Shown: positions 1 to 64,000 of the stretch, piece by piece
Numbering within the stretch: position 1 is the stretch's first letter
How the letters are laid out: each line of letters starts with the position of its first letter
Origin: Anaerolineae bacterium
GTDB lineage: Bacteria > Chloroflexota > Anaerolineae > B4-G1 > DUEL01
Direction of reading: 5' to 3'
Length of the DNA stretch: 64,000 nt
Assembly: GCA_016931695.1 (NCBI GenBank)
Contig: JAFGEI010000004.1
Span: 1 to 64,000 of the forward strand
Made by a program: the position numbers and the translations under genes
The notes under the pieces: model-generated
Database searches by the model: none
Told to the model about the DNA's origin: nothing
What the model saw: only the letters and a program-made list of their open reading frames with translations

Positions 1-77
1 AAGCGGCCAGGCCGGCGTTTCCGACGGGGATCTGACGATCCCCTCCGAGCAAGAACTGGTTGTTCATTTCGGCCGCG
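1..77. repeat. Family-1 repeat, copy 1 (77 bp, possibly truncated by the window edge). It differs at 3 of 77 positions from the copy at 8488-8564 and contains a GGGGATC-tgac-GATCCCC mini-hairpin.
   Basis: Direct alignment of 1-77 against 8488-8564 gives 3 mismatches. Both copies sit just 3' of minus-strand genes (greA, mcm) in the same orientation. Confidence 0.8.
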
Positions 78-139
78 ATGCACTAGGCCCCCTCTTGTAT
101 AACGAAGCAGCCTGCCGAAAGTAACGGGAAGCGAACCGA

Positions 140-613
140 TCATTCAATTTTCTCGATGCGGAAAAAAATGTCCCCGGCCGGCGCTTGCACGCGCACCCGC
201 TCCCCCACCTTGCAGCCCAGCAGCTCCCGTCCCAGCGGGGACTCGTAAGAGATGCGCCCCTCGATTGGGTCTGCTTCGGCCGGCCCGACGAGATGGAACG
301 CCTCGGTCTCGCCCAGCCCCTCTTCGACCACCGTGACCCGGCTGCCCAGGCGCACCTCCTCGGTCGTCCCTCCCTCGGCAATGATCACCGCCTGGCGCAA
401 CATGGCCTCGATCTCGAGAATTCGCCCCTCCAAAAAACCTTGCTCTTCCTTGGCGGTGATATAGTCGGCGTTCTCGGAGAGATCGCCCTGCTGGATTGCC
501 CGCCGCAGCCGTTCGGCCAGCGCCGGGCGGCGGACGTTGACGAGTTTATCCAATTCCTCCTGCAATCTTTCGATCCCCTCTGCAGTGAGGTGCACAGCTT
601 TTTGATTCATCAT
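140..613 (-). CDS. greA: Transcription elongation factor GreA
   Basis: The translation MMNQKAVHLTAEGIERLQEELDKL...GRISYESPLGRELLG is full-length and GreA-like. The start ATG at 613 overlaps the dgkA stop (ATGA). The long ORF upstream of 613 is an in-frame extension. Confidence 0.9.
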   Translation of the reverse strand: MMNQKAVHLTAEGIERLQEELDKLVNVRRPALAERLRRAIQQGDLSENADYITAKEEQGFLEGRILEIEAMLRQAVIIAEGGTTEEVRLGSRVTVVEEGLGETEAFHLVGPAEADPIEGRISYESPLGRELLGCKVGERVRVQAPAGDIFFRIEKIE

Positions 614-990
614 TCCCAGACCCCTCCGAACAATCGCTCCCACAGGGGCGGGCCGAGCAGGCACAGCCCTACCACTACCGAGGAGAGGGCAGCCAGCAAA
701 ACCGCTCCCGCCGACACATCCTTGGCCGCCTTGGCCAGCGGATGGAATTCGGGGCTGACCAGATCGATCAGCAATTCGATCACCGTGTTCAGCGACTCGA
801 CGACGAGCACAAAACCCACCGTCAGGGCAATCACCGCCCAATGGCCGGCCGGCAGTCTCAGCCACATCCCCAATCCGCACACGGCGGCGGCGATCAGCAC
901 ATGGATGCGCATGTTGCGCTGGGTGCGCAGGGCATAGCCCAGGCCCGCCAGAGCATAGGCAAAGCTCGACCAGAGGGTGCGGCAGCGCAT
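610..990 (-). CDS. dgkA: Diacylglycerol kinase (DgkA family), integral membrane
   Basis: The C-terminal 127 aa of ORF 610..1161 (MRCRTLWSSFAYALAGLGYALRTQRN...VESLNTVIELLIDL) match the DgkA family. The ORF was trimmed to the internal Met so it abuts the ybeY stop at 995. Confidence 0.8.
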   Translation of the reverse strand: MRCRTLWSSFAYALAGLGYALRTQRNMRIHVLIAAAVCGLGMWLRLPAGHWAVIALTVGFVLVVESLNTVIELLIDLVSPEFHPLAKAAKDVSAGAVLLAALSSVVVGLCLLGPPLWERLFGGVWE

Positions 991-994
991 GGCC

Positions 995-1480
995 TCAATC
1001 CAGCCAGGCGAGCTGCACGCCCAATGCCTCGAGGATGGCCTGCTGGGCGGCCCACATCCGGGCCCGGGCTGGCCCAGGCTGGTCGTCGTGCCCCAGCAGG
1101 TGCAGGACGCCGTGGACGACCAGCAGCTGCAGCTCGGCCAGAACGGAATGGCCCGCTTCACGTGCCTGTTCGGCGGCGCGCGGATAGGAAACGATCACGT
1201 CGCCCAGATAGTGGGGCTGTTCCAGCTCGTTCACAAACGGCCCCTCGTCCCCGCCGGGAAAAGCGAGGACGTCGGTGGGGGTGTCGACGGCGCGATAGCG
1301 TCGATTCAGCTCCTGAAGAGTCTCGTCGTCCGAGATCACGACAGTGACCTCGACCGGTGGCGCGCCCTGGTGCGACAGCGTCTCCAGGGCGGCGCGGTGC
1401 AGCATTGGCGCTTCCACCACGGGCCACTCTCGTTCAACTTGTACCTGGACCCAATACTGTTGGGCGGCCTCAGCGTCCAT
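995..1480 (-). CDS. ybeY: rRNA maturation endoribonuclease YbeY
   Basis: Contains the HGVLHLLGHDD metal-binding motif and is about 160 aa. Position after pgpH and before dgkA matches the B. subtilis yqfF-yqfG-dgkA order. Confidence 0.9.
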   Translation of the reverse strand: MDAEAAQQYWVQVQVEREWPVVEAPMLHRAALETLSHQGAPPVEVTVVISDDETLQELNRRYRAVDTPTDVLAFPGGDEGPFVNELEQPHYLGDVIVSYPRAAEQAREAGHSVLAELQLLVVHGVLHLLGHDDQPGPARARMWAAQQAILEALGVQLAWLD

Positions 1481-1532
1481 TTTTTACTCCCTGACTCGAA
1501 CCAGCGACGATGTCCAATCCCGGTCAGGATTG

Positions 1533-3701
1533 TCATGTCAGAACAGGCGCTTCCTCCTCTGTGGCAGCGATCTCGGGGTAATGAATCCGCGGATGGAACA
1601 CGCCCTTCAAGGTCGAAATGAAGGAATCTTGCACCATGGCCAGGTCCTTCATTGTGATGGGACATTCGTCCAATTGTCCAGAGCGGATGGCTCGGTCGAA
1701 AATCTTTTGCACTGCCTCGGCCAATTCCTCTGGCGAAGCGGGGCGATTGGCGCGGACGATCGCCTCCGAGCCATCTGCCAACATCACCAGGGCGGTCTCG
1801 CGGCTCTGGGGCTTGGGGCCCCGATGGCGGAAGAACGATTCGTCGACCAGCGAGGCGTCCCCTCCGGCCAACTCGACCGCCTTTTCGTACAAAAAACTGG
1901 CGCGGTTGGTGCCATGGTGCTCAGGGATAAAAGCTCGTATCTGGCTGGGCAGCCGGTAACGGCGGGCCAGTTCGAGGCCATCCTGGACGTGCTGGATGAT
2001 GATATCGGCGCTGGTACGTGGATCCAATTGCTGGTGTGGATTGACTCCCTCCATCTGGTTCTCGACGAAAAAGTAGGGGCGGGCGATTTTGCCCACGTCG
2101 TGATAGTATGCCCCAACCCGGGTGAGCAAAGCGTTGGCCCCAATCCGCTCGGCCGCCTGCTCCGCCAGGTTGGCGACCATCAGCGAATGGTGATAGGTTC
2201 CGGGCGATTCGCGCAGCAACCGCTGCAGCAGCGGTTGATCCGGCCGGCTCAGCTCGATGAGGCGAAACGTGGTGATGATGTCAAACAACGGACCGATGAG
2301 AAACAACAGGCCCAAGGCCATGCTGGCCGAGACCAGGCCGTTGACAATCGCGGCCAACAGGCTCAGCGTGACATCGACCAAATCCGTCCGTTCCAGCGGA
2401 AGTTGAAAGCCCAGCAGTACGACCACGTGAACCATGGCGACAAAGAGCGCTGCTCGAAAGAGGGCTCCGGGGTGATCCGCCTTTTGCAGTGACAGCGTGG
2501 CTACAAGCCCGCCCAGGACGGTATAGGAGGCCAACTCGAGCGGCTGGTTGGCGATCAAGCCGACGACGGCACCCATCAGCAGGCTGACCGCCAGGCCGGT
2601 ATGCTGGCCCAGGGTGACAGTCGCCAGCATGGCCAGCGCCGATGCAGGGTACAGATATTGCAATACCGTGCGGTCGGGCACCAGCAAGCGGGCCAGGAAG
2701 AAAAAGAGCGCCAGGAGCAGTCCCAACAACAACAGCTTGCGCCCTTCCCAGAGCACGTCAGGCTGGAAGCGGGCCAGGAAGAGGCCCAGGAGGACGACGG
2801 CGGCCAGGGCCAGCAGCCCCTGCCCGGCAACGTCGACCCAACTGGTGCGGGACTGTTGGAGGCCCAGTTCGCGCAGTGCTTCCAGGTCGAGCGCATCGAC
2901 CCGTTTGCCCTCGCGGACGACGATTTCGCCGGCCTCATAGTTGCGGAGAACCGGCGGGACCTGTTCGCGGGCCTGGTCGCGCGCGGCCTGGGTTGCCGCA
3001 GCATCGTAGAACGAGTTGGCGACAATGAGACGCCGCGCCAGGGCGGCCGTCACGTCTGCTTCCTCCGGGGAGAGGTCCAGCCCGACCAGCAAGGGCACTG
3101 CCTGCCACGCCTCGTCGACGAATCCGTCCACCACCCCCCGCCGCATCATCTCGTCGACAACGCTCAGGGTCTCGAGCTGCACCCGTCCCCACGATTCGTC
3201 GGACAGCGCCAACAGCCCGTCAGCGATCTCGATCGGCAGGTCTGCCAGTTCGGGGACCGCCAGCAGCCAGGCGCGTCGTTGGGTCGGCGTGGCGACGGTG
3301 TCCGCATGGACCGAGCCCAGGTAATCGAGCACCTGCTGGGTGCGGTCCAACTGTTCGCGAGCCAGCGCCGCGTCCGGCGGGGTATAGACCGGCTCAACCG
3401 CCTGTTCCGCCAGCCGCTGCTGTTCCATGGTGCGGATCTCGCTGTCAAACGTGATGCGCCGGGGGGCCCGGATGTCCCGCGGCGCGACGTCGCCCTCCTC
3501 CAACACCAGGCGACCAGAAGGGAAAAGGGGAAAGGCAAGCAAAAACGTGGCAAGGGCGACAAGGACCACGGCCATCAATACCAACCGGGTCCACACCCAC
3601 CAACTTTTTCGCTGCAAAGCGCCCATTCTTGATTGGTTCAGAGCAAAACATGGGGCGACCCGTTGGGTCGCCCCGCTACTGGATTCAACGACTCGGGTCA
3701 A
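1533..3701 (-). CDS. pgpH: 7TM-HD membrane phosphohydrolase (PgpH/YqfF-like, putative c-di-AMP phosphodiesterase)
   Basis: Large extracellular N-terminal region, 7 predicted TM helices, and a C-terminal HD domain (YYHDVGKIARPYFF, EHHGTN). Synteny with ybeY. The start is uncertain; 3626 is an alternative ATG. Confidence 0.85.
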   Translation of the reverse strand: MTRVVESSSGATQRVAPCFALNQSRMGALQRKSWWVWTRLVLMAVVLVALATFLLAFPLFPSGRLVLEEGDVAPRDIRAPRRITFDSEIRTMEQQRLAEQAVEPVYTPPDAALAREQLDRTQQVLDYLGSVHADTVATPTQRRAWLLAVPELADLPIEIADGLLALSDESWGRVQLETLSVVDEMMRRGVVDGFVDEAWQAVPLLVGLDLSPEEADVTAALARRLIVANSFYDAAATQAARDQAREQVPPVLRNYEAGEIVVREGKRVDALDLEALRELGLQQSRTSWVDVAGQGLLALAAVVLLGLFLARFQPDVLWEGRKLLLLGLLLALFFFLARLLVPDRTVLQYLYPASALAMLATVTLGQHTGLAVSLLMGAVVGLIANQPLELASYTVLGGLVATLSLQKADHPGALFRAALFVAMVHVVVLLGFQLPLERTDLVDVTLSLLAAIVNGLVSASMALGLLFLIGPLFDIITTFRLIELSRPDQPLLQRLLRESPGTYHHSLMVANLAEQAAERIGANALLTRVGAYYHDVGKIARPYFFVENQMEGVNPHQQLDPRTSADIIIQHVQDGLELARRYRLPSQIRAFIPEHHGTNRASFLYEKAVELAGGDASLVDESFFRHRGPKPQSRETALVMLADGSEAIVRANRPASPEELAEAVQKIFDRAIRSGQLDECPITMKDLAMVQDSFISTLKGVFHPRIHYPEIAATEEEAPVLT

Positions 3702-3736
3702 TCGTTGCCAACACGCTACCCTTGTCGAGGGGAGGC

Positions 3737-4183
3737 CTAGGAGATCAAGAGTTCTCGCACCACCTGGTTGACCAGCCGGCCGTCGGCCTGTCCCTTCATT
3801 TGAGGCATCAGTTGTTGCATCACCGCTCCCAAGTCGCCCGGCCCCGTGGCTCCTACCTCGGCAATGACCCGGCGGGCTTGCACGGCGATTTCTTCAGGTG
3901 TCAGCATCTGGGGGAGATATGTTTCCAGGAAAGCCAACTCCTGTTCTTCTTCGGCCAGTCGCTCCGGCCGGCTCGCCTCTTGCAGCTCCTCGATCGTCTC
4001 GCGGCGCTTCTTGGCCTCGCGTTGCAGCAGGGCCGCGAGAGCAGGCTCGTCCAGTTCGCCTCCTTGTTCCACCTCGGCCAATTGGATCGCCGCCAGGCAC
4101 ATGCGGATGACCGACTTGCGAAGCTCGTCCCGCTCGCGCAGGGCTTGTTTCAGATCCTCTTGCAGCTGCTCTTTCAGGCCCAC
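3737..4183 (-). CDS. yqeY: GatB/YqeY domain protein
   Basis: 148-aa protein with a typical YqeY sequence (LKQALRERDELRKSVIRMCLAAIQ...). GTG start with AGGAG 6 nt upstream, 9 nt after the rpsU stop. Confidence 0.85.
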   Translation of the reverse strand: MGLKEQLQEDLKQALRERDELRKSVIRMCLAAIQLAEVEQGGELDEPALAALLQREAKKRRETIEELQEASRPERLAEEEQELAFLETYLPQMLTPEEIAVQARRVIAEVGATGPGDLGAVMQQLMPQMKGQADGRLVNQVVRELLIS

Positions 4184-4192
4184 TTTTTTCTC

Positions 4193-4405
4193 CTACCGCC
4201 CATCTTGCCGGCGTTGAACCTTGTTCGTCGTCCGGCGGCTTTTGCGCAGCTTGGCCGCTCGCTTGCGCTTGCGGAGAATACTCGGCGGCTCGTAGAACCG
4301 CCGGCGCCGAACCTCGGAGAGAATCCGGTCATTCTGCACCCTCTTTTTGAAACGGCGCAACAAAGAGTCCAGGGACTCGCCATCTTCTGCAACCACGCGT
4401 GTCAC
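4193..4405 (-). CDS. rpsU: 30S ribosomal protein S21
   Basis: Sequence VTRVVAEDGESLDSLLRRFKKRVQ...FYEPPSILRKRKRAAKLRK matches S21. The GTG at 4405 is chosen because a GGGGAGGGGG SD lies upstream. The ORF track starts 4 codons earlier at 4417. Confidence 0.8.
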   Translation of the reverse strand: MTRVVAEDGESLDSLLRRFKKRVQNDRILSEVRRRRFYEPPSILRKRKRAAKLRKSRRTTNKVQRRQDGR

Positions 4406-4540
4406 TTTACGTCTCACCCCCTCCCCATGTGTACTTGGTAGCTCGCAACTGCTCAGCCAATCGCCCCTGGAGCATCGGCGACAACGGTGGGAGAACGTCC
4501 AGGGGCGAAATGCGGCCTTGTCAACGTAGCTACGGCGTCC

Positions 4541-4568
4541 ATTATAACCCAGGAAAAGGCTTTGTCAA
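4541..4568 (-). promoter_or_regulatory. Putative sigma70-type promoter of rpsU-yqeY (minus-strand TTGACA-16-TATAAT)
   Basis: Reverse complement reads cTTGACAaagccttttcctgggtTATAATgg. It lies upstream of the rpsU start. Confidence 0.45.
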
Positions 4569-4585
4569 GAGTACCGAATCACCCG

Positions 4586-5242
4586 TCAAGAACTGCTCTC
4601 CGGTTCCCAGATGTGGCGAATCTGTATGTCGTTGGACTCGAGCGAGGCGACCAGTTCCTCCCGATCCACTCCTTCGACCCGAAAGGCGAGGATACGATCC
4701 TGGGGCCCCTCGCCCCAGAAGGTGCCCAAAGAGTGGATGTTGCCGCCAACCTGGGCAATGCAATTGGCCAGTTGTGCCAGGCTGCCCACCCGCTCGGGGA
4801 TCGTCACCGTGACCCGCAGGCTGGGATGCCCGCCGCCCAATCCCTCGACAAAGACGCGAAAGATGTCGGTGTCGCTGATGATCCCCACCAGCCGATTGTC
4901 CTGGACAACGGGCAGGCAGCCGATCCGATGATCGACCATGATCCGCGCCGCTTCCTCGATCGGCACCTCGGGCGAGACCACGACGGTCTCTTGTTGCATA
5001 ATCTGGCTGACCATTGTCCGTGAGAGCAAGTAGTCGATCTCAAAGACGCTGAGGGAAAGATCCGGGCTTGGAGAAGCATAGACCAGGCTCTTTTCGGTGA
5101 CGATGCCGACCGGCCTGTTGTCCTCGTCGACGACAGGCAAGTGTCGAAACGGCTGGCTGCGGATAAGGGCCAGCGCATCCTTGAGGCTGGTCTCGGGCGT
5201 AATCGTTACTGGATTGGCTGTCATACGATCTTTTACTAACAT
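4586..5242 (-). CDS. CBS-pair plus ACT domain protein (AcuB-like)
   Basis: Two CBS motifs (HLPVVDEDNRPVGIVTEKSL; GCLPVVQDNRLVGIISDTDI) followed by an ACT-like C-terminus. GGGAGGT SD lies 5 nt before the ATG at 5242. Confidence 0.8.
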   Translation of the reverse strand: MLVKDRMTANPVTITPETSLKDALALIRSQPFRHLPVVDEDNRPVGIVTEKSLVYASPSPDLSLSVFEIDYLLSRTMVSQIMQQETVVVSPEVPIEEAARIMVDHRIGCLPVVQDNRLVGIISDTDIFRVFVEGLGGGHPSLRVTVTIPERVGSLAQLANCIAQVGGNIHSLGTFWGEGPQDRILAFRVEGVDREELVASLESNDIQIRHIWEPESSS

Positions 5243-5255
5243 TTCTTACCTCCCT

Positions 5256-5413
5256 TTGTAGCACGACAATGTAACTGCTCAGCCCGACCCGCGACGCACC
5301 TTCCCGAAAGCTTTACTGGCGCTCACTTCACACAGAGCACACGGTAGCGCAGGTTTCGATGAGCCGGGCAGGCGATTTTCAGCTTTTGGGAAGGCCGCCT
5401 GAGCGGCCCGAAC
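5256..5413. repeat. Family-2 palindromic intergenic element, copy A
   Basis: Left arm aactgctcagcccgacccgcgacgcaccttcccgaaagcttt and right arm cagcttttgggaaggccgcctgagcggcc form an imperfect inverted repeat of about 150 bp. The unit recurs at 12999-13071, 13258-13321 and 19357-19494. Confidence 0.65.
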
Positions 5414-5418
5414 GATAG

Positions 5419-5757
5419 CTAACCTGGCGGCCAGCCGAAGGAGCGCCCCCCCATCAGGTGCATGTGCAGGTGATAGATGGATTGTCCGGCCTGGAGGCCG
5501 GTATTGACGACCAGGCGATAGCCTTCAAGTTCCAATTCCTCGGCCAGGTGACGGGCCACCGTAAAGAGCCGGCCCAACGCCGGCTCGTCCACCGGCGTGA
5601 CCTGGTCTACCCCATCCAGGTGATGGTTGGGAACGATGAGAATGTGAACCGGGGCGCGGGGATGCAGGTCCTGGAACGCCGTAACCCGCTGGTCCTGGTA
5701 GACGATCTGTGCCGGTGCCTGGCCCTGGACGATGCGGCAAAAGATACAGTCTTTCAT
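5419..5757 (-). CDS. HIT (histidine triad) family hydrolase
   Basis: 112-aa protein with the HLHMHLMGG histidine-triad motif. It overlaps the mtaB stop by 4 nt. Confidence 0.9.
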   Translation of the reverse strand: MKDCIFCRIVQGQAPAQIVYQDQRVTAFQDLHPRAPVHILIVPNHHLDGVDQVTPVDEPALGRLFTVARHLAEELELEGYRLVVNTGLQAGQSIYHLHMHLMGGRSFGWPPG

Positions 5758-7025
5758 GCGCTGATTTCTCCGATCAACACGTTATTGGCGGTGCCCACCA
5801 TCCGTGTCCGGGTAATGCGATTGTGCAGGTCTGCCTGCAAGGCGACCGTTACCGGCAAATAGTTGTCGGTCCAGCCGCGCCAGCGTCCATTCTGGCCGCG
5901 CTCCCACAACACGTCTATTTCCTGGCCGACGTGCTGTTGGCGAAAGCGCGCCGCCAGCCGTTCCCCCAACTCGCGCATGCGGCGGGCCCGTTCCTGCCGC
6001 ATGGGGACGGGAACCTGGTCGTCCATCTGCGCAGCACGCGTCCCCGGCCGGGCCGAAAAGGGAAAAACGTGCAGGCGGGCAAAGCCTATTTGCGCTACAA
6101 AGGCCTGGCTTGCGGCAAAGTCCGCCTCGTCCTCGCCGGGAAAGCCAACTATGAGATCGGTAGTCAGCGCCAGGCCGGGAATGGCGGCACGGGCGGCCGC
6201 CGCCAACTGTGCGTACTGCCCGGTATCGTTGCGCCGTCCCATCCGCCGCAGCGTGGCGTCACAGCCAGACTGCAGGGGCAGGTGAAGCTGGCGGCAGAGG
6301 CGCGGGTCGGACCATAGTTCCAGGTCCCGCTCTGCCAGGTCCCACGGTTCCAGGGAAGAGAGGCGCAGGCGGGGCAGGCGCGTCTGCGCCAGGATCGCCT
6401 CCACCAGGCCGGCCAGCCCCCGCTCTATTCCCCGCTCGCGGCCATAGGCGCCCAGATTGACCCCGGTGAGCACGACTTCCCGGTATCCTTCTGCTACGCG
6501 CTGCCGGACCTCGGCCACGACCTCGGCCGACGAGCGGCTGCGGGATGGCCCGCGCAGCAGCGGGACGATGCAGTAGGCGCAGCGGTTGTCGCACCCATCC
6601 TGGACCTTGACGAAAGCGCGGGTGTGCAGAAAAGCGCCGAGGTCTTGTCCGCCTGCTGGCAGGGGGAACGTGGTATCGGGAGAGAGATCATACAGCAGGA
6701 TGTCGACCACCCGCTCTTTTTCGTCGTTGGGAATGACCCATTTGACGCCGGGGAGCTGGCCCAGTTTCCCGGCGTGCAGCGTCGCCGCGCAGCCGACAAC
6801 CGCAATCCGTAGCACGGGATTCGCCCGCCGCAGCGAGCGCAGCAGCCGGCGCCCTTTTTTCTCGGCGCTGGCAGTCACCGCGCAGGTGTTGACGACGCAC
6901 AGGTCTGCCTGGGCCGGATCGCCGACCAGGATCTGCCCTGCCGCCGCCAGGTGGCGGGCGAACGACTCGGTCTCACTCCGGTTCAGGCGACAGCCCAGGC
7001 TGTGGAGATAGACGCGCTGGCTCAT
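5754..7025 (-). CDS. mtaB: Radical-SAM methylthiotransferase, MtaB/YqeV-like (MiaB family)
   Basis: N-terminal MTTase Cys triad (LGCRLN...C..C), radical SAM CAYCIVP motif, and a TRAM-like C-terminus. Position near rpsU matches B. subtilis yqeV. Confidence 0.85.
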   Translation of the reverse strand: MSQRVYLHSLGCRLNRSETESFARHLAAAGQILVGDPAQADLCVVNTCAVTASAEKKGRRLLRSLRRANPVLRIAVVGCAATLHAGKLGQLPGVKWVIPNDEKERVVDILLYDLSPDTTFPLPAGGQDLGAFLHTRAFVKVQDGCDNRCAYCIVPLLRGPSRSRSSAEVVAEVRQRVAEGYREVVLTGVNLGAYGRERGIERGLAGLVEAILAQTRLPRLRLSSLEPWDLAERDLELWSDPRLCRQLHLPLQSGCDATLRRMGRRNDTGQYAQLAAAARAAIPGLALTTDLIVGFPGEDEADFAASQAFVAQIGFARLHVFPFSARPGTRAAQMDDQVPVPMRQERARRMRELGERLAARFRQQHVGQEIDVLWERGQNGRWRGWTDNYLPVTVALQADLHNRITRTRMVGTANNVLIGEISA

Positions 7026-7040
7026 GCGGTTTACAGTCGA

Positions 7041-7640
7041 TTACGGCGGGGTGACGTGTAGGTTGTCAAAGTGAATTTCAACCCCGCCCTGATAAAACGT
7101 GCCGGCATAGAGGCCGACATTGCCGTGGGAGAACTGTCGATCCTCCACGCGGGCCAACTCTTGCCCGTTGACGACCAGGATCAACGCGCTGCCCTGGGCA
7201 GTCACTTCGATCACGTTGGTCGCCTGTCCCTGGCGAATCGCTTCTGTTGGCGTCCAGTTCCCTCCCAGCAGCTCGGGCGTTCCATCGACAAACTTGCTGA
7301 CCAGGAAATAACCATCCCCGCTGATGGAAAAGCGGTAAAAATTGTCGCTGTCCTCCATTCGCAGCAGCACGCCGTACTCGTTATCGTCGGGCCCGGCGAC
7401 CTGGGTGGCCTCCACGGTGAGGTGAAAATCTCTCAGGTCCTGGCTGGCTGTCGCCCACGCCAGTTGGTTCGGCACGATGACATAGACGCGCAGCACGCCG
7501 TCCTGCACTCCGACCTGGGCCGTGGCGTCGGATTCCACCTGCCAGGCTCCCGGCGAGGCGAAATCCTCGTTCCAAGACACGTCCCCGCCCACACAGGCGG
7601 CCAGCAACAGCGCCAGGAGCAACAGCCAGCCTTTTTTCAT
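7041..7640 (-). CDS. Secreted lipoprotein, unknown function (beta-rich domain), paralog of the downstream-adjacent gene 7637..8284
   Basis: Signal peptide plus lipobox (LLLAACVGG). Shares the motif pattern GYFLVSKFVDG...NVGLYAG...HFDNLHV with 7637..8284. Confidence 0.65.
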   Translation of the reverse strand: MKKGWLLLLALLLAACVGGDVSWNEDFASPGAWQVESDATAQVGVQDGVLRVYVIVPNQLAWATASQDLRDFHLTVEATQVAGPDDNEYGVLLRMEDSDNFYRFSISGDGYFLVSKFVDGTPELLGGNWTPTEAIRQGQATNVIEVTAQGSALILVVNGQELARVEDRQFSHGNVGLYAGTFYQGGVEIHFDNLHVTPP

Positions 7641-8284
7641 TCCTGCTCCTCGGGAGCGACGACCCGCAGATCGTCAAAGTGAACGCGGATCGCCCCCCCT
7701 GTTCCGGTTCCCACTCCCAGGCCGACGTCGCCGCGCCGGAGACTGCCGTCGATCACGCTGGCCACCTGCTGCCCGTCGACGTAGAGGGTGAGCCGATCGC
7801 CCTGGCATACCGCGCGGATTACGTACCGGTCCCCGGTGGGACGAACGCCACTGGACTGTAAAAGCCCCTCTCCAGTCAGCGCCTGCGCCTCGCCATCCTG
7901 CACGCGGAGGATGCCATAATACCCCGCGTCGGCCACCGCAAAGTAGTAAAAGCTGTCCGGCGACTGGTAGCGGCAGATCAGGCCAAAGTGCCCGTTTGCC
8001 GCGCCGGACACCGGCCGGGCCTCGACGTCGATCACCACGTCGGTCAAGCGGTGGTGCGAGCGCGACCAGACAAACCACTGCGGCTCGTACACCTCGATAA
8101 AGTATTCCCCTTCCTGGTACCCCTGGTCAAACATCTCCTGGCTTTCGACCGCCCAACCGCTGTCGGGATTGCCGAACCGATCCTCAAGCAGCGGCTCCTC
8201 ATCTTCCCGGCAGCCTGCGAGCACGAGAAGGGCCACCGCCAGCACGACGGGCAGGACGTGTACGAACCGGTTTTTTGCGCTCAT
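7637..8284 (-). CDS. Secreted lipoprotein, unknown function, tandem paralog of 7041..7640
   Basis: Lipobox VLAGCRED. Shares the motif pattern GYYGILRVQDG...DVGLGVG...HFDDLRV. Four-nt overlap with the downstream paralog. AGGAGGGG SD before the ATG at 8284. Confidence 0.65.
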   Translation of the reverse strand: MSAKNRFVHVLPVVLAVALLVLAGCREDEEPLLEDRFGNPDSGWAVESQEMFDQGYQEGEYFIEVYEPQWFVWSRSHHRLTDVVIDVEARPVSGAANGHFGLICRYQSPDSFYYFAVADAGYYGILRVQDGEAQALTGEGLLQSSGVRPTGDRYVIRAVCQGDRLTLYVDGQQVASVIDGSLRRGDVGLGVGTGTGGAIRVHFDDLRVVAPEEQE

Positions 8285-8314
8285 TCATTCCCCTCCTGGA
8301 TGGCAGTCAGGTCG

Positions 8315-8343
8315 ATTATATCACGTCGTAGAGGCTCGGCCAA
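8315..8343 (-). promoter_or_regulatory. Putative promoter of the lipoprotein pair (minus-strand TTGGCC-17-TATAAT)
   Basis: Reverse complement of 8315-8343 reads TTGGCCgagcctctacgacgtgaTATAAT. It lies about 30 nt upstream of the ATG at 8284. Confidence 0.45.
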
Positions 8344-8402
8344 TTTCTCCTCTTTGCTAGTACACGCAGGCGAAAATACCCCGCCGGTTCTATGCCTGCC
8401 CT

Positions 8403-8456
8403 GGATCCCCGCGCCTGTCCCCGCTTCCGCGGGGATCCGCGGGGACAGGCGCGGGG
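8403..8456. other. GC-rich nested palindrome capable of two mutually exclusive hairpins
   Basis: Arms ccccgcgcctgtccccg (8407-8423) and cggggacaggcgcgggg (8440-8456) are perfect 17-nt complements. Alternatively ggatccccgcg (8403-8413) pairs with cgcggggatcc (8428-8438). Located between the mcm 3' end and the lipoprotein promoter. Confidence 0.6.
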
Positions 8457-8487
8457 ACTTGCGGGAATCCTGGCCCCAGGCCTCGGT

Positions 8488-8564
8488 AAGCGGCCAGGTC
8501 GGCGTTTCCGACGGGGATCTGACGATCCCCTCCGGGCAAGAACTGGCTGTTCATTTCGGCCGCG
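8488..8564. repeat. Family-1 repeat, copy 2, ending at the mcm stop codon
   Basis: 74 of 77 positions identical to window positions 1-77. Sequence diverges exactly at the mcm stop (8565-8567). Confidence 0.8.
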
Positions 8565-10226
<1,662 letters not shown>

Positions 10227-10249
10227 GGCTCTGCTCCTTCCCGCGCGAG

Positions 10250-11692
10250 TCACGCGATCACCTGGCCCTGCATGTCCGGCGGCACGCGCAGCCCCATCCA
10301 CTGTAACACCGTGGGCGCCACGTCCATCAACTGCATCCCGGCGACAGTTCGACCACCATAGTTTCGCCGCGGGTCCCACAGGATCAACACCCCATCCTGG
10401 TCGTGATTTGCGTCATCCGGCCCTGTGTCGTTCTCGGTCGTGTAGAGCTGGGGCAGCCCAAAAGAGCCGACCGCCCGCCAGCGCAGGTTGCCGAAATAGA
10501 CCAGCAGGTCGGGGGCGACGTTGCGCACCTCCCGGTAAAGTTCCTGCGGCTTGAAGGCGACCGAGCCCATCGGCTCTCCCGCGGGATCGGGGATCGCTTC
10601 GATCCGCTCTTTCAGTTCGTCGCGCGCCTGTTCGTAGCGGGCGGCGGGGATCTTGCCCTGCGGCTCCCGTCCCTGCACGTTCATAAAGATGCGCGAATAG
10701 TAGCCGCCGGCCCCCCAGGCGGTCGTTCGTTCCCAATCGACCTCCACCTTCTCGAAGGGGACCAGCCCCTCGTGGGGCATCTCGTCCTCCTTGAGCACCA
10801 GCAGCCCCTCCTGTCGCAGCCACTCGTTGACGGCAAAGCCCCCTTCCATCGCCTGGGCGCCGTGGTCGGAAACCACCATCACCACGGTGTCGTCGTCCAG
10901 CATGCCCAGTATCTCGCCCAATTCTCGATCCAGGTAGCGATAGTAGGCGGGGATGGCATCCTGGTAGCGGTTACCCGGTTCGTGCCTGGCGTGCGCGGGG
11001 TCCCAGAATTTCCACATGCCGTGGTGGATGCGGTCCAGCCCGATCTCGACGAACATGAAGAAATCCCACGGCTTTTCCCGCAGCAAGTATTTGATCACCG
11101 CGAACCGTTTCTCGGTCATCTCCTGGATCTGTCGCAAGAGATGGTCCTTGTCCTCGGTGCGGAACTGGGGAACGTCGACGTCATAGATGCGCCCCGCGAG
11201 GACCTGGTCGATCTCGTGGCGCAGCTCGTTGGGAAACGTGTATTGGCGCTGAGTGCTGGGGGTCAGGAAACTGCTGACCAGGTTGCCCCGCAGGGGGCGG
11301 ATGGGGTACGTCTGCGGCACGCCGACGACGACCGAGGTCTTGTCCGCCGCGCTCAAAATGTCCCAGACCCGTTTTTCGTGGATGGCGTCGGCGGTCGCGA
11401 TGGTCATGCGGTCGTAGGAGTGATCGGCCCGGTTGCGAAAGCCATAGAACCCCAGCACGCCAGGATCCTTGCTGGAGAGCATCGAGGTCCAGGCCGGGAC
11501 GGTGATGCAGGGGATGGAACTGGACAGGGGGCCGTAGAGCCCCTCGTCGATCAAGCGGCTCAAGTTGGGCAGTTGGTCCTTCAGGCCGATGCGGCTCTCT
11601 GCGCCGGTCTGGAACAACACCGGCGGCGGGGCACAATCGAGCCCGACGACGAGGACCTTGCGGGACTTTTGACGCGAGAATAGCTTGAGCAT
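10250..11692 (-). CDS. Alkaline-phosphatase superfamily protein (type I phosphodiesterase / nucleotide pyrophosphatase-like)
   Basis: Metal and catalytic motifs of the AP/NPP family ([25 protein letters not shown]). 480 aa. Confidence 0.75.
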
Positions 11693-11763
11693 AAGAAATC
11701 CTTTCTAGCACAATGTTCCAGGGTTCAGGCTTGAGACACTCAACCTGAAATCTGGAACTTGTC

Positions 11764-12963
11764 CTATTCCGCTCCCCGTCGTTGTTGCTGCACGCCTTCC
11801 AGCAGTACCCTGGCGACCTCGGGGCGGGTGAACTCTTCGGGCAGCATCTCGCCCCGCTCGAGCATCTCGCGGACCTGGGTGCCGCTCAAAAAGACCCAGT
11901 CCTCGCGCCCGTGGGGACAGGTCTTGGCGGAGACGACCGCCCGGCACTTTTTGCAGTAAAAGGCGTGCTCGAATTTGAGCGGGGTGATGCCAATTTCGTC
12001 GGGTGAGAACTGGTTGAAAATGTTTTGGGCATCGTAGGTGCCATAGTACTTGCCCACGCCGGCGTGGTCGCGCCCGACGATAAAGTGGGTGCAGCCGTAG
12101 TTCTTGCGGGCGATGGCATGCCAGATCGCCTCGCGGGGGCCGGCATAGCGCATTGCAGCGGGGAAAACTCCCAGCAGCACGCGCTCGGCGGGGTAGTAAT
12201 CGCGCAGGATGGTCTGGTAAGAGGCGATGCGCACGTCGGCGGGGATGTCGTCGATCTTGGTCTCGCCGACCAGCGGGTGCAGGAAAAGGCCATCGACGAT
12301 CTCGAGCGCCGTCTTTTGGATGTACTCGTGGGCGCGGTGAATGGGGTTGCGGGTCTGGAAGCCGACCACGGAGCGCCAGCCGCGCCGGGCGAACATGCGC
12401 CGCGTCTGGGCCGGCGTGTGGCGCAGTTCAGGGAATTCGGTCTTGGCCGCGCTGGGCCAATCGACCAGCCAGACGTCGCCGCCCAGCAGGACGTCGCCCA
12501 GGCCATAGACGCGCGCGACGCCGGGATGGGCCTCCTCGGTGGTCTTGTAAACCTCGCGGGCCTCCCGCTCCTTGGTCTCGCGGTCATAGGGGTACTTTTC
12601 CTCGACCTCCATCACCGCCAGAACCCGGTCGCCCTCGCAGAGGGCCACTTCCTGTCCCTCCTTGATGCGCTCGGCCAATTCTTGTTCCACCGGCATGGTG
12701 ATGGGGATTGCCCAGACCAGCCCATTGCTCAGCCGCATCTCTTCGACGCAGCGGTCATAGTCAGCTTTGCGCATGAAACCGGTGAGCGGGCTGAGGGCAC
12801 CGTTTGCCAGCAGCTCTAGGTCAGAGAATCCCATCGGACTGAGGGGAATCTTGGCCATCTGTTCGGCCCGCTCTTGCACTGCTTCCCGCACCTCGCCGCG
12901 CAGGACACGGTCGACCAGCACGCCGCCGTGGGGACGAATCACGTCGTAAAATGTCTCGCTCAA
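11764..12963 (-). CDS. sat: Sulfate adenylyltransferase (ATP sulfurylase)
   Basis: [11 protein letters not shown] and GRDHAGVG motifs; about 400 aa, homo-oligomeric type. Confidence 0.9.
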
Positions 12964-12998
12964 AGTAATACTCCTCTCTCAATTGTTGGATATCCGGA

Positions 12999-13071
12999 CA
13001 GCTGCTCGTCACTTTCCGCCGGGTTGCCAGGACGACAATCCTGCCGGAGCGGGAGAGCAGTGACAGCGCTG
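12999..13071. repeat. Family-2-related intergenic inverted repeat (copy D)
   Basis: Inverted pair gctgctcgtcactttccgccgg / ccggagcgggagagcagtgacagc. Shares acgacaatcctgccggagcgggagagc with the copy at 13262-13290. Confidence 0.5.
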
Positions 13072-13257
13072 TGTGGCTATTCTACTTCAGTGTGCCAGGG
13101 TTGGCAAGAAAAGATCTGCGCCGCGCTTCCGTGACGAAATGCTCTCCGTATCGCTGGATCTGGCAGCCTGTCCCGAGCAAAGCGGAAATAGACCCCAAGT
13201 GTGATTGCCCTGGCCCCTCGCACGAGGTATTTGACACAACCGGGGATATCAGTATAC

Positions 13258-13321
13258 TTTTGTTGTCACGACAATTTTCCTGGGCGGGAGAGCTTCCAGG
13301 CGGGCAGCCTGAGCAGTTGCC
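13258..13321. repeat. Family-2 intergenic element, partial (copy C)
   Basis: ttgttgtcacgacaat matches ttgtagcacgacaat at 5256. gagcttccaggcgggcagcctgagcagttgcc matches the right arm of the 19357-19494 copy. Confidence 0.55.
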
Positions 13322-13452
13322 TTCCATACAGTGAAAACAGTAAAAGGAGCACCCCCCCCATTGGTGAAGGAGGTGATGAGCAAAGAAAGTGAAAACTGTT
13401 CCATTGAACTGCTGATAACCCTTTCCTGAGACTATTTGAGGAGGAGAAAAAG

Positions 13453-15132
13453 ATGAAAAAACTGCGCATTCTCAGCGCCCTGACTGTAGCCTTGTTGCTC
13501 GTCAGCCTGCTTGCCGCTTGTGGTGGCGGAGAAACGGCGACGCCGACCGAAGCCCCCACCGATGTGCCGACAGAGCCGCCGACGGCTTTTGAGCCGATGA
13601 GCCACTCTGCCGACAGCTGTGACTATGGCGGCGAGTTCCTGACCATCGAGGCGCTCGACGAACTGACCGTCCAGTTCACCCTTTGCTATCCCGATCCCGC
13701 CTTCCCTTCCAAGATCGCCTTCTCCGCGCTGAACATTAACGACGCCGGCTATCTGGAAGAGACCGGCGGCGGCGGTGACCTGGTCTCCGCCCCGAACGGT
13801 ACCGGCCCCTACATGGTCGAGAACTGGGTCCGCGGCGAACAGCTGGTGCTCACGCGCTTTGACGATTACTGGGGCACGCCCGCCATCGCCGACACCGTCA
13901 TCTTTCGCTGGAACTCGGAGGCGGCCGCCCGCCTGGTCGAGCTGCAGGCCGGCACGGTGGACGGCATCGACAACCCGGCCTCGGACGACTTTGACGTCAT
14001 CGAGGGCGACCCCGACCTGGCCCTCTACGAACGGCCGGGCACCAACATCTTTTACCTGGGCATGAACAACTGGTACCCGCCTTTTGACAACGAGCGCGTG
14101 CGCCAGGCCTTTGCCATGGCCATCGACAAAGAGCGCATCGTCAACAACTTTTACCCTCGCGGCTCGATCGTCGCCGACCAGTTTATGCCGCCCTCGATCT
14201 TTGGCTACACCCCCGAGGTCGAGTGGTGGGAGTACAACCCCACAGAGGCACAGCGGATCCTGGAGGAAGAGGGCGTGCTGCCCGGCTTCCAGACCACCAT
14301 CACCTATCGTGACGTGGTCCGCTCCTACCTGCCCGAGCCCGGCGTCGTGGCCCAGGACATCCAGGCCCAGCTGGCCGAGATCGGGGTCGAGGTCGAGATC
14401 GTAGTCATGGAGTCCGGCACCTTCCTCGACGCCGCCGATGCTGGCGAGGTCGACGGCTTCCACCTGCTGGGCTGGGGCGCTGACTTCCCCGACGCCGTCA
14501 ACTTTCTCGACTTTCACTTTGGCCGCGGCGCCTCCGACCAGTTCGGCGACGGCTTTGAGGACATCTGGGACGCCCTGGAGCGCGGTGGCTCTCTGGCCGA
14601 CCCCGACGATCGCTACCCCATCTACATCGAGGCCAACGAGCTGATCCGGGAACACGTGCCAATGATTCCCATCGCCCACGGCGGCTCTGGCTGCGCTTAC
14701 CAGGCGGACGTCGCCGGCGCCCACTCCAGCCCGCTGGGCAACGAGTACTTTGCGGTGATGGACCCCGGCGGCCGCAGCCAGTTCGTCTGGATGCAGAACG
14801 CCGAACCGATCGGCCTCTACTGCGCCGACGAGACGGACGGCGAGTCGCTGCGCGCCTGCGAGCAGATCAACGAGCCACTGCTGGCCTACGAGGTCGGCGG
14901 TACCGCCATCGTTCCGGCATTGGCGACCGAGTGCACCGCCAACGACGACCTGACCGTGTGGACCTGCACCCTGCGCGACGGTGTCAAGTTCCACAACGGC
15001 GCGACCTTTGACGCCAACGACGTCGTGCTCTCCTACGTGGCACAGTGGGATGCGGCTCACCCGCTGCACGTCGGCCGCGACGGCAACTTTACTTACTTTA
15101 ACGCCTTCTTTGGGGCTTTTCTGAACGAATAG
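13453..15132 (+). CDS. ABC transporter substrate-binding lipoprotein, family 5 (DppA/OppA-like)
   Basis: Signal peptide plus lipobox LLAACGGG, a Thr/Pro-rich linker, and an SBP family 5 body. GAGGAGGAGAAAAAG SD precedes the ATG. Confidence 0.9.
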   Translation: MKKLRILSALTVALLLVSLLAACGGGETATPTEAPTDVPTEPPTAFEPMSHSADSCDYGGEFLTIEALDELTVQFTLCYPDPAFPSKIAFSALNINDAGYLEETGGGGDLVSAPNGTGPYMVENWVRGEQLVLTRFDDYWGTPAIADTVIFRWNSEAAARLVELQAGTVDGIDNPASDDFDVIEGDPDLALYERPGTNIFYLGMNNWYPPFDNERVRQAFAMAIDKERIVNNFYPRGSIVADQFMPPSIFGYTPEVEWWEYNPTEAQRILEEEGVLPGFQTTITYRDVVRSYLPEPGVVAQDIQAQLAEIGVEVEIVVMESGTFLDAADAGEVDGFHLLGWGADFPDAVNFLDFHFGRGASDQFGDGFEDIWDALERGGSLADPDDRYPIYIEANELIREHVPMIPIAHGGSGCAYQADVAGAHSSPLGNEYFAVMDPGGRSQFVWMQNAEPIGLYCADETDGESLRACEQINEPLLAYEVGGTAIVPALATECTANDDLTVWTCTLRDGVKFHNGATFDANDVVLSYVAQWDAAHPLHVGRDGNFTYFNAFFGAFLNE

Positions 15133-15150
15133 CTTGACGTCGCACCTGTT

Positions 15151-15190
15151 CCTGGTGGGGTGCTGGCTTTTGAGCCAGTGCCCCACCAGG
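15151..15190 (+). terminator. Strong hairpin between dppA and dppB (attenuator or partial terminator)
   Basis: cctggtggggtgctggc-ttttga-gccagtgccccaccagg forms a 17-nt stem with 2 mismatches. It lies 19 nt after the SBP stop, the usual position for SBP-versus-permease differential expression. Confidence 0.5.
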
Positions 15191-15225
15191 GCTGTCTCCT
15201 GCTTGGACGACCAAGAGAGTGTGTT

Positions 15226-16305
15226 ATGACCAGTTACATCATCAGACGGTTGCTGCTGGCAATCCCGGTGCTGTTGGGGATTCTCTTTGCCACTTTTGCC
15301 CTGGCGCGCCTGCTGCCGGGGGACCCGTGCCGGGCCGTCCTGGGCGAGCACGCCACCGACGCAATCTGCGATGCCTTCATGGAGCGGCACGGCCTGGACA
15401 AGCCCATCCCCACCCAGTTCGTGATCTACCTGGGTGAAGTGGCGCGGGGGGAGTTTGGCAATTCGCTCCGCTTCCAGCGGCCGGTCACCGACCTGCTCTC
15501 CGAACGCCTGCCGGTCACGGTCGAGCTGTCCCTCAGCGCGCTGTTCATCGCTACCATCGTTGGCATCCCTCTGGGTGTCATCTCGGCCTATTGGCGCAAC
15601 TCGCCCATCGACGTGGGCACGATGCTGCTGGCGAACACGGGGGTTTCCATGCCCGTCTTTTGGCTGGGCCTGATGCTGGCCTACGCCTTTGCTATCTTGC
15701 TGAAAGGCACTCCTTTCTGGCTGCCCCCGTCGGGCCGGATGACCTCTGGTATGTACCTGCCGCCGCTGTACGAGGCGTGGAACCTGGCCCTGGAGGAAGG
15801 GAGCGCCCTCTACAACATCCTCGCCTTCATATCCAACATGAACATCCTCAACGCCCTGCTGACTGGCAGTTGGGAGGAGCTGTGGGACGCGATCAAACAC
15901 ATGATTTTGCCCGCAGCAGCGCTGGGAACCATCCCGATGTCGATCATTGCCCGCATGACTCGCTCCAGCCTGCTCGAAGTGCTTGGCCTCGACTATGTCC
16001 GCGTGGCGCGATCCAAGGGACTGCGCGAGCTGATGGTGGTGCTCAAGCACGCCTTGCGCAACGCCCTGCTCCCCGTCGTCACCATCATTGGCCTGCAGCT
16101 CGGCTACCTGCTGGGCGGCGCGGTGCTGACCGAGACTATCTTTGGGCTGACCGGAGTGGGTAAATCGCTCTTTGAGGCGATCACGGCCCGCGATTACGTG
16201 GTCGTGCAGGTGTTCACACTGGTCATTGCGGTCGGTTTTGTCATCATCAACCTGATTGTCGACCTGTCGTACGCCTTTCTCGATCCGCGCGTTCGCTTCG
16301 AGTGA
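15226..16305 (+). CDS. ABC transporter permease (DppB/OppB-like)
   Basis: MTSYIIRRLLLAIPVLLGILF... is a typical N-terminus. Start chosen downstream of the hairpin. The ORF track's GTG at 15160 lies inside the hairpin. Confidence 0.85.
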   Translation: MTSYIIRRLLLAIPVLLGILFATFALARLLPGDPCRAVLGEHATDAICDAFMERHGLDKPIPTQFVIYLGEVARGEFGNSLRFQRPVTDLLSERLPVTVELSLSALFIATIVGIPLGVISAYWRNSPIDVGTMLLANTGVSMPVFWLGLMLAYAFAILLKGTPFWLPPSGRMTSGMYLPPLYEAWNLALEEGSALYNILAFISNMNILNALLTGSWEELWDAIKHMILPAAALGTIPMSIIARMTRSSLLEVLGLDYVRVARSKGLRELMVVLKHALRNALLPVVTIIGLQLGYLLGGAVLTETIFGLTGVGKSLFEAITARDYVVVQVFTLVIAVGFVIINLIVDLSYAFLDPRVRFE

Positions 16306-16325
16306 GCAGAACGGAGAGCCCGTCT

Positions 16326-17276
16326 ATGGCTGAACAAGCTGAGAACAAGAGAAACCGACGGCGGCCGCCGCGCAAGGGAAGCAGCCTGTGGCACGATGCC
16401 CTGCGCTATCTGCTCCGCCAGCGCTCGGCCATCCTCGGCCTCGTCATCCTCGGGATCATGCTCGTTGTGGCCATCTTTGCCCCGCTGATCGCTACCCACA
16501 GCCCAACACTGTCGATGCTCGACGTTCCAGAAGAGGTCGAGATGGGCGTCCGCCGCCGCCTGCCGCCGTGCATTCACCTCCTTGGCTGCCCGGAGGAGCA
16601 GCCGCAGCACATCCTGGGCTTGGACAGCAACGTGCGGGACCTGTTCAGCCGCATTGTGTATGGCTCCCGCTACTCGCTTTACATCGGTTTTGCCTCGGTG
16701 GGGTTCGCCATCGTGATCGGCGTCTTGTTGGGCGCGGTGGGGGGGTACCTCGGCGGGTGGGTCGACAACGTGATCATGCGGATTATGGATGTGTTACTGG
16801 CCTTTCCCACCCTGCTGCTGGCGATCGCCATCGTCACCGTGCTGGGGCCGGGGCTGGTCAATGCCTTATTGGCCATCGGCATCGTCTCCATTCCCGCTTA
16901 TGCCCGGGTGATGCGCGCCAGCGTCATCTCGATCAAGGAACGGGACTTTGTGGTCGCCGACCGGGCGCTGGGGGCCTCGCCGGGCCGCATCCTGGTGCGC
17001 CGCATCCTGCCCAATGCCATCACGCCGATGATCGTGCAAGGGACGCTGGGAATCGCCACGGCGATCCTGGACGCGGCAGCGCTCTCTTTCCTGGGGCTCG
17101 GCGCCCAACCGCCGACCCCCGAATGGGGCACGATGTTGGGCGCGGAGAGGACGCAGGTCTTTACCTCGCCGCACCTGGTCTTTTTCCCCGGCCTGATGAT
17201 CATGCTCGTCGTGCTGGCTTTTAACCTGCTGGGCGACGGCCTGCGCGACGCCCTCGACCCGCGCCTCAACCGTTGA
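16326..17276 (+). CDS. ABC transporter permease (DppC/OppC-like)
   Basis: Permease family with the conserved EAA-like region. ATG at 16326 has a GGAGAG SD 9 nt upstream. The ORF track GTG at 16302 overlaps the dppB stop. Confidence 0.85.
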   Translation: MAEQAENKRNRRRPPRKGSSLWHDALRYLLRQRSAILGLVILGIMLVVAIFAPLIATHSPTLSMLDVPEEVEMGVRRRLPPCIHLLGCPEEQPQHILGLDSNVRDLFSRIVYGSRYSLYIGFASVGFAIVIGVLLGAVGGYLGGWVDNVIMRIMDVLLAFPTLLLAIAIVTVLGPGLVNALLAIGIVSIPAYARVMRASVISIKERDFVVADRALGASPGRILVRRILPNAITPMIVQGTLGIATAILDAAALSFLGLGAQPPTPEWGTMLGAERTQVFTSPHLVFFPGLMIMLVVLAFNLLGDGLRDALDPRLNR

Positions 17277-17301
17277 CCGGAACAGGCTGTAGGTGATCGT
17301 G

Positions 17302-18315
17302 ATGGAAACAATGACTGATCGGACCCCACAGGCGGCGCCACCGTCGAATGACAGCATGCTCGACATTCGTGATCTGCGCACCTATTTCTATACCCAGGAC
17401 GGCGTCGTCAAGGCCGTTGACGGCGTCGATTTTTCCGTGCGCCAGGGCGAAATCGTGGGCCTGGTCGGCGAGTCCGGCTGCGGCAAGAGCGTCACCGCCC
17501 TCTCGGTGCTGCGCTTGATCGCCCATCCCGGCAAGATCGAGTCCGGCGAGATATTCTTCGACGGCGTCGACCTGCTCACCCTGCCGCGGCGGGAGATGAC
17601 CCGCATCCGCGGCAGCCGCATCTCGATGATCTTTCAGCAGCCAACCAGCTGCCTCAACCCGGTTTTCGACATCGGCGACCAGCTGGCCGAGGTGCTGGCA
17701 ATTCACAAAAAACTCAAGCGGCGCGTCGGGCGTGAACGGGCCGTCGAATTGCTCAACACCGTCGGTATTCCCGATCCGGAAAAGCGGATCCACGCTTATC
17801 CGCACGAGCTTTCGGGCGGCCAGGCGCAGCGGACGATGATCGCCATGGCCCTGGCCTGTGATCCCGAGCTGCTGATCGCCGACGAGCCGACCACGGCGCT
17901 GGACGTGACGATCCAGGCCCAAATCCTGGACCTGATGCGCAGCCTGCAGGACAGCAGCGGCGCGGCGATTATCCTCATCACCCACGACCTGGGGATCGTC
18001 GCCGAGATGGCCTCCCGCGTGGCGGTGATGTATGCCGGCCAGATCGTCGAGGAGGCGGACGTCACCACCCTGTTCGACGAGCCGCTGCATCCCTACACCC
18101 GGGGCCTGCTCGCCTCGATCCCGGTATTGGGACAGGTGAAGGACGAATTGGAGGTCATCCCGGGCGTCGTGCCCAACCTGATCGACCTGCCGCCCGGCTG
18201 CCGCTTTGCGCCCCGCTGCCGCTACCGGATGCCGGTTTGCAGTGAACAAGACCCCGCCATCTTGACCGTGGCGTCGGGGCACCGGGTCCGATGTTGGTTG
18301 CACGCCGGGCAGTAG
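17302..18315 (+). CDS. ABC transporter ATP-binding protein (DppD/OppD-like)
   Basis: Walker [14 protein letters not shown] signature, and an oligopeptide-type C-terminal Cys motif ([14 protein letters not shown]). Confidence 0.9.
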
Positions 18316-18351
18316 CGACAGCGGGAGTAGCAGGAAGACGAGGGAAAGAGC

Positions 18352-19353
18352 GTGAAACAAGCTGCTGAGAATCTGATCGAGGTCAATCACCTGTTCAAAT
18401 ACTTTCCCGTCCACGGGGGGGTCCTGCGGCGCGTCCAGGGCTGGGTCAAAGCGGTCGACGACGTCAGCTTTACCATCCGCGTTGGGGAAACATTGGGGCT
18501 GGTCGGCGAGTCCGGCTGTGGCAAGACGACCATCGGCCGCTCGATCTTGCGCCTGATCGAGCCCACTCGCGGGCAGGTGCTGTTCGACGGCCAGGACCTG
18601 GTGGCGATGAAGGCCAAAGAGCTCAAGGCTATGCGGCGCAAGATGCAGATCATCTTTCAGGACCCCTATTCCTCCCTCGACCCCCGCGCCCAAATTGGCA
18701 CCATCATCGGCGAAGCGCTGCAGGTTCACGGCGTCAGGGACGCGGCGGAACGCCAGGAACGGGTGATGGAGATATTGACCAAGGTCGGACTGGCCGAAGA
18801 CCACATCCGCCGCTATCCGCACGAGTTCTCTGGCGGTCAGCGGCAGCGCATCGGCATCGCCCGCGCCCTGGTCCTGCGCCCCAGCTTTATCGTCTGTGAC
18901 GAGCCGGTATCCGCCCTGGACGTCTCCATCCAGTCCCAGGTTCTCAACCTGCTGCGGGCGCTGCAGCGCGAGTTCGGCCTGACCTACCTGTTTATCGCCC
19001 ACAACCTGCAGGTGGTCGAGCACATCAGCGACCGCGTGGCGGTCATGTACCTGGGCAAGATCGTCGAGACGGCCGACCGCATCGAGCTCTACCGCAGCCC
19101 CCTTCACCCCTATACCCAGGCCCTGATGTCCGCCATCCCCATCCCGGACCCGACCCTGGAGCGGAAGCGGATCATCCTGGAGGGGGACGTTCCCAGCCCC
19201 GTCGATCCGCCGCCCGGCTGTCGTTTCCACCCCCGCTGCCCGTCGGCGATGGATATCTGCGCGCAACAGGAACCCGCGCTGGTGGAAGTTGAGCCGGATC
19301 ACCACGTCGCCTGCTACTTGTTCCACGACGTCAGCACCCAGGGAACGGGTTGA
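18352..19353 (+). CDS. ABC transporter ATP-binding protein (DppF/OppF-like)
   Basis: Walker [17 protein letters not shown] signature, and a C-terminal [14 protein letters not shown] motif. Confidence 0.9.
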
Positions 19354-19356
19354 GTG

Positions 19357-19494
19357 ACTGCTCAGGCCACCTTCCCGAAAGCTACAACGTGCCCGTCTGA
19401 TGGGCCGAAATCCGCTGTAGCGAGCAATCTGGTACAAACCAGGAGCGCCGGAGCTTTCGGGAAGGTGCATCGCGAGCATAGCTGAGCAGTTGCC
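19357..19494. repeat. Family-2 palindromic intergenic element, copy B, immediately after the dppF stop
   Basis: Left arm gactgctcaggccaccttcccgaaagct. Right arm gagctttcgggaaggtgcatcgcgagcatagctgagcagttgcc. The reverse complement of the right arm nearly equals the left arm of copy A. Confidence 0.7.
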
Positions 19495-19535
19495 AGATTG
19501 AGGGGAAATGAGGCGCCGGGCCATTTCTTTCAGAC

Positions 19536-19564
19536 TTGTCCCTCAACACGGATTATGGTATAAT
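19536..19564 (+). promoter_or_regulatory. Consensus sigma70-like promoter of the tRNA cluster (TTGTCC-17-TATAAT)
   Basis: cTTGTCCctcaacacggattatggTATAATcc; the -10 ends 10 nt before tRNA-Gly. Confidence 0.6.
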
Positions 19565-19574
19565 CCAATTGTAT

Positions 19575-19647
<73 letters not shown>

Positions 19648-19659
19648 CTTTGTTTTTTG

Positions 19660-19732
<73 letters not shown>

Positions 19733-19783
19733 CCTGAGCAAATTTGAAAACCGGGCAGTCCAGCGGGCTGCCCGTTGCGATAG

Positions 19784-19866
19784 GGGGCGGTGGCGAAACG
19801 GCAGACGCCGGGGACTTAAAATCCTCTGTCCGAAAGGACGTGTGGGTTCGAATCCCACCCGCCCTA
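19784..19866 (+). tRNA. tRNA-Leu (anticodon UAA), long variable arm
   Basis: Acceptor ggggcgg/ccgccct, anticodon stem gggga/tcctc with loop cuUAAaa, variable arm tgtccgaaaggacgt, T-loop GGTTCGAAT. Confidence 0.85.
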
Positions 19867-20008
19867 CTCTCAATTGAGACCCCCAGGCGCCGTGGGCGCT
19901 CATACCTGGGGCCCGACCATCATTGTCGACGACATTGCAGCTATGAAGGGCCAGGATCATTGCTCCGCCAGCCGCGCCGGACAGACCGGAACGGTTGCTT
20001 TTAACCGC

Positions 20009-23000
20009 ATGCCCCGCCTCCAGGAGCCGCTGCCGCGGGGCGAGATTGAACTGCCTGCGCCCCCGAGCCGCCCCCCGCTGCCCAAGCTGAACTGGTTCTT
20101 GCTGCTGCTGCCCCTTGCCGGCCTCTTTGTGATGGCCGGGGTCTATGGCGGCCTCCGCGGCGACTGGCTGCTGGCGGCGCCGATGATCGCCCTCTCGACC
20201 ATTTCGCTGACCACCTCCATCGCCGGGCGGCTCGTCCAGCGCCGGCAGCACCAGCAGCAGGCGGAGGAGCAGGAGGCCGCCTACGCCGCGGCGCTGGAGC
20301 AAAAGCGGCAGGACCTGGAGCAGGCGCGGCAGGAGCAGCAGCGCATCCGTACCCAAGTTGACCCGGACCTGGCGTCGCTGCTCGACCGGGCCCAGCGGCG
20401 CGACCCCCGCCTGTGGCAGCGCCGTCCCGACGACGGAGACTTTTTGCACCTGCGGCTGGGCATCGGCTCGCTGCCCTCCACCGTCGCCGTGGCGGCCCCG
20501 CGCGCGCCGCTGCCCGATCCCCGCCTGGAGGCAGTCCTCGCCCTGGCGGCCGAGTACGCCGCTGTCCCCCAGGTGCCGCTGGCGGCGCGCCTCCGCGACG
20601 GGCCGTTGGGCATCGCCGGCCCGCTGCCCGACCGCACCGGCCTGGCCCGCGCGCTGCTCTGCAACCTGGTCGCCCACCACGCACCCGACGACGTCCACCT
20701 CCTTTGTCTCTACTCTCCCCTGCAGGCGGCGGCGTGGGCGTGGCTCAAGTGGCTGCCGCACACCTATGCCCTCCATCCGCAGAGCGGTCGTCACTACCTG
20801 GCGGCAGGCACCGCCGGGTTTGAGGTCGCGCTGAAGGAATTGTTGGAAGAACTGCGCCGCCGGCAGAACCAGCTTTATGCCGCCCAGCAGGAGGAGCGGG
20901 TGCCCGATTGGCCCTGGTTGGTGGTGCTGGTAGAGGACGAAGCGGCGGCCCGGGATGCCCCCGCGATCCACCTGCTGCTCTCGCCGGAGGGCCGGTTGTT
21001 GAAAGCAACCGCCCTCTTCCTGGTCGACGAGATCACCCAGGTGCCGATGGGCTGCCGCGGCGTCGCCGAGGTCCAGACGGACGGGCGGGTCGTCTATTCG
21101 ACTGCTGGCGCTGCGGGCGAGACCCACGCCTGCTGGCCCGAACAGGCCGACGTCACGCTCTGCGAGCGGATCGCCCGCAGCCTGGCGCCCCTGCAAGTGC
21201 GCGCCCGGCGCCTGGATGGCGTGCTGCCCAGCGAGGTTCACCTGCTGGCCATGTTGGGGATTGCTGCTCTCGACGCCTACGACGCTGCCCACTGCTGGGA
21301 GAACGGGGCGCCCTACGGCGCCCTGCGCTCCCCCATCGGCGTGCGGCGGGGCGGGGAGCCCATGCTGCTCGACCTGGCCCCCACCGGCCACGGCCCGCAC
21401 GGCCTGGTCGCCGGCACCACCGGCTCCGGCAAGAGCGAGCTGCTACAGACAATCGTGCTCGGCCTGGCCCTCACGCACCATCCCTACGAGATCGGTTTCG
21501 TGCTGGTCGATTTCAAGGGCGGCGGCGCCTTCTCCGGGCTGGTTGACCTGCCCCATACGTTGGGGCTGGTCACCGACTTGGGCGGGCGCCTGGCCGAGCG
21601 GGCGCTGCTCGCCCTGCGGGCCGAGATGGAGCGGCGCAAGCGGCTCTTTCAGCAGGCCGGTGTCGGCGACGTCGATGGCTACCAGGCCCTGTACCGGCAG
21701 GGGCGGATCGAGCAGCCGCTGCCGCGCCTGGTGATCATCATCGACGAGTTTGCCGAGCTGGTCAGCGACGAGCCGGACTTTATCGACGGGCTCGTCGGCG
21801 TCGCCCGCGTGGGCCGCTCGCTGGGGCTGCACCTGATCCTGGCCACCCAGAGCCCGGCGGGCGTGGTCAAGCAGCAGATTTGGGCTAACGCTCGCTTTCG
21901 CATTTGCCTGCGGGTCGAATCGCGCCAGGAGAGCAGCGAGATGCTGCACCGTCCCGAGGCGGCCGACCTGCCCCGCCTGCCGGGCCGGGGCTATTTCCAG
22001 GTTGGCAACAACGAGTTGTTCGAGCTCTTTCAGGTGGCGCGGGTGGCGGGCCGTTATCTCGCCGGGGTGAGCGAGCCGGCTGTGACGGCGCCGCCGTTGG
22101 CCATCGCCCGCGTCTCTGCCCAGGGCCAGCGGACGCACTTGTTTGACGACAGCGACGTGCAGCCGGGCCAGGCCGCCGGCCACCTGCCCGACCTCCCGCT
22201 CGTCGTCGCCCACCTGGCCCGCACCGCCCGCCGCCTAGGCGTCGACAAGTTGCCCCCGCCCTGGCTCGCTCCGCTGCCGGACCACGTCGCCCTGCCCGAC
22301 CTGCTCGATCGTGCCGCGGTGGGCGGATGGGACGAGGCGGAGGGGATGTGGCGTCCGGCGCGCTGCTGGCTGGCAGCGCCGTTGGGCCTGCTGGACGATC
22401 CGGCGCACCAGCGCCAGCTTCCGCTGTCGATCCCGCTGGAGCAGCAAGACGGGCACCTGATCATCGTCGGCGCGCCCGGCTCGGGCAAGGGCATGCTGGT
22501 GCGCACCCTGGTGATGGGCCTGGCCCACGCCCACGCGCCGGACGCGCTGCACGTCTACCTGCTCCAGTTCGGCGGGCAGGCGCTGCAGGTGCTCCAGCAC
22601 CTGCCCCACGCCGCCGGTCTGTTCACCCCGCTGGACGACGAACGGGTGTCGCGGCTACTGCGCCGCTTGCTCGACGAGCTGGAAGAGCGCAAGGCGCTGT
22701 GCGTCCGCGCCCACGTGGACGGCCTGGCCCGCCTGCGCGGCCTGGGCCCGGAGCGGGTGCCGCCCGCCATCCTCGTCGTCCTGACCGGCGCGGCGGAATT
22801 TCGCGCTGCCTTTCCGGACGAGACTCTTCATCTGACCCGCCTCGTCCGCGAGGGGGGGCCGTATGGGCTGCACGTCATCTTGACCGGCGACCGGGCGGGG
22901 GACGTCGCCCTGGCCATCAGCAGCGTCGTCGCCCGCCGCATCGCCCTGCGCCTGGCCGATGCCAGCGACTATGCCCTCGTGCTGGGGATGACGCCGCTGC

Positions 23001-24028
23001 GGGGCAGGGAGCCACGGCTGCCCTGCGGCCGGGGCTGGTACGGCCGCCCGCCGCTCGAATTCCAAGCCGCCGCTCCTGTCGGTGCGGGGGAGGGCGATGC
23101 GCAGTCGGCGGAGCTGCGGCGGATTGCGCTGCGGATGAACCAGGCCTGGCAGGGTCCGCGGCCAGAGCCGGTGGAGACGCTGCCGGCAGCGATCCCGCTG
23201 GCCCGGCTGCTGGCCAGCGCTGCTGCGCCGCCGCTCTCTCCGCTTGCCGCGCCGCTCGGCTTGGACGGCGTCCGCCTCCGCCCGGTCCTGATCGACCTGG
23301 CGCTGCGCGAGCCGGGGTTCGTCGTCGCCAGCACGCCCCAGGGCGGCAAGACGACGCTGCTGTGGACCTGGGCGCTGGCGCTGGCGGAGCGCAGCTCGCC
23401 GCAGCAGCTCCAACTGCTGCTCGTCTCCGGGCGCCGCGGCAGTCTTGGCCCCCTGGCGCGGCTGCCGCACGTCGTGGCGCACTTTGGGAGCCCCGAGCAG
23501 CTGCTGCGCGACGGCGGCATGGCCCGCCTGCAGGCGGAACTGGAGCGCCGCCAGGCCCGGCTGGACGAATCGCCGGAGAGCAGCGCTGCCTTCCCGCACC
23601 TGCTGGTGATGTTTGACGACTATGACGAGTCGTTCAACGCCGTCGGCAGCGAGGCCGAGGTGCAGCAGGGCCTCGAATGGCTCGCCCGGCGCGGGCGGGA
23701 CGTGAACGTCTGCACCGTCGTCACCGGCCCGCTGCCGGCAATGGGCGTGGGCTTCAACGACCCCCTGGTGCGCCAGCTCAAGGTTGGGCGCTCGGGCTTT
23801 CTGCTCCGCGTGTTGGACGCGAACGACCAAAACCCGCTGGGCGTGCGCCTGCGTCTTCCTGAAGGCACGGCCATGCCCGCGGGGCGCGGATACGTGGTGC
23901 GCAACGGCTCCGAAGAACTGTTGCAGGTCGCCACGCCGGGCGACGGCAGCGCCGTCGCCGCATGGGCCGCGCGGCTGGAAAAACGCTGGAGCGACGCCGG
24001 GGCGGAGCAGGCCGCCTGGCCAGTATAG
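20009..24028 (+). CDS. eccC: Type VII secretion FtsK/SpoIIIE-family ATPase, EccC-type (three P-loop ATPase domains, two N-terminal TM helices)
   Basis: N-terminus MPRLQEPLPRGEIELPAPP plus two TM helices, followed by RRDPRLWQRRPDDGDFLHLRLG, resembles actinobacterial EccC. Three Walker A sites: GTTGSGKSELLQT, GAPGSGKGMLVRT, STPQGGKTTLLWT. No FHA domains. Start uncertain; the ORF track ATG at 19874 abuts tRNA-Leu and lacks an SD. Confidence 0.85.
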   Translation: MPRLQEPLPRGEIELPAPPSRPPLPKLNWFLLLLPLAGLFVMAGVYGGLRGDWLLAAPMIALSTISLTTSIAGRLVQRRQHQQQAEEQEAAYAAALEQKRQDLEQARQEQQRIRTQVDPDLASLLDRAQRRDPRLWQRRPDDGDFLHLRLGIGSLPSTVAVAAPRAPLPDPRLEAVLALAAEYAAVPQVPLAARLRDGPLGIAGPLPDRTGLARALLCNLVAHHAPDDVHLLCLYSPLQAAAWAWLKWLPHTYALHPQSGRHYLAAGTAGFEVALKELLEELRRRQNQLYAAQQEERVPDWPWLVVLVEDEAAARDAPAIHLLLSPEGRLLKATALFLVDEITQVPMGCRGVAEVQTDGRVVYSTAGAAGETHACWPEQADVTLCERIARSLAPLQVRARRLDGVLPSEVHLLAMLGIAALDAYDAAHCWENGAPYGALRSPIGVRRGGEPMLLDLAPTGHGPHGLVAGTTGSGKSELLQTIVLGLALTHHPYEIGFVLVDFKGGGAFSGLVDLPHTLGLVTDLGGRLAERALLALRAEMERRKRLFQQAGVGDVDGYQALYRQGRIEQPLPRLVIIIDEFAELVSDEPDFIDGLVGVARVGRSLGLHLILATQSPAGVVKQQIWANARFRICLRVESRQESSEMLHRPEAADLPRLPGRGYFQVGNNELFELFQVARVAGRYLAGVSEPAVTAPPLAIARVSAQGQRTHLFDDSDVQPGQAAGHLPDLPLVVAHLARTARRLGVDKLPPPWLAPLPDHVALPDLLDRAAVGGWDEAEGMWRPARCWLAAPLGLLDDPAHQRQLPLSIPLEQQDGHLIIVGAPGSGKGMLVRTLVMGLAHAHAPDALHVYLLQFGGQALQVLQHLPHAAGLFTPLDDERVSRLLRRLLDELEERKALCVRAHVDGLARLRGLGPERVPPAILVVLTGAAEFRAAFPDETLHLTRLVREGGPYGLHVILTGDRAGDVALAISSVVARRIALRLADASDYALVLGMTPLRGREPRLPCGRGWYGRPPLEFQAAAPVGAGEGDAQSAELRRIALRMNQAWQGPRPEPVETLPAAIPLARLLASAAAPPLSPLAAPLGLDGVRLRPVLIDLALREPGFVVASTPQGGKTTLLWTWALALAERSSPQQLQLLLVSGRRGSLGPLARLPHVVAHFGSPEQLLRDGGMARLQAELERRQARLDESPESSAAFPHLLVMFDDYDESFNAVGSEAEVQQGLEWLARRGRDVNVCTVVTGPLPAMGVGFNDPLVRQLKVGRSGFLLRVLDANDQNPLGVRLRLPEGTAMPAGRGYVVRNGSEELLQVATPGDGSAVAAWAARLEKRWSDAGAEQAAWPV

Positions 24029-24046
24029 GATTGTCGCGCGATGGCG

Positions 24047-24325
24047 TTATACGACTCGCTGGTCGGTCTCTTCAAAGGCCATGGCAATGCGGCGCAGCTC
24101 GCTGGCGAGCGATTCGATGATCTCGCCCACCCGCACCCGCATCGTCGGCACCTCGTTGTCGAAAATGCGGGTATAGTCGATCTGCGCCATGCCGAGCCAC
24201 TCGCCCTGCAGGCCGTGCACGATGTTGATCGTGCTGTTCAGCACCCCGTCGATCTCCTGGCGGTGGCTGTCCAGCTGGGTGGCGGCGTTGCGCAATTGCT
24301 CGGGGGATACGCGAATTTGGGACAT
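24047..24325 (-). CDS. WXG100 family protein (EsxA/EsxB-like)
   Basis: 92-aa helical hairpin with central W-L-G (QGEWLGMAQ). N-terminus MSQIRVSPEQL. AGGAGGT SD 8 nt upstream. Converges on eccC. Confidence 0.85.
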   Translation of the reverse strand: MSQIRVSPEQLRNAATQLDSHRQEIDGVLNSTINIVHGLQGEWLGMAQIDYTRIFDNEVPTMRVRVGEIIESLASELRRIAMAFEETDQRVV

Positions 24326-24403
24326 CTTGTCATACCTCCTTGTGTGCTGCGTTGTGATTCAGCGGGTCAACCACGCCCGCTGAACGACAAGAATAGAACA
24401 GGG

Positions 24404-24679
24404 CTAGATGACGCGCTCGTCGGTCTCGCGAAAGACCTGGGCGATGCGCTGCAGCTCGGACGAAATCTCGCCCAGCAGCAGGGCAAACTGGGACATGCGG
24501 GGAACCATCTCGTTCCACTGGGCGTAGAACTTGTTCTGCGCCACGCCGTCCCACTCGACGTCCAGCGTTTCGATTGCGCCTTGGAGCGACTGGATGAGGG
24601 ACTCTGCCTCGGCCCGCTTGGTGTCAAAGAGGTGCGCGACACCCTCGAGCCTTTCCGGAGCAACAATGATCTGCGACAT
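24404..24679 (-). CDS. WXG100 family protein (EsxA/EsxB-like), second paralog
   Basis: 91-aa protein with MSQIIVAPERLEG and W-D-G (DVEWDGVAQ). Start trimmed to the ATG at 24679 with a GGAGGT SD. The ORF track extends it to 24886 without support. Confidence 0.85.
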   Translation of the reverse strand: MSQIIVAPERLEGVAHLFDTKRAEAESLIQSLQGAIETLDVEWDGVAQNKFYAQWNEMVPRMSQFALLLGEISSELQRIAQVFRETDERVI

Positions 24680-24718
24680 GGTAACCTCCGATTGGACAGG
24701 ATTGTGGATTCGTGTATA

Positions 24719-24746
24719 ATTATACATGTATTGCGGGAAAATGCAA
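24719..24746 (-). promoter_or_regulatory. Minus-strand TTGCAT-16-TATAAT promoter for the WXG100 gene pair, inside a TATAATTATA palindrome. A plus-strand TTGGAC-17-TATAAT (24692-24720) is arranged back-to-back with it.
   Basis: Reverse complement reads cTTGCATtttcccgcaatacatgTATAATtatac. Plus strand reads TTGGACaggattgtggattcgtgTATAAT. Confidence 0.5.
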
Positions 24747-24952
24747 GTTTCGAGACAACGAGATGACAACGCAGCCCACGAAGCGAGCTTGACCTCTCTG
24801 CTGGTTCCCGCTGAACACCATGACCGGCAGCATCCGCTCTGGGCAACCGACGTAGCTGACAATGAAGAACCAACATGCCGCTCCATTCGAGTACACGCGA
24901 AAACTGTATAATCTCTCTCTTGAGTGTCGGTCTAACCAAGCGGCAGAAAACC

Positions 24953-25001
24953 GGCCACGAATTGACGCGAATTCACACGAATTGACGCAAAATTCGTGGC
25001 C
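24953..25001 (+). promoter_or_regulatory. Leader element upstream of the effector gene: tandem direct repeats ACGAATTGACGC (24957-24968 and 24977-24988) embedded in an inverted repeat ggccacgaatt...aattcgtggcc
   Basis: Seen directly in the sequence. Repeat starts are 20 nt apart. Followed by hairpins cccaggct-tgcc-agcctggg and gggggaaaaagtgggtgc...gcccacctctttcccc before the SD at 25155. Confidence 0.45.
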
Positions 25002-25165
25002 GAAAATTGCCGGTAATACCCAGGCTTGCCAGCCTGGGTGCTCTCTTGTACCGGAGAGGGGGAAAAAGTGGGTGCTGGCGCCCACCTCTTTCCCCTTCCC
25101 GGGCTTGGGAGAGCGCCGAGGGGAAGCTGGCTGAGCAATTACCATACGGAACAAAGGAGGAAACA

Positions 25166-26329
25166 ATGACGCAAATCCGTATCAATACCGAACTGGCGCA
25201 GGAAACCGCGCAGCGGCTCGCGCGGGGTGGAAGCCAGCTGGTCGAGATCGACCGCGTCCTGCGAGGCGCGGTCGGCAGCCTCGATACCAGCGCCTGGGAC
25301 GGGGTCAGCCGTTCGCGGGCCGAGCCGCTGCTCTCGCAGGTGGGATCGGCCGGCGGGCGCCTGGTCGCCGAAATCACGGGCCTCGGCCAGACGTTGGCCC
25401 GCACGGCCGAGGCCTTTGCCCGGGCGGACCAGGCCGCTGCCCGCAGCCTGGCGGGGATGCCGTGGGTCGAGTGGGGCGGAGGTTCCAGCGCCCTTCCGCC
25501 CGGCGATGTCCCGCCAGGGGACAACCCGGACCTGGACGGCGTCAGGGGAGCGGAGGGCGCGGTCTATGCAGCTGTCGAGGGCGAGTCCTTCATCCCCGGT
25601 GCCGGCGATGCCGGTGCCATTCATCCCAACGACGTCCACCAAGGCCGACTGGGCGACTGTTACTTTCTCGCCTCCCTGGCGACCATCGCCGACCAAAACC
25701 CCGCCCTGATCGAGCGGATGGTTCACGACAACGGTGACGGCACCTACACCGTCACCTTTTACCGTCGCAACAGCCCCTTTGCTTTTTGGCAGCCGGACTT
25801 TAGCCCTGTCGAGGTCACCGTGACCCCTGACTTTCCCCTCGACCACAACCGGCCGCTGTTTGCCCAACCCGGCGATGCCGCCGGGTCGCAGCAAGAGCTG
25901 TGGACGATGCTGGTCGAAAAAGCCTATGCCAGCTACCACGGCGGCTACCACGACATCGAAGGCGGGTGGGGCCACACGGCGATGGAGGAGCTGACCGGAA
26001 CCGCCAGCGACTGGTACGCTCCCTCAGCCATCGACCTCGATACCCTGGCGGCGTACAGCGAGAATGGATATGGGATGACCGCCTCCAGCATGGCCGATTG
26101 GGAGGTTCCCGGCGTGGTCGACATCCCCGACCAGACCGACCTGCATCCCCTGTACGTCAGCGGCGACCTCGCCGCCAACCACGAGTACTACGTCTCGCAC
26201 GTCGACCGGGAGTTGGGAACAATTACCTTGCGCAATCCCTGGGGCTGGGGCTGGGGCGAGACCACGCTGTCATTCGAGGAATTTCAGGCCACCTTTCGAC
26301 GGGTTTCAGTCAACCCGCTCACACCATAG
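25166..26329 (+). CDS. WXG100-domain protein fused to a calpain-like (peptidase C2) cysteine protease; putative T7SS-secreted effector/toxin
   Basis: N-terminal 100 aa (MTQIRINTELAQETAQRL...SAWDGVSRS) form a WXG100 helical hairpin. C-terminus carries calpain hallmarks: QGRLGDCYFLASLATIA (Cys), WTMLVEKAYASYHGGY, HEYYVSHV (His), LRNPWGWGWGE (Asn). AAGGAGG SD 6 nt before the ATG. Confidence 0.8.
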   Translation: MTQIRINTELAQETAQRLARGGSQLVEIDRVLRGAVGSLDTSAWDGVSRSRAEPLLSQVGSAGGRLVAEITGLGQTLARTAEAFARADQAAARSLAGMPWVEWGGGSSALPPGDVPPGDNPDLDGVRGAEGAVYAAVEGESFIPGAGDAGAIHPNDVHQGRLGDCYFLASLATIADQNPALIERMVHDNGDGTYTVTFYRRNSPFAFWQPDFSPVEVTVTPDFPLDHNRPLFAQPGDAAGSQQELWTMLVEKAYASYHGGYHDIEGGWGHTAMEELTGTASDWYAPSAIDLDTLAAYSENGYGMTASSMADWEVPGVVDIPDQTDLHPLYVSGDLAANHEYYVSHVDRELGTITLRNPWGWGWGETTLSFEEFQATFRRVSVNPLTP

Positions 26330-26340
26330 GAGGGAAACTC

Positions 26341-26661
26341 GTGAATTCGCAAACTTATTTCATACGCGCCAGCACCCAGTTGAACCTGCCCGGCGTGCAG
26401 ATTGCTGCCGGCAACTTGATGATGGCGGAATACCGGGATCGAGAAGGGATCGCCCAGCGCGGCCCGACGGCGATGCTGTGGATCCAGCAGCCGGGCGACC
26501 CACCCTTGACGCAGCAGGTCCGCGCCCATGTCGGGCAGGTCGTCGACGCCGGTCCCTACACCGTCCGCATCGCCGACATCGGCGTGGACGAGGGCGGCGG
26601 CTTTGTCCAGGCCGTCCTGCGGCCGGCCGGTGAGGATTTGGAGCGGCCGTGCTCGTCGTGA
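26341..26661 (+). CDS. Small hypothetical protein (106 aa); candidate immunity protein or inhibitor for the calpain-like effector
   Basis: GTG start 12 nt after the effector stop with a GGAGGG SD. It is the C-terminal part of ORF-track entry 25900..26661 in the same frame. No recognisable domain. Confidence 0.55.
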   Translation: MNSQTYFIRASTQLNLPGVQIAAGNLMMAEYRDREGIAQRGPTAMLWIQQPGDPPLTQQVRAHVGQVVDAGPYTVRIADIGVDEGGGFVQAVLRPAGEDLERPCSS

Positions 26662-27701
26662 CCATCAGCGCTCCGGAGCTGCCGGAGCCGGTCGACCTGG
26701 AGCTGCCGGGGGACGTGTGCGTAGAGCGGCTGCTGCCCGGCTTGATCGCTGCCCTGCAGCTGCCGCCGGGCAGCTACCGCCTCGTTCACCGCTCCCGTCT
26801 CCTGGCGCCGGAGCAAACCTTGGGCGACGCCCAGGTCCTGATGGGCGACAGCTTGGCGCTGCTGGCAGAGTGCCAAGATGATCCGCCGGTGTCGGAGCTG
26901 GCAGGAGCGGCCGAGCCGGTCCGCCTCACCGACCTGGTCGCGCCCCGCGCCACATCTCTGCCGCCGGACCGCACCGGAAAGACAATCGCCATCTGGTCGG
27001 GTCCGGCGGGCGGCACCGGGCGGACGACGCTGGCGCTGGCGCTGGCCCTGCTGCTCGCCGGGCGGGTGGGCGAGGCGGTCCTGCTGGCGCTTGCCGAACC
27101 CGCCCTCTCCGCTTACCTGCGGCTGCCCCGCACCCCCAACGCCAGCGCCTTTTTCGAGACCGGCGGCCTGCGGGCAGCGGTGCAGCGCGTGAGCTGGGAA
27201 AGAAAAGGGGCGGAGATTGCGGCGCTGGCGGTCATCCTGGGCCCGGCCCGGCCCGGCGAGGGCGTTGCGGAAGCGGAGCGGGTGGTGGAATTGGTGGCAG
27301 CCGCGCGCGCCGCCTATCCGCTCGTCCTGCTCGACCTGCCCGCCCTGACGCCGGGGGGGAATCCCTGGTGCCTCGGGCCGCTGGCCCAGGCCACCGACCT
27401 GCTGCAGGTCGCCCGGCCGACGACGGTCGGCGTGGCGGCGACGGTGGAAGCATTGGCTGCGTTGCGGGACCTGGGCGGGGACGTCCAAGCCCACCTGGTC
27501 CTGGTGCGCTGGGGAGAAGGGGAGCTGACCAGGCCAGACTTTGTCCGCGCCGTGCGGGAGCTGTGGGGCAACTGCCCCGCGGTGGCGGCAGAGGTCCCCT
27601 TTCTCCCTTCCCTGCCGGCGGCGCTGGAACGGGGGGAGATGCCGCGAGAGGTAGAGTACATTCGAGCGTTGGAGGGGGTTATGGCCGCCATCGGCACCTG
27701 A
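26649..27701 (+). CDS. YukD/EsaB-like ubiquitin-fold (beta-grasp) domain fused to a MinD/ParA/CpaE-like P-loop domain with a degenerate Walker A
   Basis: N-terminal 75 aa (MLVVTISAPELPEPVDLELPGDVCVERLLPGLIAALQLP...QVLMGDSLALL) match the EsaB/YukD pattern. The P-loop is KTIAIWSGPAGGTGRTTLALA (deviant Walker A, Lys to Arg). GTG start overlaps the upstream gene by 13 nt. Confidence 0.65.
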   Translation: MLVVTISAPELPEPVDLELPGDVCVERLLPGLIAALQLPPGSYRLVHRSRLLAPEQTLGDAQVLMGDSLALLAECQDDPPVSELAGAAEPVRLTDLVAPRATSLPPDRTGKTIAIWSGPAGGTGRTTLALALALLLAGRVGEAVLLALAEPALSAYLRLPRTPNASAFFETGGLRAAVQRVSWERKGAEIAALAVILGPARPGEGVAEAERVVELVAAARAAYPLVLLDLPALTPGGNPWCLGPLAQATDLLQVARPTTVGVAATVEALAALRDLGGDVQAHLVLVRWGEGELTRPDFVRAVRELWGNCPAVAAEVPFLPSLPAALERGEMPREVEYIRALEGVMAAIGT

Positions 27702-27756
27702 CGGCAACTTGCTGCCAGGGATTTTAGGGCGACGCACGCGTCGCCCCTATTGACAA

Positions 27757-28176
27757 TCACTCTTGGCGTTTCGATCCCTCTTGCGGACCCGCAAGTTGGG
27801 CCAGGCCATAGATGAACAACCCGCCGCCCAAGACAATGAGCCCGACCGCCACCACGTCCTTGGGGAGATCGACCCCCACCCGGATGTTCATCACCTCGGG
27901 GGCCATGGGCAGGTAATAGGCGGTTCTCGTGTCCCCCACGTCGGGGTGGGTCCCCCGCCGGGTATCGATCGAGCGGACCAGTTCGCCGTCGGCGGTATGG
28001 AACTGGTATTCTATCCGGTACTCGTATCGCTGGTCCAGCGGGTCGAAATAATGCTCTACCCCGGCGACATGGGCCGTTGTCGATTCCCCGAGGACCACGA
28101 TAAAGCCCAGCGCCATGACCAGCAGGCCGGTGATGATGGGGCCAAAGCCCAAGCGGAAGCGTGTGCCGAGAACCAC
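27757..28176 (-). CDS. Small membrane protein, DUF3592-like (TM / beta-rich / TM)
   Basis: Two predicted TM helices flank YEYRIEYQFHTADGELVRS. GTG start with AAGGAG 8 nt upstream. Confidence 0.6.
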   Translation of the reverse strand: MVLGTRFRLGFGPIITGLLVMALGFIVVLGESTTAHVAGVEHYFDPLDQRYEYRIEYQFHTADGELVRSIDTRRGTHPDVGDTRTAYYLPMAPEVMNIRVGVDLPKDVVAVGLIVLGGGLFIYGLAQLAGPQEGSKRQE

Positions 28177-28500
28177 GACTTTTTCTCCTTCTTGTGGGAC
28201 TGTTCTTGAGGCGCCAGCGGGCTGCAGGACTGGCTTCCGTCATGCTTGAGGGCGTTATTGTAGCATGCTTTTGCGCCGCATGCCAATAGATACGCCGTTC
28301 CATTGGCCCGCGCTGACGGCTCTGCTGCGCTGGATCACCAGCTCTAGCGCCTGGGGCAAAATAGCGCCCGGGCGGGCCACTGCCCTCTTGCCAATTTGAC
28401 AACCAGGTCGAGATGAGTATGATAACAACAACATAAGGTAACGACTCGGCCATCTTTTGTAACAGCCTTTCCCATCTGCAAGAAGGGCCGTGGGAGGTGC

Positions 28501-30111
28501 ATGTCCTGGGGATGCGCCGGTCACGATGATCATCCCAAGACGGAGTGCGATATGACCGAACAGGATGTCGACCAGCAACCAGAGCCGGCCAAGCTGCACG
28601 AGTCGGCCTCGCCAATATCTTGGTATCTTGGGCCTCTCGCCATTCTTTTCTTGCTTTCACTTGTCCTATACATTGCCCCTTCCTCCCCGCTGCGCGATCT
28701 TTTGCTGCTCCTCTTTGGCGGATTGTCCTTGATCACCGCGACGCTGATCCTGACCACCTTTATCTGGGTCCGGGTCCCATTTCTCGGCTGGGCCGTGGTG
28801 GCGTCACTGCTGATCGTGTGGGGGATATGGGCTTTTTATACCCTCAAACCACTGTGGCCTCTTTCGTTGGAGACCGCCCTGTACTTTGCGCCTATGCTGC
28901 TGTCGGTTTTTCTCCCCCTCTTTCTCGCCGTCATGGTCTTTTTCATCGGCCTGCGCATCGTGTCGGGATTCCTGCTGCCCATCGAGCCACCCTTTGAAGA
29001 GCAGAGCTCGCTGGTCGCGAAAGTGAGGGCGTATCTACAGGACGAGCGGTTCACCCAGGCCTACGAGTTGTTTGCGGGCTATGTCCGGAGGCACTATTTT
29101 CCCATGTACGTGATGACCCGCGCGCGGCGGCAGCAGGACAAGCTTGCCCGCCGCGGCAAGGGCAACGCCTACGACTATCGGGGCAAGCGCGGCGTGATCA
29201 TCAGCGACTGTGACCACATCGTCGCGGTGTCGGACGGGATCACGTTCAAGGGCGTGCAGGGCCCCGGGGTGATCTTTACGAACAAGTTCGACCTGCCGCA
29301 GCACGTCATCGACCTGCGCCCCCAGCTGCGCACGAAAACGATCCAGGCCTGGACCCAGGATGGCATCGAGGTCAAGGTGTTGTTCTTTGCCCCCTTTCAG
29401 CTCGATCGCGGCGGGCAGCCAGCCAAGCTGGGGCAGGCCATCCCTTACGACGAAGAAGCAGCTTTCGACCTGGTGCATCACCAGGTGATGGAATACTCCA
29501 GGAGTGGGTTGGAGCCCAAGCAACGTATTGCCTGGGACGACCTGCCGGTGGAAATTGGCACCTCGCTGCTGCAAGATGTTCTGGGCAAGTACCGCTTTGA
29601 CGAGTTGTACGAGCCATCCTCCGATGGCGGGAAATGGCCCCGCCCGCGCATTGCCGACGAATTTGCCGACCAGTTCGAGACCAAGCTGAAGGAAGTGGGA
29701 CTGGTCCCGGTGGGGGGAGGGATCAGCAACATCAAGCCGGCGCGGGGAGAGCAGGTGCTTCCTTCCCGCACGCAGAGCTGGCGCGCTCATTGGGCCCGCC
29801 AGGTGATGCAGTTGCAGGCCAAGGGCCAAGAAGAGCGACTGCGGCGGATCGAACAGGTCCGCGCCGCGGCTTATGTCGAGCTGGTAGAAAAACTGGGGCA
29901 GCGGATCGTCGATTTGGAACAGGCCGGGGTGCCCGTCGAATCGACGGCGATCATCCCGCAGCTGCTGCAGGTCCTGGATGAAATCGTCCACCGCCCGGCA
30001 GTGTGGCAGCGCGTGGAATACACCACCCGGCGGAGAATGCAGGTCTTTCGTGAAGACGTCGAGGCGGCGGGGACCAAAAAGGGAGAGTTGTTAGACGATG
30101 AACCCCTTTAA
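28501..30111 (+). CDS. Membrane protein with a C-terminal SPFH/band-7-like domain
   Basis: Four to five N-terminal TM helices. C-terminal region (IQAWTQDGIEVKVLFFAPFQL..., coiled-coil EERLRRIEQVRAAAYVE) is SPFH-like. TTGACA-16-TATGAT promoter at 28395-28422. The ATG at 28549 is an alternative start. Confidence 0.6.
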   Translation: MSWGCAGHDDHPKTECDMTEQDVDQQPEPAKLHESASPISWYLGPLAILFLLSLVLYIAPSSPLRDLLLLLFGGLSLITATLILTTFIWVRVPFLGWAVVASLLIVWGIWAFYTLKPLWPLSLETALYFAPMLLSVFLPLFLAVMVFFIGLRIVSGFLLPIEPPFEEQSSLVAKVRAYLQDERFTQAYELFAGYVRRHYFPMYVMTRARRQQDKLARRGKGNAYDYRGKRGVIISDCDHIVAVSDGITFKGVQGPGVIFTNKFDLPQHVIDLRPQLRTKTIQAWTQDGIEVKVLFFAPFQLDRGGQPAKLGQAIPYDEEAAFDLVHHQVMEYSRSGLEPKQRIAWDDLPVEIGTSLLQDVLGKYRFDELYEPSSDGGKWPRPRIADEFADQFETKLKEVGLVPVGGGISNIKPARGEQVLPSRTQSWRAHWARQVMQLQAKGQEERLRRIEQVRAAAYVELVEKLGQRIVDLEQAGVPVESTAIIPQLLQVLDEIVHRPAVWQRVEYTTRRRMQVFREDVEAAGTKKGELLDDEPL

Positions 30112-31330
30112 ACACTTTTGGAAACATCTTGTTCCGGTCCTGCTCACCTTTGGCCCCATCGTCTTGATCCTGGTCTTGTTGGGGCTGGTCCTGACGTCGT
30201 GGGAGGTGGACCCGCTTCCCCATCTCCTCAACGCGGCGATCGCCGTGCTGCCCCTGGTGCTGGCCCTGATTCTCTTGCCCTATTCTGCCGCCCGTTTCCT
30301 GCGCGATCTCTACGATATCGAAAGCCTGGCGGATGCCTATGCTTTCCTCAGCCGGCTGGTGTTCAGGCCGTGGTCGTTTAACTATCTCAAAATCGAAGAC
30401 ACGCGAGTCGTGTTGGGGGAGGACAGCGTGCTGCACCGCGTCGGCGGTCCGGGCAACCTGATCATCTATAACGACAGCGCGGTCGTCACCGAGCGTTTCG
30501 GCAAGCTGTGCCGCGTGCTCGGCCCCGGCTTTCCGGCCCTGCAGCGGTTCGAAAAGGTGTGGGACATTGTCGATCTGCGCTACCAGTATTGGCCCTTCCA
30601 GGTCGATGGCATGACGCGAGAGGGCATCCCGGTTTCTTGCCTGGCGAAAATCAAGTTCAAGATCGACGATCGGGAGACGGAACAATCGCCGCCCAAGAGC
30701 CCCACCGATGCAAACCCCTACCCCTTTACAGAGGAGGCCGTCTTTTGCGCGGCGACCAGCAGCTGGATACGTCCGCCGGATTGGGAAAAGTGGCCGCACG
30801 ACTGGGCCGGGCGAGTGGTGGTGAGCTACACGGAGGGGGTATTGCGGAATATTTTGGCGGAATACCGGCTGGACGAGCTTGTCGCACCGGTCGAAGCGGG
30901 CTCGCCGCACCCGCGCGAGGAGATCTGTCGGCGCCTGGAGGAGGCGCTGCGGAAGCGGGAGCGCAACGTGGGGGCGCGGATTCTCTCCGTGGAGTTGGGC
31001 GAGATGCAGTTTGAGGACGAGCAGATCCCCCTGCAGTGGGTCGAGGCCTGGAAAGCGGAGTGGGAGGAGCACGCCGTTCGCGCCCGCGCAGAGGGCGAGG
31101 CGCAGTTGCTGAGCGTGGACGCCGTGCAGGCGGCGGTGCAGGCAGAGATGATCACCGCCGTGGTCGCGGCTTTACAGTCGCTCGACACCAGCGTCGAGTC
31201 CCGCGCGCTGGTGGCCCGCCTGGCGCAAATGTTCCACTGGATGTCCTACAACCCGCTTTCCCGCACCCACCTGCCGCCCGAGGTGATGCACACGTTGGGC
31301 GTGATCCAGGAGAATCTGCTGGGGGAGTAA
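30098..31330 (+). CDS. SPFH/band-7 (flotillin/stomatin-like) membrane protein
   Basis: Two N-terminal TM helices, an SPFH core (VVVSYTEGVLRNILAEYRLDELV...GARILSVELGEMQFEDE), and an Ala/Glu-rich coiled coil (ARAEGEAQLLSVDAVQAAVQAEM). 14-nt overlap with the upstream gene. Confidence 0.7.
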   Translation: MNPFKHFWKHLVPVLLTFGPIVLILVLLGLVLTSWEVDPLPHLLNAAIAVLPLVLALILLPYSAARFLRDLYDIESLADAYAFLSRLVFRPWSFNYLKIEDTRVVLGEDSVLHRVGGPGNLIIYNDSAVVTERFGKLCRVLGPGFPALQRFEKVWDIVDLRYQYWPFQVDGMTREGIPVSCLAKIKFKIDDRETEQSPPKSPTDANPYPFTEEAVFCAATSSWIRPPDWEKWPHDWAGRVVVSYTEGVLRNILAEYRLDELVAPVEAGSPHPREEICRRLEEALRKRERNVGARILSVELGEMQFEDEQIPLQWVEAWKAEWEEHAVRARAEGEAQLLSVDAVQAAVQAEMITAVVAALQSLDTSVESRALVARLAQMFHWMSYNPLSRTHLPPEVMHTLGVIQENLLGE

Positions 31331-31435
31331 TCGCTGTAAAACGTTTGCGCAAGTGGTCGAAGTGTGGTAGAATACCCTCGAACGACCGGGCGGGGCAAGC
31401 AGGTCTGGCCCCGCTTGTGCATGAAAGGAGCGTGC

Positions 31436-31705
31436 ATGCCGCTGAGCAAGAGCGAAAAGCAAAAAGTTATCCGCGAGTACAGTCGCTTTACCGAAGATAC
31501 TGGTTCGCCCGAGGTCCAAATTGCCCTTCTGACCACCCGCATCAACCAGTTGACCGATCACCTCAAGGAGCACAAGCACGACGAGCACTCCCGGCGCGGG
31601 TTGCTCAAGATGGTCGGGCGCCGTCGCCGCCACCTGACCTATCTCAGCAACAATGACCCGGAACGGTACAAGGAGATTATCCGCAGGCTGGGGTTGCGCC
31701 GCTAA
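31436..31705 (+). CDS. rpsO: 30S ribosomal protein S15
   Basis: [64 protein letters not shown] is canonical S15. AAAGGAG SD. TTGCGC-17-TAGAAT promoter at 31344-31372 and leader hairpin gcggggc...gccccgc. Confidence 0.95.
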
Positions 31706-31845
31706 CGTTGAAACGAGGTGTGTCGCTGCTCGGTTGGGCAGGTGGCCCGAGTTGTGACTGATGTATACAGAACGGGGGAACATCTTTCCCTGTTTCACCT
31801 GGATCGAATTGAACATTCGCCGGAGCACCGGGCGGGGTTTGGAAT

Positions 31846-31888
31846 TGGGACATGTCTCACAGGGGGGCTCCTTGTGGGCCATGTCCCA
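31846..31888 (+). other. Stable hairpin in the rpsO-pnp intergenic leader (candidate RNase III / PNPase autoregulation site)
   Basis: tgggacatg (31846-54) pairs perfectly with catgtccca (31880-88). Internal cacagggg/ccttgtg pairing. Followed by gtttct. Confidence 0.5.
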
Positions 31889-31929
31889 GTTTCTAACCTC
31901 CGATCCGGGTTTCGGCATTGGAGGAAAAA

Positions 31930-34089
31930 ATGAATATCAAACTGTTTACGGCTACTTTGGGTGAACATTCTCTCACCCTGGAGACGGGCCGCCTTGCCCA
32001 ACAGGCTGGCGGGTCCGTTGTCTTGCGCTGTGGCGACACGATGCTGTTGGCTACGGCAACCATGTCCAACTCGGAGCGGGAGGGCATCGATTTCTTCCCG
32101 CTGACCGTGGACTTTGAGGAACGGCTTTACGCGGCGGGCCGGATTCCCGGCTCTTTTTTCCGCCGCGAAGGCCGTCCACCGGAGCACGCGGTGCTCGTCA
32201 GCCGGCTGACTGACCGCCCGTTGCGCCCTCTGTTCCCCAAGGATATGCGCAATGACGTGCAAATCATCATCACCCCGCTGTCCCAGGACGAAATTCACCA
32301 CGCCGATATCCTGACCATCATCGCCGCCTCCGCTGCGCTGACGATCTCGGATGTCCCCTTTGCCGGCCCGGTCGGCGCGGTGCGGGTGGGCTGCATCGAC
32401 GGCGAGATCATTGTCAACCCCACCATCCCGCAGATGGAGACGAGCACGCTCGACCTGCGCCTGGCTGGCACGGCCGACGCCATTCTCATGGTGGAAGCGG
32501 GAGCGAACGAGATCGACGAAGCGCTGATGCTCGCCGCCCTGAGCCGGGGCCATCAGGCGATTCAGCAAGTCGTCGCGGTGCAGCACGAGATGCGCGAGGC
32601 GGTCGGCAAACCAAAGCGGGAATACGTGCCCTATGCCTTGCCGCAGGAAATAGAAACCGCGGTGCGCGAGTGGCTGGGCGACCGGCTTCAGTCCGCCCTG
32701 TACAATCATCCCGACAAGTCCGAGCGCAGCGATGCTTTGCGGGCGATCCGGGATGAGCTATTCGAAGCATTTGGCCAGGAACACGACCCGCATTTGTTAA
32801 AAAAGGCCTTTGAAAAAGTAGAACGCGATGTCGTGCGTGGGGGCATCCTGGACCAGGGCATCCGCGTCGATGGCCGAGACCCTGTCACCATCCGCCCCCT
32901 TACCGCTGACGTGGGCCTCTTGCCGCGCACCCACGGCTCGGGCGTCTTTTCCCGCGGCGAGACCCAGGTGCTCTCGATCCTCACCCTCGGCACGCCCCGC
33001 GAGGAACAGACGCTGGATGACCTCTCGCCGGAGGAATCCAAGCGCTATCTGCACCACTATAATTTTCCCCCCTATTCCACCGGGGAGACCTGGCCGCTGC
33101 GCGGCCCCAAGCGGCGCGAAATCGGCCACGGCGCGCTGGCGGAACGGGCACTGCTGCCTGTCATCCCGCCCGAAACCGAGTTTCCCTACACCATCCGCGT
33201 CGTGAGCGAAGTGATGTCGTCGAACGGCTCCACCTCGATGGCTGCGGTCTGCGGTTCGACCCTGGCGCTGATGGATGCCGGGGTTCCCATCAAGGCCCCC
33301 GTCGCCGGCATCGCCATGGGGCTGATCAAGGAAGGCGACCGCTGCGTCGTCCTGACCGACATCCTGGGCCAGGAAGATCACCTGGGCGACATGGATTTCA
33401 AGGTTGCTGGAACCCGCAAGGGCATCACCGCTCTGCAGATGGACATCAAGATCAAGGGCATCTCGGAGCAAGTGCTGGCGGAAGCGCTGGGGCAGGCGCT
33501 GGAGGCGCGGCGGCAAATCCTCGCCGTGATCGAAGAGACCCTCCCCGCGCCGCGCGAGGACCTCTCTGCCTATGCGCCGCGGATGCTCATCCTGCACGTC
33601 GATCCGGACAAGCTGGGAGCGGTCATTGGCAGCGGCGGCAAGACAGTCCGCTCTATCCAGGACGAGTTTGACGTCCGCGTGGATATTGAGGACGATGGCA
33701 CGATCTATGTCGCATCAGCCGACGGGCCGAGTGCCAAAAAGGCGGAGGAACGGATCAAGGAGCTGACCACTGATCCCGAGTTGGGCGAGATCTATACCGG
33801 GCGGGTGGTCCGCATCACCGATTTCGGCGCCTTTGTCGAGATCACGCCCGGCACCGATGGCATGGTTCACGTTTCCCAGCTCTCGGACCGGCCGGTAAAC
33901 AGCGTACGCGATGCCGTCGAGATCGGTGACGAGATCATGGTAATGATCACCGACATCGGTCACGATGGCAAGATTCGCCTCTCCCGGCGCGCGGTCCTGG
34001 AGGGCTGGGAACTTGAGGAAGCACGCGCTCAGGACCGGCCGCGGCGCAGCAGCGGCCGAGACGATCGGCGCCCCCCGCGTCGCCGATAG
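31930..34089 (+). CDS. pnp: Polyribonucleotide nucleotidyltransferase (PNPase)
   Basis: Two RNase PH domains, KH and S1 domains ([29 protein letters not shown]... [12 protein letters not shown]). GGAGG 5 nt before the ATG at 31930. The ORF track TTG at 31918 overlaps the SD. Confidence 0.95.
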
Positions 34090-34159
34090 CCAGCGGGAGT
34101 TGCAAACGGCTCGCCAGGAGCATTGACCTGCCCATGTTCTGAGCGGACGAAATTCATAG

Positions 34160-34843
34160 ATGTTGCATAACGACCCGGATGACTTGAGCGGATATTCTCC
34201 TCTGGCAGGAGAAGGGAGAGAAGGGGGACTTGCGGGCGCCGGGCCCGTACCCCCTTCCTCGCCCCCCGCGCCGGGCCTGGCCGAGCCGTTACAACCGGAG
34301 CCCCCCCCCTCGTTCTTGTCCCGGACAGGCCGCTTTTTCCTGCGCGTCCTGACCGAGATCGCCGGTACTGTTCTCCCCGCGATCCTCGTCGCCCTGGTGA
34401 TCAACCTCTTCCTGGCCCAGGCGACGGTGGTGCAGGGGCAGAGTATGGAGCCGACGCTGTACAACAACCAGCGGGTCATTGTCGAAAAGATCACCTACCG
34501 CTTTATTCACGGCCCGCGGCGCGGTGACGTGGTCGTGCTCCAACCGCCGGGGCAGGATGAGCTGCTCATCAAGCGCGTCATCGGCCTGCCGGGAGAGCTG
34601 GTAGAAGTACGCGGCGGCCAGGTGTTTGTCGACGGTCAGCCAATCGACGAACCGTGGGCCGTGCGACAGGGCGGCCCAAACTATCCTCCGACCCTGATTC
34701 CACCCTTGCACATCTTTGTTCTGGGGGATAACCGCGGCCACTCGAACGATTCCCGCTCCTTTGGTCCCATAATGGTGGATCAGATCGTGGGCCGGGCCTG
34801 GGTAATTTACTGGCCGCTGGAAAAGATCGGCTCGATCGAGTAG
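34160..34843 (+). CDS. lepB: Signal peptidase I
   Basis: S26 catalytic boxes GQSMEPTL (Ser), LIKRVIGLPGE (Lys) and VLGDNRGHSNDSR. Confidence 0.9.
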   Translation: MLHNDPDDLSGYSPLAGEGREGGLAGAGPVPPSSPPAPGLAEPLQPEPPPSFLSRTGRFFLRVLTEIAGTVLPAILVALVINLFLAQATVVQGQSMEPTLYNNQRVIVEKITYRFIHGPRRGDVVVLQPPGQDELLIKRVIGLPGELVEVRGGQVFVDGQPIDEPWAVRQGGPNYPPTLIPPLHIFVLGDNRGHSNDSRSFGPIMVDQIVGRAWVIYWPLEKIGSIE

Positions 34844-34938
34844 CGGTTCGGGCGGCCTGTGCCAGGCCGTTACGAGAAAGCAGTGGCCCCGCCCGTGTTC
34901 TTTGGCTGGTTTTTGCCGCAGGAGAGTCGGAATCTGAA

Positions 34939-36996
34939 ATGAACAAAGTGGTTCAGAAATGGGATGCTTCGGCCAAGCGTACCGTCGTGCTGATCCTGCT
35001 GCTGCTGCTGGCCTTGCTGATCTACCGTTTCCGGGCCATCTTGCTTCCCTTGATCCTCGCTTTTCTCACCGCCTTTATCCTCAATCCGGTGGTCGACTTT
35101 GTCGAGAAACACACCCGGATGAACCGCGGCGTAGCGGCGGCAATCGTCCTCCTGGTCGTCATCCTGCTCCTGGCCGCGGCCCCCGTCGTGGCTGTACCGA
35201 TGGCGCAAAAGGCCATCCTCTCCTTGAATCTCGATTTTGCCAACATCGTGGACAACCTGGACGATTGGATCGCCCAGCCGATCACGTTCTGGGGCCGGGA
35301 ATGGGACCTGCGCTCCCTCTATGAGGATTTACGGCAGACCTTGCAGTCCTTCCTGTCCACCGTCGCGGACGTCACGGTGGACGTCGTCGTCGGGTTCGCT
35401 TCGGGTATCTTTTGGCTCGTCTTTATCCTCCTCAGCGCCTTTTACATGGTCAAGGATGGGGATCGCATCATCGGCTGGCTGGATGATCTGGCGCCCCTTT
35501 CTTTTCGCGAGGACCTCGTTGCGCTCCGCCTGCGCATCACCGAGGTCTGGAATGCATTTCTGCGCGGCCAACTGCTGATGGCGCTGTTTCTCATGGTCAT
35601 TACGACCGTGGTCGCCGCTGCTGTTGGGCTGCCCAACGCCCTGGCCCTGGGAATCCTGGCCGGAGCGATGGAGTTTATTCCCAACCTGGGCCCAATCATT
35701 GCCGCCGTTCCGGCGGTGTTGCTGGCCTTTTTCAGCGGCTCGTCGTGGTTGCCGCTGAGCAATTTCTGGTTTGCCGTGCTCGTCCTGGGCCTCTATCTCA
35801 TCATCCAGCAGATCGAGGGCAACATCCTCCTGCCGCGTATCATGGGGCAGAGCCTCAATCTGCACCCGCTGATCGTGCTGGTCGCCATCATCGGCGGCGG
35901 CAGCCTGGCCGGTATCCTGGGCGTGCTCATTGCTGCCCCAATGGTGGCGACCGCCCGCGTGCTGATCGACTATCTCTTCTGCCGGCTGACCGATCGCGAC
36001 CCCTTTCCCGAACGAGACAAGCCGCCGCCACCACGGTTTGGCCGCAGTTTGTGGAACCGGGTACGGAAACGGCTCTGGACCAACCAGTGGCGCCCCCGTC
36101 CGGCCCATCCCGACGACCGGGCCGGCGTGGAGGAAATCTGCGCCCAGGTCTGGGAGGGCGACGATTACGTGCCCAAGGTTTGGGACGAGTGGCTGGCCGA
36201 TCCCCACGGCGAGTTGAGCGTGGTGGAGCGCAAGGGAAAGGTGGTGGCGTTGGGCAAACTGACCCGCATCGCCGACGACGAATGGTGGTTGGAGGGACTG
36301 CGGGTGCATCCGGCCTATCGTTACCTGGGGGTCGCCAGCGCGATGCAGGAGCACCAAATTGCAGTTGCCCAACGGGTGGCGAGCGGCAAGCTGCGCCTGG
36401 GCACCGCTTCGCACAACAAGGCGGTCCAGCACATGGCGCTGCGGGATGGGTTCCAACAGGTGGCCGAGTTCCAGTTCTGCGAAGCGGCGCCCCTCCCCGG
36501 CCCCTGCGCTGCCCGCCGTCTCACCGGCGACGACTTGGAGGCGCTGTGGGCGTTGGTTGCCGGTTCCGACATCTTTCACGCCGTGGCCGGTCTCTACGAG
36601 GTGAACTGGCACTGGATGAGCCTGACCGCGGAACGAATGGCGGCGCACTTGCGGGCAGGAGAGGCCTGGGGGGTGGAGCTGGAGGGCAAGTTGGCGGCGA
36701 TCGCGATCGTCCCGCACGACGAACGGGAAGAGCCGCGCCGGCTGACGGTGAGCTACATCGACGGCACGATGGAGGGGATTACTGCCCTGGCCTGGTGCCT
36801 GCGGGTGCTGGCAAAACAACTGGAGCGCGAGGAACTGCGCATCCGCCCCGTGGCACATCCCCCGCTGCTGGCGGCCCTCCATGCCGCCGACGTCGTCAGC
36901 AGCCGGGATCATGCGTTGCTGGTTTTCGAGCGCTCGTTGGCGCCAGGCGAAGCTCCTGCCGGGGAGCCGGCGGAGGAGCGGCCGGATGCGGGATAG
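34939..36996 (+). CDS. AI-2E family (PerM/UPF0118) transporter fused to a C-terminal GNAT acetyltransferase-like domain
   Basis: N-terminal 370 aa have 8 TM helices with the AI-2E signature region (IEGNILLPRIMGQSLNLHPL). C-terminal 300 aa are soluble with GNAT-like segments (VVALGKLTRIADDEWWLEGLRVHPAYRYLGVASAM). Confidence 0.7.
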   Translation: MNKVVQKWDASAKRTVVLILLLLLALLIYRFRAILLPLILAFLTAFILNPVVDFVEKHTRMNRGVAAAIVLLVVILLLAAAPVVAVPMAQKAILSLNLDFANIVDNLDDWIAQPITFWGREWDLRSLYEDLRQTLQSFLSTVADVTVDVVVGFASGIFWLVFILLSAFYMVKDGDRIIGWLDDLAPLSFREDLVALRLRITEVWNAFLRGQLLMALFLMVITTVVAAAVGLPNALALGILAGAMEFIPNLGPIIAAVPAVLLAFFSGSSWLPLSNFWFAVLVLGLYLIIQQIEGNILLPRIMGQSLNLHPLIVLVAIIGGGSLAGILGVLIAAPMVATARVLIDYLFCRLTDRDPFPERDKPPPPRFGRSLWNRVRKRLWTNQWRPRPAHPDDRAGVEEICAQVWEGDDYVPKVWDEWLADPHGELSVVERKGKVVALGKLTRIADDEWWLEGLRVHPAYRYLGVASAMQEHQIAVAQRVASGKLRLGTASHNKAVQHMALRDGFQQVAEFQFCEAAPLPGPCAARRLTGDDLEALWALVAGSDIFHAVAGLYEVNWHWMSLTAERMAAHLRAGEAWGVELEGKLAAIAIVPHDEREEPRRLTVSYIDGTMEGITALAWCLRVLAKQLEREELRIRPVAHPPLLAALHAADVVSSRDHALLVFERSLAPGEAPAGEPAEERPDAG

Positions 36997-37537
36997 TCAG
37001 GGCAGCCGCGCCCCCTTCAGTGCGTTTCGATTCGTGCTGCGCCTGCTGGTGGACGTTCTGACCACCGCCGTCCCCGCCGTTCTCATTGCCCTCTGTATCA
37101 ACGTCTTTGTCGCCCAGGCGATGGTGATCGACGGGCCGAGCATGCGTCCCAACCTGGAATACGATCAGCGGATCATAGTGGAGAAGGTATCTTATCTCTT
37201 CCACGGCCCGCGCCGCGGCGACGTGGTCGTCATCGACGTCTCCGGCGAGCCAGAACCGCTCGTCAAGCGCGTGGTCGGCATGCCGGGCGAGACGATCACC
37301 ATGCAGGACGGGCGAATCTATATCGATGGCGCGTTGCTCAACGAAACCTGGGCGATCCAGGCCGGTGGAGCAGACTTGCCGCCGCTGCAGGTGCCGCCGC
37401 ACCACGTCTTTGTCCTGGGCGACAACCGGGGCAGTTCCCGCGATTCCCGCGCCTTTGGCCCCGTGCCCATCGACCAGATCTTGGGCCGGGCTTGGGTGAT
37501 CTATTGGCCGCCGTACGCCGCCCAGGTCATTCGCTGA
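36986..37537 (+). CDS. lepB: Signal peptidase I (second paralog)
   Basis: GPSMRPNL (Ser), LVKRVVGMPGE (Lys), VLGDNRGSSRDSR. ATG at 36986 with GGAGGAG 7 nt upstream; overlaps the previous stop by 11 nt. Confidence 0.9.
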   Translation: MRDSQGSRAPFSAFRFVLRLLVDVLTTAVPAVLIALCINVFVAQAMVIDGPSMRPNLEYDQRIIVEKVSYLFHGPRRGDVVVIDVSGEPEPLVKRVVGMPGETITMQDGRIYIDGALLNETWAIQAGGADLPPLQVPPHHVFVLGDNRGSSRDSRAFGPVPIDQILGRAWVIYWPPYAAQVIR

Positions 37538-37564
37538 GCGGACCCTTTTTTTGGAGAGGCAGGT

Positions 37565-37741
37565 ATGGTTATAGAAGTCAACGAGATCGAAGTGATTGCC
37601 GAAACGGAGGATTTCAGTGCCTGGCGGGCACGAGAACCGGATGGCGAAGTGACCTACCACCTGGAGTTTGGCAGCGCGACGATCCATTTTTTCCAGGAAG
37701 AGTGGGATCAATTCCTGGCCTTGATCAAGCAGCTGCTGTAA
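37565..37741 (+). CDS. Small hypothetical protein (58 aa); not in the ORF track
   Basis: ATG with GGAGAGG SD 5 nt upstream. Translation MVIEVNEIEVIAETEDFSAWRAREPDGEVTYHLEFGSATIHFFQEEWDQFLALIKQLL. Its stop overlaps the SD of the next gene. Confidence 0.45.
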   Translation: MVIEVNEIEVIAETEDFSAWRAREPDGEVTYHLEFGSATIHFFQEEWDQFLALIKQLL

Positions 37742-37751
37742 GGAGGCTCCC

Positions 37752-38402
37752 TTGCTGAGACCCGGAGGACACCCTGACGGACTGGGGGAATGGTACGATA
37801 AACTGGCGCCGCTGGTGGCGGAGGCGCAGGGATACCTGCAAGAGGTCGTGACGAGCAAGCTGGTGATGCGCAGCGGCTGCCTCCAGGCGGACGACGGCTC
37901 GCTGCGGCTGATGCTGCTGGGGCGCGATTATACCGTCCATCCACCTGATTTCGTCATCTACAAGGCGGGCACGCAAGAAGAGCCGTCTTCCTTTACCAAG
38001 GCCCTACTCTTGACCTACCTGGTCACCGCCGACGGCACCACTCCCTCCGGCCGCTGGGTCGCTTTTCGCGGCCTGCCGGACGGCATGTTCTACGCCCAGG
38101 CCTTTCGCGGCTATGCCGAGGACCGGCTGGCCCAGGGGCTGGGCGAAGCGGGCCTGGATCTTTTCCGGCGCGGCGCGGAGCGGCTGGGCGGTCAGCCGAT
38201 CGATATCGGCGACGCCGGCTATTCCTTCCCGGTCCTGCCTCGTGTGCGGATGGCGGCGGTCTATTGGCTGGGCGACGAGGATTTCGCCTCGCGGGCGTCG
38301 ATCCTCTTTGAAGACACCGCCACCCACTACATGCCGACCGACGGCCTGGCGATTCTGGGCAGCCAGTTGGTCGGCCAGCTGCTCAAAGCGGCGCAGGAGT
38401 AG
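37752..38402 (+). CDS. Conserved hypothetical protein (about 216 aa)
   Basis: TTG start with AGGAGG 5 nt upstream. No confident domain assignment from sequence alone. Confidence 0.55.
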   Translation: MLRPGGHPDGLGEWYDKLAPLVAEAQGYLQEVVTSKLVMRSGCLQADDGSLRLMLLGRDYTVHPPDFVIYKAGTQEEPSSFTKALLLTYLVTADGTTPSGRWVAFRGLPDGMFYAQAFRGYAEDRLAQGLGEAGLDLFRRGAERLGGQPIDIGDAGYSFPVLPRVRMAAVYWLGDEDFASRASILFEDTATHYMPTDGLAILGSQLVGQLLKAAQE

Positions 38403-38900
38403 ATGGGCCGCAAAACGCTGACCCTGGTGCGCCACGCCAAGTCGAGCTGGGATCACCCCGGGCTGCCGGACCGGCTCCGTCCGTTGAACCGGCGGGGGGA
38501 GCGCGATGCGCCGCGGATGGGGGAGCGGCTGGCCGCGCGCGGCGTCGAGGTGGAGCGCATCGTCACCAGCCCGGCGGCGCGGGCGACGGCGACGGCCGAG
38601 TTGGTCGCCGAAGAGATCGGTTTCCCCTGGGATGCCATCGTTGTCGACGAGCGGCTCTATCAGGCCGACGCTTTCGATATCCTGGCGGTGATCCGCGAGT
38701 TGGACGATTATCTGGATCACGTCATGCTCTTTGGCCACAATCCCGGCCTCACCGACCTGGTCAACAGCCTCTCGACGCACGTGGTCGACAACGTGCCGAC
38801 CTGTGGCGTCGTCGAGCTCGAGTACGAAATCGACGGCTGGGCGCTTGTCGGCAAGGTCGAGCCGCGCTCTTTCTTTTTCGATTATCCCAAGAAAAAATAG
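38403..38900 (+). CDS. sixA: Histidine phosphatase superfamily protein (SixA-like phosphohistidine phosphatase)
   Basis: LVRHAKS...RPLNRRG catalytic RHG motif and LFGHNPG. 165 aa. Confidence 0.8.
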   Translation: MGRKTLTLVRHAKSSWDHPGLPDRLRPLNRRGERDAPRMGERLAARGVEVERIVTSPAARATATAELVAEEIGFPWDAIVVDERLYQADAFDILAVIRELDDYLDHVMLFGHNPGLTDLVNSLSTHVVDNVPTCGVVELEYEIDGWALVGKVEPRSFFFDYPKKK

Positions 38901-39026
38901 CGCCGCGGCTCTCCTGCCGTGGTTCGCGTCCAGGCCCGCTGACGGGACGGTTATCACTGCCTCATCATTCGCAGGGGAAAAAAGTCTGTGTTATAATGTC
39001 CCCACTTTTGTTGTATGGAGAAGACG

Positions 39027-39662
39027 ATGCCTTTTGCACTTCCTTCCGCTTCGACGTTGTTGGCCCGGCTGCTGGTGCTGCTCGTCGGCATGCCCGTCCA
39101 CGAGTGGGCCCACGCCTGGTCGGCCTACCAGATGGGGGACGATACCGCCAGCCTGCAGGGACGGCTGAGCCTGAATCCACTGGCCCACCTCGACCCGATC
39201 GGCAGCATCCTGATCTTGCTGACCGGGTTCGGCTGGGCCAGGCCGGTGCCGGTGAATCCCAATCAGATGCAGCTCAATCCGCGCACGGGGATGGCGATCA
39301 GCTCGTTTGCCGGCCCCGCCTCCAACTTTCTCATCGCCATGCTGTGCGCCGTCCCCTTCCGCCTGGGCCTGCTCAGTTTGAACAGCATCGACGTCATAGG
39401 CGGGAGTTTCAACCTGGCGACGATTCTCTGGATGAGTGCCCAGGTCAGCCTGGGCCTGGCGTTGTTCAACCTGCTGCCGGTCTATCCCCTTGACGGCGAA
39501 AAGGTCCTCGTCGGCCTGCTGCCGCGCGAGTGGGGCGACCGGCTGCTTGCCCTGCGCCCTTTCGGCCCCTACATTTTGATGGGGGTCATGTTCCTGGGCA
39601 TCGCCAACCTGCTGATCGGGCTGGTCTGGTCCCCGCTGTTGAGACTCTTGTTTTTGTGGTGA
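39027..39662 (+). CDS. Site-2 protease family (M50) membrane metalloprotease
   Basis: HEWAH zinc motif, [13 protein letters not shown], and multiple TM helices. Extended -10 tgTTATAAT at 38986-38996. The ATG at 39027 has a GGAGAAGACG SD; the ORF track ATG at 39015 lacks one. Confidence 0.8.
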
Positions 39663-40180
39663 ACGGGCGGGCGGGTTATCGCGTACGGCAGTTCTTTCGC
39701 GCCCTGACCGCCCCGCTGGCAGGAGAGGGCCTGGAGGAAGTGGAGCGGGTCCTGACCCCGCCCCAGCAGGCGCTCTTTCTGCGCATGTCGCGCGCCGACC
39801 GGCGGCACGCCCGGGCGGTCTGCCAGGCGCTGCAAGCCGCCGGCTGCCAGCCGCCGGAGCTGCTGGCGGCGGCGCTGCTGCACGACGCCGGCAAGAGCCT
39901 CGCCCCGCCGCCGCTCTGGGTGCGGGTGGCAGCGGTTTTGATGCAGCGCTTTGCCCCCCGCCTGTGGCGGCGAATTGGCCGCGGGGAAGCGCGAGGCTGG
40001 CGCCGGGCGCTGGTGCTGTACCAGCGCCACGCCGAGATCGGCGCCCAATGGGCGGCCCAGGTGGGGTGCTCCCCTCTCACCGTCGCCCTGATCCGCCGGC
40101 ACGAAGAACAGCTCGGATGGATCGACGGCGAGGAGGACCGTTTGCTGCACCTGCTGCAGCAGGCGGACGAGAGCTGCTGA
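39659..40180 (+). CDS. HD domain protein (HDIG-like)
   Basis: RHARAV...LLHDAGK metal-binding HD motif. The GTG at 39659 overlaps the M50 stop (GTGA). Start uncertain. Confidence 0.65.
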   Translation: MNGRAGYRVRQFFRALTAPLAGEGLEEVERVLTPPQQALFLRMSRADRRHARAVCQALQAAGCQPPELLAAALLHDAGKSLAPPPLWVRVAAVLMQRFAPRLWRRIGRGEARGWRRALVLYQRHAEIGAQWAAQVGCSPLTVALIRRHEEQLGWIDGEEDRLLHLLQQADESC

Positions 40181-40208
40181 ACTGGCAGCGAATAGGAGTG
40201 GATAGGTG

Positions 40209-41210
40209 ATGGAAGGTCAGATCACAATCGTTGGTTTGGGAGCTGTGGGCTGCTCGATCGGCCTGGCGCTGCGCGCGTACGATTCCGCCCTCGAGGTCGT
40301 CGGCTACGACGCCGACGGTGACCACGCCCGCCAGGCGGCGGCGATGGGGGCGGTGCACAAGACCGTCTCCCGCCTGCCCGCGGCGTGCAAGGAAGCGGAT
40401 ATGGTCGTCCTGTCCCTGCCCCTGCCGGTCATCCGCCGCAGCCTGGAAACCGTTGCCCCCCACCTGCCGGCGGGCTGCATCGTCACCGACACTGCCGTGC
40501 TCAAGGTGCCGGTGTTGGCTTGGGCGCGGCAGTACCTGCCTGAGCAGGCGCACTATGTCGCCGGGATGCCCATCCCCGGCCCCAAGGCAAAGGTCGAGGA
40601 ACCGCTTGCCGGGCCAGAGATGGCCCAGGCCGATCTTTTTCAGGAGGGGCTGTACTGCGTTGCTTCCACCGGGGATACGGAACCGGCGGCGGTCAAGGCG
40701 CTGCTCAATCTGGCGCAGGCAATCGGGGCGCGCCCCTATTTCCTCGATCCGCTGGAATATGACGGGCTGCAGGCAGGGACGGCAGACCTGCCGGCCTTGA
40801 TCGCGATGGCCTTTTTGAACACCATGGTCGATTCTGCCGGCTGGAGGGACCTGCGCAAAATCGCCGGCTACGATTTTGCTGCCATCACGGGGCTGGTCGC
40901 CGGCGATCCCCAGGAGCGCTACGAGGCGGCGCTGTTCAACCGCGAAAACCTGCTGCTGCGCCTGGACCTGTTCCTGCAAGAGCTGGCCCGCCTGCGCCAG
41001 TTGCTGCGCGACGGCGACCAACAGTCGCTGACCCAGGCCTATGCCCAGGCCGCCCAGGGACGGGGACGGTGGCTGCACGAGAAGGCGACCGGCGATTGGG
41101 GCGACCTGCCGGAGGTGGAGGCGGAAATTCCCAGCGCCGGCGAACAGTTCGGCCAGATGATGTTCGGCGGATTGTTCCGCCGCCGCCGCCCCCCCGAGGA
41201 CGATTCATAG
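40209..41210 (+). CDS. tyrA: Prephenate/arogenate dehydrogenase (TyrA family)
   Basis: NAD-binding ITIVGLGAVGCSIGLAL and TyrA core (HYVAGMPIPGP...GLYCVASTGD). Confidence 0.85.
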   Translation: MEGQITIVGLGAVGCSIGLALRAYDSALEVVGYDADGDHARQAAAMGAVHKTVSRLPAACKEADMVVLSLPLPVIRRSLETVAPHLPAGCIVTDTAVLKVPVLAWARQYLPEQAHYVAGMPIPGPKAKVEEPLAGPEMAQADLFQEGLYCVASTGDTEPAAVKALLNLAQAIGARPYFLDPLEYDGLQAGTADLPALIAMAFLNTMVDSAGWRDLRKIAGYDFAAITGLVAGDPQERYEAALFNRENLLLRLDLFLQELARLRQLLRDGDQQSLTQAYAQAAQGRGRWLHEKATGDWGDLPEVEAEIPSAGEQFGQMMFGGLFRRRRPPEDDS

Positions 41211-41231
41211 CACCGGCGGGCGAGGTGTGGG

Positions 41232-42440
41232 TTGAACCGGCTGTTCCGTGTCTTGATGATTGCCCCCACTTCCTTCTTCTACGACTATGGCTGTCACGTC
41301 CGTATCCTGGAGGAAGCGCGGGTGCTGCGAAAATTGGGCCATCAGGTCACCATCGTCACCTACTACCAGGGGCGCGACTTGCCCGACCTGGAGATCATCC
41401 GTACCCGGCCCGCCCCCTGGCGGGCTGATTACGAGGTCGGTTCCAGCCTGCACAAGCTGGCCTTTGACGTCTTTTTGGGCTGGCGGGTGTTTTGGGTCAT
41501 CCTGCGCCGTCGCTTTGACCTGGTCCACGCTCACCTGCACGAGGGAGCGCTGATGGGCGCCGTGCTGGGACGGCTGCGCCGGCTGCCACTGCTCTTTGAT
41601 TTCCAGGGCAGCCTGACCGGCGAGATGGTGGACCACCGTTTTTTGAACCCCGGGGGGTTGTGGTATCGCTGGGTGCGCCTGTTGGAAGAGCGCATCGACC
41701 ACCTGGCGGACGTGATCGTCACCAGCACCCACCAGGGGGCGATTCTCCTGGAGCGGACGTTTGGCTGCAACGCGTGCAACGTCCACCCGCTGCCCGATTG
41801 CGTCAACCTCGATTTCTTCCGCCCGGACGTCCTGTCACCCGAGCAGGTCAGGGCCCGCCGCGTCGCCCTGGGGCTGCCCACTGACCGGCCGGTGGTCGTC
41901 TACCTGGGCCTCCTGGCCGAGTACCAGGGCACGCCGCACCTGCTCCAGGCCGCGCGCATCCTCCGCGACCGCGGGGTCGACGCTTATTTCCTGTTGATGG
42001 GCTTTCCGGGCGTGGAAGGATACCGGCGCATGGCGAGCGAGCTGGGCATCGGCGACCGCGTCGTCTTTACTGGCAAGGTGCCCTACGAGGAGGCCCCGGC
42101 GCACCTGGCGTTGGGCGACATCGCCGTGGCCCCCAAGCTCTCGGACACCGAGGGCGCCGGTAAAATCTTGAACTATATGGCGATGGAGCTGCCGACCGTC
42201 GCTTTCGACACACCGGTCAGCCGCGAGTACATGGGTTCTTTGGGGTGCTATGCCCAGCCGCTGGGGAATGTCAACTCCCTGGCCAACGGGATTCAAGAGT
42301 GGGTGTTCCGGGCGGAACAGCGGCGCCAATTGGGGCAGTTGCTGCGCCAGCGGGCGGCGCGCCATTTTTCGTGGGACCGTACCGGGCGGCAGCTGGTCAA
42401 CATCTATCGCGAATTGTGCCGCGACTCGGAGAGGGGATGA
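41232..42440 (+). CDS. Glycosyltransferase family 4 (GT-B, group 1)
   Basis: GT4 C-terminal signature (VFTGKVPYEEAPAHLALGDIAVAPKLSDTEGAGKILNYMAMELPTVA). Confidence 0.8.
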   Translation: MNRLFRVLMIAPTSFFYDYGCHVRILEEARVLRKLGHQVTIVTYYQGRDLPDLEIIRTRPAPWRADYEVGSSLHKLAFDVFLGWRVFWVILRRRFDLVHAHLHEGALMGAVLGRLRRLPLLFDFQGSLTGEMVDHRFLNPGGLWYRWVRLLEERIDHLADVIVTSTHQGAILLERTFGCNACNVHPLPDCVNLDFFRPDVLSPEQVRARRVALGLPTDRPVVVYLGLLAEYQGTPHLLQAARILRDRGVDAYFLLMGFPGVEGYRRMASELGIGDRVVFTGKVPYEEAPAHLALGDIAVAPKLSDTEGAGKILNYMAMELPTVAFDTPVSREYMGSLGCYAQPLGNVNSLANGIQEWVFRAEQRRQLGQLLRQRAARHFSWDRTGRQLVNIYRELCRDSERG

Positions 42441-43252
42441 CAATGATCCGTCGATTGGAAGAACTGTGGCAGTATCGTGAACTGATCCGCAACCTGGTTC
42501 TGCGCGACCTCAAAGCGCGGTACAAAAACTCGTTCCTGGGCGTCGCCTGGTCCTGGCTCAATCCGCTCATGATGATGATTGTCTATACCCTCTTTTTCAC
42601 GGTCTTTTTGCGCAACGATAGCATCGAGCATTACCCTGTTTTTCTCCTCTGCGGGCTGCTGCCCTGGAACTTTTTTCACGATTCGATCATGCAGGCCACC
42701 GGCAGCATCGTCGGCAACGGGCACCTGATCAAAAAGGTCTATTTCCCGCGCGAGGCGCTGCCTATTGCCGTCGTGCTCTCGAACCTGGTCAATTTTCTGC
42801 TTGCCCTGCCGGTCTTTTTCGTCCTCGCCGTGGTCTTGGGACGGCCGCCGAACGGCTGGGCGTTGCTGCTGCCCGTCATCATTTTCCTGCAGGTGATTTT
42901 TTCCACCGGCGTGGCCTTTTTCCTGGCGACGTTGAACGTCTTTTACCGGGATACGCAGATCATCCTGGGGGTGGTCACGCTGGCCTGGTTCTTTCTCACC
43001 CCCGTTTTCTACCCCATCGAGACCGTTCCCCAGGAGGCGCACATCCTGGGGGTGGCCCTCGACGCCCGGCTCTGGCTGCGGCGCCTGAACCCGATGGCGT
43101 CGCTGATCGCTTCCTACCGCGACCTGTTGTACCGCGGCGGCCCGACCGGCTTCGACTTTTTGCTGCGCACCGCTCTGACCTCGCTGCTGGTGCTGGTGAT
43201 CGGCTACCTGGTTTTTCAACGCTTTAGCGGGCGGTTTGGAGAGGAGGTATGA
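42437..43252 (+). CDS. ABC-2 type transporter permease (Wzm/TagG-like polysaccharide export)
   Basis: Six TM helices and an ABC-2 signature (VYFPREALPIAVVLSNLVNF). ATGA overlap with the GT4 stop and GGAGAGGGG SD. The ORF track start at 42245 lies inside GT4. No cognate ATPase gene is adjacent. Confidence 0.8.
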   Translation: MTMIRRLEELWQYRELIRNLVLRDLKARYKNSFLGVAWSWLNPLMMMIVYTLFFTVFLRNDSIEHYPVFLLCGLLPWNFFHDSIMQATGSIVGNGHLIKKVYFPREALPIAVVLSNLVNFLLALPVFFVLAVVLGRPPNGWALLLPVIIFLQVIFSTGVAFFLATLNVFYRDTQIILGVVTLAWFFLTPVFYPIETVPQEAHILGVALDARLWLRRLNPMASLIASYRDLLYRGGPTGFDFLLRTALTSLLVLVIGYLVFQRFSGRFGEEV

Positions 43253-43258
43253 TGGGGG

Positions 43259-45781
43259 ATGTTTGTTCGCATCGTCGTCCTGTCTACAGTACGCCTGGTC
43301 GATGACAGAGAACCCGTCTTTGACTACCACCTGCCCGGCGAGCTGATCGGCCAGGTCGGGGTCGGCTCGCTGGTGACCGTGCCCTTTGGCGCGCGGCGGT
43401 TGTACGGCATTGTCGTCGAGCAGCCCGACGAGCCCGCCGTGGCCGAGACGCGCGCTGTGGCCTCGCTGGCGGACCCGGCGCCGGTGTTGACGCCGCTCCA
43501 AATCGCGCTGGCACACTGGATGAGCGCGGCCTACCTGGCCCCCCTATGGCGCTGCCTGACGCTGATGCTGCCGCCGGGGGTGGTCGGTTTTGTCGACGTC
43601 CAGATGGCGCTGGCAGAGGGCGGTAGCACCGAGGATGCCCGCACTGTTGCCCAAGAGCAACTGCTCACCGTGTTGGATCGGCGCGGCCCCCTGCGCGGGC
43701 GGCAGCTCGACCGGGTGCTGCCGCGCCAGGAGTGGCAGCGGGCGGCATTACAGCTGGCGCGGCGGAAGGTGGTGGTCAAGTCTTCTCTCCTGGCCCCACC
43801 CGCCGTGCGCCCGCAGCAGATCGAGACCGTCGAGTGGATCGGGCGCGGCGTCGACACGGTGGAAGCGCTGGCCGGGCTGCGCAGCGCCTGCTATCCTGCC
43901 ATCGTCGATTTTTTGCGCCGCGAGAAGGGGCCGGTCGACGTCAGTTGGGTCTATGCCCAGGCCGGCTGCCAGCGCTATCACCTGGACAAGCTGGCGGAAC
44001 GGGAGCTCGTCGTCTTTGACAGCGAACACGTCTGGCGCGACCCCCTGGCCGACGAGACCTTTGTGCCCGACACCCCCCCGCCGCTGACGACAGACCAGGC
44101 GGCGGTGTGGGAGCGGATCCGGCGAGAGATGCGGCGGGAGGGAGCGGGGGCGCCCGCTGTCTTTTTGCTGCACGGGGTGACCGGATCGGGCAAGACCGAG
44201 ATCTATTTGCGGGCTGCGGGAGAGGCGTTGGCTGAGGGGCGGCAGGCGATTGTCCTGGTGCCCGAGATCAGCCTCACCCCGCAGACGGTGCATCGCTTTG
44301 GAGCGCGCCTGGGCGGGAACATTGCCGTATTTCACAGCGCGCTCACTGCCGGCGAGCGGTACGATGCCTGGCGGCGCATCCGTGCCGGGCTGGTCGACAT
44401 CGCCGTCGGGCCTCGTTCCGCCCTCTTTGTGCCCTTCGCCAGCCTGGGCCTGATCATTTTGGACGAGGAGCACGACGCCAGCTACAAGCAAGACCATATC
44501 TCGCCCGCCTATCACGCGCGGGAAGTGGCGCTGGAGCTGGCCCGTCTCAGCGGCGCGCCGGTCATCCTTGGCTCCGCCACCCCCAGCCTCGAGTCCTACC
44601 ACCAGGCCCAGCGGGGCCGGTTTGTGCTGCTGCAGATGCCGCGCCGCATCATGGCCCACACCGGCCGGCTGCACGACCTCCAGATGCGCTACCAAGCCCC
44701 CCGCATCCAGCATCACGTCATCGGCGGCGGCCCGGTCGAGGCCCGCTACCTGCCGCTCCCCCCGGTGCAGGTGGTCGACATGCGGGCCGAGTTGCGGGCG
44801 GGGAACCGCTCGATCTTTAGCCAGGCGCTGGTGCGGGCGATGGACGAGGCGCTGCCGCGTGGCGAGCAGGTGATTCTCTTTCTCAACCGCCGCGGCACGG
44901 CGACGTTCGTCCTCTGCCGCGACTGTGGCTACGTGGCCCAATGCCCCGACTGCGGCGTGCCGCTGACCTTTCACGGCCAGCACAGCGCTATGGTCTGCCA
45001 TCACTGCGGCCGCCAGGAGCCGGTCCTCCAGCGCTGCCCCCGCTGCGGCAGCCGGCGCATCCGCCACTTTGGCCTGGGCACCGAGCGGGTGGAGCAGGAG
45101 GTCCACCGGCGCTGGGCCGACGTGCGCACCCTGCGCTGGGATCGGGACACGGCCCGCAATCACGCTGCCCACGCGGCCATCTTGCACCTGTTCAGCGCCG
45201 GCCTGGCCCACGTGCTGGTCGGGACGCAGATGATCGCCAAGGGGCTCGACCTGCCGCTGGTGACGGTGGTGGGGGTCATTTCCGCCGACACGGCGCTCAA
45301 CCTGCCGGATTTTCGTGCCGCCGAGCAGACTTTCCAGCTGCTGGAGCAGGTTGCGGGGCGGGCCGGGCGCGGGCTGCTGGGCGGACGGGTGGTGATCCAG
45401 ACCTATCACCCGGATCATTACGCCGTCCGCGCCGCCGAGGAACACGACTATGAGGGATTTGCGCGGCAGGAGATGGCCTTCCGGCGGCAGGCGGATTACC
45501 CGCCCTTTGTGCGCATGGCCCGGCTGCTCTATCTGCACCCGGAGCGAGAGCGGGCGCAGGTCGCGGCGCAAGACCTGGCCCGGCAGCTCGGCGCGGCGCT
45601 GACCCAGGCCGGGCTGCCGACGACCGACCTCATCGGGCCGGCGCCAGCCTTTTTCGCCCGCCGGCAGGGCCACTACCGCTGGCAGATCATTCTCCGCCAC
45701 GCCGACCCCGCGGCTTTTCTGCAGGCGGTCGACATCCCTGCCGGGTGGCAGATCGACGTCGATCCAGTGTCGGTGTTGTAG
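43259..45781 (+). CDS. priA: Primosomal protein N' (PriA helicase)
   Basis: Walker A LHGVTGSGKTEIYL, DEEHD box, and a zinc-binding Cys cluster CRDCGYVAQCPDCGVPLTFHGQHSAMVCHHCG...CPRCGS. Confidence 0.9.
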   Translation: MFVRIVVLSTVRLVDDREPVFDYHLPGELIGQVGVGSLVTVPFGARRLYGIVVEQPDEPAVAETRAVASLADPAPVLTPLQIALAHWMSAAYLAPLWRCLTLMLPPGVVGFVDVQMALAEGGSTEDARTVAQEQLLTVLDRRGPLRGRQLDRVLPRQEWQRAALQLARRKVVVKSSLLAPPAVRPQQIETVEWIGRGVDTVEALAGLRSACYPAIVDFLRREKGPVDVSWVYAQAGCQRYHLDKLAERELVVFDSEHVWRDPLADETFVPDTPPPLTTDQAAVWERIRREMRREGAGAPAVFLLHGVTGSGKTEIYLRAAGEALAEGRQAIVLVPEISLTPQTVHRFGARLGGNIAVFHSALTAGERYDAWRRIRAGLVDIAVGPRSALFVPFASLGLIILDEEHDASYKQDHISPAYHAREVALELARLSGAPVILGSATPSLESYHQAQRGRFVLLQMPRRIMAHTGRLHDLQMRYQAPRIQHHVIGGGPVEARYLPLPPVQVVDMRAELRAGNRSIFSQALVRAMDEALPRGEQVILFLNRRGTATFVLCRDCGYVAQCPDCGVPLTFHGQHSAMVCHHCGRQEPVLQRCPRCGSRRIRHFGLGTERVEQEVHRRWADVRTLRWDRDTARNHAAHAAILHLFSAGLAHVLVGTQMIAKGLDLPLVTVVGVISADTALNLPDFRAAEQTFQLLEQVAGRAGRGLLGGRVVIQTYHPDHYAVRAAEEHDYEGFARQEMAFRRQADYPPFVRMARLLYLHPERERAQVAAQDLARQLGAALTQAGLPTTDLIGPAPAFFARRQGHYRWQIILRHADPAAFLQAVDIPAGWQIDVDPVSVL

Positions 45782-45786
45782 CTGCC

Positions 45787-47181
45787 CTAGAACTTTTTCG
45801 CGCTGCGCTGGACGCTGAACGCGTCGGCGACCGCCGCCTTGGCCTGCGCCGGTGCCTGCTTCATCTCCTGGAACCGGGCGGCCATCTTGCTCTGTTCCTC
45901 TTCGGCCCGTTCCTGTCCCAGCAGCGCGGCATATTCCCGCAGTTGGCCCAGTTCCGCGTCCGCCCGTTGGGCTCCTTCGGCGGTGCTCTTGGCCATTGCC
46001 CGCGAGACCCCGAGGACGTTGGCCGCCTTCATCTGCTCCAGCACCCGCTCCACGACAGGAATCACCGCCCCTTCCCGCCGGTCAAAGGCCGCGTGATCCT
46101 TAAAGCGCACGGTGACCCGGTTCAGGGGAGTGGTCAGGTGGTTGCCGGCCGGCGAGCGGTAGTCCAGCGCGCCCTCGACGCTCAGCCGCGAACCGGCCGG
46201 CTGGGCGGGAAGGGTCAGCCGGATGGGCACCTGGAGCTCGATGCCGCTGGGGACGTCGCCGATCGAGACCGTGGCCTCGCCCGCGCCCTGGCGGGCAGGG
46301 TAGGCCGCGGAGAGAGGAAATAGTGCCGCGCCGGCGGGGATCTGCAGGCGAATCGTCATCTCGCGTGCCGCCAGGGCGGCGACCTCGCCGAGCTCGCCCG
46401 TCAGGTAGGCGCTGATCTGCCCGGCGTCGGTGACGTGGTAGAACCGCCCCCCGCCCTGGGTGGCGATTTCGGCCATCAAGGCCTCGTTATAGTCGCTGCC
46501 CACTCCCAGCGTCGAGACGATGACTCCCTGCTGGCGAGCCTCGAAACCCCGCTGGCCCACCATCTCCACGTCCGTCTCCCCGACGTTGGCCTGACCATCG
46601 CTGAGCAAGAGCACCAGGTTGGTCTCTTGCTTGCGGGCGGCGACCTTTTCCAGCCCCATCTCGAGCCCGCCGCAGAGGGCGGTCATTCCTCCAGCCTGCA
46701 TCTCTTGCAGCGCGCTTTCGACGACGCGGCGGCTCTGGTCGTCGATCTCGGCCGGCTCGAAAATGCAGCGCGCGTCGGAGGAGAAAATGACCAGGGAAAA
46801 GACGTCGCCGTCATGCAGGCGGCGCAGCGCATGGCGCACTGCCTCCTTGGCCTGGCCCAGCTTGGGCCCCCGCATGGACCCCGAGACGTCGAGGACGGCG
46901 GTAAAGTTGAGCGTCTGGCGTCCTGTTTCGGTAGCCGCCGTCTCTTCGGTCGGCACCTGGTTGGGGGTTCGAACCGTGACCAGCAGGTAGCGGTCGACGT
47001 TGCGGCCGCTGGGAGCAGCAACCTGGTCCAGCTCCATCTGCGCCTGGACGTAGGAGGCCGCCTGGTCGGGGGCAGGGGGCGTCTCGAAATCCAATTCCCC
47101 GCCGCAGCGGCTGCACGTCTTGACCCCGACCGGTTCGTCCTGCAGCAATCCGCAGTATTGGCAACGCATCAATCTCGGCAT
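45787..47181 (-). CDS. von Willebrand factor A domain protein with an N-terminal zinc-ribbon
   Basis: CQYCG...CSRCG zinc ribbon and MIDAS DVSGSM...T...D. Start trimmed to the ATG at 47181 with a GGGAGGG SD. Confidence 0.75.
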   Translation of the reverse strand: MPRLMRCQYCGLLQDEPVGVKTCSRCGGELDFETPPAPDQAASYVQAQMELDQVAAPSGRNVDRYLLVTVRTPNQVPTEETAATETGRQTLNFTAVLDVSGSMRGPKLGQAKEAVRHALRRLHDGDVFSLVIFSSDARCIFEPAEIDDQSRRVVESALQEMQAGGMTALCGGLEMGLEKVAARKQETNLVLLLSDGQANVGETDVEMVGQRGFEARQQGVIVSTLGVGSDYNEALMAEIATQGGGRFYHVTDAGQISAYLTGELGEVAALAAREMTIRLQIPAGAALFPLSAAYPARQGAGEATVSIGDVPSGIELQVPIRLTLPAQPAGSRLSVEGALDYRSPAGNHLTTPLNRVTVRFKDHAAFDRREGAVIPVVERVLEQMKAANVLGVSRAMAKSTAEGAQRADAELGQLREYAALLGQERAEEEQSKMAARFQEMKQAPAQAKAAVADAFSVQRSAKKF

Positions 47182-47499
47182 ATTTTCCCTCCCGGGCAAC
47201 TCCACCGGCTCGACTCGCCGGGGATGATCCTTTGTCCGTTGTCACTGCGGGGCAATCCTTACTCATTGTTTCCCCCGCCCGGTCGAGTATAGCACGGAGG
47301 GAATCGCATGTCAAAAGCAATCCGCTGCCTGGCGCGCATTGATTGCGCCAGGGGCGCGCGCCATGGTATAATACCGGCAGCTGCTCGGCCCATTGTCCCG
47401 AGTTCATTCCCGACCCTCTCTTTTCCCACCGCGGAAGAGCATCCAAGAGGATGGGCTGAGTCGCGGTTTTTAACATCTCGTTTTAAGGAGGCAATAGAT

Positions 47500-48048
47500 A
47501 TGGACTGGAGCCAACCTCAGGGTATCCTGCGGCGGGGGATGACGCTGGAAAGGGATGGGTATCGCTTTTACACCCAAATCGCCGAGCGCGCGTCCAGCGA
47601 GCGGGGGAAGGAGATGTTTCTCGATCTGGCGGCCCAGGAGGCAGAGCACCTGCACCTGCTTCTCGCCGAGTACCAGGCCCTGGAAGCAGGCCAGGGCTGG
47701 CTGTCGTACGAGGAGGCGATGGCGGTAGAGCTTGACTTTGACCCGGCAGGCCCCGACCTGCCTGGCGAGGAGCCGCCCGACCCTCTGCCCGTTTTTACCC
47801 CCGACCGCCACGTCTCGCTGGCAGGGGACATTGCCGCGCTCAAGTATGGTCTGGAAACGGAACAGATCTCCCGCGACTTTTATGCCCGAGGAGCAGAAGA
47901 GACGGACGATCCCCATGCCCGCGGCGCATACCAGTTCCTGGTTCACCAGGAGGAACGGCATTACCGGTTGCTGCAGAGCACCCATGAATATTTGAACCAG
48001 CACCAGACCTGGTGGGACGACGAAGAATACCCGTTTTTCATTGGCTGA
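47500..48048 (+). CDS. Rubrerythrin/ferritin-like diiron protein
   Basis: Two E-x-x-H motifs (QEAEHLH; QEERHYR) in a four-helix arrangement. AAGGAGG SD 7 nt upstream. ORF track start 47308 is not supported. Confidence 0.65.
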   Translation: MDWSQPQGILRRGMTLERDGYRFYTQIAERASSERGKEMFLDLAAQEAEHLHLLLAEYQALEAGQGWLSYEEAMAVELDFDPAGPDLPGEEPPDPLPVFTPDRHVSLAGDIAALKYGLETEQISRDFYARGAEETDDPHARGAYQFLVHQEERHYRLLQSTHEYLNQHQTWWDDEEYPFFIG

Positions 48049-48146
48049 GGCAGCGGCTCAACCGTCAAGCCTTGGGCGCCTGGCGCTCGCGGTGATAAAT
48101 AGCGGCTGGGCTGAACCAGTCAGCATGATGGGAGGTTCAGGGAATC

Positions 48147-49892
48147 ATGGCGCAACGTGATCTCGCCATTCGCATTGGCGGCGAAGCGGGAATGGGGTTG
48201 GAGTCGAGTGGGGCCGGCTTTGCCCGGGCGCTGACCCGCGGCGGGCTCTATGTTTTTGGCCTGCCGGATTATTATTCGCGCATCCGCGGCGGACACAACT
48301 TTTACTCGATCCGGGTCGCCCGGCATCCTCTCTACACGCACGCGGAGCCGGTCCACGTCCTGCTGGCCCTGGACAGGGAGACGATCCGGCGGCACGTGAA
48401 CCACGTCGTGCCTGGCGGCGCGATCATCTATGACGAAAAAGACGGCCTGCCGGAGGGGCCGCGCCGCGCGGACGTCGGTTTCTGTGCCCTTCCCCTTTCC
48501 CAGCTGGCCGAGGAAAAGGGCGGGCGGGAGGTGATGCGCAACACCCTCGCCCTGGGCGTCGTCGCCGGCCTGATCGGTTTCGACCCGCAGTATATGGCCA
48601 GCGTCATCCGCGACAATTTCGCCCGCAAGGGGCAGGCGGTGGTCGACGCGAACCTGCGCGTGGTAGAGGCGGGGGTGCAGGCCGGCTGCTCTTTCGACGG
48701 CGATTTCTCCTTTCGCATGGAAGCTGTGCCAGGCGCCCCGGCACGGGTGATGATGAACGGTACCGAGGCCTTTGCCCTGGGCGCGCTGGCAGGCGGCTGC
48801 CGCTTTGTCGCCGGCTACCCGATGACCCCCGGCTCGCTGGCGCTCCATTGGTTTGCCCGCTACGCTGACCAGTACGGCGTCGCCACCAAGCACGCCGAGG
48901 ACGAGATCGCGGCCATTAACATGGCCATCGGCGCTGGCCTGGTCGGGGCCCGGGCGCTGGTTCCCACCTCCGGCGGCGGCTTTTCCCTGATGGTGGAGGC
49001 TCTCGGCATGGCCGGCATCGCCGAAATTCCCCTCGTCGTCTACGAAGCGCAGCGTCCCGGCCCCGCCACCGGCTTGGCCACCCGCAACGAGCAGGGCGAC
49101 CTCATGTTTGCGCTGTATGCCTCCCAGGGCGAGTTCCCCCGTTTCATCCTCACCCCCGGCACCGTCGAGGACTGCTTCCGGGCCGGATGGCAGTCCTTCA
49201 ACCTGGCGGAAAAACACCAGACTCCAGCGATCATTCTCAGCGACCATTACCTGGCGGTGGCGCAGCGTACCCTCGACGTCGAGTCCATCGATTTCGACGC
49301 CGTGACCATCGAGCGGGGTGAACTGCTCACCGACCAGGACCTGGATGCCATGGAGGAACCGTACCGCCGCTTTCGCGTGACCGCGTCGGGCATCTCCCCG
49401 CGCGCTGTGCCCGGGCACCCCAAGGCCGTCTTTGTCACGACGGCCAACGAGCACACGGAACGCGGTGCCATCACCGAGGAGCCGGCCGACCGCGTCGCCC
49501 AAACCGAAAAGCGGCTGAGAAAGCTGAAGGGTATGCAGCAAGAGATCGAGGGCCCCTTTTGGTATGGTCCGGAAGAGGCGGAGCTGACGTTCGTCTGCTG
49601 GGGCTCTACCTGCGGACCGCTGCGGGAGGCGGTCGACCGCTTGAACGCCGGGCGAGCCGGCCGGGCCAATATGCTCTACTTTACCGCCCTCTGTCCTTTT
49701 CCCACCGCGGCGACGGCGGAGGCCCTGAACCGGACGCGGCGAACCGTTGCCGTCGAGTGCAACGCCACCGGCCAGTTGGAATCGCTGTTGCGCATGCAGA
49801 CTTGTTGGCAGGTGGAGCGGTCGATCCGCCGCTACGATGGGCGACCGTTCACGCCGGAGTATATACTCGGCAAGTTGGAACAGGCATTGTAA
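48147..49892 (+). CDS. korA: 2-oxoacid:ferredoxin oxidoreductase, alpha subunit (KorA/OorA-type)
   Basis: Full-length KorA-like (IRIGGEAGMGLESSG...GYPMTPGS...). Confidence 0.85.
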   Translation: MAQRDLAIRIGGEAGMGLESSGAGFARALTRGGLYVFGLPDYYSRIRGGHNFYSIRVARHPLYTHAEPVHVLLALDRETIRRHVNHVVPGGAIIYDEKDGLPEGPRRADVGFCALPLSQLAEEKGGREVMRNTLALGVVAGLIGFDPQYMASVIRDNFARKGQAVVDANLRVVEAGVQAGCSFDGDFSFRMEAVPGAPARVMMNGTEAFALGALAGGCRFVAGYPMTPGSLALHWFARYADQYGVATKHAEDEIAAINMAIGAGLVGARALVPTSGGGFSLMVEALGMAGIAEIPLVVYEAQRPGPATGLATRNEQGDLMFALYASQGEFPRFILTPGTVEDCFRAGWQSFNLAEKHQTPAIILSDHYLAVAQRTLDVESIDFDAVTIERGELLTDQDLDAMEEPYRRFRVTASGISPRAVPGHPKAVFVTTANEHTERGAITEEPADRVAQTEKRLRKLKGMQQEIEGPFWYGPEEAELTFVCWGSTCGPLREAVDRLNAGRAGRANMLYFTALCPFPTAATAEALNRTRRTVAVECNATGQLESLLRMQTCWQVERSIRRYDGRPFTPEYILGKLEQAL

Positions 49893-49915
49893 CTTGCGCG
49901 CACGAGAGGTGAAAA

Positions 49916-50788
49916 ATGGTCACACGCCGAGATTTTGCAGGGGGAGAAACTCCCACCTGGTGCACGGGCTGTGGTAACTTTGCCATTCTAAACGGCATCA
50001 AGATGGCCCTGGCGGAACAGGAGATTGCCCCCCACGAGATCCTCCTCGTCACCGGGATTGGCTGCGGCAGCAAGCTGCCCCATTATATGCACGTCAACGG
50101 GTTCCACACCCTCCACGGCCGGCCGGTGGCGGTGGCGACGGGGGTGCGCCTGGCCAATCACGGCCTCCGCGTTATGGTCGTCCACGGCGATGGCGATGGC
50201 TACGGCGAGGGATTGAGCCACTTTCTCAACGCTGCCCGGCGCAATCTGAACATCGTCGACCTGGTGCAGGACAACCGGGTCTATGGCCTGACGCGGGGCC
50301 AGTACTCTCCCACCAGTGAGCGGGGAAAACGGACTCCTACCACCCCGGCGGGCGCCATCGAGTGGCCGGTCAATCCGCTGGCGCTGGCCATCACCGCCGG
50401 CGCGACCTTTGTCTCCCGCGGCTATTCGGGCGAACTCGAGCACCTGGTCTGGCTCATCGGCGAGGCGCTGCAGCACCCGGGCTATGCCCTGGTCGACGTT
50501 CTCCAGCCCTGCGTGACCTGGAACCGGAATTACGCCTACGATTTTTACCGGGAGCGGGTGTACAAGCTGGAAGAAGACGCGGCGTACGATCCGCGCGATC
50601 GGACCGCCGCTTGGGAGCGTGCGCACGAATGGGACGAGCGCATCCCGATTGGCATCTTTTATCGCGGCGAGCTCAAGCCGACCTACGAAGAGCAGGTCGC
50701 GGCCCTGGTGAGCAGCTGCCTGGTCGACCGACCGCTCGACCGCGAGTGGATTCTCCACGTCGAGGAGCTGATGCAGACGTTTTTCTAG
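49916..50788 (+). CDS. korB: 2-oxoacid:ferredoxin oxidoreductase, beta subunit (TPP-binding)
   Basis: WCTGCGNF and TPP motif GIGCGS...GDGD. Confidence 0.85.
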   Translation: MVTRRDFAGGETPTWCTGCGNFAILNGIKMALAEQEIAPHEILLVTGIGCGSKLPHYMHVNGFHTLHGRPVAVATGVRLANHGLRVMVVHGDGDGYGEGLSHFLNAARRNLNIVDLVQDNRVYGLTRGQYSPTSERGKRTPTTPAGAIEWPVNPLALAITAGATFVSRGYSGELEHLVWLIGEALQHPGYALVDVLQPCVTWNRNYAYDFYRERVYKLEEDAAYDPRDRTAAWERAHEWDERIPIGIFYRGELKPTYEEQVAALVSSCLVDRPLDREWILHVEELMQTFF

Positions 50789-50981
50789 TTCGTCGCCAGC
50801 ACACTCCCGGGCGGGGGTGCACGAACGATCTGTTTTTGCAATTTGCAGGTGTTGGCAATTGGGTTGTCCTCCGTGCACCGCCTGGGCAGCACGGGTTGAC
50901 AACCAGGCATTCATTCGGTAGAATAGGCCTTGCCCGGTTTCAGCCGGGTAACTTTTTCTAGGAGGTAAAGAAAGAACGACG

Positions 50982-51512
50982 ATGAAGTATCTCTCGATCT
51001 TGGTTCTATTGTTTTCGATGGGCGGGCTGGTGCTGGCCGGCTGTGGCCCATCCCCTGTCACCCCGGATTCGCCGCTGCCGACCCCGGGCGCTGGCACGGA
51101 CCAGCTTCCCGAGTCGCCGCTGCCGACCCCCGTGCCGCCAGTTGCAGAGGACGAGTTCCCCACGCCGTCTTCGCCGGACCTGGCTGTTGTCACTGGCGTC
51201 ATCATGCGCGACGTGTATGGCGAGGCCAGCGATCCGCTCTCCGGTTACACGGTCTATTTGGGCCGCGTGCTCTATTCAGATACCGGGCATCCCGCCCTGG
51301 TCTCGGTTGGGGACAGCTCTCCCCGCGCAGTCGTCGCCGCAAATGGGCGCTTTCTCTTCCTCGACGTCCTCCCCGACATTTATGGGCTTGCCATCGGCAC
51401 TCCCCTGGGCGAGATCCTGTACGAGCCTCCCGAGGGTGGAGATTTTATTTTTACCCTCGAACCGGGCCAGGTTCTCGACCTGGGAGAATTGCACACCGAG
51501 ATTCCGTACTGA
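50982..51512 (+). CDS. Pro-rich secreted lipoprotein, unknown function
   Basis: Lipobox VLAGCGPS, Pro/Thr linker. TTGACA-17-TAGAAT promoter at 50898-50926; AGGAGG SD. Confidence 0.65.
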   Translation: MKYLSILVLLFSMGGLVLAGCGPSPVTPDSPLPTPGAGTDQLPESPLPTPVPPVAEDEFPTPSSPDLAVVTGVIMRDVYGEASDPLSGYTVYLGRVLYSDTGHPALVSVGDSSPRAVVAANGRFLFLDVLPDIYGLAIGTPLGEILYEPPEGGDFIFTLEPGQVLDLGELHTEIPY

Positions 51513-51694
51513 TCCCAGCCAGGCGCCCCTCCTTCTTGTCTCCGGAGGGGGAGGGGGGGGCGCGAATGAAGCGGGGGCAAGGTCTTCCAATGGGCTCTCC
51601 AGCCTGTCCGCGAATCCCCCCGTTACTCTTTGACACGCTGCGCGCGCCGTGGTACACTACCTTGTCGTAACTCCATACTGCACGGAGGTGTCCA

Positions 51695-53346
<1,652 letters not shown>

Positions 53347-53347
<1 letters not shown>

Positions 53348-53910
53348 TGGACGAGCACAAGCCAATACCCGCCAACAGTCCGGCCTTTGAGTACGTCTAC
53401 GTCGCCAACCAGCGCTGCGATTGCGGGGACTGTTTTGCCGTCGTCAGCCAGGAGCTGTGCAACACCCCCGGCGGTCCCATCGACCGCGTCACGGGCCGCT
53501 GCAAGGGCTGTGGCGCAGAGCGCAGTTTTGATTTCGACATCCATTCCTTTTTCGGCGATTTCGAAAAGTATGACCGCTTTCGCCAGACGGACCAGCACTT
53601 TCGCGCCGCGATGGCGCACGTGCGCGAGCGGCGGCTGGAGGAAGCGGAAACCGCCCTGCGGCAGGTGGTGGACCCGGAGGAGGGCGAGCCGGCCTTTGCC
53701 TGGGGCCATTACCACCTGGCCCAGGTCCTGTTTATGAGCGGCCGCCCTGAAAAAGCGCTCGAGCACCTGCAACGGGCGGCCGCCATCCAGCCGCTGGAAG
53801 CGGACATCTACACCGGGCTGGCACACGCCTGCCGCGCGCTGGGCCGCGCGGCAGAGTACGACGAGTTCCTCTGTCGAGCAGAAACCCTGCGCGAAAAATC
53901 AGGAGGTTGA
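53347..53910 (+). CDS. Hypothetical protein with a Cys-rich zinc-ribbon-like N-terminus and a TPR-like C-terminus
   Basis: CDCGDC...C...CKGCG, then helical repeats. ATGA overlap with the hutU stop. Confidence 0.6.
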
Positions 53911-53911
53911 C

Positions 53912-54724
53912 ATGTTAAAAGCACGTTGGCACGGATACGAGATCGACTCGTCGGAGGCGGCGTACGAGATCGAGGTGCCCCAGCCGGAGCGCTTGGGCAC
54001 CCTGGTGCGGGGCCTGCTAACCTCTGGCTACTTTGTCCGCTCCTATTATTTGCTCTTTGAAGAACCGCTGCGCCGGCTGCGCGATTTCGTTGCCCAGCAG
54101 GGCGACGAATCGGCTGCCAAGGTGTTGGGGCACCTGGAGCAGCAGCTGGCCAAGTGCGACGCGGATGAGGCAAGGGCGAGCCGCATCGGCGTCAAAGCCA
54201 TCGAGGCGATCCTCAACTATGTGGGCGAGCAGGGGCAAAAACTGCAGGCCGCCGAGACCTTTCGCTTCGGCCTGCTGCCGTTCCAGGTAGAGATGTACCA
54301 GGATTACGATATGGAATTCGAACCGGGGGATGAGATAGAGGAAATGGACTATTACTCTGAGGAAGAAATCCCCCTCGACGGCGTCGTGCTCTACCTGGGC
54401 TGCACGCTGGTTCCGGCGAACAAGCTGGGCGCCAAGGAGCAGAGAAGGGTCTATAAACTGATCGAGCAGAGTTTTCGGCAAGTGGGGCTGCTGCAAGAGT
54501 TGCAATCGTGGGATCTTTTTGGCGGGAAAGAGCGGGATTACGTCGCTGAGGCGATTAACCGATCGCATAATCTCACCCTGCGGGTGCGCCTCAATCCGGA
54601 TGCCACTTTTTCCGTCACCGGCCGCTGGATGGACGACGGGCAGTTTATCTTTCCCTACTATGATTATCTGCTCCGGCAGGCGGCGAAAGGGTTGGAAATC
54701 GAGCCCGAGTTGTACGTCCTTTGA
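53912..54724 (+). CDS. Hypothetical protein (270 aa, acidic central patch)
   Basis: Translationally coupled to its neighbours. Contains EMYQDYDMEFEPGDEIEEMDYYSEEE. Confidence 0.6.
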   Translation: MLKARWHGYEIDSSEAAYEIEVPQPERLGTLVRGLLTSGYFVRSYYLLFEEPLRRLRDFVAQQGDESAAKVLGHLEQQLAKCDADEARASRIGVKAIEAILNYVGEQGQKLQAAETFRFGLLPFQVEMYQDYDMEFEPGDEIEEMDYYSEEEIPLDGVVLYLGCTLVPANKLGAKEQRRVYKLIEQSFRQVGLLQELQSWDLFGGKERDYVAEAINRSHNLTLRVRLNPDATFSVTGRWMDDGQFIFPYYDYLLRQAAKGLEIEPELYVL

Positions 54725-56010
54725 TGTTGGTCCTGTCACCGCACACCGTCATCCGGCCCGAACCGCAAGGGGCGCTGCTCTTTCAGCAAGAAACGGCCGA
54801 AACAGCCCTGATCGACCGCGAGGGATTGGATACGCTGTACGCGCTGCTCAAGGGAGAGCTGCGCGACTATGCGCCCTTTTTCGTCGGCTATCTCTGCGAG
54901 AAGGGCTTTGTGGTGGAAGGAGCGGGCGAGGGGGGACTGGAACGGGTGGCGGCGGTGTGCGACGCCGCCCCGACGACGACCGCGCCGCCCCGCGCCCTGG
55001 CGGCGCCCGAAACGATCCATTTCTCGGTCACCGGCCGCTGCGACCAGGCCTGCGCCGGCTGCTTTTATTCCGCCCGGCCCGGCTCGGCAGTTTCCCCAAC
55101 CGATGCCCCCTTCAAGTTGTTCGAACGCGTCGTCCGGCAGGCGGCCGAGGCACGGGTTTTCCAGCTGGCGCTGGGCGGCGGCGAACCGCTGCTGCACCCG
55201 TGCCTGCTCGAGATGGTGCGCCTGGCGCGGCAGAACCGCATCCTGCCCAACCTGACCACGAACGGCAACCTCTTGGACCGGGATGTGGCGGAGGAGTTGA
55301 AGGAGGCCGGGCTGGGGCAGGTGCAGATATCGCTCAACGGCGCTTCGGAGGCCACCAACCAGGCCACGCGGCCCAATTTCGCGCAATCGATTGCGGCAAT
55401 AGCGGCCTGCCAGGCCGCCGGCTTGCAGTTTGGGATCAACTTTTTGCTCACCCGCTCCAGCTTGCCCGATCTGGAAGCAGTGATCCGGCTGGGACAATCC
55501 AAGGGGGCAGCCACTGTCAACCTGCTGCGTCCCAAGCCGCCCACCACCGACGGCGACTGGCTGGAGCGGGAATCCCCTGCAGCGGCGGATTACCGAGGCG
55601 TGCAGGCAGTGCTGCAGCGGTTCCAGGCGGCAGAGCGCACCCCGGCGCCAGTAACCCGGATCACCATCGACGCCTCGCTGACTTTTCTGCTTAGCGACCG
55701 TTCCCCCCAGGCCCTGTACCGGGCCGGGGTTTGGGGCTGCTCCGCAGCGCGCAAGTTTGTCACCGTGACGCAGGATGGTGACGTGCTCCCCTGCAGCCAC
55801 GTCCGCTGGTCCGACGTTGGGGAGGGCGACGTGATGCGCGCCTGGCGCGAGTCGTCCGTGATGGCCCGCTTCCGCGGGCTGGAGGAAATCGCGCGGGGGA
55901 ACTGCCGCCGCTGCCGTCACCTCCCGCAATGCCGGGGCTGCCCGGCGGTGGTGATGGCCTTTGGGGGTGAGTTTGGGGATGCCGACCCGCACTGTCCCCA
56001 ACACCCGTGA
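54721..56010 (+). CDS. Radical SAM / SPASM-domain maturase with an N-terminal RRE(PqqD)-like extension
   Basis: CxxxCxxC (TGRCDQACAGC) at residue 107, GGGEPLL, and a C-terminal Cys-rich SPASM (CSHV...GNCRRCRHLPQCRGCP). The first 100 aa resemble a PqqD/RRE fold. Confidence 0.75.
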   Translation: MMLVLSPHTVIRPEPQGALLFQQETAETALIDREGLDTLYALLKGELRDYAPFFVGYLCEKGFVVEGAGEGGLERVAAVCDAAPTTTAPPRALAAPETIHFSVTGRCDQACAGCFYSARPGSAVSPTDAPFKLFERVVRQAAEARVFQLALGGGEPLLHPCLLEMVRLARQNRILPNLTTNGNLLDRDVAEELKEAGLGQVQISLNGASEATNQATRPNFAQSIAAIAACQAAGLQFGINFLLTRSSLPDLEAVIRLGQSKGAATVNLLRPKPPTTDGDWLERESPAAADYRGVQAVLQRFQAAERTPAPVTRITIDASLTFLLSDRSPQALYRAGVWGCSAARKFVTVTQDGDVLPCSHVRWSDVGEGDVMRAWRESSVMARFRGLEEIARGNCRRCRHLPQCRGCPAVVMAFGGEFGDADPHCPQHP

Positions 56011-56028
56011 CGGCGCAGCGGGCCGGGG

Positions 56029-56697
56029 TCAGTCAACCTTGCGGATCACCATCACCACTTTTCCCTGCACCTCGACCTGCGCTGGGTTGTCGATGTAGAT
56101 GGGGCTCATCGTCGGGTTGGCCGGCTGGAGCCGCACCCGGTTGCCTTCCCAATAGATGCGCTTGAGGGTGGTCTCTTCTCGATCGGGCAGCCAGATAGCC
56201 GCCATCTGCCCATTTTCTACCCGTTGTGAGTGGTGCATGATGACAATGTCGCCGTCATTGATCAGCGCGTCGATCATCGAATCGCCCTTGACGCGCAGGG
56301 CATAGAGGTCCTTGGGATCGCCGACGATTTCCCGCGTCAGTTCGACGGTCTCTTCGATGCCCATCAAGGAAAAGTCGGAGGCGGGCACCGGGATCGGTTC
56401 GCCGGCGACGATCACGCCCAGCATGGGAATCTTGATCAAGTCATACAGATCGGCCGGGAAAAGCTCCGCCCCGTCCTCGGAAATCCGCAGCCCGCGCGAT
56501 TGGCGCCGGTCCCGCTCGATCAGGCCGTGTTGCTCCAGGCGCTCCAGGTTATAGTTGACGACAGAAGTCGAAGAGATGCCGATCGCCTGGCCGATTTCGC
56601 GGATGGAAGGGGGATAGCCCCGTTCGTCCGCAAACTCGCGAATGTAGTGAAAAATCCCGCGCTGTCGATCTGTCAGCTGCTGCCATTTCTCTTCCAC
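56029..56697 (-). CDS. lexA: LexA repressor
   Basis: N-terminal wHTH and S24 catalytic GDSM...K dyad. Confidence 0.9.
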   Translation of the reverse strand: MEEKWQQLTDRQRGIFHYIREFADERGYPPSIREIGQAIGISSTSVVNYNLERLEQHGLIERDRRQSRGLRISEDGAELFPADLYDLIKIPMLGVIVAGEPIPVPASDFSLMGIEETVELTREIVGDPKDLYALRVKGDSMIDALINDGDIVIMHHSQRVENGQMAAIWLPDREETTLKRIYWEGNRVRLQPANPTMSPIYIDNPAQVEVQGKVVMVIRKVD

Positions 56698-56835
56698 GTT
56701 TACCTCCTGGCCCGGCCCGGCGGACCCCTCAATCGACGTCGTTGCGGCGCTCCACTTGCCTGTAGAACCGCCAGAACAGATCCCTGGGGCAATTGCTGAG
56801 CCGCTACCTGCTCAAAAGCGTCAGACCCCTTATCT

Positions 56836-56863
56836 ATTATACCGAACATTCGTTCTGTGTCAA
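56836..56863 (-). promoter_or_regulatory. lexA promoter (TTGACA-16-TATAAT) with a Cheo-type SOS box CGAACATTCGTTC (56843-56855) in the spacer
   Basis: Reverse complement reads cTTGACAcaGAACgaatGTTCggTATAATag. The GAAC-N4-GTTC palindrome is the Gram-positive LexA operator. Confidence 0.6.
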
Positions 56864-57051
56864 GTGGCGAAAAAGCCGCTTCCCCGGCCGGATGCCGGCC
56901 AGCCTGGCGGCAATTGCAACGTAACTCAAATGTAACGCTCCATTATCCTGGCCCATGGTACACTTGTGAGTACCTAATCTGACTCTGTCGCGCTAACTGC
57001 TCCGACAGTAGGCCAGGTGATTACAGCCAATCAATGGCAGGAGGTTTTGCC

Positions 57052-60000
57052 ATGCCAAAACGGATTTTCCTTCTGTTGGGTACAATTTGCCTTAGCTTGA
57101 CCGCGCTCTGGGGACTGGCGGCACTCCTTTTCCCAGCCGTTCACGCCGACGGACCGCAGGGCTGCATCGAGATCACTGCCGACATCGCTGCGGATACCAC
57201 CTGGGATGCTCCCTGCTATCGGGTCATGACCTCTACGGTCACCGTGCTGCCCAACATCATCCTGACCATTTCCCCCGCCGTCACCGGCACGCGGGTCGAG
57301 TTCGTCGACAACGCCCAACTCCAGGTAATGGGCACCCTGCGGGCCCTGGGCAGCCCGGCCCATCCCATTACTTTTACCTCGGCCAACCCTGGCAGCGGCG
57401 AATGGGTCGGCATCATCCTGGAGGATGATAGCGGCGGGGACCGCATCCAGTATTCGACCGTCGAGTACGCCCGCACCGGGGTCAAGATCAACGACGAGGA
57501 CGACGTACAGGTCCTGAGCAGCACGTTTCGCTACAACGGCGGCAGTGGGAGTCACGAGGGGGCCATCGGCGGCGACACGGACTATTCCCGCATTGCCGGC
57601 AACATTGTCTATTCCTGTACCAACGGCATCGTCCTGAACGAGTCTTTTGACAACGAGATTACGGGCAACACTATCTATGACATCGAGCGGTATGGCGTGG
57701 CCTTTGTCGAGGATCCGACGGTAGGCGGCTCGAACAACCTGGTCGCCGACAACACGATCTATAACTGCACCGCAGGGGCGGTGCGGCTGGAGAACGGCGC
57801 TTTCAACGACCTGCTGGGCAACCGGGTCTATCTCAACCCCGGCGGGGCCCTCTACCTTTCCGACCAGGTCGGTTCGAGCGTGCAGGCCAACCACGTCTAT
57901 AGCAACGGCGGTGGACTCGACTATGCCGCCGCGCTCTACGTCGCTGGCACCAGCGCCATCGACACCGTGGCCCAGAACGTGATCTACGAGGAAACGACTG
58001 GTGCCGAGGCGGTCTGGTTTGAGGAGGGCAGCGCCATGTGGCCCGGATCGCTGATGGCGGTCAATGCCCTTTGCTCGATCGACAGCTACGAGCTGCAGAA
58101 CGACGGGTCGACCATCGAAGCGCCTCACGACTGGTGGAGCAGCAACGACCCGGCGAGCAACATCCTCGGCCCGGTCAATTACACCCCCTGGATCAGCCTC
58201 TCCATCACCGGCGACGCCCGCGGCGTGATCACGGTCACGCTGCGGGACGCGGACGGCCTGACCGTGCCGCCGCCGCCCGACCCGCAGGCGCCTCCGGCGC
58301 CCAACGCCCGCCGGGTCCGCCTGTCGACCAACTGGGGCAGCGTCAGCCCGGCGCTTCTTGAGGTGAACGACGCCGGCATCGGCACGGCGACGCTGATCCC
58401 CGGCGGGGGGACAGCCCCACCGACCATCATCCTCACCGCGACGGGTTTCTGCGGCTATGCCACCTCCGGCGTGGTCCAGCTGCCCAACCTGGCGCTGACC
58501 AAGACGACCGCCGTCAGCCAGGTGGTCGCCGGGGGGACGATTGCCTACCAGATCCATTATCTCAACGACAGCGCCGTCGCCGCCAGCGACGTGCACATCA
58601 CCGACACGCTGCCTGCTGGGACGACCTGGGCTGGCGACACTGCGCCGGCGGCGGGTTGGACCCGCCTGTCGACCGCGCCGCCCATTTGGCAGCGGGCGAC
58701 GCTGGGGCCCGGCGTGAACGGCAGTTTTACTCTCTCCGTCACTGTCGCCCCCACCGCGCCCTGCGGCGCCGAATTGGTCAACTGGGCCGCCATCGGCACG
58801 GATCTGCTGGAGACGAGCCTGGCCGATAACAGCGACAGCGCAGGGCCGGTGACGGTCATCGGCCCCGACGTGACTATCGCCAAGACGACCCCGCTGCTCG
58901 AGGTGGCGGCGGGCGGCCTGCTCACCTACACCATCGCCTACAGCAACCCCGGCCAGGCCGGCGCGGCGGACGTGTTCGTCGGGGACGACCTCCCTGCCTG
59001 GACCAGCTACGTCGCCGACGACAGCGGCCTGCCCTGCCCGGCCTGCATCCCCGGCGGGACGGGGCCGCTGGAGTGGGATGCGGGTTCGCTGAACGCCGGC
59101 GAGGGGCACAGTTTCAAGCTCGTGCTGCGGGTTGACGGCGATCCCGCCGCCTGCGGCGCGGCGCTGACCAACGCTGTCGCCATCAGCACCAGCACCCCCG
59201 AGTGCGACGTCCTGCCCAACAGCGCGGCGGCGACGCCGGTGACGGTCATTGGCGCCGACGTGACCATCGCCAAGACGACTGCGCTGACCGAGGTCGTGGC
59301 GGGCGGCCTGCTCACCTACACCATCACCTACAGCAACGTCGGCCCCGTTGATGCGGCGGGGGTGGTGATCACCGACCTGCCGCCGACCTGCACCACCTAC
59401 GTCACCAGCAGCCCGCCCTGCGCAAGCTGCCCGCCCACCGGCCCGCTGACCTGGGATATTGGGCCGCTGGCGGTCGGCCAGCGGCAGAGCATCGAGCTGG
59501 TGCTGCGGGCCGACGAGGATCCGGCCTGCTACGGCCAGGGGCTGGTCAATACCGCGATCATCAGCACGACCACGGTCGAGTGCGGGACGGCGCCGAATAT
59601 CGCCTATTCCGAGTTGACCACCCTCGTCCGCGGCGGGGTCGACCTGGTGGTGGTCAAGGACGACGACATCGGCCCCATTTCGCTGGGCGGGCCTGCACGG
59701 CGGACAGCGCTGGAGCGCCTGCTCGCCCCTGTCCCGACTGCCCACCGCGATTTCGTCTACGAAGGGGACATTGTCACCTACACCATCGCCGTGGTCAACG
59801 TCGGCACCGTCACCGCAACCCGCGTCGTGCTGACCGAGACCCTGCCCCAGCACACCGACTACCTGGGCGTCGGCTGGAACCTGGTCGCCGGCCGCACTTA
59901 TACCCAGGCGGTGGGCACGCTGGCCCCCGACGAGGGGCGCATCTTTTACTTTGTCGTCCAGGTGCACGACCCGATGACCGAGTGCGTCACCAACCTGGTC

Positions 60001-61914
60001 AACCAGGTCTGCGGTTTTGGGGCCGAGGAGGACCTCGATCCCGAGGATAACTGCAACTATGAGGACACGCCGGTCCGCTGCTACCCGCTGCGCGTGAGCA
60101 AGATTGCCGAGCCTTGCGTCTCGCCGGGCGAGACCTTTCGCTATACCATCACCTACCAGAACCGGACCACCGACACGACTTTCTTCGACGTTACCCTCAC
60201 CGACACCCTCGACGTCGAGGTCAGCTATGCCGGGGCGGGCGCGTGGGACTGCAACGGCCGCATCTGCACCCGCACCGTGCTGACCATCCCTCCGGGAGTC
60301 AGCGACACGCTGCACCTGCAGGCCCGGCTCAGCGCCTCTTTTCCCTATACCATTCGTACTACTTTTAGCAACGTGATCGAAATCGAGGGCGGCAACCGCT
60401 TTGTCCTTTTCAGCCCCATCGACACCGGCCCCGACCTGGCGGTGGTGAAAAACGACAACGTCGGCCCGGTGCCGCCGCCGCTGGGCAGCCTGTGGGACCA
60501 GCTGTCCCGGCGCCTTGGCCTGCCCGAACAAGCCGCGCCGCAGCGGGAGTTTGTGCGGCCCGGCGATCCCATCACCTACACCATCCTCTACCTCAACCAG
60601 GGCATCAGCCCGACGACGGACGTGGTGCTGATCGAGCGCCTGCCCGACTATACCCGCTACGTCGGCGGCGGCTGGACGGCCATCGGCGGCCGGCACTACC
60701 AGCTCGACGTCGGCGACCTGGCGCCGGGCGCGGGCGGCGTGGCCGAGTTCATTGTCCAGGTGGATGATCCCTTCCCGCCCGGCGTCGACCGGGTGGTGAA
60801 CCGGGTCGACATTGCCGGGGCGGTGCCAGAGTGCGACATGCGCAACAACTGGTCGGCCGACGACACGCCGGTGCGCACCGGGGTCAACCTCTACGTCGCC
60901 AACCTGGAGTCGCACACCGTCGACGTCTTTGACGCCGCCACCTTTGCCTACTCTCTCTCCATCCCCATCGAGAACCCCTTTGGCATGGCCGCCTCGGCCG
61001 CGCACCTCTTTGTCGCCAATTTCGAGGACGGGAGCTATACCAGCACCCTGACCGCCGTCGACCTGGGGGACCACGCTGTTGCCGGGATGCCGGGCGTGGG
61101 CCGCCATCCCATCCACGTTGCCCACTACGATGGCCTCGTCTACGTCGCCAACCACAGCGGCGGCGAGGGAATCACCGTCGTCGACGCCCAGCCGCCCTTC
61201 CCGGTGGTGGCCCGCCTGCGGCCGGACCGCCGCCAGACCTACGACTTTGGCTTCTTTGGCGTCGCCGTCGACGCGACGCGGGGGCGCATCTATGCCACCA
61301 AGCGGGATTTCGGCAGCCAGGGCATCTGGATGATCACCCCCTCCGGCGGCACGTTCCAGTTCGATTACGTGGTCGATACGGGGGAGGAGAAACCGAGCTC
61401 CATCGTCTACAATCCCATCCTGGACCGGGTGTACGTCACCTTTGGCCTGGTCGACGAGCTGTGGGTCTTTGATCCCGACACCTGGGAGTTGCTGCAGGTC
61501 ATTCCCACCGGGCACCAGGACCCGGTTGATCCCGGTTACGGCGGGCACGGCCTGGCGACCATTGGCCGCTGCGTCTTTGTCAGCAACTATATGGAGGAAT
61601 CGATCACCGCGGTCATCGAGGGGAGCTGTACGGAAGACGGCAGCGCCGTCGGGCCGCCCTCCCCGCCCGCCGGTCCCTATCGGGTTTACCTGCCCATCGC
61701 CAACCGGGACTGGATGGGCCGGCAGGTGGTGCTGACCGTCCCGCTGACCAGCCGGCCCAAGGGGCTGGCAGCGGCGGGCAACCTGCTGCTGGTGACGCTG
61801 CCTTTCGAGGACCAGATCGCCATCGTCGATCTGCTGACGCTGCAGGTCTCGACGCGCGAGATCGCCGTGCTGGGCGACCATCCGCATACCGTGACCTTTG
61901 CCGGGGGACGCTAG
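57052..61914 (+). CDS. Giant secreted surface protein (1620 aa): N-terminal right-handed beta-helix (NosD/pectate-lyase-like), five or more DUF11-type repeats, C-terminal YVTN beta-propeller
   Basis: Signal peptide. Periodic NxxxxN/GNT beta-helix turns. Repeated modules (VTVIGxDVTIAKTT...LLTYTIxYSN.G...A..V.V.D.LP..T.YV). YVANLESHTVDV, LFVANFEDGS, VYVANHSGGEG. The ATG at 57052 has GGCAGGAGGT. Confidence 0.8.
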   Translation: MPKRIFLLLGTICLSLTALWGLAALLFPAVHADGPQGCIEITADIAADTTWDAPCYRVMTSTVTVLPNIILTISPAVTGTRVEFVDNAQLQVMGTLRALGSPAHPITFTSANPGSGEWVGIILEDDSGGDRIQYSTVEYARTGVKINDEDDVQVLSSTFRYNGGSGSHEGAIGGDTDYSRIAGNIVYSCTNGIVLNESFDNEITGNTIYDIERYGVAFVEDPTVGGSNNLVADNTIYNCTAGAVRLENGAFNDLLGNRVYLNPGGALYLSDQVGSSVQANHVYSNGGGLDYAAALYVAGTSAIDTVAQNVIYEETTGAEAVWFEEGSAMWPGSLMAVNALCSIDSYELQNDGSTIEAPHDWWSSNDPASNILGPVNYTPWISLSITGDARGVITVTLRDADGLTVPPPPDPQAPPAPNARRVRLSTNWGSVSPALLEVNDAGIGTATLIPGGGTAPPTIILTATGFCGYATSGVVQLPNLALTKTTAVSQVVAGGTIAYQIHYLNDSAVAASDVHITDTLPAGTTWAGDTAPAAGWTRLSTAPPIWQRATLGPGVNGSFTLSVTVAPTAPCGAELVNWAAIGTDLLETSLADNSDSAGPVTVIGPDVTIAKTTPLLEVAAGGLLTYTIAYSNPGQAGAADVFVGDDLPAWTSYVADDSGLPCPACIPGGTGPLEWDAGSLNAGEGHSFKLVLRVDGDPAACGAALTNAVAISTSTPECDVLPNSAAATPVTVIGADVTIAKTTALTEVVAGGLLTYTITYSNVGPVDAAGVVITDLPPTCTTYVTSSPPCASCPPTGPLTWDIGPLAVGQRQSIELVLRADEDPACYGQGLVNTAIISTTTVECGTAPNIAYSELTTLVRGGVDLVVVKDDDIGPISLGGPARRTALERLLAPVPTAHRDFVYEGDIVTYTIAVVNVGTVTATRVVLTETLPQHTDYLGVGWNLVAGRTYTQAVGTLAPDEGRIFYFVVQVHDPMTECVTNLVNQVCGFGAEEDLDPEDNCNYEDTPVRCYPLRVSKIAEPCVSPGETFRYTITYQNRTTDTTFFDVTLTDTLDVEVSYAGAGAWDCNGRICTRTVLTIPPGVSDTLHLQARLSASFPYTIRTTFSNVIEIEGGNRFVLFSPIDTGPDLAVVKNDNVGPVPPPLGSLWDQLSRRLGLPEQAAPQREFVRPGDPITYTILYLNQGISPTTDVVLIERLPDYTRYVGGGWTAIGGRHYQLDVGDLAPGAGGVAEFIVQVDDPFPPGVDRVVNRVDIAGAVPECDMRNNWSADDTPVRTGVNLYVANLESHTVDVFDAATFAYSLSIPIENPFGMAASAAHLFVANFEDGSYTSTLTAVDLGDHAVAGMPGVGRHPIHVAHYDGLVYVANHSGGEGITVVDAQPPFPVVARLRPDRRQTYDFGFFGVAVDATRGRIYATKRDFGSQGIWMITPSGGTFQFDYVVDTGEEKPSSIVYNPILDRVYVTFGLVDELWVFDPDTWELLQVIPTGHQDPVDPGYGGHGLATIGRCVFVSNYMEESITAVIEGSCTEDGSAVGPPSPPAGPYRVYLPIANRDWMGRQVVLTVPLTSRPKGLAAAGNLLLVTLPFEDQIAIVDLLTLQVSTREIAVLGDHPHTVTFAGGR

Positions 61915-62041
61915 TTCCCCGCGCTGACGCTCGATTTGAGAAGGGCACAGCATCGCTGTGCCCTTTCCCTTACTGGCGGTCGTAGCGCAACAGGGGTAAA
62001 ATAGGGCTGTGAATGCCCCGGATACCTGGAGAGAACAGACA

Positions 62042-63124
62042 ATGACACCCAAGCGCAAGCGATCGCCCGCATTGTATCCCTTTTTTCTCGTCCTTCTCTT
62101 GCTGACAGCCTGCACACTGCTCGACTCGGGCGCCGTTTCCGAGACTGTGGGCAGCGATTGGATTCACGTCTACTTTACTGCCCCCCGCTACCCCGACGAT
62201 CCCGCCGATCACCTCGGCGGGGTCGATGCCCACTTGATCGACCTCATCGACGTCGCCCAGACGCAGGTCGACGTGGCGGCGTACGAACTCGACCTGCCCG
62301 GCGTCGCCGAGGCCCTGATCCGCGCCCACCAGGACGGCGTGCAGGTGCGACTGGTCACCGATGGCAGTTATGCCGGTGAAGAGGCGGTCGGCCAGCTGCG
62401 GGCGGCGGGCGTCCCCGTCGTTGCCCGGCCCGAAGGGTGGGGCATCATGCACAACAAGTTTGTCGTGGTGGACGACACCTGGGTCTGGACCGGGTCCTGG
62501 AACCTGACTGTCAACGGCACCTACCGCAACAACAACAACGCCGTCATCGTCGCCTCCCGCGCGCTGGCCCAGGACTATGGCGCCGAGTTTGAGGAGCTCT
62601 TTTCTAGCCTCTTTGGCCCCTCCTCCCCGGCCGAGACCCCCTACCCGGTGATCAACATCGAAGGACAGGGGCAGGCGGTGCAGCTCGAGGTCTATTTCGC
62701 GCCCGAAGACGACGTCTCCGACCGCCTGCTGCAGCTGCTCGACGATGCCGACGACAGCGTGCGTTTCATGGCCTTTCAGTTTACCAGCGATCCCCTCGCC
62801 CAGGCGCTGGTCGACCTGGCCGGGCGGGGCGTGGCTGTCCAGGGCGTCGTCGAGTCCCGCTCGGCGACAGCGCCCTACAGCCAGTACGAATACCTGTCCG
62901 CCAACGGGGTCGCCGTCTGGACCGATGGCAATCCCTACAACATGCACCACAAAGTGCTGATCGTCGACGATCGCATCGTCGTTTTGGGCTCGTACAACTT
63001 TACCGACAATGCCGACGAGAACAATGACGAGAACCTGCTCGTCGTCCACGACAGCCAGGTCGCCGCGGCCTACCTGGCCGAGTTTGGCCGCGTGTTGCAG
63101 CAGGCCCAGTCGGCGGGGCCGTAA
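62042..63124 (+). CDS. Phospholipase D-family lipoprotein with two HKD motifs (Nuc/cardiolipin-synthase-like fold)
   Basis: HKD motifs MHNKFVVVDDTWVWTGSWNLT and MHHKVLIVDDRIVVLGSYNFT. Lipobox LLLTACTL. GGAGAGAA SD before the ATG at 62042. Confidence 0.8.
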   Translation: MTPKRKRSPALYPFFLVLLLLTACTLLDSGAVSETVGSDWIHVYFTAPRYPDDPADHLGGVDAHLIDLIDVAQTQVDVAAYELDLPGVAEALIRAHQDGVQVRLVTDGSYAGEEAVGQLRAAGVPVVARPEGWGIMHNKFVVVDDTWVWTGSWNLTVNGTYRNNNNAVIVASRALAQDYGAEFEELFSSLFGPSSPAETPYPVINIEGQGQAVQLEVYFAPEDDVSDRLLQLLDDADDSVRFMAFQFTSDPLAQALVDLAGRGVAVQGVVESRSATAPYSQYEYLSANGVAVWTDGNPYNMHHKVLIVDDRIVVLGSYNFTDNADENNDENLLVVHDSQVAAAYLAEFGRVLQQAQSAGP

Positions 63125-63133
63125 AGCCGGTCG

Positions 63134-64000
63134 ATGACGAGCAGCCCGCCGACGTCGCGCCGCCTGGAGCGGTTCATTCCCCCCCTCCTCTACCTGGCTG
63201 CCTTTGGCCTCTACACCGCCACCGCCGCGCCAGGAACCCTTTTTGGCGATCCGTCCGAATACCAGTTCATTCCCGCCGTCCTGGGCATTGCCCACCCGCC
63301 CGGATACGCATTTTACACCCTGTTGGCCAGGCTGTGGCAGGTGGTCGTCCCGGTCGGTTCCATTGCCTGGCGGACCAACCTGTTGGCGGGGGCGGTGGGG
63401 GCCTGGGGGGTGACGGCGGTCTATTTGATCGTGCGTGAGGCGCAAATCGCGGTGCGCACGTCGCCCGCTGCCGCCCGCTATCTGCCCTGTGCGCTCTTTG
63501 CCGCCCTCTGCCTGGCCGTTGCGCCCGATTTTTGGCAGCACGCCATCCACGCCAATGCCCACGTTGTCAGCGCCGCCCTGGCGCTGACCCACCTGTGGTT
63601 GCTGACCCGCTGGTGGCGCACTGGCCGCGACGGCTGGCTGGCGGCCTTTGCCGTGATGCTGGGGCTGGCGGCGACGCATCATCCCATCACCCTGTTCGGC
63701 ATCCCGGCCTATGCCATCTTTATTCTGACCGTGCGCCGCTTGCAGTGGCGCACCCTGGCGCTGCTGGTCGGCTGCGGGCTGCTGGGACTGCTGCCGCTCC
63801 TTTACTATCCCTTGCGCAGCCCCAGCGCGCCCTTTGGCCCCACCGACATGCGCACCTGGGCCGGGTTTTGGCGCCACCTCACCGCCCAGGGACTGCGGGG
63901 CAACCTGTTTCACTTTGGCTGGGCCGACCAATTGGATCGGATCGTCGTCTTTTGGTCCCTGCTGCGGCTGCAGTACCTGGTCCCGGTGATCCTGCTCGTG
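63134..64000 (+). CDS. Polytopic membrane protein, DUF2723 / glycosyltransferase family 39-like (PMT/TMEM260-type); 3' end truncated by the window
   Basis: ATG 9 nt after the PLD gene stop. Translation MTSSPPTSRRLERFIPPLLYLAAFGLYTATAAPGTLFGDPSEYQF... has multiple TM helices. No stop codon before the window end. Confidence 0.6.
   Translation, partial: MTSSPPTSRRLERFIPPLLYLAAFGLYTATAAPGTLFGDPSEYQFIPAVLGIAHPPGYAFYTLLARLWQVVVPVGSIAWRTNLLAGAVGAWGVTAVYLIVREAQIAVRTSPAAARYLPCALFAALCLAVAPDFWQHAIHANAHVVSAALALTHLWLLTRWWRTGRDGWLAAFAVMLGLAATHHPITLFGIPAYAIFILTVRRLQWRTLALLVGCGLLGLLPLLYYPLRSPSAPFGPTDMRTWAGFWRHLTAQGLRGNLFHFGWADQLDRIVVFWSLLRLQYLVPVILLV

Follow-up and report, generated by a model that had tools for sequence, protein, structure and literature searches.

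Small intergenic mobile units are widespread in bacterial genomes, and the Correia and BOX elements are among them. The enterobacterial RU/ERIC units belong to the same class (PMC2759123), and REP elements together with their inverted doublets (REPINs), which are associated with RAYT transposases, have been catalogued by Di Nocera et al. 2013 (PMC3733652). In that catalogue the CGTC families carry stems of 8-9 bp that start with A-T pairs, and the only repeats listed for the phylum Chloroflexi are of the GTAG type (PMC3733652).

Here, we analysed a 64 kb stretch of Anaerolineae DNA (the window) that holds two copies of a 77-nt repeat. The most likely explanation is that the 77-mer is a lineage-restricted, REP/MITE-like dispersed repeat, of a kind common in bacteria and hence fairly ordinary. 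On this reading, which is given an even chance, the repeated DNA does not code for protein and belongs with the REP and MITE elements, as a compact unit whose core is a 28-nt hairpin module.

Two copies of the repeat and their surroundings

The original prediction described a 77-bp repeat with three mismatches, placed in the same orientation just 3′ of two minus-strand genes, greA and the mutase gene, with the second copy ending exactly at the stop codon. All of this is confirmed by the coordinates (Table 1): the two copies agree in 74 of their 77 nt, differing only at repeat positions 12, 48 and 60, and find each other by blastn within the window at E about 1e-32. A third copy was detected in the 64 kb neither by a sensitive blastn-short/nhmmer scan, nor by a 25-mer scan allowing 3 mismatches, nor by a covariance-model scan with filters off.

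Table 1. Coordinates of the repeat, its hairpin module and neighbouring signals in the window.
Feature	Position	Strand	Remarks
Repeat copy 1	1..77	minus	62 nt downstream of greA stop (140-142); cut by window start
Repeat copy 2	8488..8564	minus	first base after mutase TAG stop (8565-8567)
28-nt hairpin module, copy 1	23..50	minus	stem-loop proper 26-43
28-nt hairpin module, copy 2	8510..8537	minus	stem-loop proper 8513-8530
Large GC hairpin, nearly perfect	8403..8462		about 20 bp stem, -56 kcal/mol, z = -7.5
Sigma-70-like promoter match	8315..8343	minus	TTGGCC, 17 nt, TATAAT, with TG; consensus match only

The proximal (right) edge of the repeat is sharp at 77|78 and 8564|8565; divergence is immediate and the proximal flanks of the two copies share nothing. 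Since copy 1 starts at the first base of the window and its distal end lies beyond it, 77 nt is a lower bound on the length and not a property of the element. A largest k of 77 is common in SPAdes, and had the assembler used it, the 77-nt length of copy 1 would be an assembly by-product. No target-site duplication is evident at copy 2, and the distal flank of copy 1 lies off-window. The window probably begins at a contig start, and the contig probably broke at the repeat, which would imply at least one more near-identical copy elsewhere in the genome; a copy lying exactly at base 1 would be a coincidence of about 0.1% unless contigs tend to break at repeats. An independent Logan contig of 4.8 kb, the only contig found with this greA, extends 20 nt into the repeat and has the base specific to copy 1 at repeat position 60. 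The Logan contig on the other side ends at window position 8385, and look-ups of the mutase and of the small ORF gave nothing further. The break of the former at position 58 was considered as a repeat boundary, but was rejected and is not used as evidence, since with k = 31 the terminal k-mer still includes unique flank, so that low coverage or a strain variant is the more likely cause.

The gene preceding copy 1, greA, occupies 140-613 on the minus strand, and the methylmalonyl-CoA mutase gene preceding copy 2 is complete (Pfam PF01642, positions 2-512 of 512). Both copies would lie within the 3′ ends of the greA and mutase transcripts and are probably co-transcribed with these genes. Copy 2 is followed after 25 nt by the large GC hairpin, which stands before the next promoter-like site and may act like a terminator or belong to a longer repeat, the counterpart of which at copy 1 would then lie off-window. 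Weak microRNA-model matches at this hairpin simply reflect its shape. The sigma-70-like promoter match would serve the downstream lipoprotein operon and bounds the mutase 3′ region that contains copy 2. Intrinsic terminators were rejected: the terminator scan lists none in 1-140 or 8285-8567, and in the stretches that follow the mini-hairpin (GUCGGAAAC) and the large hairpin (CCAGGGCAGG) the terminator test did not find its U tract. A CRISPR array or an integron attC site was likewise rejected, as the copies are 8.4 kb apart and flank housekeeping genes; attC core sites (RYYYAAC / GTTRRRY) were not seen by eye in the sequence.

A protein-coding role was also weighed. The repeat would then be a small ORF on the minus strand, or else supply the final 25 codons of a plus-strand gene situated to the left of the window, in which case copy 2 would be a dead fragment. 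The ATG-initiated minus-strand frame noted at the outset does exist (MNNQFLLGGDRQIPVGNAGLAA... in one copy and MNSQFLPGGDRQIPVGNADLAA... in the other), and no Shine-Dalgarno sequence precedes it; a plus-strand frame is also open across the repeat and continues to a TAA at 119-121, and a convergent def gene ends 9 nt from greA in the closest relative that has a contig with this gene. Against this, a database of 5.8 billion proteins, which includes the source MAG's own GreA (MBN1953437.1), yields none that has three 5-residue words in common with either peptide, Pfam gives no match, and the peptide is unlike the def C-terminus. Furthermore, each of the three substitutions alters the amino acid in both frames, and non-conservatively so (L to P, G to D), the ORF of copy 2 passes through the 20-bp hairpin, and the core of the repeat is intergenic in the second genome described below. 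The reading of the frame as a gene is therefore not upheld, and a coding origin is regarded as most improbable.

The hairpin module and its predicted fold

The mini-hairpin GGGGATC-TGAC-GATCCCC that had been pointed out in the repeat is present in both copies. Read on the minus strand, the module of copy 1 is GCTCGGA-GGGGATC-GTCA-GATCCCC-GTC, and the module consensus is GCTC-NNN-GGGGATC-GTCA-GATCCCC-GTC. Its 7-bp hairpin, GGGGAUC-GUCA-GAUCCCC with a 4-nt loop, is the sole robust structure in the repeat and folds in every context tested, with a pair probability of 1.0 except in one (0.59). When the two window modules are compared with those found in a second Anaerolineae MAG, all seven stem pairs are kept in six of six copies, and two of the pairs switch from G-C to C-G in two of the six. 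Conservation among the copies extends to the flanks (GCTC... and ...GTC) and the loop, both of which are asymmetric.

For the entire 77-mer, the fold predicted on the minus strand is a four-way junction, in which the repeat ends GCGGCCG and CUGGCCGC pair to form a closing stem around three hairpins; it must be noted that the true distal end lies off-window. At least 7 terminal pairs are also formed by 4-5% of shuffled or random 77-mers, and the closing stem and hairpin 1 are lost in several sequence contexts of copy 2. After these shuffle and context tests the four-way junction was downgraded as a defining feature. A tRNA or tRNA-like identity was rejected, as loops of 5, 4 and 5 nt are at odds with the tRNA cloverleaf, no Rfam tRNA was found up to E = 5, and the three true tRNAs at 19.6-19.9 kb are all that ARAGORN reports.

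These structures bear on the reading of the repeat as a functional structured RNA in 3′ UTRs, which might be a small RNA released by processing or an element that binds a protein or acts as a stabiliser. In its favour, the fold z is about -3 on the minus strand in both copies vs -1.8 on the plus strand, and none of the three substitutions disturbs the minus-strand structure (one falls in a loop, another in a junction, and the third turns U-A to U.G, which on the plus strand would be a C.A mismatch). Both copies are also sense-oriented directly behind genes, and beyond copy 2 come a very strong hairpin and, after it, a promoter-like site. However, the closing stem is not significant and, like hairpin 1, is context-sensitive; two sequences with three differences provide no real covariation, and neither tRNA models nor Rfam give a match, the latter at 1-77 or 8488-8564 up to E = 5. 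The greA loci of relatives give no covariance-model match either, and the modules of the second MAG occur in both orientations relative to genes, which fits an element acting at the DNA level better. On balance a functional RNA is considered decidedly unlikely.

The same core in a second Anaerolineae genome

Scans of 596 Gb of genomes and of JGI metagenomes with the 24-nt core identified only one other organism, an Anaerolineae MAG, with one match each among genome contigs and metagenome contigs. By our calculation, a random 24-mer would be expected to yield about 0.004 matches in these scans. No match was found among viral contigs, and plasmid and phage blastn searches were equally negative. 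The exact 24-mer scans returned no further contig of the source genome, indicating that this genome lies outside those collections or that it holds no further exact copies.

The module occurs four times in about 18 kb of the second MAG, always intergenic and in both orientations. Two 24-nt arms at 4428-4451 and 4520-4543, inverted and 68 nt apart, form the ends of a REPIN-like unit of ~116 nt that is repeated at 89% over 110 nt, and another inverted pair is formed by the modules S4 and S1. The inverted doublets fold into a long hairpin, and one unit is split by a small insert flanked by a 10-bp duplication. Rfam has nothing at these repeats (contig L002). In the window, on the other hand, the modules are singletons that form no inverted doublet.

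The original prediction had left three options: a 3′-UTR-embedded small RNA, a REP-like element or a target site for an RNA-binding protein. It is the REP-like option that gains from the second MAG, through the dispersal of the core, the inverted doublets and the compensatory changes. The suggestion that the element is specific to this lineage holds roughly for the 77-mer, but not for the hairpin core, which is common to another genome.

One may ask whether the two window copies arose once, by local duplication or through a patch of ectopic repair or gene conversion in a short intergenic stretch, with neither mobility nor function, and whether the hairpin shared with the second MAG is coincidental. 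Only two copies exist in the 64 kb, 8.4 kb apart and in direct orientation, the exact-core scans gave no other contig of the source genome, and a crude motif search of the window found no transposase nearby. Yet the proximal flanks have nothing in common, and chance is very unlikely to produce 24 nt identical to a multi-copy intergenic repeat of another MAG, in a family with compensatory stem changes. The copy at the probable contig start would also suggest that the assembly broke at a multi-copy repeat. Taken together, these observations make a purely local event unlikely.

The setting of the modules in the second MAG raises a further possibility, that the perfect 7-4-7 palindrome GGGGATC-N4-GATCCCC is a DNA operator, i.e. 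the site of a dimeric regulator, with the surrounding 77-mer carried along. Three of the four modules lie 30-120 nt upstream of gene starts, that of an Hsp20 gene among them, and adjoin a promoter-associated motif. In the window, both copies instead stand behind genes, facing their 3′ ends, and the nearest promoter-like -35 hexamer lies about 145 nt downstream of copy 2. A symmetric operator would not need the conserved asymmetric flanks and loop, and the variation of the two outer stem pairs without loss of pairing speaks for structure, not for base-specific reading of the duplex. An operator is thus very unlikely.

The distribution of the module is patchy, as expected for mobile or selfish repeats, since roughly 150 kb of sequence from the greA surroundings of other Anaerolineae, much of it overlapping copies of one locus, lacks it. 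A conserved element downstream of greA was sought in these relatives and rejected: synteny ends at greA, and neither the covariance model nor the motif matches. The gene that follows greA varies among them, being def, an aminotransferase gene, FUR or SHOCT. The aminotransferase gene next to greA follows what appears by eye to be a glycine riboswitch.

For the dispersed repeat favoured here, one may envisage that copies spread to new intergenic sites, most plausibly by means of a hairpin-recognising single-strand DNA transposase acting in trans (of the RAYT or IS200/IS605 type), and that they persist where they are harmless, just past stop codons. The hairpin(s) may incidentally protect the mRNA 3′ end or aid termination, as described for REPs. 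A crude regular-expression search for a RAYT-like motif found no Y..NP in any six-frame ORF of the 64-kb window, and inspection by eye of the 4.2 kb that separates the two repeat copies in the second MAG revealed no evident RAYT either. A more elaborate version, in which the module is the recognition element of a dedicated HUH-type ssDNA transposase or RNA-binding protein and marks a vertically kept REPIN-like population in Anaerolineae, and in this genome has become part of a 77-nt four-way-junction unit released by processing of mRNA 3′ ends, is doubtful and considered improbable.

Small hairpin repeats influence where operons begin and end, how stable mRNAs are, how genomes rearrange and at which points metagenome assemblies break. 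A full-text literature search returned no REP-type repeat reported for Anaerolineae, and to our knowledge no REPIN-like system with a dedicated protein has been described in this class; with nothing in Rfam either, the repeat is apparently undescribed. At present it is an ordinary kind of feature of which two copies are seen. Should the family prove large, it would open REP/REPIN biology to study in a class that is uncultured and abundant in the environment, and would provide a useful marker for assembly and strain typing.

Comparison with REP, MITE and IS200/IS605 elements

The module resembles REP and REPIN elements in being a short palindromic unit (28 nt, within the range of 20-40 nt) with conserved unpaired flanks. 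Like REPs it is extragenic, both window copies lying 3′ of genes and the four copies of the second MAG being intergenic. The occurrence in both orientations, the inverted doublets of the second MAG, about 68 nt apart, and the patchy, lineage-restricted distribution are further reminiscent of REPs and REPINs. In contrast to REPs, no GTAG tag adjoins the module stem, and CGTC is found only on the 3′ side, where it overlaps the last stem base, in four of six copies. The stem, which is 7 bp long and starts with a G-C pair, also differs from those of CGTC-1 to CGTC-4. REPs number tens to hundreds of copies per genome vs two in 64 kb here, and the window modules are singletons within a longer 77-nt repeat, with no RAYT found in the window.

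The similarity to MITEs lies in a unit length of roughly 80-150 nt, in ends that are complementary and hairpins that lie between them, in the intergenic location and fortuitous open frames, and in the unit of the second MAG that is split by a small insert with a 10-bp duplication. The 77-mer differs from MITEs in that its terminal inverted repeat is only 7 bp and not significant, and no parent insertion sequence is known.

With respect to IS200/IS605 elements, neither tnpA nor tnpB is in view, and the flanks of the two copies share no cleavage or target tetranucleotide (GCAT vs CTAG). The repeat is nevertheless like the ends of these elements in having a perfect short hairpin about 27-44 nt from a sharp boundary, and structure-based recognition of the IS200/IS605 kind would agree with the compensatory changes in the stem.

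Repeat copies and their genomic setting

The sequences at 1-77 and 8488-8564 are the same at 74 of 77 positions (blastn E about 1e-32), which confirms the original prediction of two near-identical copies. Its placement of both copies 3' of minus-strand genes also stands: copy 1 starts 62 nt downstream of the greA stop, and copy 2 begins at the base directly after the mutase TAG. The proximal flanks, facing these stop codons, have nothing in common, and a plain local duplication is an unlikely origin of the pair. A 25-mer scan allowing three mismatches, blastn-short, nhmmer and an unfiltered covariance-model search gave no third copy in the 64 kb. That the repeat directly adjoins the greA flank is confirmed by contig L001 of a separate Logan assembly (sample SRR13394437), which carries the copy-1-specific base at position 60 and then ends.

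The proposed element size of 77 bp did not hold, since the first base of copy 1 is also that of the window and the figure is therefore a lower bound on repeat length. A copy exactly at base 1 would be a roughly 0.1% coincidence under an arbitrary cut, and is expected if the window opens at a contig start, repeats being places where assemblies break. The longest run common to both copies is at most 35 consecutive bases, and copy 2 alone would not halt a modern assembler. From the position of copy 1 and the divergence of copy 2 we infer that the contig broke at the repeat, and hence that at least one further near-identical copy exists elsewhere. A k-mer size of 77 is among the common SPAdes settings, and the length may simply be that of the assembler k-mer.

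A very strong GC hairpin lies 25 bases past copy 2, before the next promoter-like site, and this succession places copy 2 within the 3' untranslated region of the mutase gene. Another Logan contig of SRR13394437 ends at 8385, just before this hairpin.

Comparison of window 1-11700 with greA-locus contigs from other Anaerolineae (L006, L007 and L010) showed that the block miaB-like gene, HIT, CBS, rpsU, yqeY, 7TM-HD gene, ybeY, dgkA and greA is syntenic across Anaerolineae. Synteny stops at both edges of the block; both repeat copies in the source genome fall where it stops, and two lipoprotein genes are added inside.

Features of the window and of the second Anaerolineae MAG (S1-S4, module copies; L002 and L003, its contigs)
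Feature	Location	Strand	Description
greA	stop at 140-142	minus	PF03449/PF01272
Methylmalonyl-CoA mutase gene	stop TAG 8565-8567	minus	PF01642 positions 2-512 of 512, complete
GC hairpin	8403-8462		nearly perfect, about 20 bp, no U tract; -56 kcal/mol, z = -7.5
Sigma-70-like promoter match, next operon	8343-8315	minus	good sequence match
Closing stem of 77-mer fold		minus	GCGGCCG/CUGGCCGC, predicted
Hairpin 1		minus	GAAC-ANCCA-GUUC, predicted
Hairpin 2		minus	GGGGAUC-GUCA-GAUCCCC, predicted
Hairpin 3		minus	GUCGG-AAACG-CCGRC, predicted
S1	second MAG		upstream of membrane-protein gene
S2	second MAG		begins 36 nt past Hsp20 stop; orientation to upstream gene as in window
S3	second MAG		about 30 nt upstream of second Hsp20 gene
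S4	second MAG		upstream of scpA
AT-rich insert	L003 1480-1650	minus	about 190 nt; inverted ends CTYYACTGAAAAAA
13-mer GCTGAGCAGTTRC	4445-4457, 5271-5283, 13308-13320, 19354-19366, 19481-19493, 25130-25142, others; L002 4415-4427
Second small repeat	5273-5312 and 19452-19491	inverted orientation	40 nt, 85% identical
Tandem coding units	58828-60635		about 390 nt each, in large ORF; peptide motif TYTI.Y.N.G; DUF11-like repeat domain by eye

Predicted fold and coding capacity

Neither copy had an Rfam match up to E = 5 or a site in the terminator scan, and ARAGORN reported only three true tRNAs near 19.6 kb and none at the repeat. Folded in isolation on the minus strand, which is sense for the upstream genes, the 77-mer is predicted to form a four-way junction (z about -3, versus -1.8 on the plus strand). 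Of the three substitutions, one would lie in a loop, another in a junction, and the third would turn a U-A pair into U.G; read on the plus strand, this last change would give a C.A mismatch. Closing stems of at least 7 terminal pairs also turn up in 4-5% of dinucleotide-shuffled sequences and of random 77-mers drawn from the GC-rich window, and the closing stem and hairpin 1 of copy 2 vanish in several sequence contexts; the strand-asymmetric fold is therefore no more than suggestive. The 7-bp hairpin, with a pair probability of 1.0 in all contexts except one (0.59), is the sole robust structure predicted.

The ATG-initiated minus-strand frame that had been pointed out is present and, like one plus-strand frame, open across the repeat, but its coding nature was not borne out. 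Neither peptide shares even three 5-residue words with any protein among 5.8 billion clusters, a database that includes the source MAG's own proteins (GreA MBN1953437.1, 100% identical); the ORFs have no Pfam match, and no Shine-Dalgarno sequence precedes the minus-strand ATG at either copy. Each of the three substitutions changes the encoded residue in both frames (minus N/S, L/P, G/D; plus A/V, E/G, V/A), and the ORF in copy 2 passes straight through the 20-bp hairpin. On these grounds the coding reading was rejected, and that the repeat encodes protein is most improbable.

A hairpin module in a second Anaerolineae genome

An exact scan of 596 Gb of species-representative genomes and JGI metagenomes with the 24-nt core CGACGGGGATCTGACGATCCCCTC (chance expectation about 0.004 matches) hit one other organism only, an Anaerolineae MAG (DAOTXC010000006.1, L002; Ga0209614_1000676, L003), in which the covariance model and motif scans located four copies of the hairpin module within about 18 kb. 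In S3 and S4, CCGGATC...GATCCGG replaces GGGGATC...GATCCCC, so that two base pairs are altered on both sides with pairing kept, and all stem pairs are standard in the six module copies of the window and second MAG. Such compensatory changes fit poorly with an operator site, as does the position of the window copies behind genes, making that explanation very unlikely.

S2 and S3 form a pair of 24-nt arms in inverted orientation, separated by 68 nt, and close a unit of roughly 116-133 nt for which a single long hairpin is predicted (z = -3.8). The unit recurs 4.2 kb away (89% over 110 nt), there interrupted, as judged by eye, by the AT-rich insert, which has a 10-bp direct duplication TCCGGCGTGG and looks like a nested MITE insertion. 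The module flanks differ wholly between the two genomes, which have the 28-nt hairpin module in common but not the 77-mer. The claim of lineage specificity roughly holds for the 77-mer, but not for the module.

The module is absent from roughly 150 kb around greA in other Anaerolineae (GreA identity 71-77%), much of it overlapping copies of one locus, and from the viral contigs, plasmids and phages searched. At one such locus (L006 10500-10800, GreA identity 74%) a 365-nt gap, with an apparent tandem glycine riboswitch by eye, separates greA from an aminotransferase gene.

Two further motifs were observed. The 13-mer GCTGAGCAGTTRC is strongly over-represented in the window (10 matches with at most 2 mismatches versus 1.1 expected; 100 shuffles gave no more than 4). 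Several of these occur 25-85 nt ahead of a gene start and point toward the gene (rpsU, CBS/ACT gene, tRNA-Gly, others), one matches the sigma-54 spacing TGGC-N7-TTGC, and a variant, TGAGYAGWTAC, occupies the outward-facing ends of the second MAG's hairpin repeat unit; the 13-mer may represent a promoter or leader motif specific to the lineage. The 40-nt repeat, which in the direction of the gene following it reads AGCTTTCGGGAAGGTGC-N-GCTGAGCAGTT, precedes the CBS/ACT gene and the tRNA-Gly/Cys/Leu cluster; a shorter third copy lies at about 19366-19395, and near 5395 there is a partial copy in inverted orientation.

Relation to REP and MITE repeats

The module combines a short hairpin whose structure is conserved with unpaired flanks that are conserved as well. 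All its copies are intergenic; they occur in both orientations and within longer repeats that differ from one another, as inverted doublets in the second MAG and singletons in the source genome, and their distribution across taxa is patchy. This combination is characteristic of dispersed repeats of the REP/REPIN or MITE type (background in PMC3733652). A functional 3'-UTR RNA, which the strand-asymmetric predicted fold would favour, is quite unlikely given that no RNA model matches, covariation is lacking and the second MAG holds the module in both orientations. Best supported is that the window 77-mer represents a small, lineage-restricted repeat in two copies, with the module as its core; of the options first offered, the REP-like element agrees best with the dispersed intergenic module, its compensatory changes and the doublets.

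By analogy, copies of such a REP/MITE-like repeat would spread through a trans-acting single-strand DNA transposase that recognises hairpins; a crude pattern search found no RAYT-like motif in the window, nor did inspection by eye show one in the sequence separating the L002 repeat copies. Once co-transcribed, the hairpins may plausibly have a secondary role in mRNA 3'-end protection. Compared with the published REP tag definition, the module is missing the GTAG head; it has a CGTC, which overlaps the 3' side of the stem, and this stem is unlike those of the CGTC REP families (PMC3733652). Since the tag definition does not apply, the element is labelled REP/MITE-like and stands outside the named families.

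Follow-up and report, generated by a model that had tools for sequence, protein, structure and literature searches.

Large imperfect palindromes recur between the genes of an uncultured Anaerolineae genome (65% G+C), which raises the question of what kind of element they are and what placed them there. A first-pass annotation had described a MITE/REP-type mobile repeat family occupying at least four foldback sites. Here, the 64-kb stretch of contig JAFGEI010000004.1 (GCA_016931695.1), to which all window counts refer, was analysed together with metagenome loci carrying related sequences. We consider it likely, with a probability of about 0.8, that the foldback repeats are copies of a ~140 bp non-autonomous DNA transposon (MITE) with IS66/ISBst12-type ends, resident in an uncultured Anaerolineae bacterium. 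The idea of a mobile family was thereby supported, its MITE half fitting the window copies in their ends, family duplications, additional copies and empty sites. The element class is ordinary; the hairpin core, however, is widespread across related bacteria.

Foldback copies and remnants in the window

The window holds two full foldback copies, A and D, one truncated end and one doubtful relative (Table 1). The anatomy comprises 13-nt terminal inverted repeats (GTAACTGCTCAGG-like; GTAACTGCTCAGC/G), followed by an inner stem in which ACCTTCCCGAAAGCT and AGCTTTCGGGAAGGT pair perfectly over 15 bp, a diverged interior of ~68 nt, and a 14-nt unpaired segment on one side. Shared motifs in inverted orientation within foldbacks of ~140 bp, as first annotated, were true for D and A. 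ACCTTCCCGAAAGCT was found three times exactly and once with two mismatches, all within these two elements. The enrichment of motifs was real as well, the 9-mer ACTGCTCAG being present five times against 0.4 expected, a count reached in 0 of 100 shuffles. The reported near-identity of arms from different loci amounts to 85% over 40 gap-free nucleotides between A and D. The "13-nt insert" said to separate the loci proved to be a 14-nt segment carried by both copies (9/14 identical), which is extra only versus the opposite arm of the same element.

Table 1 Positions of the putative MITE copies, their parts and related features in the window
Feature	Position	Strand	Sequence	Basis or remark
Doubtful relative, ~80-nt insert in rpsU 5' leader	4445-4525	-		one terminal repeat
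Copy A, full, more decayed MITE, ~143 bp	5271-5413	-		arm matches, profile match
A terminal repeat	5271-5283		GTAACTGCTCAGC	+ strand reading
A first arm	5298-5312			+ strand reading
A interior	5313-5380			+ strand reading
A second arm	5381-5395			2 mismatches; + strand reading
A degenerate terminal repeat	5398-5413		CCTGAGCGGCCCGAAC	+ strand reading
Truncated remnant	13291-13320	+	AGCTTCCAGGCGGG (degenerate arm), CCTGAGCAGTTGC (terminal repeat, 13308-13320)	nhmmer E = 0.086
D target-site duplication (probable), left copy	19346-19353	+	CGGGTTGA	includes dppF stop TGA
Copy D, full MITE, 140 bp	19354-19493	+		motifs, fold energy, full-length alignment to other genomes' copies
D left terminal repeat	19354-19366	+	GTGACTGCTCAGG
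D arm	19369-19383	+	ACCTTCCCGAAAGCT
D interior, 68 nt	19384-19451	+
D arm	19452-19466	+	AGCTTTCGGGAAGGT
D unpaired segment, 14 nt	19467-19480	+
D right terminal repeat	19481-19493	+	GCTGAGCAGTTGC
D target-site duplication (probable), right copy	19494-19501	+	CAGATTGA	6/8 identical to left

Copy D begins immediately 3' of the dppF stop codon (TGA, 19351-19353), as had been noticed. Its left terminal repeat pairs with the reverse complement GCAACTGCTCAGC, and the whole element folds at -68 kcal/mol (z = -4.8). Copy A is oriented like D with respect to its neighbouring genes, folds with z = -0.75 to -1.7 and matched the type-1 profile at nhmmer E = 2e-16. Both show end-to-end homology with copies from other genomes (profile E = 2e-16 to 1e-35). 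ORF scans revealed no coding capacity in the 140-143 bp copies, and no promoter-like or terminator-like site was predicted inside A or D. The ORFs listed across the copies lie on the strand opposite to annotated genes or show low third-position GC, and were taken as spurious.

Two of the four foldback sites first described stood; those at 12999-13071 and 13258-13321 did not. The former is a separate 70-nt hairpin (z ~ -2.5) which gave no type-1 profile match at E < 50 and is not a family member. At the latter no foldback was detected (folding z = -0.25 and +0.9), and the truncated remnant was found there instead. This remnant matched copies from the Anaerolineales MAG CAYLPU01 in their arm-plus-repeat region (blastn E = 0.003) and sits in the 5' leader of a peptide-transporter binding-protein gene. 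A promoter-like site, TTGACA-N16-TATACT, was read by eye upstream of it.

The insert in the rpsU leader is more ambiguous. Its end, GCAACTGCTCAGCC (4445-4458), is identical to the end of copy A at 13 of 14 positions, and the extra AACTGCTCAGCC noted at first is indeed present, but at 4447-4458 rather than at 4430-4441. The hairpin inside it is a different one, CGCCCCTGGA / TCCAGGGGCG. GTAGCT direct repeats bound the insert (4438-4443 and 4526-4531), and in relatives, whose rpsU genes have the same TTGACA-N16-TATAAT promoter, the leader downstream of it is shorter by ~80 nt. The insert did not match the type-1 profile, so that a single terminal repeat links it to the family.

Ends, duplications and empty sites

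The ends of the MITE closely resemble those of IS66-family insertion sequences belonging to the ISBst12 group. One member of this group, ISDge4, has been observed to transpose; its terminal repeats are GTGACTACTCAGCA and GTAACTGCTCAGCA, and it generates a direct repeat of 8 bp (PMC12898284). The MITE end is identical to the ISDge4 terminal repeat at 13 of 14 positions, and at 13 of 15 to the end of a Geobacillus IS whose transposase is annotated as "IS66-like" and which is flanked on either side by the 8-bp duplication AACTCGTC; in this comparison the end of copy A, GTAACTGCTCAGCC, was set against GTAACTGCTCAGCA (ISDge4) and GTAACTATTCAGCCC (Geobacillus). As in the ISBst12 group, the repeats begin with GTAA and resemble GTAACTnnTCAGC, and one locus (L123) carries the classic IS66 start GTAAGCG. 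Thus, ISDge4 of Deinococcus geothermalis and the Geobacillus kaustophilus pHTA426 copy have nearly the same ends and likewise an 8-bp duplication. In contrast, ISBst12-group ISs are 1.47-1.6 kb long and encode a DDE transposase of ~450-485 aa, whereas the window elements are noncoding and 140 bp long, and the inner stem ACCTTCCCGAAAGCT was not seen in the Geobacillus IS ends. Since the element has no ORF, and hence no TnpC-type DDE transposase, it is a derivative or passenger of that family and not a member IS.

Target-site duplications and further copies, which the first-pass annotation had named as checks on mobility, were both found. Perfect 8-bp duplications flank at least ten family members, including L011 (CTCCAGTC), L012 (GACAAAAG), L036, L065, L070/L079, L024, L068, L122 and L123; those at L080 and L126 (7/8) and at window copy D (6/8) are imperfect, and none was recognisable at copy A. 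Overall, 20 perfect 8-bp flanking repeats were counted, compared with 6 in a shifted control. MAG CAYLPU01 contains eight near-identical copies, with interiors 97.7% identical and terminal repeats matching at 11 of 13 positions, and the inner stem recurs in more than 120 metagenome loci. In L126, the terminal repeats match perfectly (13/13), both ends having changed together. Among the MAG copies, arms were not significantly more conserved than loops (0/120 versus 13/560, p = 0.14). A clear outer inverted repeat was scored in only 10 of 128 metagenome units (>99th percentile of control) by a test that is insensitive to short imperfect repeats.

Empty sites were identified for copy A. The spacer between the HIT and CBS genes measures 176 nt with the copy and 31-53 nt in four syntenic relatives; these relatives are distant (72-77% protein identity), so the insertion is not precisely dated or polarised. 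On the side of copy D, synteny with relatives is lost downstream of dppF. Because their interiors have diverged and their duplications have decayed, the window copies A and D are probably old and inactive.

From the ends we infer the enzyme that moves the MITE. The terminal repeats would be bound by an ISBst12-group DDE transposase whose gene lies elsewhere in the genome, and its staggered cut at insertion would leave the 8-bp duplication around the element. Pfam scans of the window genes and tblastn revealed no transposase in the 64 kb, and the copies are accordingly non-autonomous. With a Geobacillus ISBst12-type transposase as tblastn query, no such enzyme was detected in the window or in 830 kb of retrieved loci, and the Anaerolineae sequence examined contained no autonomous ISBst12-type element with the ends of the MITE. 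A search of all retrieved loci for larger elements bounded by the same ends returned only a second MITE with an unrelated interior, in L123. If the copies are such MITEs, their partner would be an ISBst12-type gene bounded by GTAACTGCTCAG ends in copy-rich genomes.

Among known systems, the Correia elements of Neisseria and the ERIC elements of enterobacteria share with the window copies a length of ~100-160 bp, terminal inverted repeats, foldback of the whole element, insertion in short intergenic spacers and at gene ends, and likely transcription into mRNA. They differ in host phylum (Chloroflexota here) and in sequence, and the duplication is 8 bp in the window family versus TA in Correia elements. 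Effects of RNase III and RNase E have been reported for the Correia and ERIC families (PMC10969869).

The inner stem as a wider module

The inner stem ACCTTCCCGAAAGCT/AGCTTTCGGGAAGGT occurs in contexts that include at least five different end types, tandem arrays, short intercistronic hairpins and two viral contigs. Since it also occurs where IS66-type ends and duplications are missing, the terminal repeats cannot account for how the family as a whole has spread. One alternative is therefore that the inner palindrome is the real mobile unit, REP/REPIN-like, which a RAYT-type Y1 transposase would move as single-stranded DNA unless some other duplication-free route is used, the IS66-type ends of the window copies being secondary. 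REP, BIME and REPIN elements, which are moved by RAYTs, likewise form intergenic palindromes after gene ends and between cistrons, as well as clusters, tandem arrays and inverted doublets folding into ~100-nt hairpins. Consistent with such a unit, hairpins with 15-nt arms and loops of 5-16 nt were found between co-directional genes (three in L090, two in L108, one in L133); one viral contig carries two identical 112-nt units, in which similarity extends precisely to the outer arm ends and no further, and no duplication is seen; tandem arrays in L058, L127, L043 and L115 repeat with a period of ~114 nt and have no terminal repeats between units; and the same core lies inside at least five terminal-repeat types. 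However, terminal inverted repeats together with 8-bp duplications are seen in the window copies and in all copies that are well preserved, and REP/RAYT transposition produces neither. In addition, a Y1_Tnp Pfam scan of the window genes found no Y1/RAYT gene, and the 15-nt arms are not strongly palindromic in themselves, as REP units typically are. The type-2 linker TTCCAAC also persists in one short hairpin, so that these short forms may have arisen from MITEs by deletion. A REP-like origin is therefore unlikely.

Core orientation relative to co-directional flanking genes is strongly biased (15:2, p = 0.002), which suggests selection at the level of the transcript. Copy A is probably transcribed within an mRNA, where it would form a long hairpin, because it lies between co-directional genes and contains no promoter-like or terminator-like site. 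No gene family was enriched near the core in 110 loci; sensor kinases formed the largest cluster, in 11 loci, and transposases were absent. The orientation bias would also fit a structured cis-acting RNA, selected for processing, stability or translational control and merely spread by transposition. In line with this, paired stem changes were observed (C-G to U-A in seven sequences, G-C to A-U in one, and others in L133 and L108), a start codon often follows 5-60 nt after the end of a copy, and the arms, read by eye, resemble an anti-Shine-Dalgarno / Shine-Dalgarno pair, CACCUUCC / GGAAGGUG. Nevertheless, changes in both arms are also expected if one protein binds both, or from gene conversion within the palindrome, and the bias could arise if one orientation were selected against. 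Conservation of the stem extends to its sequence and is not confined to pairing, RNAalifold on 62 or 134 sequences gave no interior consensus structure on either strand, and no Rfam match was obtained at gathering or E-value thresholds; with Rfam 15, only three tRNAs in the window reached the gathering score, and nothing relevant appeared at E ≤ 10 around A. We regard an RNA element of this kind as very unlikely. Finally, chance GC-rich words or ordinary terminator hairpins, to which the G+C content of the genome and the folding of A, no better than shuffled sequence, might point, are already refuted by the 9-mer excess, the whole-length homology elsewhere and the lack of any T-run or terminator-like call inside A or D.

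Several specific candidates were also rejected. An intrinsic terminator calls for a short loop in a G+C-rich hairpin and a T-run behind it, whereas the loop here measures 68 nt and the T-run is missing. Integron attC sites, whose core sites follow the consensus RYYYAAC / GTTRRRY, were considered for the position after stop codons and the variable centre; the ends do not fit this consensus, and the Pfam scan of window genes revealed no integrase. A Y RNA or tRNA-like fold was set aside since the three inner hairpins of D are not conserved in A or other copies. BLAST of copy D against plasmids gave only chance matches of 26-28 nt.

Implications for Anaerolineae genomes

Small non-coding transposons are common in bacterial genomes, and finding one is in itself routine. 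In a limited literature search, no description of IS66/ISBst12-derived MITEs was found: neither "IS66" nor "Chloroflex" appears in the text of a 2024 review on MITEs in prokaryotes (PMC10969869), no paper in a full-text search combined "Anaerolineae" with "miniature inverted-repeat transposable", and a full-text search for the arm sequence returned only unrelated primer matches.

For the source MAG, the 140-bp inserts explain the long HIT-CBS spacer and the long 3' end of dppF; they probably also explain the length of the peptide-transporter leader, and possibly that of the rpsU leader. Such copies should be masked before searches for regulatory RNAs. Near-identical copies also break assemblies, as two CAYLPU01 contigs end inside one copy that is intact on metagenome contig L082.

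With one conserved core, several end types, the orientation bias, tandem arrays and phage copies, the wider family may be a useful example of the persistence and spread of a hairpin module. We entertain, with considerable doubt, the idea that the 15-bp palindrome serves a function of its own in Anaerolineae and in their phages. It might act as an intercistronic RNA hairpin or a protein-binding site affecting mRNA processing or translation, and could have been amplified through several MITE lineages, tandem duplication and phages while selection kept one orientation. If so, the window copies would be two instances of a phylum-wide regulatory hairpin and not inert transposon debris.

Foldback elements and neighbouring features

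In the window (G+C 64.8%), the 9-mer ACTGCTCAG occurred five times against 0.4 expected, and the 15-mer ACCTTCCCGAAAGCT was found as three exact matches plus one with two mismatches. Two complete foldback elements, copies D and A, were built from these motifs. Copy D consists of the terminal repeat GTGACTGCTCAGG, 2 nt, the arm ACCTTCCCGAAAGCT, a 68-nt interior, the arm AGCTTTCGGGAAGGT, a 14-nt unpaired segment and the terminal repeat GCTGAGCAGTTGC, and it folded much better than shuffled sequence (z = -4.8). In copy A, one arm carries two mismatches, the arm pairing includes a G.U pair and the outer repeat is decayed; its folding energy was unexceptional (z = -0.75 to -1.7), whereas its homology to the family was clear (nhmmer E = 2e-16; 85% arm match over 40 nt). 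A 13-14-nt segment previously read as an insertion distinguishing one locus from another is present in both. Copy A occupies the spacer that separates two minus-strand genes, one of the HIT family and one with a CBS domain; copy D begins one base past the dppF stop codon and is followed by a tRNA-Gly/Cys/Leu cluster. The orientation of the two relative to their flanking genes is identical.

The first-pass annotation had proposed a MITE/REP-type mobile family with at least four inverted sites in the window. That interpretation was upheld, but the count and some coordinates were wrong, the window holding two full copies and one or two remnants. No foldback exists at 13258-13321, where likeness to one arm plus one terminal repeat is confined to 13291-13320. 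The supposed member at 12999-13071 is a separate, imperfectly paired 70-nt hairpin (GTCACTTTCCGCCGG ... CCGGAGCGGGAGAGCAGTGAC; z about -2.5). It lies in the divergent region that precedes the ATP-sulfurylase gene; one of its sides, read as the reverse complement GTCACTGCTCTC, bears a loose resemblance to the MITE end, but the profile of the element did not match it. An extra motif placed at 4430-4441 actually lies at 4447-4458. An insert in the rpsU leader ends in GCAACTGCTCAGCC and has GTAGCT repeats on both flanks; because its interior is unrelated, it is listed as no more than a doubtful relative. The rpsU promoter is conserved in relatives, and the window's leader downstream of it is ~80 nt longer.

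A second, unrelated repeat of 77 nt includes the hairpin GGGGATC-TGAC-GATCCCC, and no copy turned up among the fetched loci. A type VII (WXG100/ESX-like) secretion cluster (19874-27701) directly follows the tRNA genes. The direct repeats detected by the repeat scan are due to a protein with six DUF11 repeats.

Features of the window and of contig loci (L-numbers) carrying the core or its arms
Sequence	Coordinates	Feature	Details
Window	1-77; 8488-8564	77-nt repeat	96% identity; window edge may truncate the 1-77 copy
Window	4445-4525	Doubtful relative	~80 extra nt in rpsU leader versus relatives
Window	4541-4568	rpsU upstream promoter	Minus strand; perfect sigma-70 consensus TTGACA-N16-TATAAT, 12/12
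Window	5271-5413	Copy A	Strand opposite to D; layout as in D
Window	8406-8457	Palindrome, ~52 nt	85% self-complementary; just upstream of 8488-8564
Window	12985-13080	Imperfect hairpin	70 nt
Window	13291-13320	Arm and terminal repeat likeness	
Window	19354-19493	Copy D	140 bp; full foldback element
Window	19536-19564	tRNA-Gly upstream promoter	10/12; extended -10 (TG)
Window	19874-24028	EssC-like protein	1384 aa; FtsK/SpoIIIE domains, three matched stretches
Window	24047-24325; 24404-24886	Two WXG100 proteins	
Window	25007-26329	WXG100-calpain protease fusion	
Window	26649-27701	YukD-like protein	
Window	57034-61914	1626-aa protein	Beta-helix/NosD-like domain; six DUF11 repeats
Window	58828-60635	Direct repeats	390-nt period
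L043; L115		Tandem arrays	Two units each
L058	3727-4162	Tandem array	Four units; 114-nt period
L075	1-140	Direct arm copies	At contig start
L123	3042-3272	Second MITE-like element	231 bp
L127	1-393	Tandem array	At least three full units; 113-nt period; partial unit precedes, at locus start
L149	1762-1876; 3291-3405	Two identical double-hairpin units	112 nt; each between co-directional genes
L150	1022-1056	Single short hairpin	14-bp stem; past a gene end

Mobility and IS66-type ends

The checks suggested earlier, for further copies and for target-site duplications, both gave positive results. When genomes were scanned for the pattern, one per species, the element was detected in two Anaerolineales MAGs only. 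One of these, CAYLPU01, has eight copies with interiors 97.7% identical; two of its contigs break off within one copy, which is intact on metagenome contig L082. Well-preserved copies are 140-141 bp long and flanked by perfect 8-bp direct repeats whose sequence varies by site (CTCCAGTC at L011, GACAAAAG at L012, and eight further duplications elsewhere in the family). Over all units, 20 such perfect repeats were counted versus 6 in a shifted control. Copy D is flanked by CGGGTTGA and CAGATTGA, identical at 6/8 positions, with the dppF stop codon within the left one.

The gene order MiaB-like, HIT, CBS, S21 was kept in four relatives (CBS protein 72-75% identical), followed by YqeY and PgpH-like genes as far as the contig reaches. 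The HIT-to-CBS spacer measured 31-53 nt in these relatives versus 176 nt in the window, which indicates that copy A is an insertion specific to its lineage.

Judged by sequence likeness, the ends place the element with the IS66/ISBst12 type. ISDge4 of Deinococcus geothermalis, an IS66-family member of the ISBst12 group with a single 449-aa transposase, is reported to have terminal repeats GTGACTACTCAGCA and GTAACTGCTCAGCA and to make an 8-bp direct repeat (PMC12898284; also PMC8369957); copy A ends in GTAACTGCTCAGCC. A second case was confirmed directly in sequence: plasmid pHTA426 of Geobacillus kaustophilus carries an insertion sequence with a transposase annotation of 'IS66-like element ISGka4 family transposase'. 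Its ends read GTAACTATTCAGCCC and, as reverse complement, GTATCTATTCAGCCC, and the duplication AACTCGTC lies on both sides of it. Furthermore, the family member on L123 begins with the classic IS66 start GTAAGCG. The same contig has a second MITE-like element between two co-directional genes, with IS66-type ends GTAAGCGTTCAGGGG ... GGGCTGAACAGTTAC and a wholly different interior that lacks the ACCTTCCC stem. Neither Pfam on all called genes nor tblastn detected any sort of transposase in the window, and the copies are therefore non-autonomous, i.e. MITEs; the fetched loci contained no autonomous partner.

The core in other genetic settings

A metagenome scan for two exact 12-nt arms spaced 57-87 nt matched at least 120 stretches, and the loci collected contained 140 units with 135 distinct interiors. 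Two positions per side beyond the searched pattern were ~90% conserved or more; where they varied, the arms changed jointly (C-G to U-A in seven sequences, G-C to A-U in one). The interiors were homologous yet diverged (median pairwise identity ~50%). The core was enclosed by outer inverted repeats of five or more kinds (GTAACTGCTCAGG; GTAAGCGTTCAGC; GGTAGTCACCCCCTTGAGTGTTGTTG; GGGTGYRTTTCA...; CTCAGYAGATGGAAA), and perfect 8-bp duplications were seen around some copies of the first four.

The core hairpin also formed tandem arrays without outer repeats at L058, L127, L043 and L115. By eye, a promoter-like TTGCCT-N17-TATAAT follows the last L127 unit, and L075 starts with the 18-nt arm unit CCCACCTTCCCGAAAGCT repeated directly at least six times, then one inverted arm. 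Arms alone occurred in short hairpins whose loops measured 5-16 nt (L090, three times; L108; L133), between consecutive co-directional genes and shortly before the ribosome-binding site of the second gene. The 15-nt arms were present on two IMG/VR viral contigs, L149 and L150. Similarity between the L149 units stops precisely where the arms do, and they lack a duplication; an adjoining gene encodes a beta-helix protein that may be tailspike-like. An apparent classical terminator hairpin with a T-run lies 3' of the L150 hairpin.

In three metagenome contigs (L042, L084, L103) the core occupies one shared locus, next to the same flanking gene start. The interiors of L042 and L084 are identical and that of L103 has clearly diverged, with flanks diverged to a similar degree; no outer inverted repeats were found there. 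This looks like one insertion inherited vertically.

Possible roles of the core

With core orientation set by a profile of the interior and flanking genes called with a codon-position GC filter, the core was oriented 15:2 relative to co-directional flanking genes (p = 0.002), which counts against a purely neutral view. Copies A and D follow the majority direction, although their orientation scores are weak. The bias could reflect an RNA-level role, and it could equally arise if one orientation were harmful inside operons and removed by selection. An Rfam search gave no match, RNAalifold on either strand recovered the closing stem alone with no consensus interior structure, and three small interior hairpins of copy D were not conserved in copy A or other copies. 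Nor was any gene family found enriched near core loci. A function for the core is possible but unproven.

A limited literature search turned up no description of the element, and neither the arm sequence nor Anaerolineae together with MITE was matched; the terms 'IS66' and 'Chloroflex' are both absent from the text of a 2024 review of prokaryotic MITEs. The window thus has two probably old copies and one or two remnants of a MITE with IS66/ISBst12-type ends, and the persistence of one 15-bp palindrome in arrays, in phages and with several types of ends is a question for specialists.

Follow-up and report, generated by a model that had tools for sequence, protein, structure and literature searches.

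The gene cluster at positions 19943-27701 of the window, the 64,000-nt stretch of an Anaerolineae MAG analysed here, is a genuine and unusually small type VII secretion (T7SS) set from an uncultured Chloroflexota bacterium. The locus is probably a compact T7SS cassette for effector export that is native to its genome. It encodes an EssC-type ATPase, two WXG100 proteins, a WXG100-calpain fusion, a 106-aa ORF and a YukD-domain protein; the last three genes are tightly packed or overlap.

19943..24028 (+): EssC/TsxC-type membrane ATPase, 1361 aa from the ATG at 19943 (PF01580, TIGR03928)
21413..21436 (+): D1 Walker A of the ATPase, GTTGSGKS, canonical (motif scan; kept in 5/5 orthologues)
22469..22492 (+): D2 Walker A, GAPGSGKG, degenerate (motif scan; the regular expression finds it in 2/5 orthologues)
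23330..23353 (+): D3 Walker A, STPQGGKT (motif scan; kept in 5/5 orthologues)
24047..24325 (-): WXG100 protein 1 (WXG1), 92 aa (PF06013 47.6 bits, TIGR03930 55 bits)
24404..24682 (-): WXG100 protein 2 (WXG2), 92 aa (PF06013 60.3 bits, TIGR03930 70.5 bits)
24683..25165 (no strand): divergent promoter region between the WXG2 and effector genes
25166..26329 (+): WXG100-calpain effector, 387 aa (PF06013 and PF00648 Peptidase_C2)
26341..26661 (+): 106-aa ORF, an all-beta protein with no family match
26649..27701 (+): YukD-TadZ/MinD-like fusion, 350 aa (PF08817, AF2 model, Foldseek)

Family calls were judged against curated Pfam and NCBIfam cut-offs. A sequence-only reading of this DNA had placed the T7SS hallmarks (ATPase, two WXG100 proteins and YukD domain) within 8 kb, and all of them score above cut-off. 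The genes lie at the coordinates it gave, including a WXG100-fused toxin-like gene and a small downstream ORF. At the gene level, the cassette thus contains what the generic T7SS definition names: an EssC/EccC ATPase, WXG100 proteins and a Ubl, here as a fused domain. The same reading saw no EccB/EccD/EssB-type core genes in the window; our profile scan agrees, giving 0 matches to the EccB, EccD, EccE, MycP, EssA, EssB and EsaA families among about 45 window ORFs.

The cassette in related loci

The gene order EssC> <WXG1 <WXG2 effector> partner> YukD-MinD> is kept in the window and in four other Anaerolineae contigs (L004, L007, L010 and L011). No close relative turned up in the collections scanned: the nearest related cassettes share 45-60% protein identity with ours, and the flanks are unrelated among all five. 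By their gene tables, the four other cassettes lack EssA, EssB, EsaA, EccB, EccD, EccE and MycP. The earlier suggestion of a minimal or divergent architecture is therefore borne out by recurrence of the same cassette in different surroundings, with no known membrane-core partner.

Might the cassette nevertheless supply only the cytoplasmic components and the substrates of a larger T7SS, whose essential membrane parts, known or unknown, lie at other places in the genome? All T7SSa and T7SSb systems characterised by experiment require extra membrane proteins (PMC11217815), and the source genome is represented by only 64 kb. Moreover, in GCA_974323135.1 EssC (L015) and the WXG/effector/YukD-MinD block (L003) are on different contigs, showing that components can be dispersed. 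Set against this, the five independent cassettes, with their unrelated flanks, have no further conserved gene; the TM and SPFH genes downstream in the window are missing from the other cassette loci; and similarly simple component sets are predicted for T7SSg (Garrett et al., PMC11217815). We regard a larger machine as somewhat unlikely.

Both 92-aa WXG100 calls of the sequence-only reading passed profile search with PF06013 (cut-off 27.3 bits) and TIGR03930 (cut-off 44.85 bits), and both proteins contain the WxG motif: WXG1 has WLG and a C-terminal FEETD (FxxxD), WXG2 has WDG and a C-terminal FRETD. Orthologues of WXG1 in L004, L007, L010 and L011 are 56-75% identical to it, versus 34-41% to WXG2, which forms a separate orthologous group (64-74% identity) and is presumably the heterodimer partner of WXG1. 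WxG and FxxxD are invariant throughout WXG1, WXG2 and the effector heads; the helix-end motif of the cassette is thus FxxxD, unlike the canonical secretion motif YxxxD/E. The divergent region upstream of WXG2 has a promoter-like site (TGGACA-16-TATAAT, 24693-24720, + strand) and a palindromic -10 element, GTATAATTATAC, at 24714-24725, which L003, L010 and L011 also have.

The calpain effector and its partner

The effector, labelled by NCBI as a 'WXG100 family type VII secretion target', begins with a WXG100-like head (residues 1-100) carrying AWDG (residue 43) and FARAD (residue 84). Its C-terminal part matches PF00648 Peptidase_C2 at 90.5 bits (cut-off 23.8), with the putative catalytic residues of a calpain-type cysteine protease at Cys165 (nt 25658-25660), His339 and Asn357. 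The motifs GDC165, NH339EYY and RN357PWG align to calpain-1 and do not vary among five orthologues. As judged from sequence, the toxin domain belongs to the calpain-type cysteine proteases and keeps the Cys/His/Asn triad intact, a point missed in the earlier reading.

The 106-aa ORF begins 11 nt past the effector stop codon and overlaps the YukD-MinD gene by 13 nt. Its product is a candidate immunity protein or inhibitor, cognate to the calpain effector. Among the loci compared, it is found only with the calpain domain, and its presence goes with that domain and not with the WXG head. Across loci, the heads of the effectors are 42-48% identical, and the C-termini are exchanged together with the partner genes: depending on the locus, the C-terminus is calpain, a GH24 lysozyme, an M23 peptidase or has no assigned domain. 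Calpain is the commonest type in the cassette (47-55% identity). The GH24 lysozyme effector is paired with an LprI lysozyme-inhibitor lipoprotein and the M23 effector with a PD40 lipoprotein; PD40-type propellers lie downstream of the non-calpain effectors in L007 and L011. Such pairs of hydrolase and inhibitor lipoprotein imply a polymorphic toxin/immunity pattern, and indeed the loci have its constant trafficking head, variable C-termini and co-varying adjacent partner.

A different view is that WXG-calpain is no antibacterial toxin but a secreted protease for the producer's own use, for instance in nutrition, surface-protein processing or filament development, and that the 106-aa protein is its export chaperone or co-secretion partner. 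In the checks made, the 106-aa protein had no signal peptide and no recognised inhibitor or immunity fold, and small partner proteins are often needed by T7SS substrates (PMC11217815). The word 'calpain' has 0 occurrences in the 2012 polymorphic-toxin catalogue (PMC3482391), and being both the commonest and a fairly conserved effector type would also suit this view. However, sister loci put peptidoglycan hydrolases on the same WXG head, each with a matching lipoprotein of inhibitor type (LprI) encoded next to it, and the 106-aa ORF follows the calpain domain rather than the head. We consider an own-use protease unlikely, and favor the toxin and candidate immunity protein.

tRNA position, ATPase and YukD fusion

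The cassette starts 25-75 nt past the tRNA-Leu of a tRNA-Gly, tRNA-Cys, tRNA-Leu cluster (19575-19867), a position that had suggested a horizontally acquired island integrated there. Its housekeeping flanks (an Opp/Dpp ABC transporter upstream, rpsO-pnp downstream), the different neighbors in every related contig and the high GC content of EssC (72%, versus about 64% for the window) would all fit such an origin. The further evidence, however, makes it quite improbable. Profile scans of the window's ORFs gave neither an integrase nor a recombinase, no tRNA 3' end is repeated directly downstream of the cassette as an att site would be, and no tRNA lies beside the cassette in six related loci. 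The cassette genes also have native codon usage: their GC3 (0.81-0.89) and codon-usage distance (0.47-1.25) fall inside the spread of the 37 other window genes, implying that EssC owes its high GC to codon positions 1 and 2, that is, to amino-acid composition. Finally, differing flanks are expected anyway, because the genomes compared are far apart (45-60% protein identity). We therefore do not follow the sequence-only reading on this point, and treat the cassette as native.

The EssC ORF spans 19874-24028 (+). Translation likely starts at the ATG at 19943; NCBI uses the GTG at 19892, which gives 1378 aa. The start proposed previously, 20009, is too late, since the conserved FNRMPR motif already begins at 20000. 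The protein has about 45 residues before the first of two N-terminal TM helices (about nt 20084-20224, TM scan), and three stretches matching PF01580 FtsK_SpoIIIE (E=1.5e-79). It scores above cut-off with the EssC model TIGR03928 (847.1 bits; cut-off 778.4), EccCa TIGR03924 (518.7; 509) and EccCb TIGR03925 (374.9; 346.6), in agreement with the earlier description of an EccC-type triple ATPase; NCBI names it 'type VII secretion protein EssC'. D1 has a Walker B, VIIIDE, at residue 597. A profile scan gave no FHA or Yop-YscD_cpl match. Consistent with this, the alignment to B. subtilis YukB (345 bits) opens at YukB residue 225, past the YukB FHA domains; T. curvata EccC aligns at 365 bits. A rough NJ tree places the protein in a Chloroflexota-specific clade. 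The nearest EssC outside that phylum, from Symbiobacteriaceae (39% identity), directly adjoins a full Tad locus, and the YukD there is a free protein of 80 aa.

That the ATPase is instead a DNA translocase, for FtsK segregation or TraB-like conjugation, next to WXG genes by coincidence, has negligible probability: it shares the FtsK/SpoIIIE domain, and JGI automatic naming calls its homologues 'DNA segregation ATPase FtsK/SpoIIIE', but it reaches only 70 bits with the FtsK equivalog NF007615 (cut-off 1566) and 23 bits with the TraD model (cut-off 366) while passing the EssC/EccC equivalogs, it has three tandem ATPase domains and two TM helices, the WXG100 genes are strictly syntenic with it, and L004 has a separate, genuine FtsK gene with alpha and gamma domains. 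Grouping with FtsK or TraB/VirD4-like proteins had been named beforehand as a finding against the T7SS assignment; the profiles give the EssC/EccC type instead, and effectively refute an FtsK/TraB identity.

The YukD/EsaB-like protein noticed in the earlier reading does contain a YukD domain above cut-off (PF08817, 32.6 bits; cut-off 27), but this covers only residues 4-71, and the protein is not free-standing. It is a 350-aa fusion to a degenerate TadZ/MinD-like domain, which that reading overlooked. In the AF2 model (pLDDT 82.8), residues 1-75 (26649-26873) form a YukD beta-grasp with pLDDT above 90, residues 76-107 a disordered linker and residues 108-350 a MinD/ParA-fold domain. The best Foldseek matches to the model are MinD (1hyq and 3q9l), FlhG (4rz3) and Soj (2bek), with E about 1e-10 and a target-length-normalised TM-score of 0.74. 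The Walker A of this domain, WSGPAGGTGRTT at 26994-27029, is degenerate: neither of the two Walker-A lysines is left, and all of 18 homologues keep the motif WSGPAGG[TS]G[RQ]T. This loss predicts, without proving it, that the fusion has lost ATP hydrolysis.

The closest paralogues of the fusion's ATPase domain, at 53-57% identity, are TadZ-like proteins about 440 aa long with a receiver-like N-terminus. This N-terminus is retained in the paralogues P0018, P0024, P0025 and P0036, of which P0024 is in a Tad pilus locus. Chloroflexota in fact join YukD to three alternative partners: the TadZ-like domain, FHA, and the N-terminus of EssC itself, the last in Ktedonobacterales. The FHA fusion is in a related Anaerolineae locus (L022), where YukD is 40% identical to that of the window and EssC (P0066) bears zinc-ribbon domains. 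We found no description of YukD fused to a TadZ/MinD-like pilus-positioning domain in the literature searched, and the arrangement appears rare. Nor is the YukD-MinD protein obligatorily tied to EssC: two loci (L003 and L009/L021) have the effector-partner-YukD-MinD block without an adjoining EssC, and the YukD-MinD gene of L005 is solitary, beside glycosyltransferases.

Mechanism and relation to known systems

We propose the following model. EssC would oligomerise in a single membrane and act as the motor, perhaps as the sole membrane component. A WXG1-WXG2 heterodimer would be exported and license export, as EsxA/EsxB do. The effector, recognised via its WXG100-like head and FxxxD helix-end motif, would then be exported and act on competitors or the environment, and the 106-aa protein would neutralise the protease inside the producer. 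The YukD domain may dock onto EssC, as is thought for the EccD Ubl domain and EsaB. The TadZ-like domain, probably non-hydrolysing, could be a dimerising, scaffolding or positioning module, filling the role of the FHA, kinase or pseudokinase partners in other T7SS subtypes.

The cassette resembles T7SSb (Ess/Yuk; Staphylococcus, Bacillus) in its EssC-type ATPase, WXG100 substrate and YukD/EsaB Ubl, and in its polymorphic effectors, which are exported by a helical N-terminal domain and have immunity genes beside them. It differs in that its EssC lacks FHA, EssA, EssB and EsaA are absent from the window and the related cassettes, there are two WXG100 paralogues rather than one, and the effector begins with a WXG domain of 100 aa, not LXG. 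With T7SSa (actinobacterial ESX) it shares an FHA-less EccC-like ATPase, a WXG100 pair, a YukD fold inside a larger protein (EccD in ESX) and a helix-end xxxD motif resembling YxxxD/E. EccB, EccD, EccE, MycP, EspG and PE/PPE are, however, missing from the window, and the Ubl is joined not to a polytopic membrane protein but to a soluble domain of MinD fold. None of the T7SSc components TscD (membrane kinase), TscE (vWA), TscF (PPM phosphatase) and TscG (EspG-like) is in the cassette; the only kinases and PP2C are those of L022, the related locus with the zinc-ribbon EssC and the YukD-FHA fusion. A VWA protein is encoded at 45787-47202, 18 kb from the cassette, and is unlinked in other loci.

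Like TadZ/CpaE, the second domain of the fusion has a MinD/ParA fold. Its Walker-A-like motif, GGxGxT with no P-loop lysine, fits the TadZ consensus, K/RGGXGXS/T (bioRxiv 10.64898/2026.07.08.737194), in part: the GGxGxT core is kept, but the leading signature K/R is lost as well (P-A-GG-[TS]-G-[RQ]-T in 18 sequences). The fusion differs further in having YukD in place of the N-terminal atypical receiver domain, and in its T7SS, not Tad, genomic context. T7SSf already has a TadZ-ARD-containing protein, TsfV (PMC11217815).

The effectors resemble WXG/LXG polymorphic toxins, in which the N-terminal domain for T7SS trafficking stays the same, the enzymatic C-termini can be exchanged and the partner genes are adjacent. 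Chloroflexi are already among the listed T7SS(WXG) toxin hosts (Zhang et al., 2012; PMC3482391), but that catalogue contains neither the calpain-type Peptidase C2 C-terminus nor its 106-aa partner.

The pairing of an FHA-less ATPase with a Firmicute-type YukD had been thought unusual. This does not hold, as T7SSc, g and h all combine an FHA-less TsxC with a YukD-like TsxB (Garrett et al., 2024; PMC11217815). Of the types described so far, T7SSg/h comes nearest. It is found in Acetivibrio, Paenibacillus and related Bacillota, where the clusters always adjoin Tad pilus genes (PMC11217815). The window has no adjacent Tad genes, TsgL DUF5050 beta-propeller or TshG/TshM, its one trace of Tad being the TadZ-like domain fused to YukD. 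The cassette also differs in its host phylum, Chloroflexota, and in that fusion of its Ubl to a TadZ-like degenerate ATPase domain. What it shares with T7SSg/h is an FHA-less TsxC, a YukD-like Ubl and few other components, and, with T7SSg, two non-identical WXG100 proteins. The Tad link is a further likeness: the Symbiobacteriaceae relative of our EssC lies in a Tad-adjacent locus that matches the published description of this type (PMC11217815).

Gene content of the locus

The window, part of a metagenome-assembled genome (MAG) of the Anaerolineae (Chloroflexota), contains a genuine T7SS-type locus, and the identity of this locus was already known from automatic annotation by NCBI. What is new is the combination of a YukD-TadZ-like fusion with a minimal gene set, rather than a categorically new system. 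Every element listed by a sequence-only reading of this DNA was recovered, using curated profile cut-offs, ARAGORN and Rfam:

19575-19867: tRNA-Gly, tRNA-Cys and tRNA-Leu cluster (ARAGORN and Rfam)
19874-24028 (ORF), plus strand: EssC-type ATPase (PF01580 FtsK_SpoIIIE in three stretches, E=1.5e-79)
24047-24325, minus strand: WXG1, 92 aa (PF06013 and TIGR03930 passed)
24404-24682, minus strand: WXG2, 92 aa (PF06013 and TIGR03930 passed)
25166-26329: effector with WXG100 head and Peptidase_C2 (calpain) domain (Peptidase_C2 90.5 vs 23.8 bits)
26341-26661: small ORF, 106 aa, without family match
26649-27701: YukD-containing protein, 350 aa (PF08817 on residues 4-71 only)

The ATPase had been called EccC-type, and this is borne out by its scores against the EssC equivalog TIGR03928 (847.1 bits vs a curated cut-off of 778.4), the EccCa equivalog (518.7 vs 509) and the EccCb equivalog (374.9 vs 346.6); the FtsK equivalog gave just 70 of 1566 bits. 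Its start had been placed at 20009, which is probably too far downstream: FNRMPR, a conserved motif, begins at 20000. The likely start is ATG 19943; NCBI chose GTG 19892. Two hydrophobic N-terminal helices are preceded by about 45 residues. As previously noted from the sequence, no FHA domain was found on this EssC; indeed, the alignment with B. subtilis YukB begins at YukB residue 225, past the YukB FHA domains. The two WXG100 assignments also held under profile search, as did the recognition of a WXG100-fused toxin-like gene, although its calpain identity had been missed.

Profile searches for the known membrane partners EccB, EccD, EccE, MycP, EssA, EssB and EsaA gave no match within the window, in agreement with the earlier impression that EccB/EccD/EssB-type genes are missing there, and these partners are also absent from the gene tables of the related loci. 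Two sets of nearby genes were considered as T7SS membrane partners and rejected: a 139-aa TM protein (27757-28176, minus strand) and two SPFH/Band-7-like membrane proteins (28552-31330). By tblastn against the related loci, none is conserved with the cassette or has a counterpart beside any other one. Together they form a spacer between the cassette and rpsO-pnp. The tandem proteins (519 and 410 aa) are paralogous, with 23% identity over about 330 aa, and the SPFH/Band_7 match is confined to the second (410-aa) member. PADLOC returned no match for the effector, small ORF, fusion protein or downstream membrane genes, and exact-sequence look-up returned nothing for WXG2 or for a Paenibacillus EssC (P0142). 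Elsewhere in the window, and unrelated to the cassette, 57034-61911 encodes 1626 aa with six DUF11 repeats and a beta-helix/NosD region, probably a large protein of the surface or S-layer type.

The YukD-TadZ-like fusion protein

The last gene of the cassette had been read as a YukD/EsaB-like ubiquitin-fold protein. The YukD part of that claim stands, but the protein is not a simple ubiquitin-like domain (Ubl). AlphaFold2 modelling from 18 homologues (pLDDT 82.8) indicates a two-domain fusion: residues 1-75 form a beta-grasp and residues 76-107 a disordered linker, after which comes an alpha/beta domain whose best PDB matches are MinD, FlhG and Soj (E ~1e-10, target-normalised TM 0.74). The protein is identical to NCBI JW900_00300, annotated 'MAG: hypothetical protein' from an Anaerolineae bacterium.

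MinD has the deviant Walker A motif xKGGxGKT. In 18/18 family members the P-loop of the MinD-like domain is WSGPAGG[TS]G[RQ]T, both lysines of the MinD motif being lost. Because of this loss, and by comparison with the TadZ consensus, K/RGGXGXS/T (bioRxiv 10.64898/2026.07.08.737194), we consider the domain to be of TadZ type but degenerated further. The proteins most similar to it (53-57% identity) come from Anaerolineae, are about 440 aa long and have the identical P-loop motif, but a receiver-like N-terminus instead of YukD; one of them, P0024, is encoded in a Tad-pilus locus alongside RcpC/CpaB, a CpaE-like ATPase and CpaF. From these relatives, the fusion looks like a TadZ-type protein in which the receiver domain has been exchanged for YukD. 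In this Tad-like locus, on an Anaerolineae contig (L002, 4100-20146), P0024, a receiver-type paralogue of the fusion ATPase domain, lies directly downstream of a 1268-aa protein without Pfam match; besides RcpC, CpaF and a second CpaE-like ATPase, the locus has DUF6941 and a Big_13 protein.

Fusions of the YukD-TadZ-like kind are rare. When 1.84 billion representative proteins were searched exhaustively with the profile, about 13-14 clusters were covered over the full length, and the GTDB species representatives gave 4 loci, all in Anaerolineae MAGs. Three other proteins, P0306 (912 aa), P0371 (1003 aa) and P0404 (696 aa), appear to be poly-YukD repeat proteins, since the YukD part of the profile matches them in 4, 8 and 5 separate stretches, respectively.

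Conservation, effectors and the island question

Related loci were gathered by homologue look-ups and collection scans and compared by tblastn. Because profile scans for the fusion gave only 4 loci on genome contigs and 5 on metagenome contigs, the cassette statistics rest on 8 distinct loci with a full-length fusion. The complete cassette occurs in 5/8 (the window, L004, L007, L010 and L011) in identical order: EssC forward, WXG1 and WXG2 reverse, then effector, partner (the gene after the effector) and fusion forward, with protein identities of 45-75%. The flanks of complete cassettes are unrelated, with Opp/tRNA and rpsO-pnp in the window, FtsK and GntR in L004, and a heavy-metal ATPase and glycosidases in L011. 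Two loci, L003 and L009/L021, have effector, partner and fusion without an adjacent EssC, which for L003 lies on a different contig (L015) of the same assembly; L005 has the fusion gene alone. In L003 (282-6335), a 2017-aa Ser/Thr kinase-AAA_16-TPR-GAF protein adjoins the single WXG100 gene of this cassette without an adjacent EssC, either by coincidence or perhaps as a regulatory link.

WXG1 and WXG2 fall into two orthologous groups (56-75% identity within vs 34-41% between), which suggests an old EsxA/EsxB-like pair. The WxG and a helix-end FxxxD are invariant in both and in all effector heads. This FxxxD resembles, but differs from, the export motif YxxxD/E.

The C-terminus of the window effector is, judging from its profile match and residues, a calpain-type protease: Cys165 (GDC), His339 (NHEYY) and Asn357 (RNPWG) are invariant in five orthologues. 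In L007 a GH24 phage-type lysozyme carries the same WXG head (42-43% identity), and the next gene encodes an LprI lysozyme-inhibitor lipoprotein; another copy of the head is on an M23 peptidase, with a PD40 lipoprotein after it. L011 and L022 have additional variants. By their domain architectures, the cassette effectors are polymorphic. Among the related loci compared, the 106-aa ORF lies behind calpain-type effectors only, as would be expected if it encoded their cognate immunity or inhibitor protein, for which it is a candidate. The protein gives a confident all-beta model, yet no informative structural match, and no signal peptide was found.

The WXG100-calpain architecture is widespread in Chloroflexota, and one cultured species, Herpetosiphon llansteffanensis, has it too. 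Myxococcus and Polyangiaceae have the calpain domain with no WXG head, and it is also part of proteins named 'Flp pilus assembly pilin Flp' by JGI (P0193, P0198, P0195 and P0205-P0212 for all of these). This hints at other, possibly Tad-related, routes by which the protease module may be delivered. Zhang et al. 2012 (PMC3482391) place Chloroflexi among T7SS(WXG) polymorphic-toxin hosts and do not mention calpain.

A palindromic -10 element, GTATAATTATAC, at 24714-24725, about 30 nt upstream of WXG2, is common to four loci, which would fit transcription of the WXG pair and of the effector operon in opposite directions. The effector leader contains, at 24951-25001, three CACGAATTGACG copies with a 10-nt period, within a perfect 11-nt inverted repeat, GGCCACGAATT...AATTCGTGGCC, followed by a GC-rich hairpin at 25017-25040. 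The CACGAATTGACG element had no Rfam match, and a comparison with the corresponding intergenic regions of six related loci did not find it there; because it is not conserved, we left it out of the system. In the 483-nt intergenic region Rfam gave no riboswitch or leader, its only matches being the three tRNAs. Ahead of the tRNA cluster, at 19536-19564, is a strong promoter-like site, TTGTCC-17-TGnTATAAT. The stretch from tRNA-Leu to the start of EssC (19868-19942) has no predicted terminator-like hairpin, so that transcription from the tRNA promoter might continue into EssC.

The position of the cassette behind the tRNA cluster had been taken as a possible sign of an island. No integrase was found among the window genes, no direct repeat of a tRNA 3' end within 12 kb, and no tRNA near the cassette in six related loci. 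The GC3 of the cassette genes (0.81-0.89) and their codon-usage distances lie inside the spread of the 37 other window genes. Elevated GC in EssC was rejected as a sign of horizontal transfer, its 72% GC stemming from codon positions 1 and 2. A recent insertion is therefore unsupported.

Possible mechanism and relation to known T7SS types

Two further fusions of YukD occur in Chloroflexota. A related Anaerolineae locus (L022/L023, 1-21300) has the same cassette layout as the window, three WXG-headed effectors and, as its last gene, a 212-aa YukD-FHA fusion whose YukD domain is 40% identical to that of the window. Its EssC (P0066) bears DZR/zinc-ribbon domains. Two Ser/Thr kinases, a PP2C, an FHA-NERD protein and an FHA-ABC transporter accompany the cassette upstream, and an IS21-type transposase pair lies downstream in L022. 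In Ktedonobacterales (L013/L014, 10001-14398), YukD is fused to the N-terminus of EssC itself, in proteins of 1465-1470 aa; these lack adjacent WXG100 genes and adjoin two VWA-domain genes, and T7SSc has a vWA component, TscE. These three fusions, to a TadZ-like domain, to FHA and to EssC, argue that YukD works physically with EssC, bringing a regulatory or assembly module. This would agree with a contact between the EccD Ubl and EccC, which Garrett et al. (PMC11217815) cite.

Our observations concern gene content, domain architectures, motif states and synteny, and from them we infer the following steps. EssC would be the membrane motor and possibly the channel; WXG1 and WXG2 would be an exported heterodimer and co-factor; and the cargo would be WXG-headed enzymes, the calpain effector being neutralised by the 106-aa protein. 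YukD would dock on EssC, and the TadZ-like domain, predicted not to hydrolyse ATP, could serve dimerisation, scaffolding or positioning. A far-reaching combination of these ideas, which we put forward tentatively and consider doubtful as a whole, is that YukD is a universal EssC-docking adaptor in Chloroflexota with interchangeable control modules (TadZ-like pseudo-ATPase in the window, FHA in related Anaerolineae, EssC itself in Ktedonobacterales); that the YukD-TadZ fusion is a Rosetta-stone link, T7SSg/h-Tad co-location in Bacillota reflecting a shared positioning or assembly mechanism; and that EssC is the sole membrane component needed, which would make this the minimal T7SS known.

T7SS research rests on two phyla: of the ten subtypes catalogued (a-j), none is from Chloroflexota, for which just the presence of WXG100 and FtsK-like genes had been noted. 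The cassette is a candidate minimal T7SS of six genes and one membrane protein, and its reconstitution could ask what EssC needs for a channel. By joining the enigmatic EsaB/YukD Ubl with a positioning module of the TadZ type, the natural fusion offers a testable explanation for T7SS-Tad co-location and for the Ubl as EssC adaptor. Neither the calpain-type effector family nor its small all-beta partner is in the polymorphic-toxin catalogue. The cassette also suggests that the filamentous, environmentally abundant Anaerolineae carry weaponry for contact or competition. Because all of this is drawn from MAGs, its value lies in hypotheses rather than demonstrated mechanism.

The window EssC is about equally similar to T. 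curvata EccC (365 bits over 1123 residues) and to YukB (345 bits over 759 residues). In a rough neighbor-joining tree, based on BLOSUM distances among database homologues and used just to show a Chloroflexota clade (T7SSa-j reference sequences were not included), it groups with Anaerolineae orthologues (50-66% identity, some with zinc-ribbon domains) and Ktedonobacterales (38-40%). Beyond Chloroflexota, identity is 39% to Symbiobacteriaceae, then 31-35% to Paenibacillus and FHA-bearing Bacillota. T7SSc-j were defined in Bacillota and Actinomycetota only, with no mention of Chloroflexota or MinD (Garrett, Higginson & Palmer 2024, PMC11217815). The sequence-only reading regarded an FHA-less ATPase together with a YukD-like Ubl as unusual; the same catalogue shows this to be normal in T7SSc, g and h. 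It also describes a simple T7SSg set of two WXG100 proteins, Ubl, ATPase and beta-propeller, a T7SSf protein with a TadZ-like receiver domain, and the constant adjacency, for unknown reasons, of T7SSg/h to Tad pilus genes. A Symbiobacteriaceae locus (L016) has this Tad-adjacent arrangement, with Tad genes, WXG, EssC and a free 80-aa YukD. Compared with this locus and with the FHA-less ATPase and Ubl sets, the window system is closest to T7SSg/h, from which it differs in its phylum, its Ubl-TadZ-like fusion, and its lack of TsgL and of adjacent Tad genes.

Follow-up and report, generated by a model that had tools for sequence, protein, structure and literature searches.

What does a WXG100 domain fused to a calpain-type protease do for an Anaerolineae bacterium, and what is the small gene that follows it so closely? 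The window, by which we mean the whole stretch of 64,000 nucleotides that was analysed, carries such a gene, and an earlier note on its sequence had read it as an effector of a T7SS lying next to a candidate immunity gene. Our analysis suggests that the locus probably encodes a T7SS substrate with a family C2 cysteine protease as its cargo, together with a cognate protein inhibitor.

Translation bears out the 387-aa ORF described in the earlier note (25166..26329, + strand) and all the motifs named for it, namely W44-D45-G46, QGRLGDC165YF, NH339EYYVSHV, LRN357PWGWGWGE and EKAYASYHGGY. The start codon is an ATG with an AAGGAGG Shine–Dalgarno sequence 5 nt before it. A TTG start at 25007, giving 440 aa, is unlikely in view of the strong Shine–Dalgarno sequence at ATG 25166, and is further disfavoured because the database copy, an identical protein already deposited and annotated in NCBI, is also 387 aa long.

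The N-terminal region (residues 1-95; 25166..25450, + strand) is predicted to form the WXG100 helical hairpin that had been proposed. An AF2 model places helices at residues 8-39 and 47-95, with W44-D45-G46 (codons 25295-25303) at the turn between them, and Foldseek matches this region to EsxA and EsxB structures (target TM 0.74-0.81, E~1e-2). Profile scores are sub-threshold: 26.4 bits for PF06013 (E=8.6e-6), just under the cut-off of 27.3, and 32.9 for TIGR03930 (E=5.6e-8), under the cut-off of 44.85; PF06013 is nonetheless recorded in the database for the window protease and for most of its close homologues. WXG100 proteins carry a pattern in their C-terminal helix, HxxxD/ExxhxxxH (PMC3935865), which is fitted by F84-ARA-D88-QA-A91-ARS-L95 of the effector, and the F, D and A are kept at equivalent positions in the consensus of a 24-sequence family alignment. 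The hairpin is followed by a Gly/Pro-rich linker (residues 96-119; 25451..25522, + strand), which is predicted to be disordered, with an AF2 pLDDT <50 at residues 91-113, and which differs in both length and sequence between homologues in the family alignment.

The remainder of the protein (residues ~120-387; 25523..26329, + strand) is, by profile and by predicted structure, a calpain-fold protease core, and would be expected to be proteolytic. Pfam Peptidase_C2 (PF00648) scores 90.9 bits over residues 152-361 (E=9.8e-26; cut-off 23.8), a PDB sequence search returns the calpain-1 core (E=1.3e-14), and the best 39 Foldseek matches of the predicted domain are all calpain cores (E 3.5e-15 to 7e-9), led by those of calpain-3, -1 and -9; block-mean pLDDT is mostly >90 across residues 120-387. 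Profile and structure comparison agree on a calpain-like domain, whereas a non-protease fold would have counted against the earlier note, and the catalytic set is intact. Gln159, Cys165, His339 and Asn357, whose codons we checked (25640-25642, 25658-25660, 26180-26182 and 26234-26236, all on the + strand), are invariant among 24 homologues, and W359 is conserved in at least 90%. A pairwise phmmer alignment with human calpain-1 offered H325 as the calpain histidine, but this residue is not conserved, whereas H339, the histidine of HEYYVSHV that the earlier note had taken as catalytic, is invariant in the family alignment. The protease core shares 21-26% identity with the homologous cores of calpain-1, -2, -3 and -9, and has the same Gln/Cys/His/Asn/Trp active-site residues as eukaryotic calpains. 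Unlike a classical calpain, it has no domain III or penta-EF-hand detectable by Pfam, which finds only WXG100 and Peptidase_C2 in the effector, and it terminates 26 residues past the matched C2 core. Bacterial calpain homologues have been described as being without Ca2+ sites (Rawlings 2015, PMC4631099).

The combination of these two domains is not new. A survey of ten years ago or so catalogued WXG100-Peptidase_C2 proteins in Herpetosiphon aurantiacus and Segniliparus rugosus as possible toxins exported by an ESX/T7SS (Rawlings 2015, Biol Direct 10:66, PMC4631099), and our literature searches for a characterised calpain-type T7SS effector gave only this paper. The proteins listed there have the same two-domain architecture, and those of Herpetosiphon are direct homologues (P0070 and P0072; L011, L012 and L033), ~30-35% identical to the Anaerolineae clade of the window; unlike them, the window protease is embedded in a T7SS core cluster. 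That work was confined to a listing of domains; it contained no experiments and dealt neither with gene neighbourhoods nor with a partner or immunity gene. Novelty here is therefore limited to the partner family, which is undescribed, and to the link between this family and the protease.

The core cluster includes a gene for an EccC-type ATPase (19874..24028, + strand; Pfam FtsK_SpoIIIE, E=1.5e-79 over three stretches), which ends 1.1 kb upstream of the protease gene and has orthologues, 60-61% identical, at the same position in two related loci (L002 and L004). In between lie two genes for WXG100/Esx proteins on the - strand, one of 92 aa (24047..24325; Pfam E=2.1e-12, TIGR03930 E=6.9e-15, above the cut-off) and one of 91 aa beginning MSQIIVAPERL (24404..24679). 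For the latter, the start at 24679 was picked for its GGAGG 6 nt upstream and an N-terminus like those of other Esx proteins; its E-values (Pfam 2.9e-16, TIGR03930 1.3e-19) come from a 99-aa version. Downstream, and overlapping the 106-aa ORF by 13 nt, lies a gene for a 350-aa protein (26649..27701, + strand) with a YukD/EsaB ubiquitin-like N-terminus (Pfam YukD, E=1.4e-7, residues 4-71) and a weak ParA/MinD-like P-loop region (NCBIfam ParA/MinD/BcsQ-type matches, E~5e-3). Its orthologues stand directly 3' of the partner gene in L002 and L003, and the order eccC, esx, esx, WXG100-C2, partner, yukD is common to the window, L002 and L004. Since the protease gene is flanked by eccC and two esx genes on one side and a YukD-domain gene on the other, the WXG100-C2 protein is very probably a T7SS substrate, in keeping with the secretion route that had been proposed from the fusion, and would be exported. 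The divergent intergenic region holds a putative promoter-like element (24693..24724, no strand assigned) that contains a palindromic TATAATTATA and has an 11/12 sigma-70-like match on the + strand; TATAATTATA and its flanking blocks are invariant across the window, L002 and L004. An Rfam scan of the 460-nt leader gave nothing beyond a sub-threshold miRNA chance match, and a repeated GACAACGCAGCC motif shows no excess over chance in the window at 3 mismatches. The locus documents a minimal Chloroflexota T7SS cluster composed of EccC, two Esx proteins and a YukD-P-loop fusion; the literature that we searched yielded no experimental T7SS work in Chloroflexota or Herpetosiphon.

The gene following the protease (26341..26661, + strand) starts with GTG 11 nt after the protease stop codon, which is overlapped by an AGGAGGG motif lying 6 nt ahead of this GTG. 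Its GC content by codon position (0.70/0.47/0.84) is the coding signature of the neighbouring genes, and the 106-aa ORF with its own Shine–Dalgarno sequence is a real coding sequence. Its product, a candidate inhibitor or immunity protein by family linkage, is predicted by AF2 to be an all-beta protein of eight strands (pLDDT 84). It has no match in Pfam or NCBIfam, a single-sequence word-indexed search recovers only the protein itself, and a PDB profile search with its family found nothing; the family, which comprises 233 representative clusters, surfaced only through loci-based searches and a profile. We found no likeness in sequence or fold to staphostatin, chagasin, cystatin or calpastatin. 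Calpastatin is an intrinsically disordered inhibitor, whereas the window partner is predicted to be a folded beta-protein. Lipoproteins are the commonest form in the family: a lipobox signal is present in 82 of 177 members, and another 54 are short, signal-less forms, to which the window partner belongs. A hidden signal peptide was considered for the window partner, but upstream its frame runs into the protease gene and specifies no hydrophobic stretch. The lipoprotein signals of homologues point to action outside the membrane, and since the window partner is without the signal of its closest relatives, its compartment would differ from theirs.

The earlier note had tied its immunity reading to conservation of the downstream ORF with the effector, and the related loci show just that, whether searched from the protease or from the partner. 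Our linkage set comprises 9,022 ORFs from 81 loci (1.27 Mb) in addition to the window. A single-sequence phmmer search with the partner finds 12 ORFs in 10 further loci, all beside a C2 gene and on the same strand, and an iterated profile finds 26 ORFs in 18 loci, none of them farther than ~1.4 kb from a C2 gene. Reverse look-ups starting from the small protein led to C2 genes in two of three cases, those of the partner homologues P0149 and P0135, each of which stands directly after a Peptidase_C2 gene. A family member lies immediately downstream of 14 of the 21 WXG100-C2 genes. Another lipoprotein, of ~126 aa, lies 6 nt downstream of five further genes among these 21, and the ~126-aa lipoproteins of Herpetosiphon compare with the partner family at an hhalign probability of 12%; a locus with two WXG100-C2 genes (L009) has no detectable partner. 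Divergence of the partner tracks that of the protease, with a correlation between pairwise identities (r=0.82, Mantel p~2e-4) of the kind expected for any co-inherited neighbours. The linkage and co-divergence of protease and partner are strict and cross phyla, and the conserved linkage therefore supports reading the pair as an effector with its cognate inhibitor.

How might such a pair work? Export, proteolysis, inhibition and an antibacterial role are all inferred, by analogy with characterised T7SS substrates. The WXG100 hairpin would pair with a neighbouring Esx protein or with a second copy of itself, and in this pair the F84-xxx-D88 surface, where helix 2 ends, would be offered to the EccC ATPase, through which the folded protease would cross the cytoplasmic membrane. 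Once outside, the Cys165/His339/Asn357 domain could cleave envelope proteins in or on neighbouring cells. The 106-aa beta-protein, made from the same operon, would bind the protease domain and hold it inactive; because the window partner has no signal peptide, this binding would take place in the cytoplasm of the producer, before export. Lipoprotein partners, placed on the outer face of the membrane, would instead guard the cell surface against protease that sister cells release, and so act in an immunity role.

An alternative that we regard as unlikely, although it accounts for several features of the window, is that the enzyme is a secreted protease with no part in antagonism, serving in scavenging, prey digestion, surface remodelling or the maturation of exported proteins, and that the partner is a housekeeping inhibitor for self-protection. 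Staphopain operons offer the model, in that a gene for a secreted papain-like protease is followed by one for a staphostatin, an all-beta cytoplasmic protein of ~100-110 aa that protects the producer. The signal-less window partner resembles this arrangement. This alternative would also fit the fixed place of the gene in the core T7SS cluster (window, L002, L004), the concentration of the nearest C2 relatives in predatory or lytic taxa (Herpetosiphon, Myxococcota, Lysobacter/Luteimonas), and an oligopeptide ABC transporter just upstream (13453-19353). However, the transporter operon is not detectably adjacent in related loci (no oppA match at E<=1e-4). Whereas the window has a single partner copy, tandem arrays of four to five diverged copies occur elsewhere (L031 and L050, each with four copies, and L085, where four genes of a small-ORF array after the C2 gene belong to the partner family), and one locus (L088) has orphan partner-like genes without a recognisable C2 gene; such arrays and orphans typify immunity repertoires more than a lone self-inhibitor. 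Moreover, a partner anchored at the surface as a lipoprotein would guard against incoming, not nascent, enzyme.

A second alternative concerns the partner, which could assist export as a chaperone or adaptor, or position the protease as its surface anchor or receptor, rather than inhibit it. Small partner proteins are a common requirement of T7SS substrates (PMC10730906), lipoprotein forms could hold the enzyme at the membrane, and the predicted fold is unlike that of known inhibitors. We nevertheless find this very improbable, since the partner tracks the C2 domain and not the WXG100 domain. It stands beside a C2 gene that has no WXG100 domain in a myxococcotal locus (L010), and a distant, signal-peptide-bearing relative (cluster 2; hhalign probability 90%, E=1.4e-6 against the partner family) follows C2 genes in 15 loci from Luteimonas/Lysobacter, Rhodospirillales, Solirubrobacterales and others; the partner thus accompanies C2 proteins, including proteobacterial ones, where neither a WXG100 domain nor a T7SS is present. 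A different small ORF goes with a WXG100-Gln_deamidase_2 fusion (L083/L084). Known T7SS targeting partners are, in addition, helical hairpins that bind a helical N-terminus, whereas the 106-aa protein is predicted to be all-beta, and arrays of diverged copies would be hard to explain for a chaperone. Proteins of ~120 aa downstream of C2 genes in Myxococcota (cluster 3) were also considered as partner relatives and showed no relationship.

A third alternative is that the WXG100-C2 protein belongs to the Chloroflexota T7SS machinery itself, in a structural or processing role like that of MycP in actinobacterial ESX systems, where a dedicated protease is present. This would suit its place between esx and yukD genes in an order kept in several Anaerolineae, but is hardly credible for a protein that lacks a membrane anchor, whose WXG100 domain is of the substrate type, whose C2 domain is also carried by eCIS_core and LysM modules, and which in Herpetosiphon and many other Chloroflexota occurs in cargo-like fashion, as several WXG100-C2/partner pairs per genome with no eccC within 10 kb.

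The modular, polymorphic-toxin-like design that the earlier note had seen in this gene is supported in its relatives. C2 relatives are clearly fused to eCIS_core or to 3xLysM (and weakly to Flp_Fap), and the WXG100-Gln_deamidase_2 fusion with its small ORF adjoins a C2/partner pair in L083/L084. By contrast, no swapping of toxin domains is seen at the syntenic slot of the window, where the protease is fixed in the nearest Anaerolineae clade. A fixed slot in a core cluster is less typical of polymorphic toxins. The treatment of polymorphic toxins by Zhang et al. (2012, PMC3482391) describes WXG/LXG N-termini and includes Chloroflexi among the lineages. In the proteins it describes, as in the present one, a domain for T7SS trafficking at the N-terminus precedes a toxin module at the C-terminus, and an immunity gene, a candidate one in the window, lies downstream; calpains are nowhere mentioned by that name in 300,000 characters of the paper.

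Two characterised toxin systems are instructive for comparison. TslA of Staphylococcus aureus is a T7SSb lipase toxin that acts outside the membrane and whose immunity protein, TilA, encoded next to it, is a tight-binding lipoprotein present in variable tandem copies (PMC10730906). Many homologues of the 106-aa protein share the lipoprotein form and the tandem copies, whereas the window partner is without a lipoprotein signal; TslA, a phospholipase, has its domains in the reverse order and includes an LXG-like one, as against an N-terminal WXG100 domain and a protease here, and TilA belongs to DUF576, while none of 32 members of the 106-aa family matches that or any other Pfam family. Cpe1 is a papain-like cysteine protease toxin with a co-diverging immunity gene, cpi1, immediately downstream; it is delivered by T6SS/CDI in Gram-negative bacteria and cleaves GyrB/ParE in the cytoplasm of the target, where immunity is likewise cytoplasmic (PMC12136450). 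A clan-CA-type Cys/His protease module and a downstream, co-diverging gene are common to that pair and the window pair, but the relatives of Cpe1 are described as papain-like peptidase domains found in ABC exporters and not as members of peptidase family C2 (PMC12136450).

A bolder extension, which we offer tentatively and think somewhat doubtful as a whole, is that the partners constitute an undescribed, phylum-spanning family of folded beta-sandwich inhibitors that are specific to bacterial calpain-type proteases and act on both faces of the membrane, and that the calpain-type effectors are the first T7SS toxins to kill or disarm monoderm neighbours by cleaving envelope proteins exposed at the surface. 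The lipoprotein form would then stop incoming enzyme and the signal-less form would silence enzyme that has yet to be exported; a conserved internal Met in some of the lipoprotein genes may allow both forms to be made from one gene, as could be the case at L003:10256-10648, where the Met precedes the beta-domain. Of the interbacterial effectors, protease toxins belong to the least well understood, with no report of a characterised T7SS-delivered one in the literature that we searched, and bacterial calpain homologues have hardly any assigned biology. In the locus and its relatives, a calpain-type enzyme and a small, tightly linked partner make up a pair that is compact and open to testing. Should the partner prove to be an inhibitor, it would represent a new class of inhibitors of the calpain family, whose predicted fold differs from those of the known inhibitors that we searched, and the occurrence of lipoprotein as against signal-less forms would point to the place of action of the enzyme.

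Judging from sequence, the protease encoded at 25166..26329 (+), which joins an N-terminal WXG100 hairpin to a C-terminal peptidase C2 (calpain) core, and the partner encoded just downstream are most likely an exported effector protease and its cognate inhibitor or immunity protein. We favor this reading because it accounts together for a T7SS targeting domain, an intact catalytic set, a linked partner that tracks the C2 domain, partner arrays and orphans, and the modular reuse of C2. The 387-aa ORF at 25166 is exactly as an earlier note had placed it, with an ATG start 5 nt after an AAGGAGG motif and a database copy (P0001) of the same length at 100% identity. The same note had described a 106-aa ORF with its own SD just downstream, and this too is borne out: the partner gene (26341..26661, +) starts at a GTG 11 nt past the protease stop codon, which the AGGAGGG motif ahead of that GTG overlaps, its last 13 nt are shared with the next gene (start 26649), and its codon-position GC (0.70/0.47/0.84) follows the coding pattern of its neighbors and is absent from the other two frames. 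The SD motifs, short gap, overlap, and codon-position GC thus indicate that both ORFs are real genes, laid out for translational coupling.

Profile search, PDB sequence search, predicted-structure comparison, and invariant catalytic residues agree on a calpain (peptidase C2) domain. The Pfam Peptidase_C2 profile covers residues 152-361 and scores 90.9 bits (E=9.8e-26), above its cut-off of 23.8, and a search of all PDB chains returns calpain protease cores only, the best being calpain-1 (1zcm, E=1.3e-14), with the QGxLGDC and EKAYA segments aligned. In an AlphaFold2 model built on 24 homologs, block-mean pLDDT is mostly >90 over residues ~120-387, and calpain cores make up all of its best 39 Foldseek hits in the PDB (E 3.5e-15 to 7e-9); neither the profile nor the Foldseek comparison placed the domain in a non-protease fold. 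Gln159, Cys165, His339, and Asn357 are invariant in the 24-sequence alignment, and Trp359 is nearly so. His325, suggested as the catalytic His by the phmmer pairwise alignment to calpain, is not conserved, and the family alignment places this residue at His339, in NHEYYV. Pfam detected neither domain III nor EF-hand domains: the protease is a bare calpain-family core, as bacterial calpain homologs have been described (Rawlings 2015, PMC4631099).

The WXG100 hairpin claimed for the N-terminus is also upheld, with profile matches slightly below threshold. PF06013 (E=8.6e-6, 26.4 bits, just under the curated cut-off of 27.3) and TIGR03930 (E=5.6e-8, also below its curated cut-off) both align over their full model length to residues 3-92. 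The predicted model has long helices at 8-39 and 47-95 with a W44-D45-G46 turn between them, and resembles EsxA/EsxB crystal structures (target TM ~0.8, with a weak Foldseek E of ~1e-2). Helix 2 ends in F84-xxx-D88-xx-A91-xxx-L95, in agreement with HxxxD/ExxhxxxH, a pattern that has been put forward as one element of the T7SS recognition surface (PMC3935865). The Gly/Pro-rich linker to the C2 domain is modeled with low confidence (pLDDT <50 at residues 91-113).

The partner matched no Pfam or NCBIfam model, none of 32 relatives matches Pfam, and a word-indexed search with the 106-aa sequence returned no protein but itself, under a hypothetical-protein annotation. We surveyed its linkage across 9,022 ORFs from 81 fetched loci (1.27 Mb) plus the window. 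Single-sequence phmmer gave 12 ORFs in 10 further loci, all adjoining a same-strand C2 gene, and the iterated profile gave 26 ORFs across 18 loci, none of them more than ~1.4 kb from a C2 gene. A family member lies directly downstream of 14 of the 21 WXG100-C2 genes; five others (the Herpetosiphon clade) have a different ~126-aa lipoprotein gene 6 nt downstream, and the remaining two, both in locus L009, have neither. The ~126-aa lipoproteins (L011:11074-11457, L023:10720-11097, L026:11075-11452, L030:10720-11097, L033:10636-11013) compare with the 106-aa family at an hhalign probability of 12%, across a common C-terminal G-x-x-h-x-h-x-x-x-x-Y-x-V motif. Four tandem diverged partner copies occur in each of L031 and L050, and four family members in an array of small ORFs in L085. 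Reverse look-up from partner homologs found P0149 and P0135 immediately downstream of a Peptidase_C2 gene; the third, P0142, comes from L088, which has two family members in all and no recognizable C2 gene and is seemingly an orphan-immunity island. There, lipoprotein genes of the family stand at 2710-3186 and 4923-5426 amid small ORFs (GCA_022707645.1, contig JAKJAF010000129.1). The downstream ORF is therefore kept with the effector in related loci. When 1.84 billion representative proteins were searched exhaustively with an HMM, 233 partner-family clusters came up at E<=1e-3. Across 16 pairs, the pairwise identity between protease domains correlates with that between their adjacent partners (r=0.82, Mantel p~2e-4), which fits a co-evolving pair, although co-inheritance alone gives the same pattern.

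The partner is modeled as an eight-stranded all-beta domain (pLDDT 84, pTM 0.75). Most homologs, including the closest relatives in L002-L004, carry a lipoprotein signal peptide and lipobox (MKKYPLFFLALLLLALAAC in the L003 partner); among 177 examined, 82 are lipoprotein forms and 54 short signal-less forms. The window partner is a true signal-less form, as there is neither room nor coding potential upstream for a hidden signal peptide. In arrays, proximal copies are lipoproteins and distal copies signal-less. A surface-anchored partner implies an enzyme acting outside the cytoplasmic membrane, and a cytoplasmic one implies neutralization before export. In the lipoprotein forms (P0121-P0298), Met is enriched ~4 residues ahead of the beta-domain, where signal-less forms begin (12/82 at one position against a 1.6% background), and GGAGGA/AAGGAA precedes an internal Met in L003:10256-10648 and L004:11088-11570; from sequence, this Met may be, or may once have been, an internal start that yields a cytoplasmic isoform.

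The partner tracks the C2 domain rather than the secretion system. In L010 (Myxococcota), a family member lies beside a C2 gene without WXG100. Clustering the genes downstream of all C2 genes revealed a second family (~215-235 aa, mostly with evident signal peptides), whose 15 loci come from Luteimonas/Lysobacter, Rhodospirillales, Solirubrobacterales, and some Myxococcota. Profile-profile comparison shows it to be related to the 106-aa family (hhalign probability 90%, E=1.4e-6, 72 columns). In nine loci of Myxococcota and related MAGs (L064-L069, L071, L078, L079), what comes after long C2 proteins is a third, unrelated signal-less family (~120-130 aa; motifs GNKGPFLL, ILGRYGPD), which may likewise be a cognate partner family. 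The ORF after a WXG100-Gln_deamidase_2 fusion next door to the C2 pair in L083/L084 has 166 aa and is unrelated. That metagenomic locus (L082:810-6660, L083:2-2869, L084:48-2622) is a textbook multi-toxin T7SS neighborhood, with four small WXG100 genes, a 447-aa WXG100 protein, the C2 protease and partner, and then the deamidase fusion with its own small ORF. C2 relatives are also joined to eCIS_core and 3xLysM (clear matches) and a Flp_Fap pilin-like segment (weak match). These N-terminal modules are carried by the nearest non-Chloroflexota C2 relatives (loci L005-L081; proteins P0065, P0101, P0103), which come mainly from lineages with a predatory or lytic way of life (Myxococcota, Lysobacter/Luteimonas).

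In the window, the pair is embedded in a compact set of T7SS genes: an EccC-type ATPase gene with three FtsK/SpoIIIE stretches (19874-24028, +; Pfam), two canonical WXG100 genes (24047-24325 and 24404-24679; Pfam and NCBIfam) on the strand opposite to the protease gene, the protease, the partner, and directly past it a YukD-domain gene (26649-27701, +). Housekeeping genes flank it, with an opp-type ABC transporter on the upstream side and SPFH, rpsO, and pnp on the downstream side. This order is kept in two other Anaerolineae genomes (L002, L004; proteins 44-72% identical) and in part in L003 and L009. The 26649-27701 protein, whose position is conserved in L002 and L003, fuses a YukD/EsaB ubiquitin-like domain (residues 4-71) to a ~280-residue region with weak ParA/MinD/BcsQ-type P-loop similarity (E~5e-3), in whose Walker A-like motif, GPAGGTGRTT, Arg replaces the usual Lys; this is an unusual T7SS accessory architecture. 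The 20-24 kb stretch (mostly eccC) has a GC content of 0.72-0.73 and the 26-28 kb stretch one of 0.69, compared with ~0.60-0.64 for the housekeeping genes on either side; amino-acid bias or a foreign origin of the cluster may lie behind this. The divergent region between the esx and protease genes (24693-24900) is probably a shared bidirectional promoter or operator, judging by a palindromic TATAATTATA (24715-24724) inside a sigma-70-like promoter match (11/12) and by blocks ATGCAAGT and GGGCGACCAACGCAGC.GACAACG.AGCC conserved in L002 and L004, despite flanking proteins only 45-72% identical. Within the long protease-gene leader, the 24957-25040 part has CACGAATTGACGC twice as direct repeats, along with a GC-rich hairpin of 10 bp (25017-25040) that was marked as terminator-like; an Rfam scan gave no match, and this part shows little conservation in the alignment to L002/L004. 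Unrelated to the pair, a 1626-aa protein (57034-61914, +) that combines four DUF11 repeats with a region of right-handed beta-helix is likely a large surface protein.

The main alternative is a secreted protease for nutrition or predation, with the partner as a staphostatin-like self-inhibitor. The polymorphic-toxin-like design proposed earlier is supported by the reuse of C2 on other modules, the partner arrays and orphans, and the strict partner linkage. A chaperone or anchor role for the partner fits poorly, since it is all-beta and follows C2 domains without WXG100. A MycP-like structural role for the protease also fits poorly, given the orphan, multi-copy distribution of its genes, of which Herpetosiphon and most other Chloroflexota carry several per genome with no eccC within 10 kb. 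For an effector with its inhibitor or immunity protein, the nearest characterized analogs include TslA-TilA, a T7SS toxin active extracellularly whose lipoprotein immunity occurs in variable tandem copies (PMC10730906), and Cpe1-Cpi1, a papain-like protease toxin with a co-diverging immunity gene downstream (PMC12136450).

The WXG100-calpain architecture itself is not new. WXG100 domains were listed in calpain homologs from Herpetosiphon aurantiacus (three) and Segniliparus (one) and considered as maybe toxins exported by the ESX system (Rawlings 2015, PMC4631099); dozens of homologs on record have both domains, and NCBI already lists the exact protein, assigned to an Anaerolineae MAG, under the name "WXG100 family type VII secretion target". 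The parts consulted of a polymorphic-toxin catalog (Zhang et al. 2012, PMC3482391) do not mention calpain, and our literature search found no experimental work on WXG100-calpain proteins. What is new is the account of the protease-partner pair as part of a minimal Chloroflexota T7SS cluster, the existence of lipoprotein and signal-less partner forms, and the partner family itself, whose linkage to bacterial C2 proteases is near-obligate across phyla.
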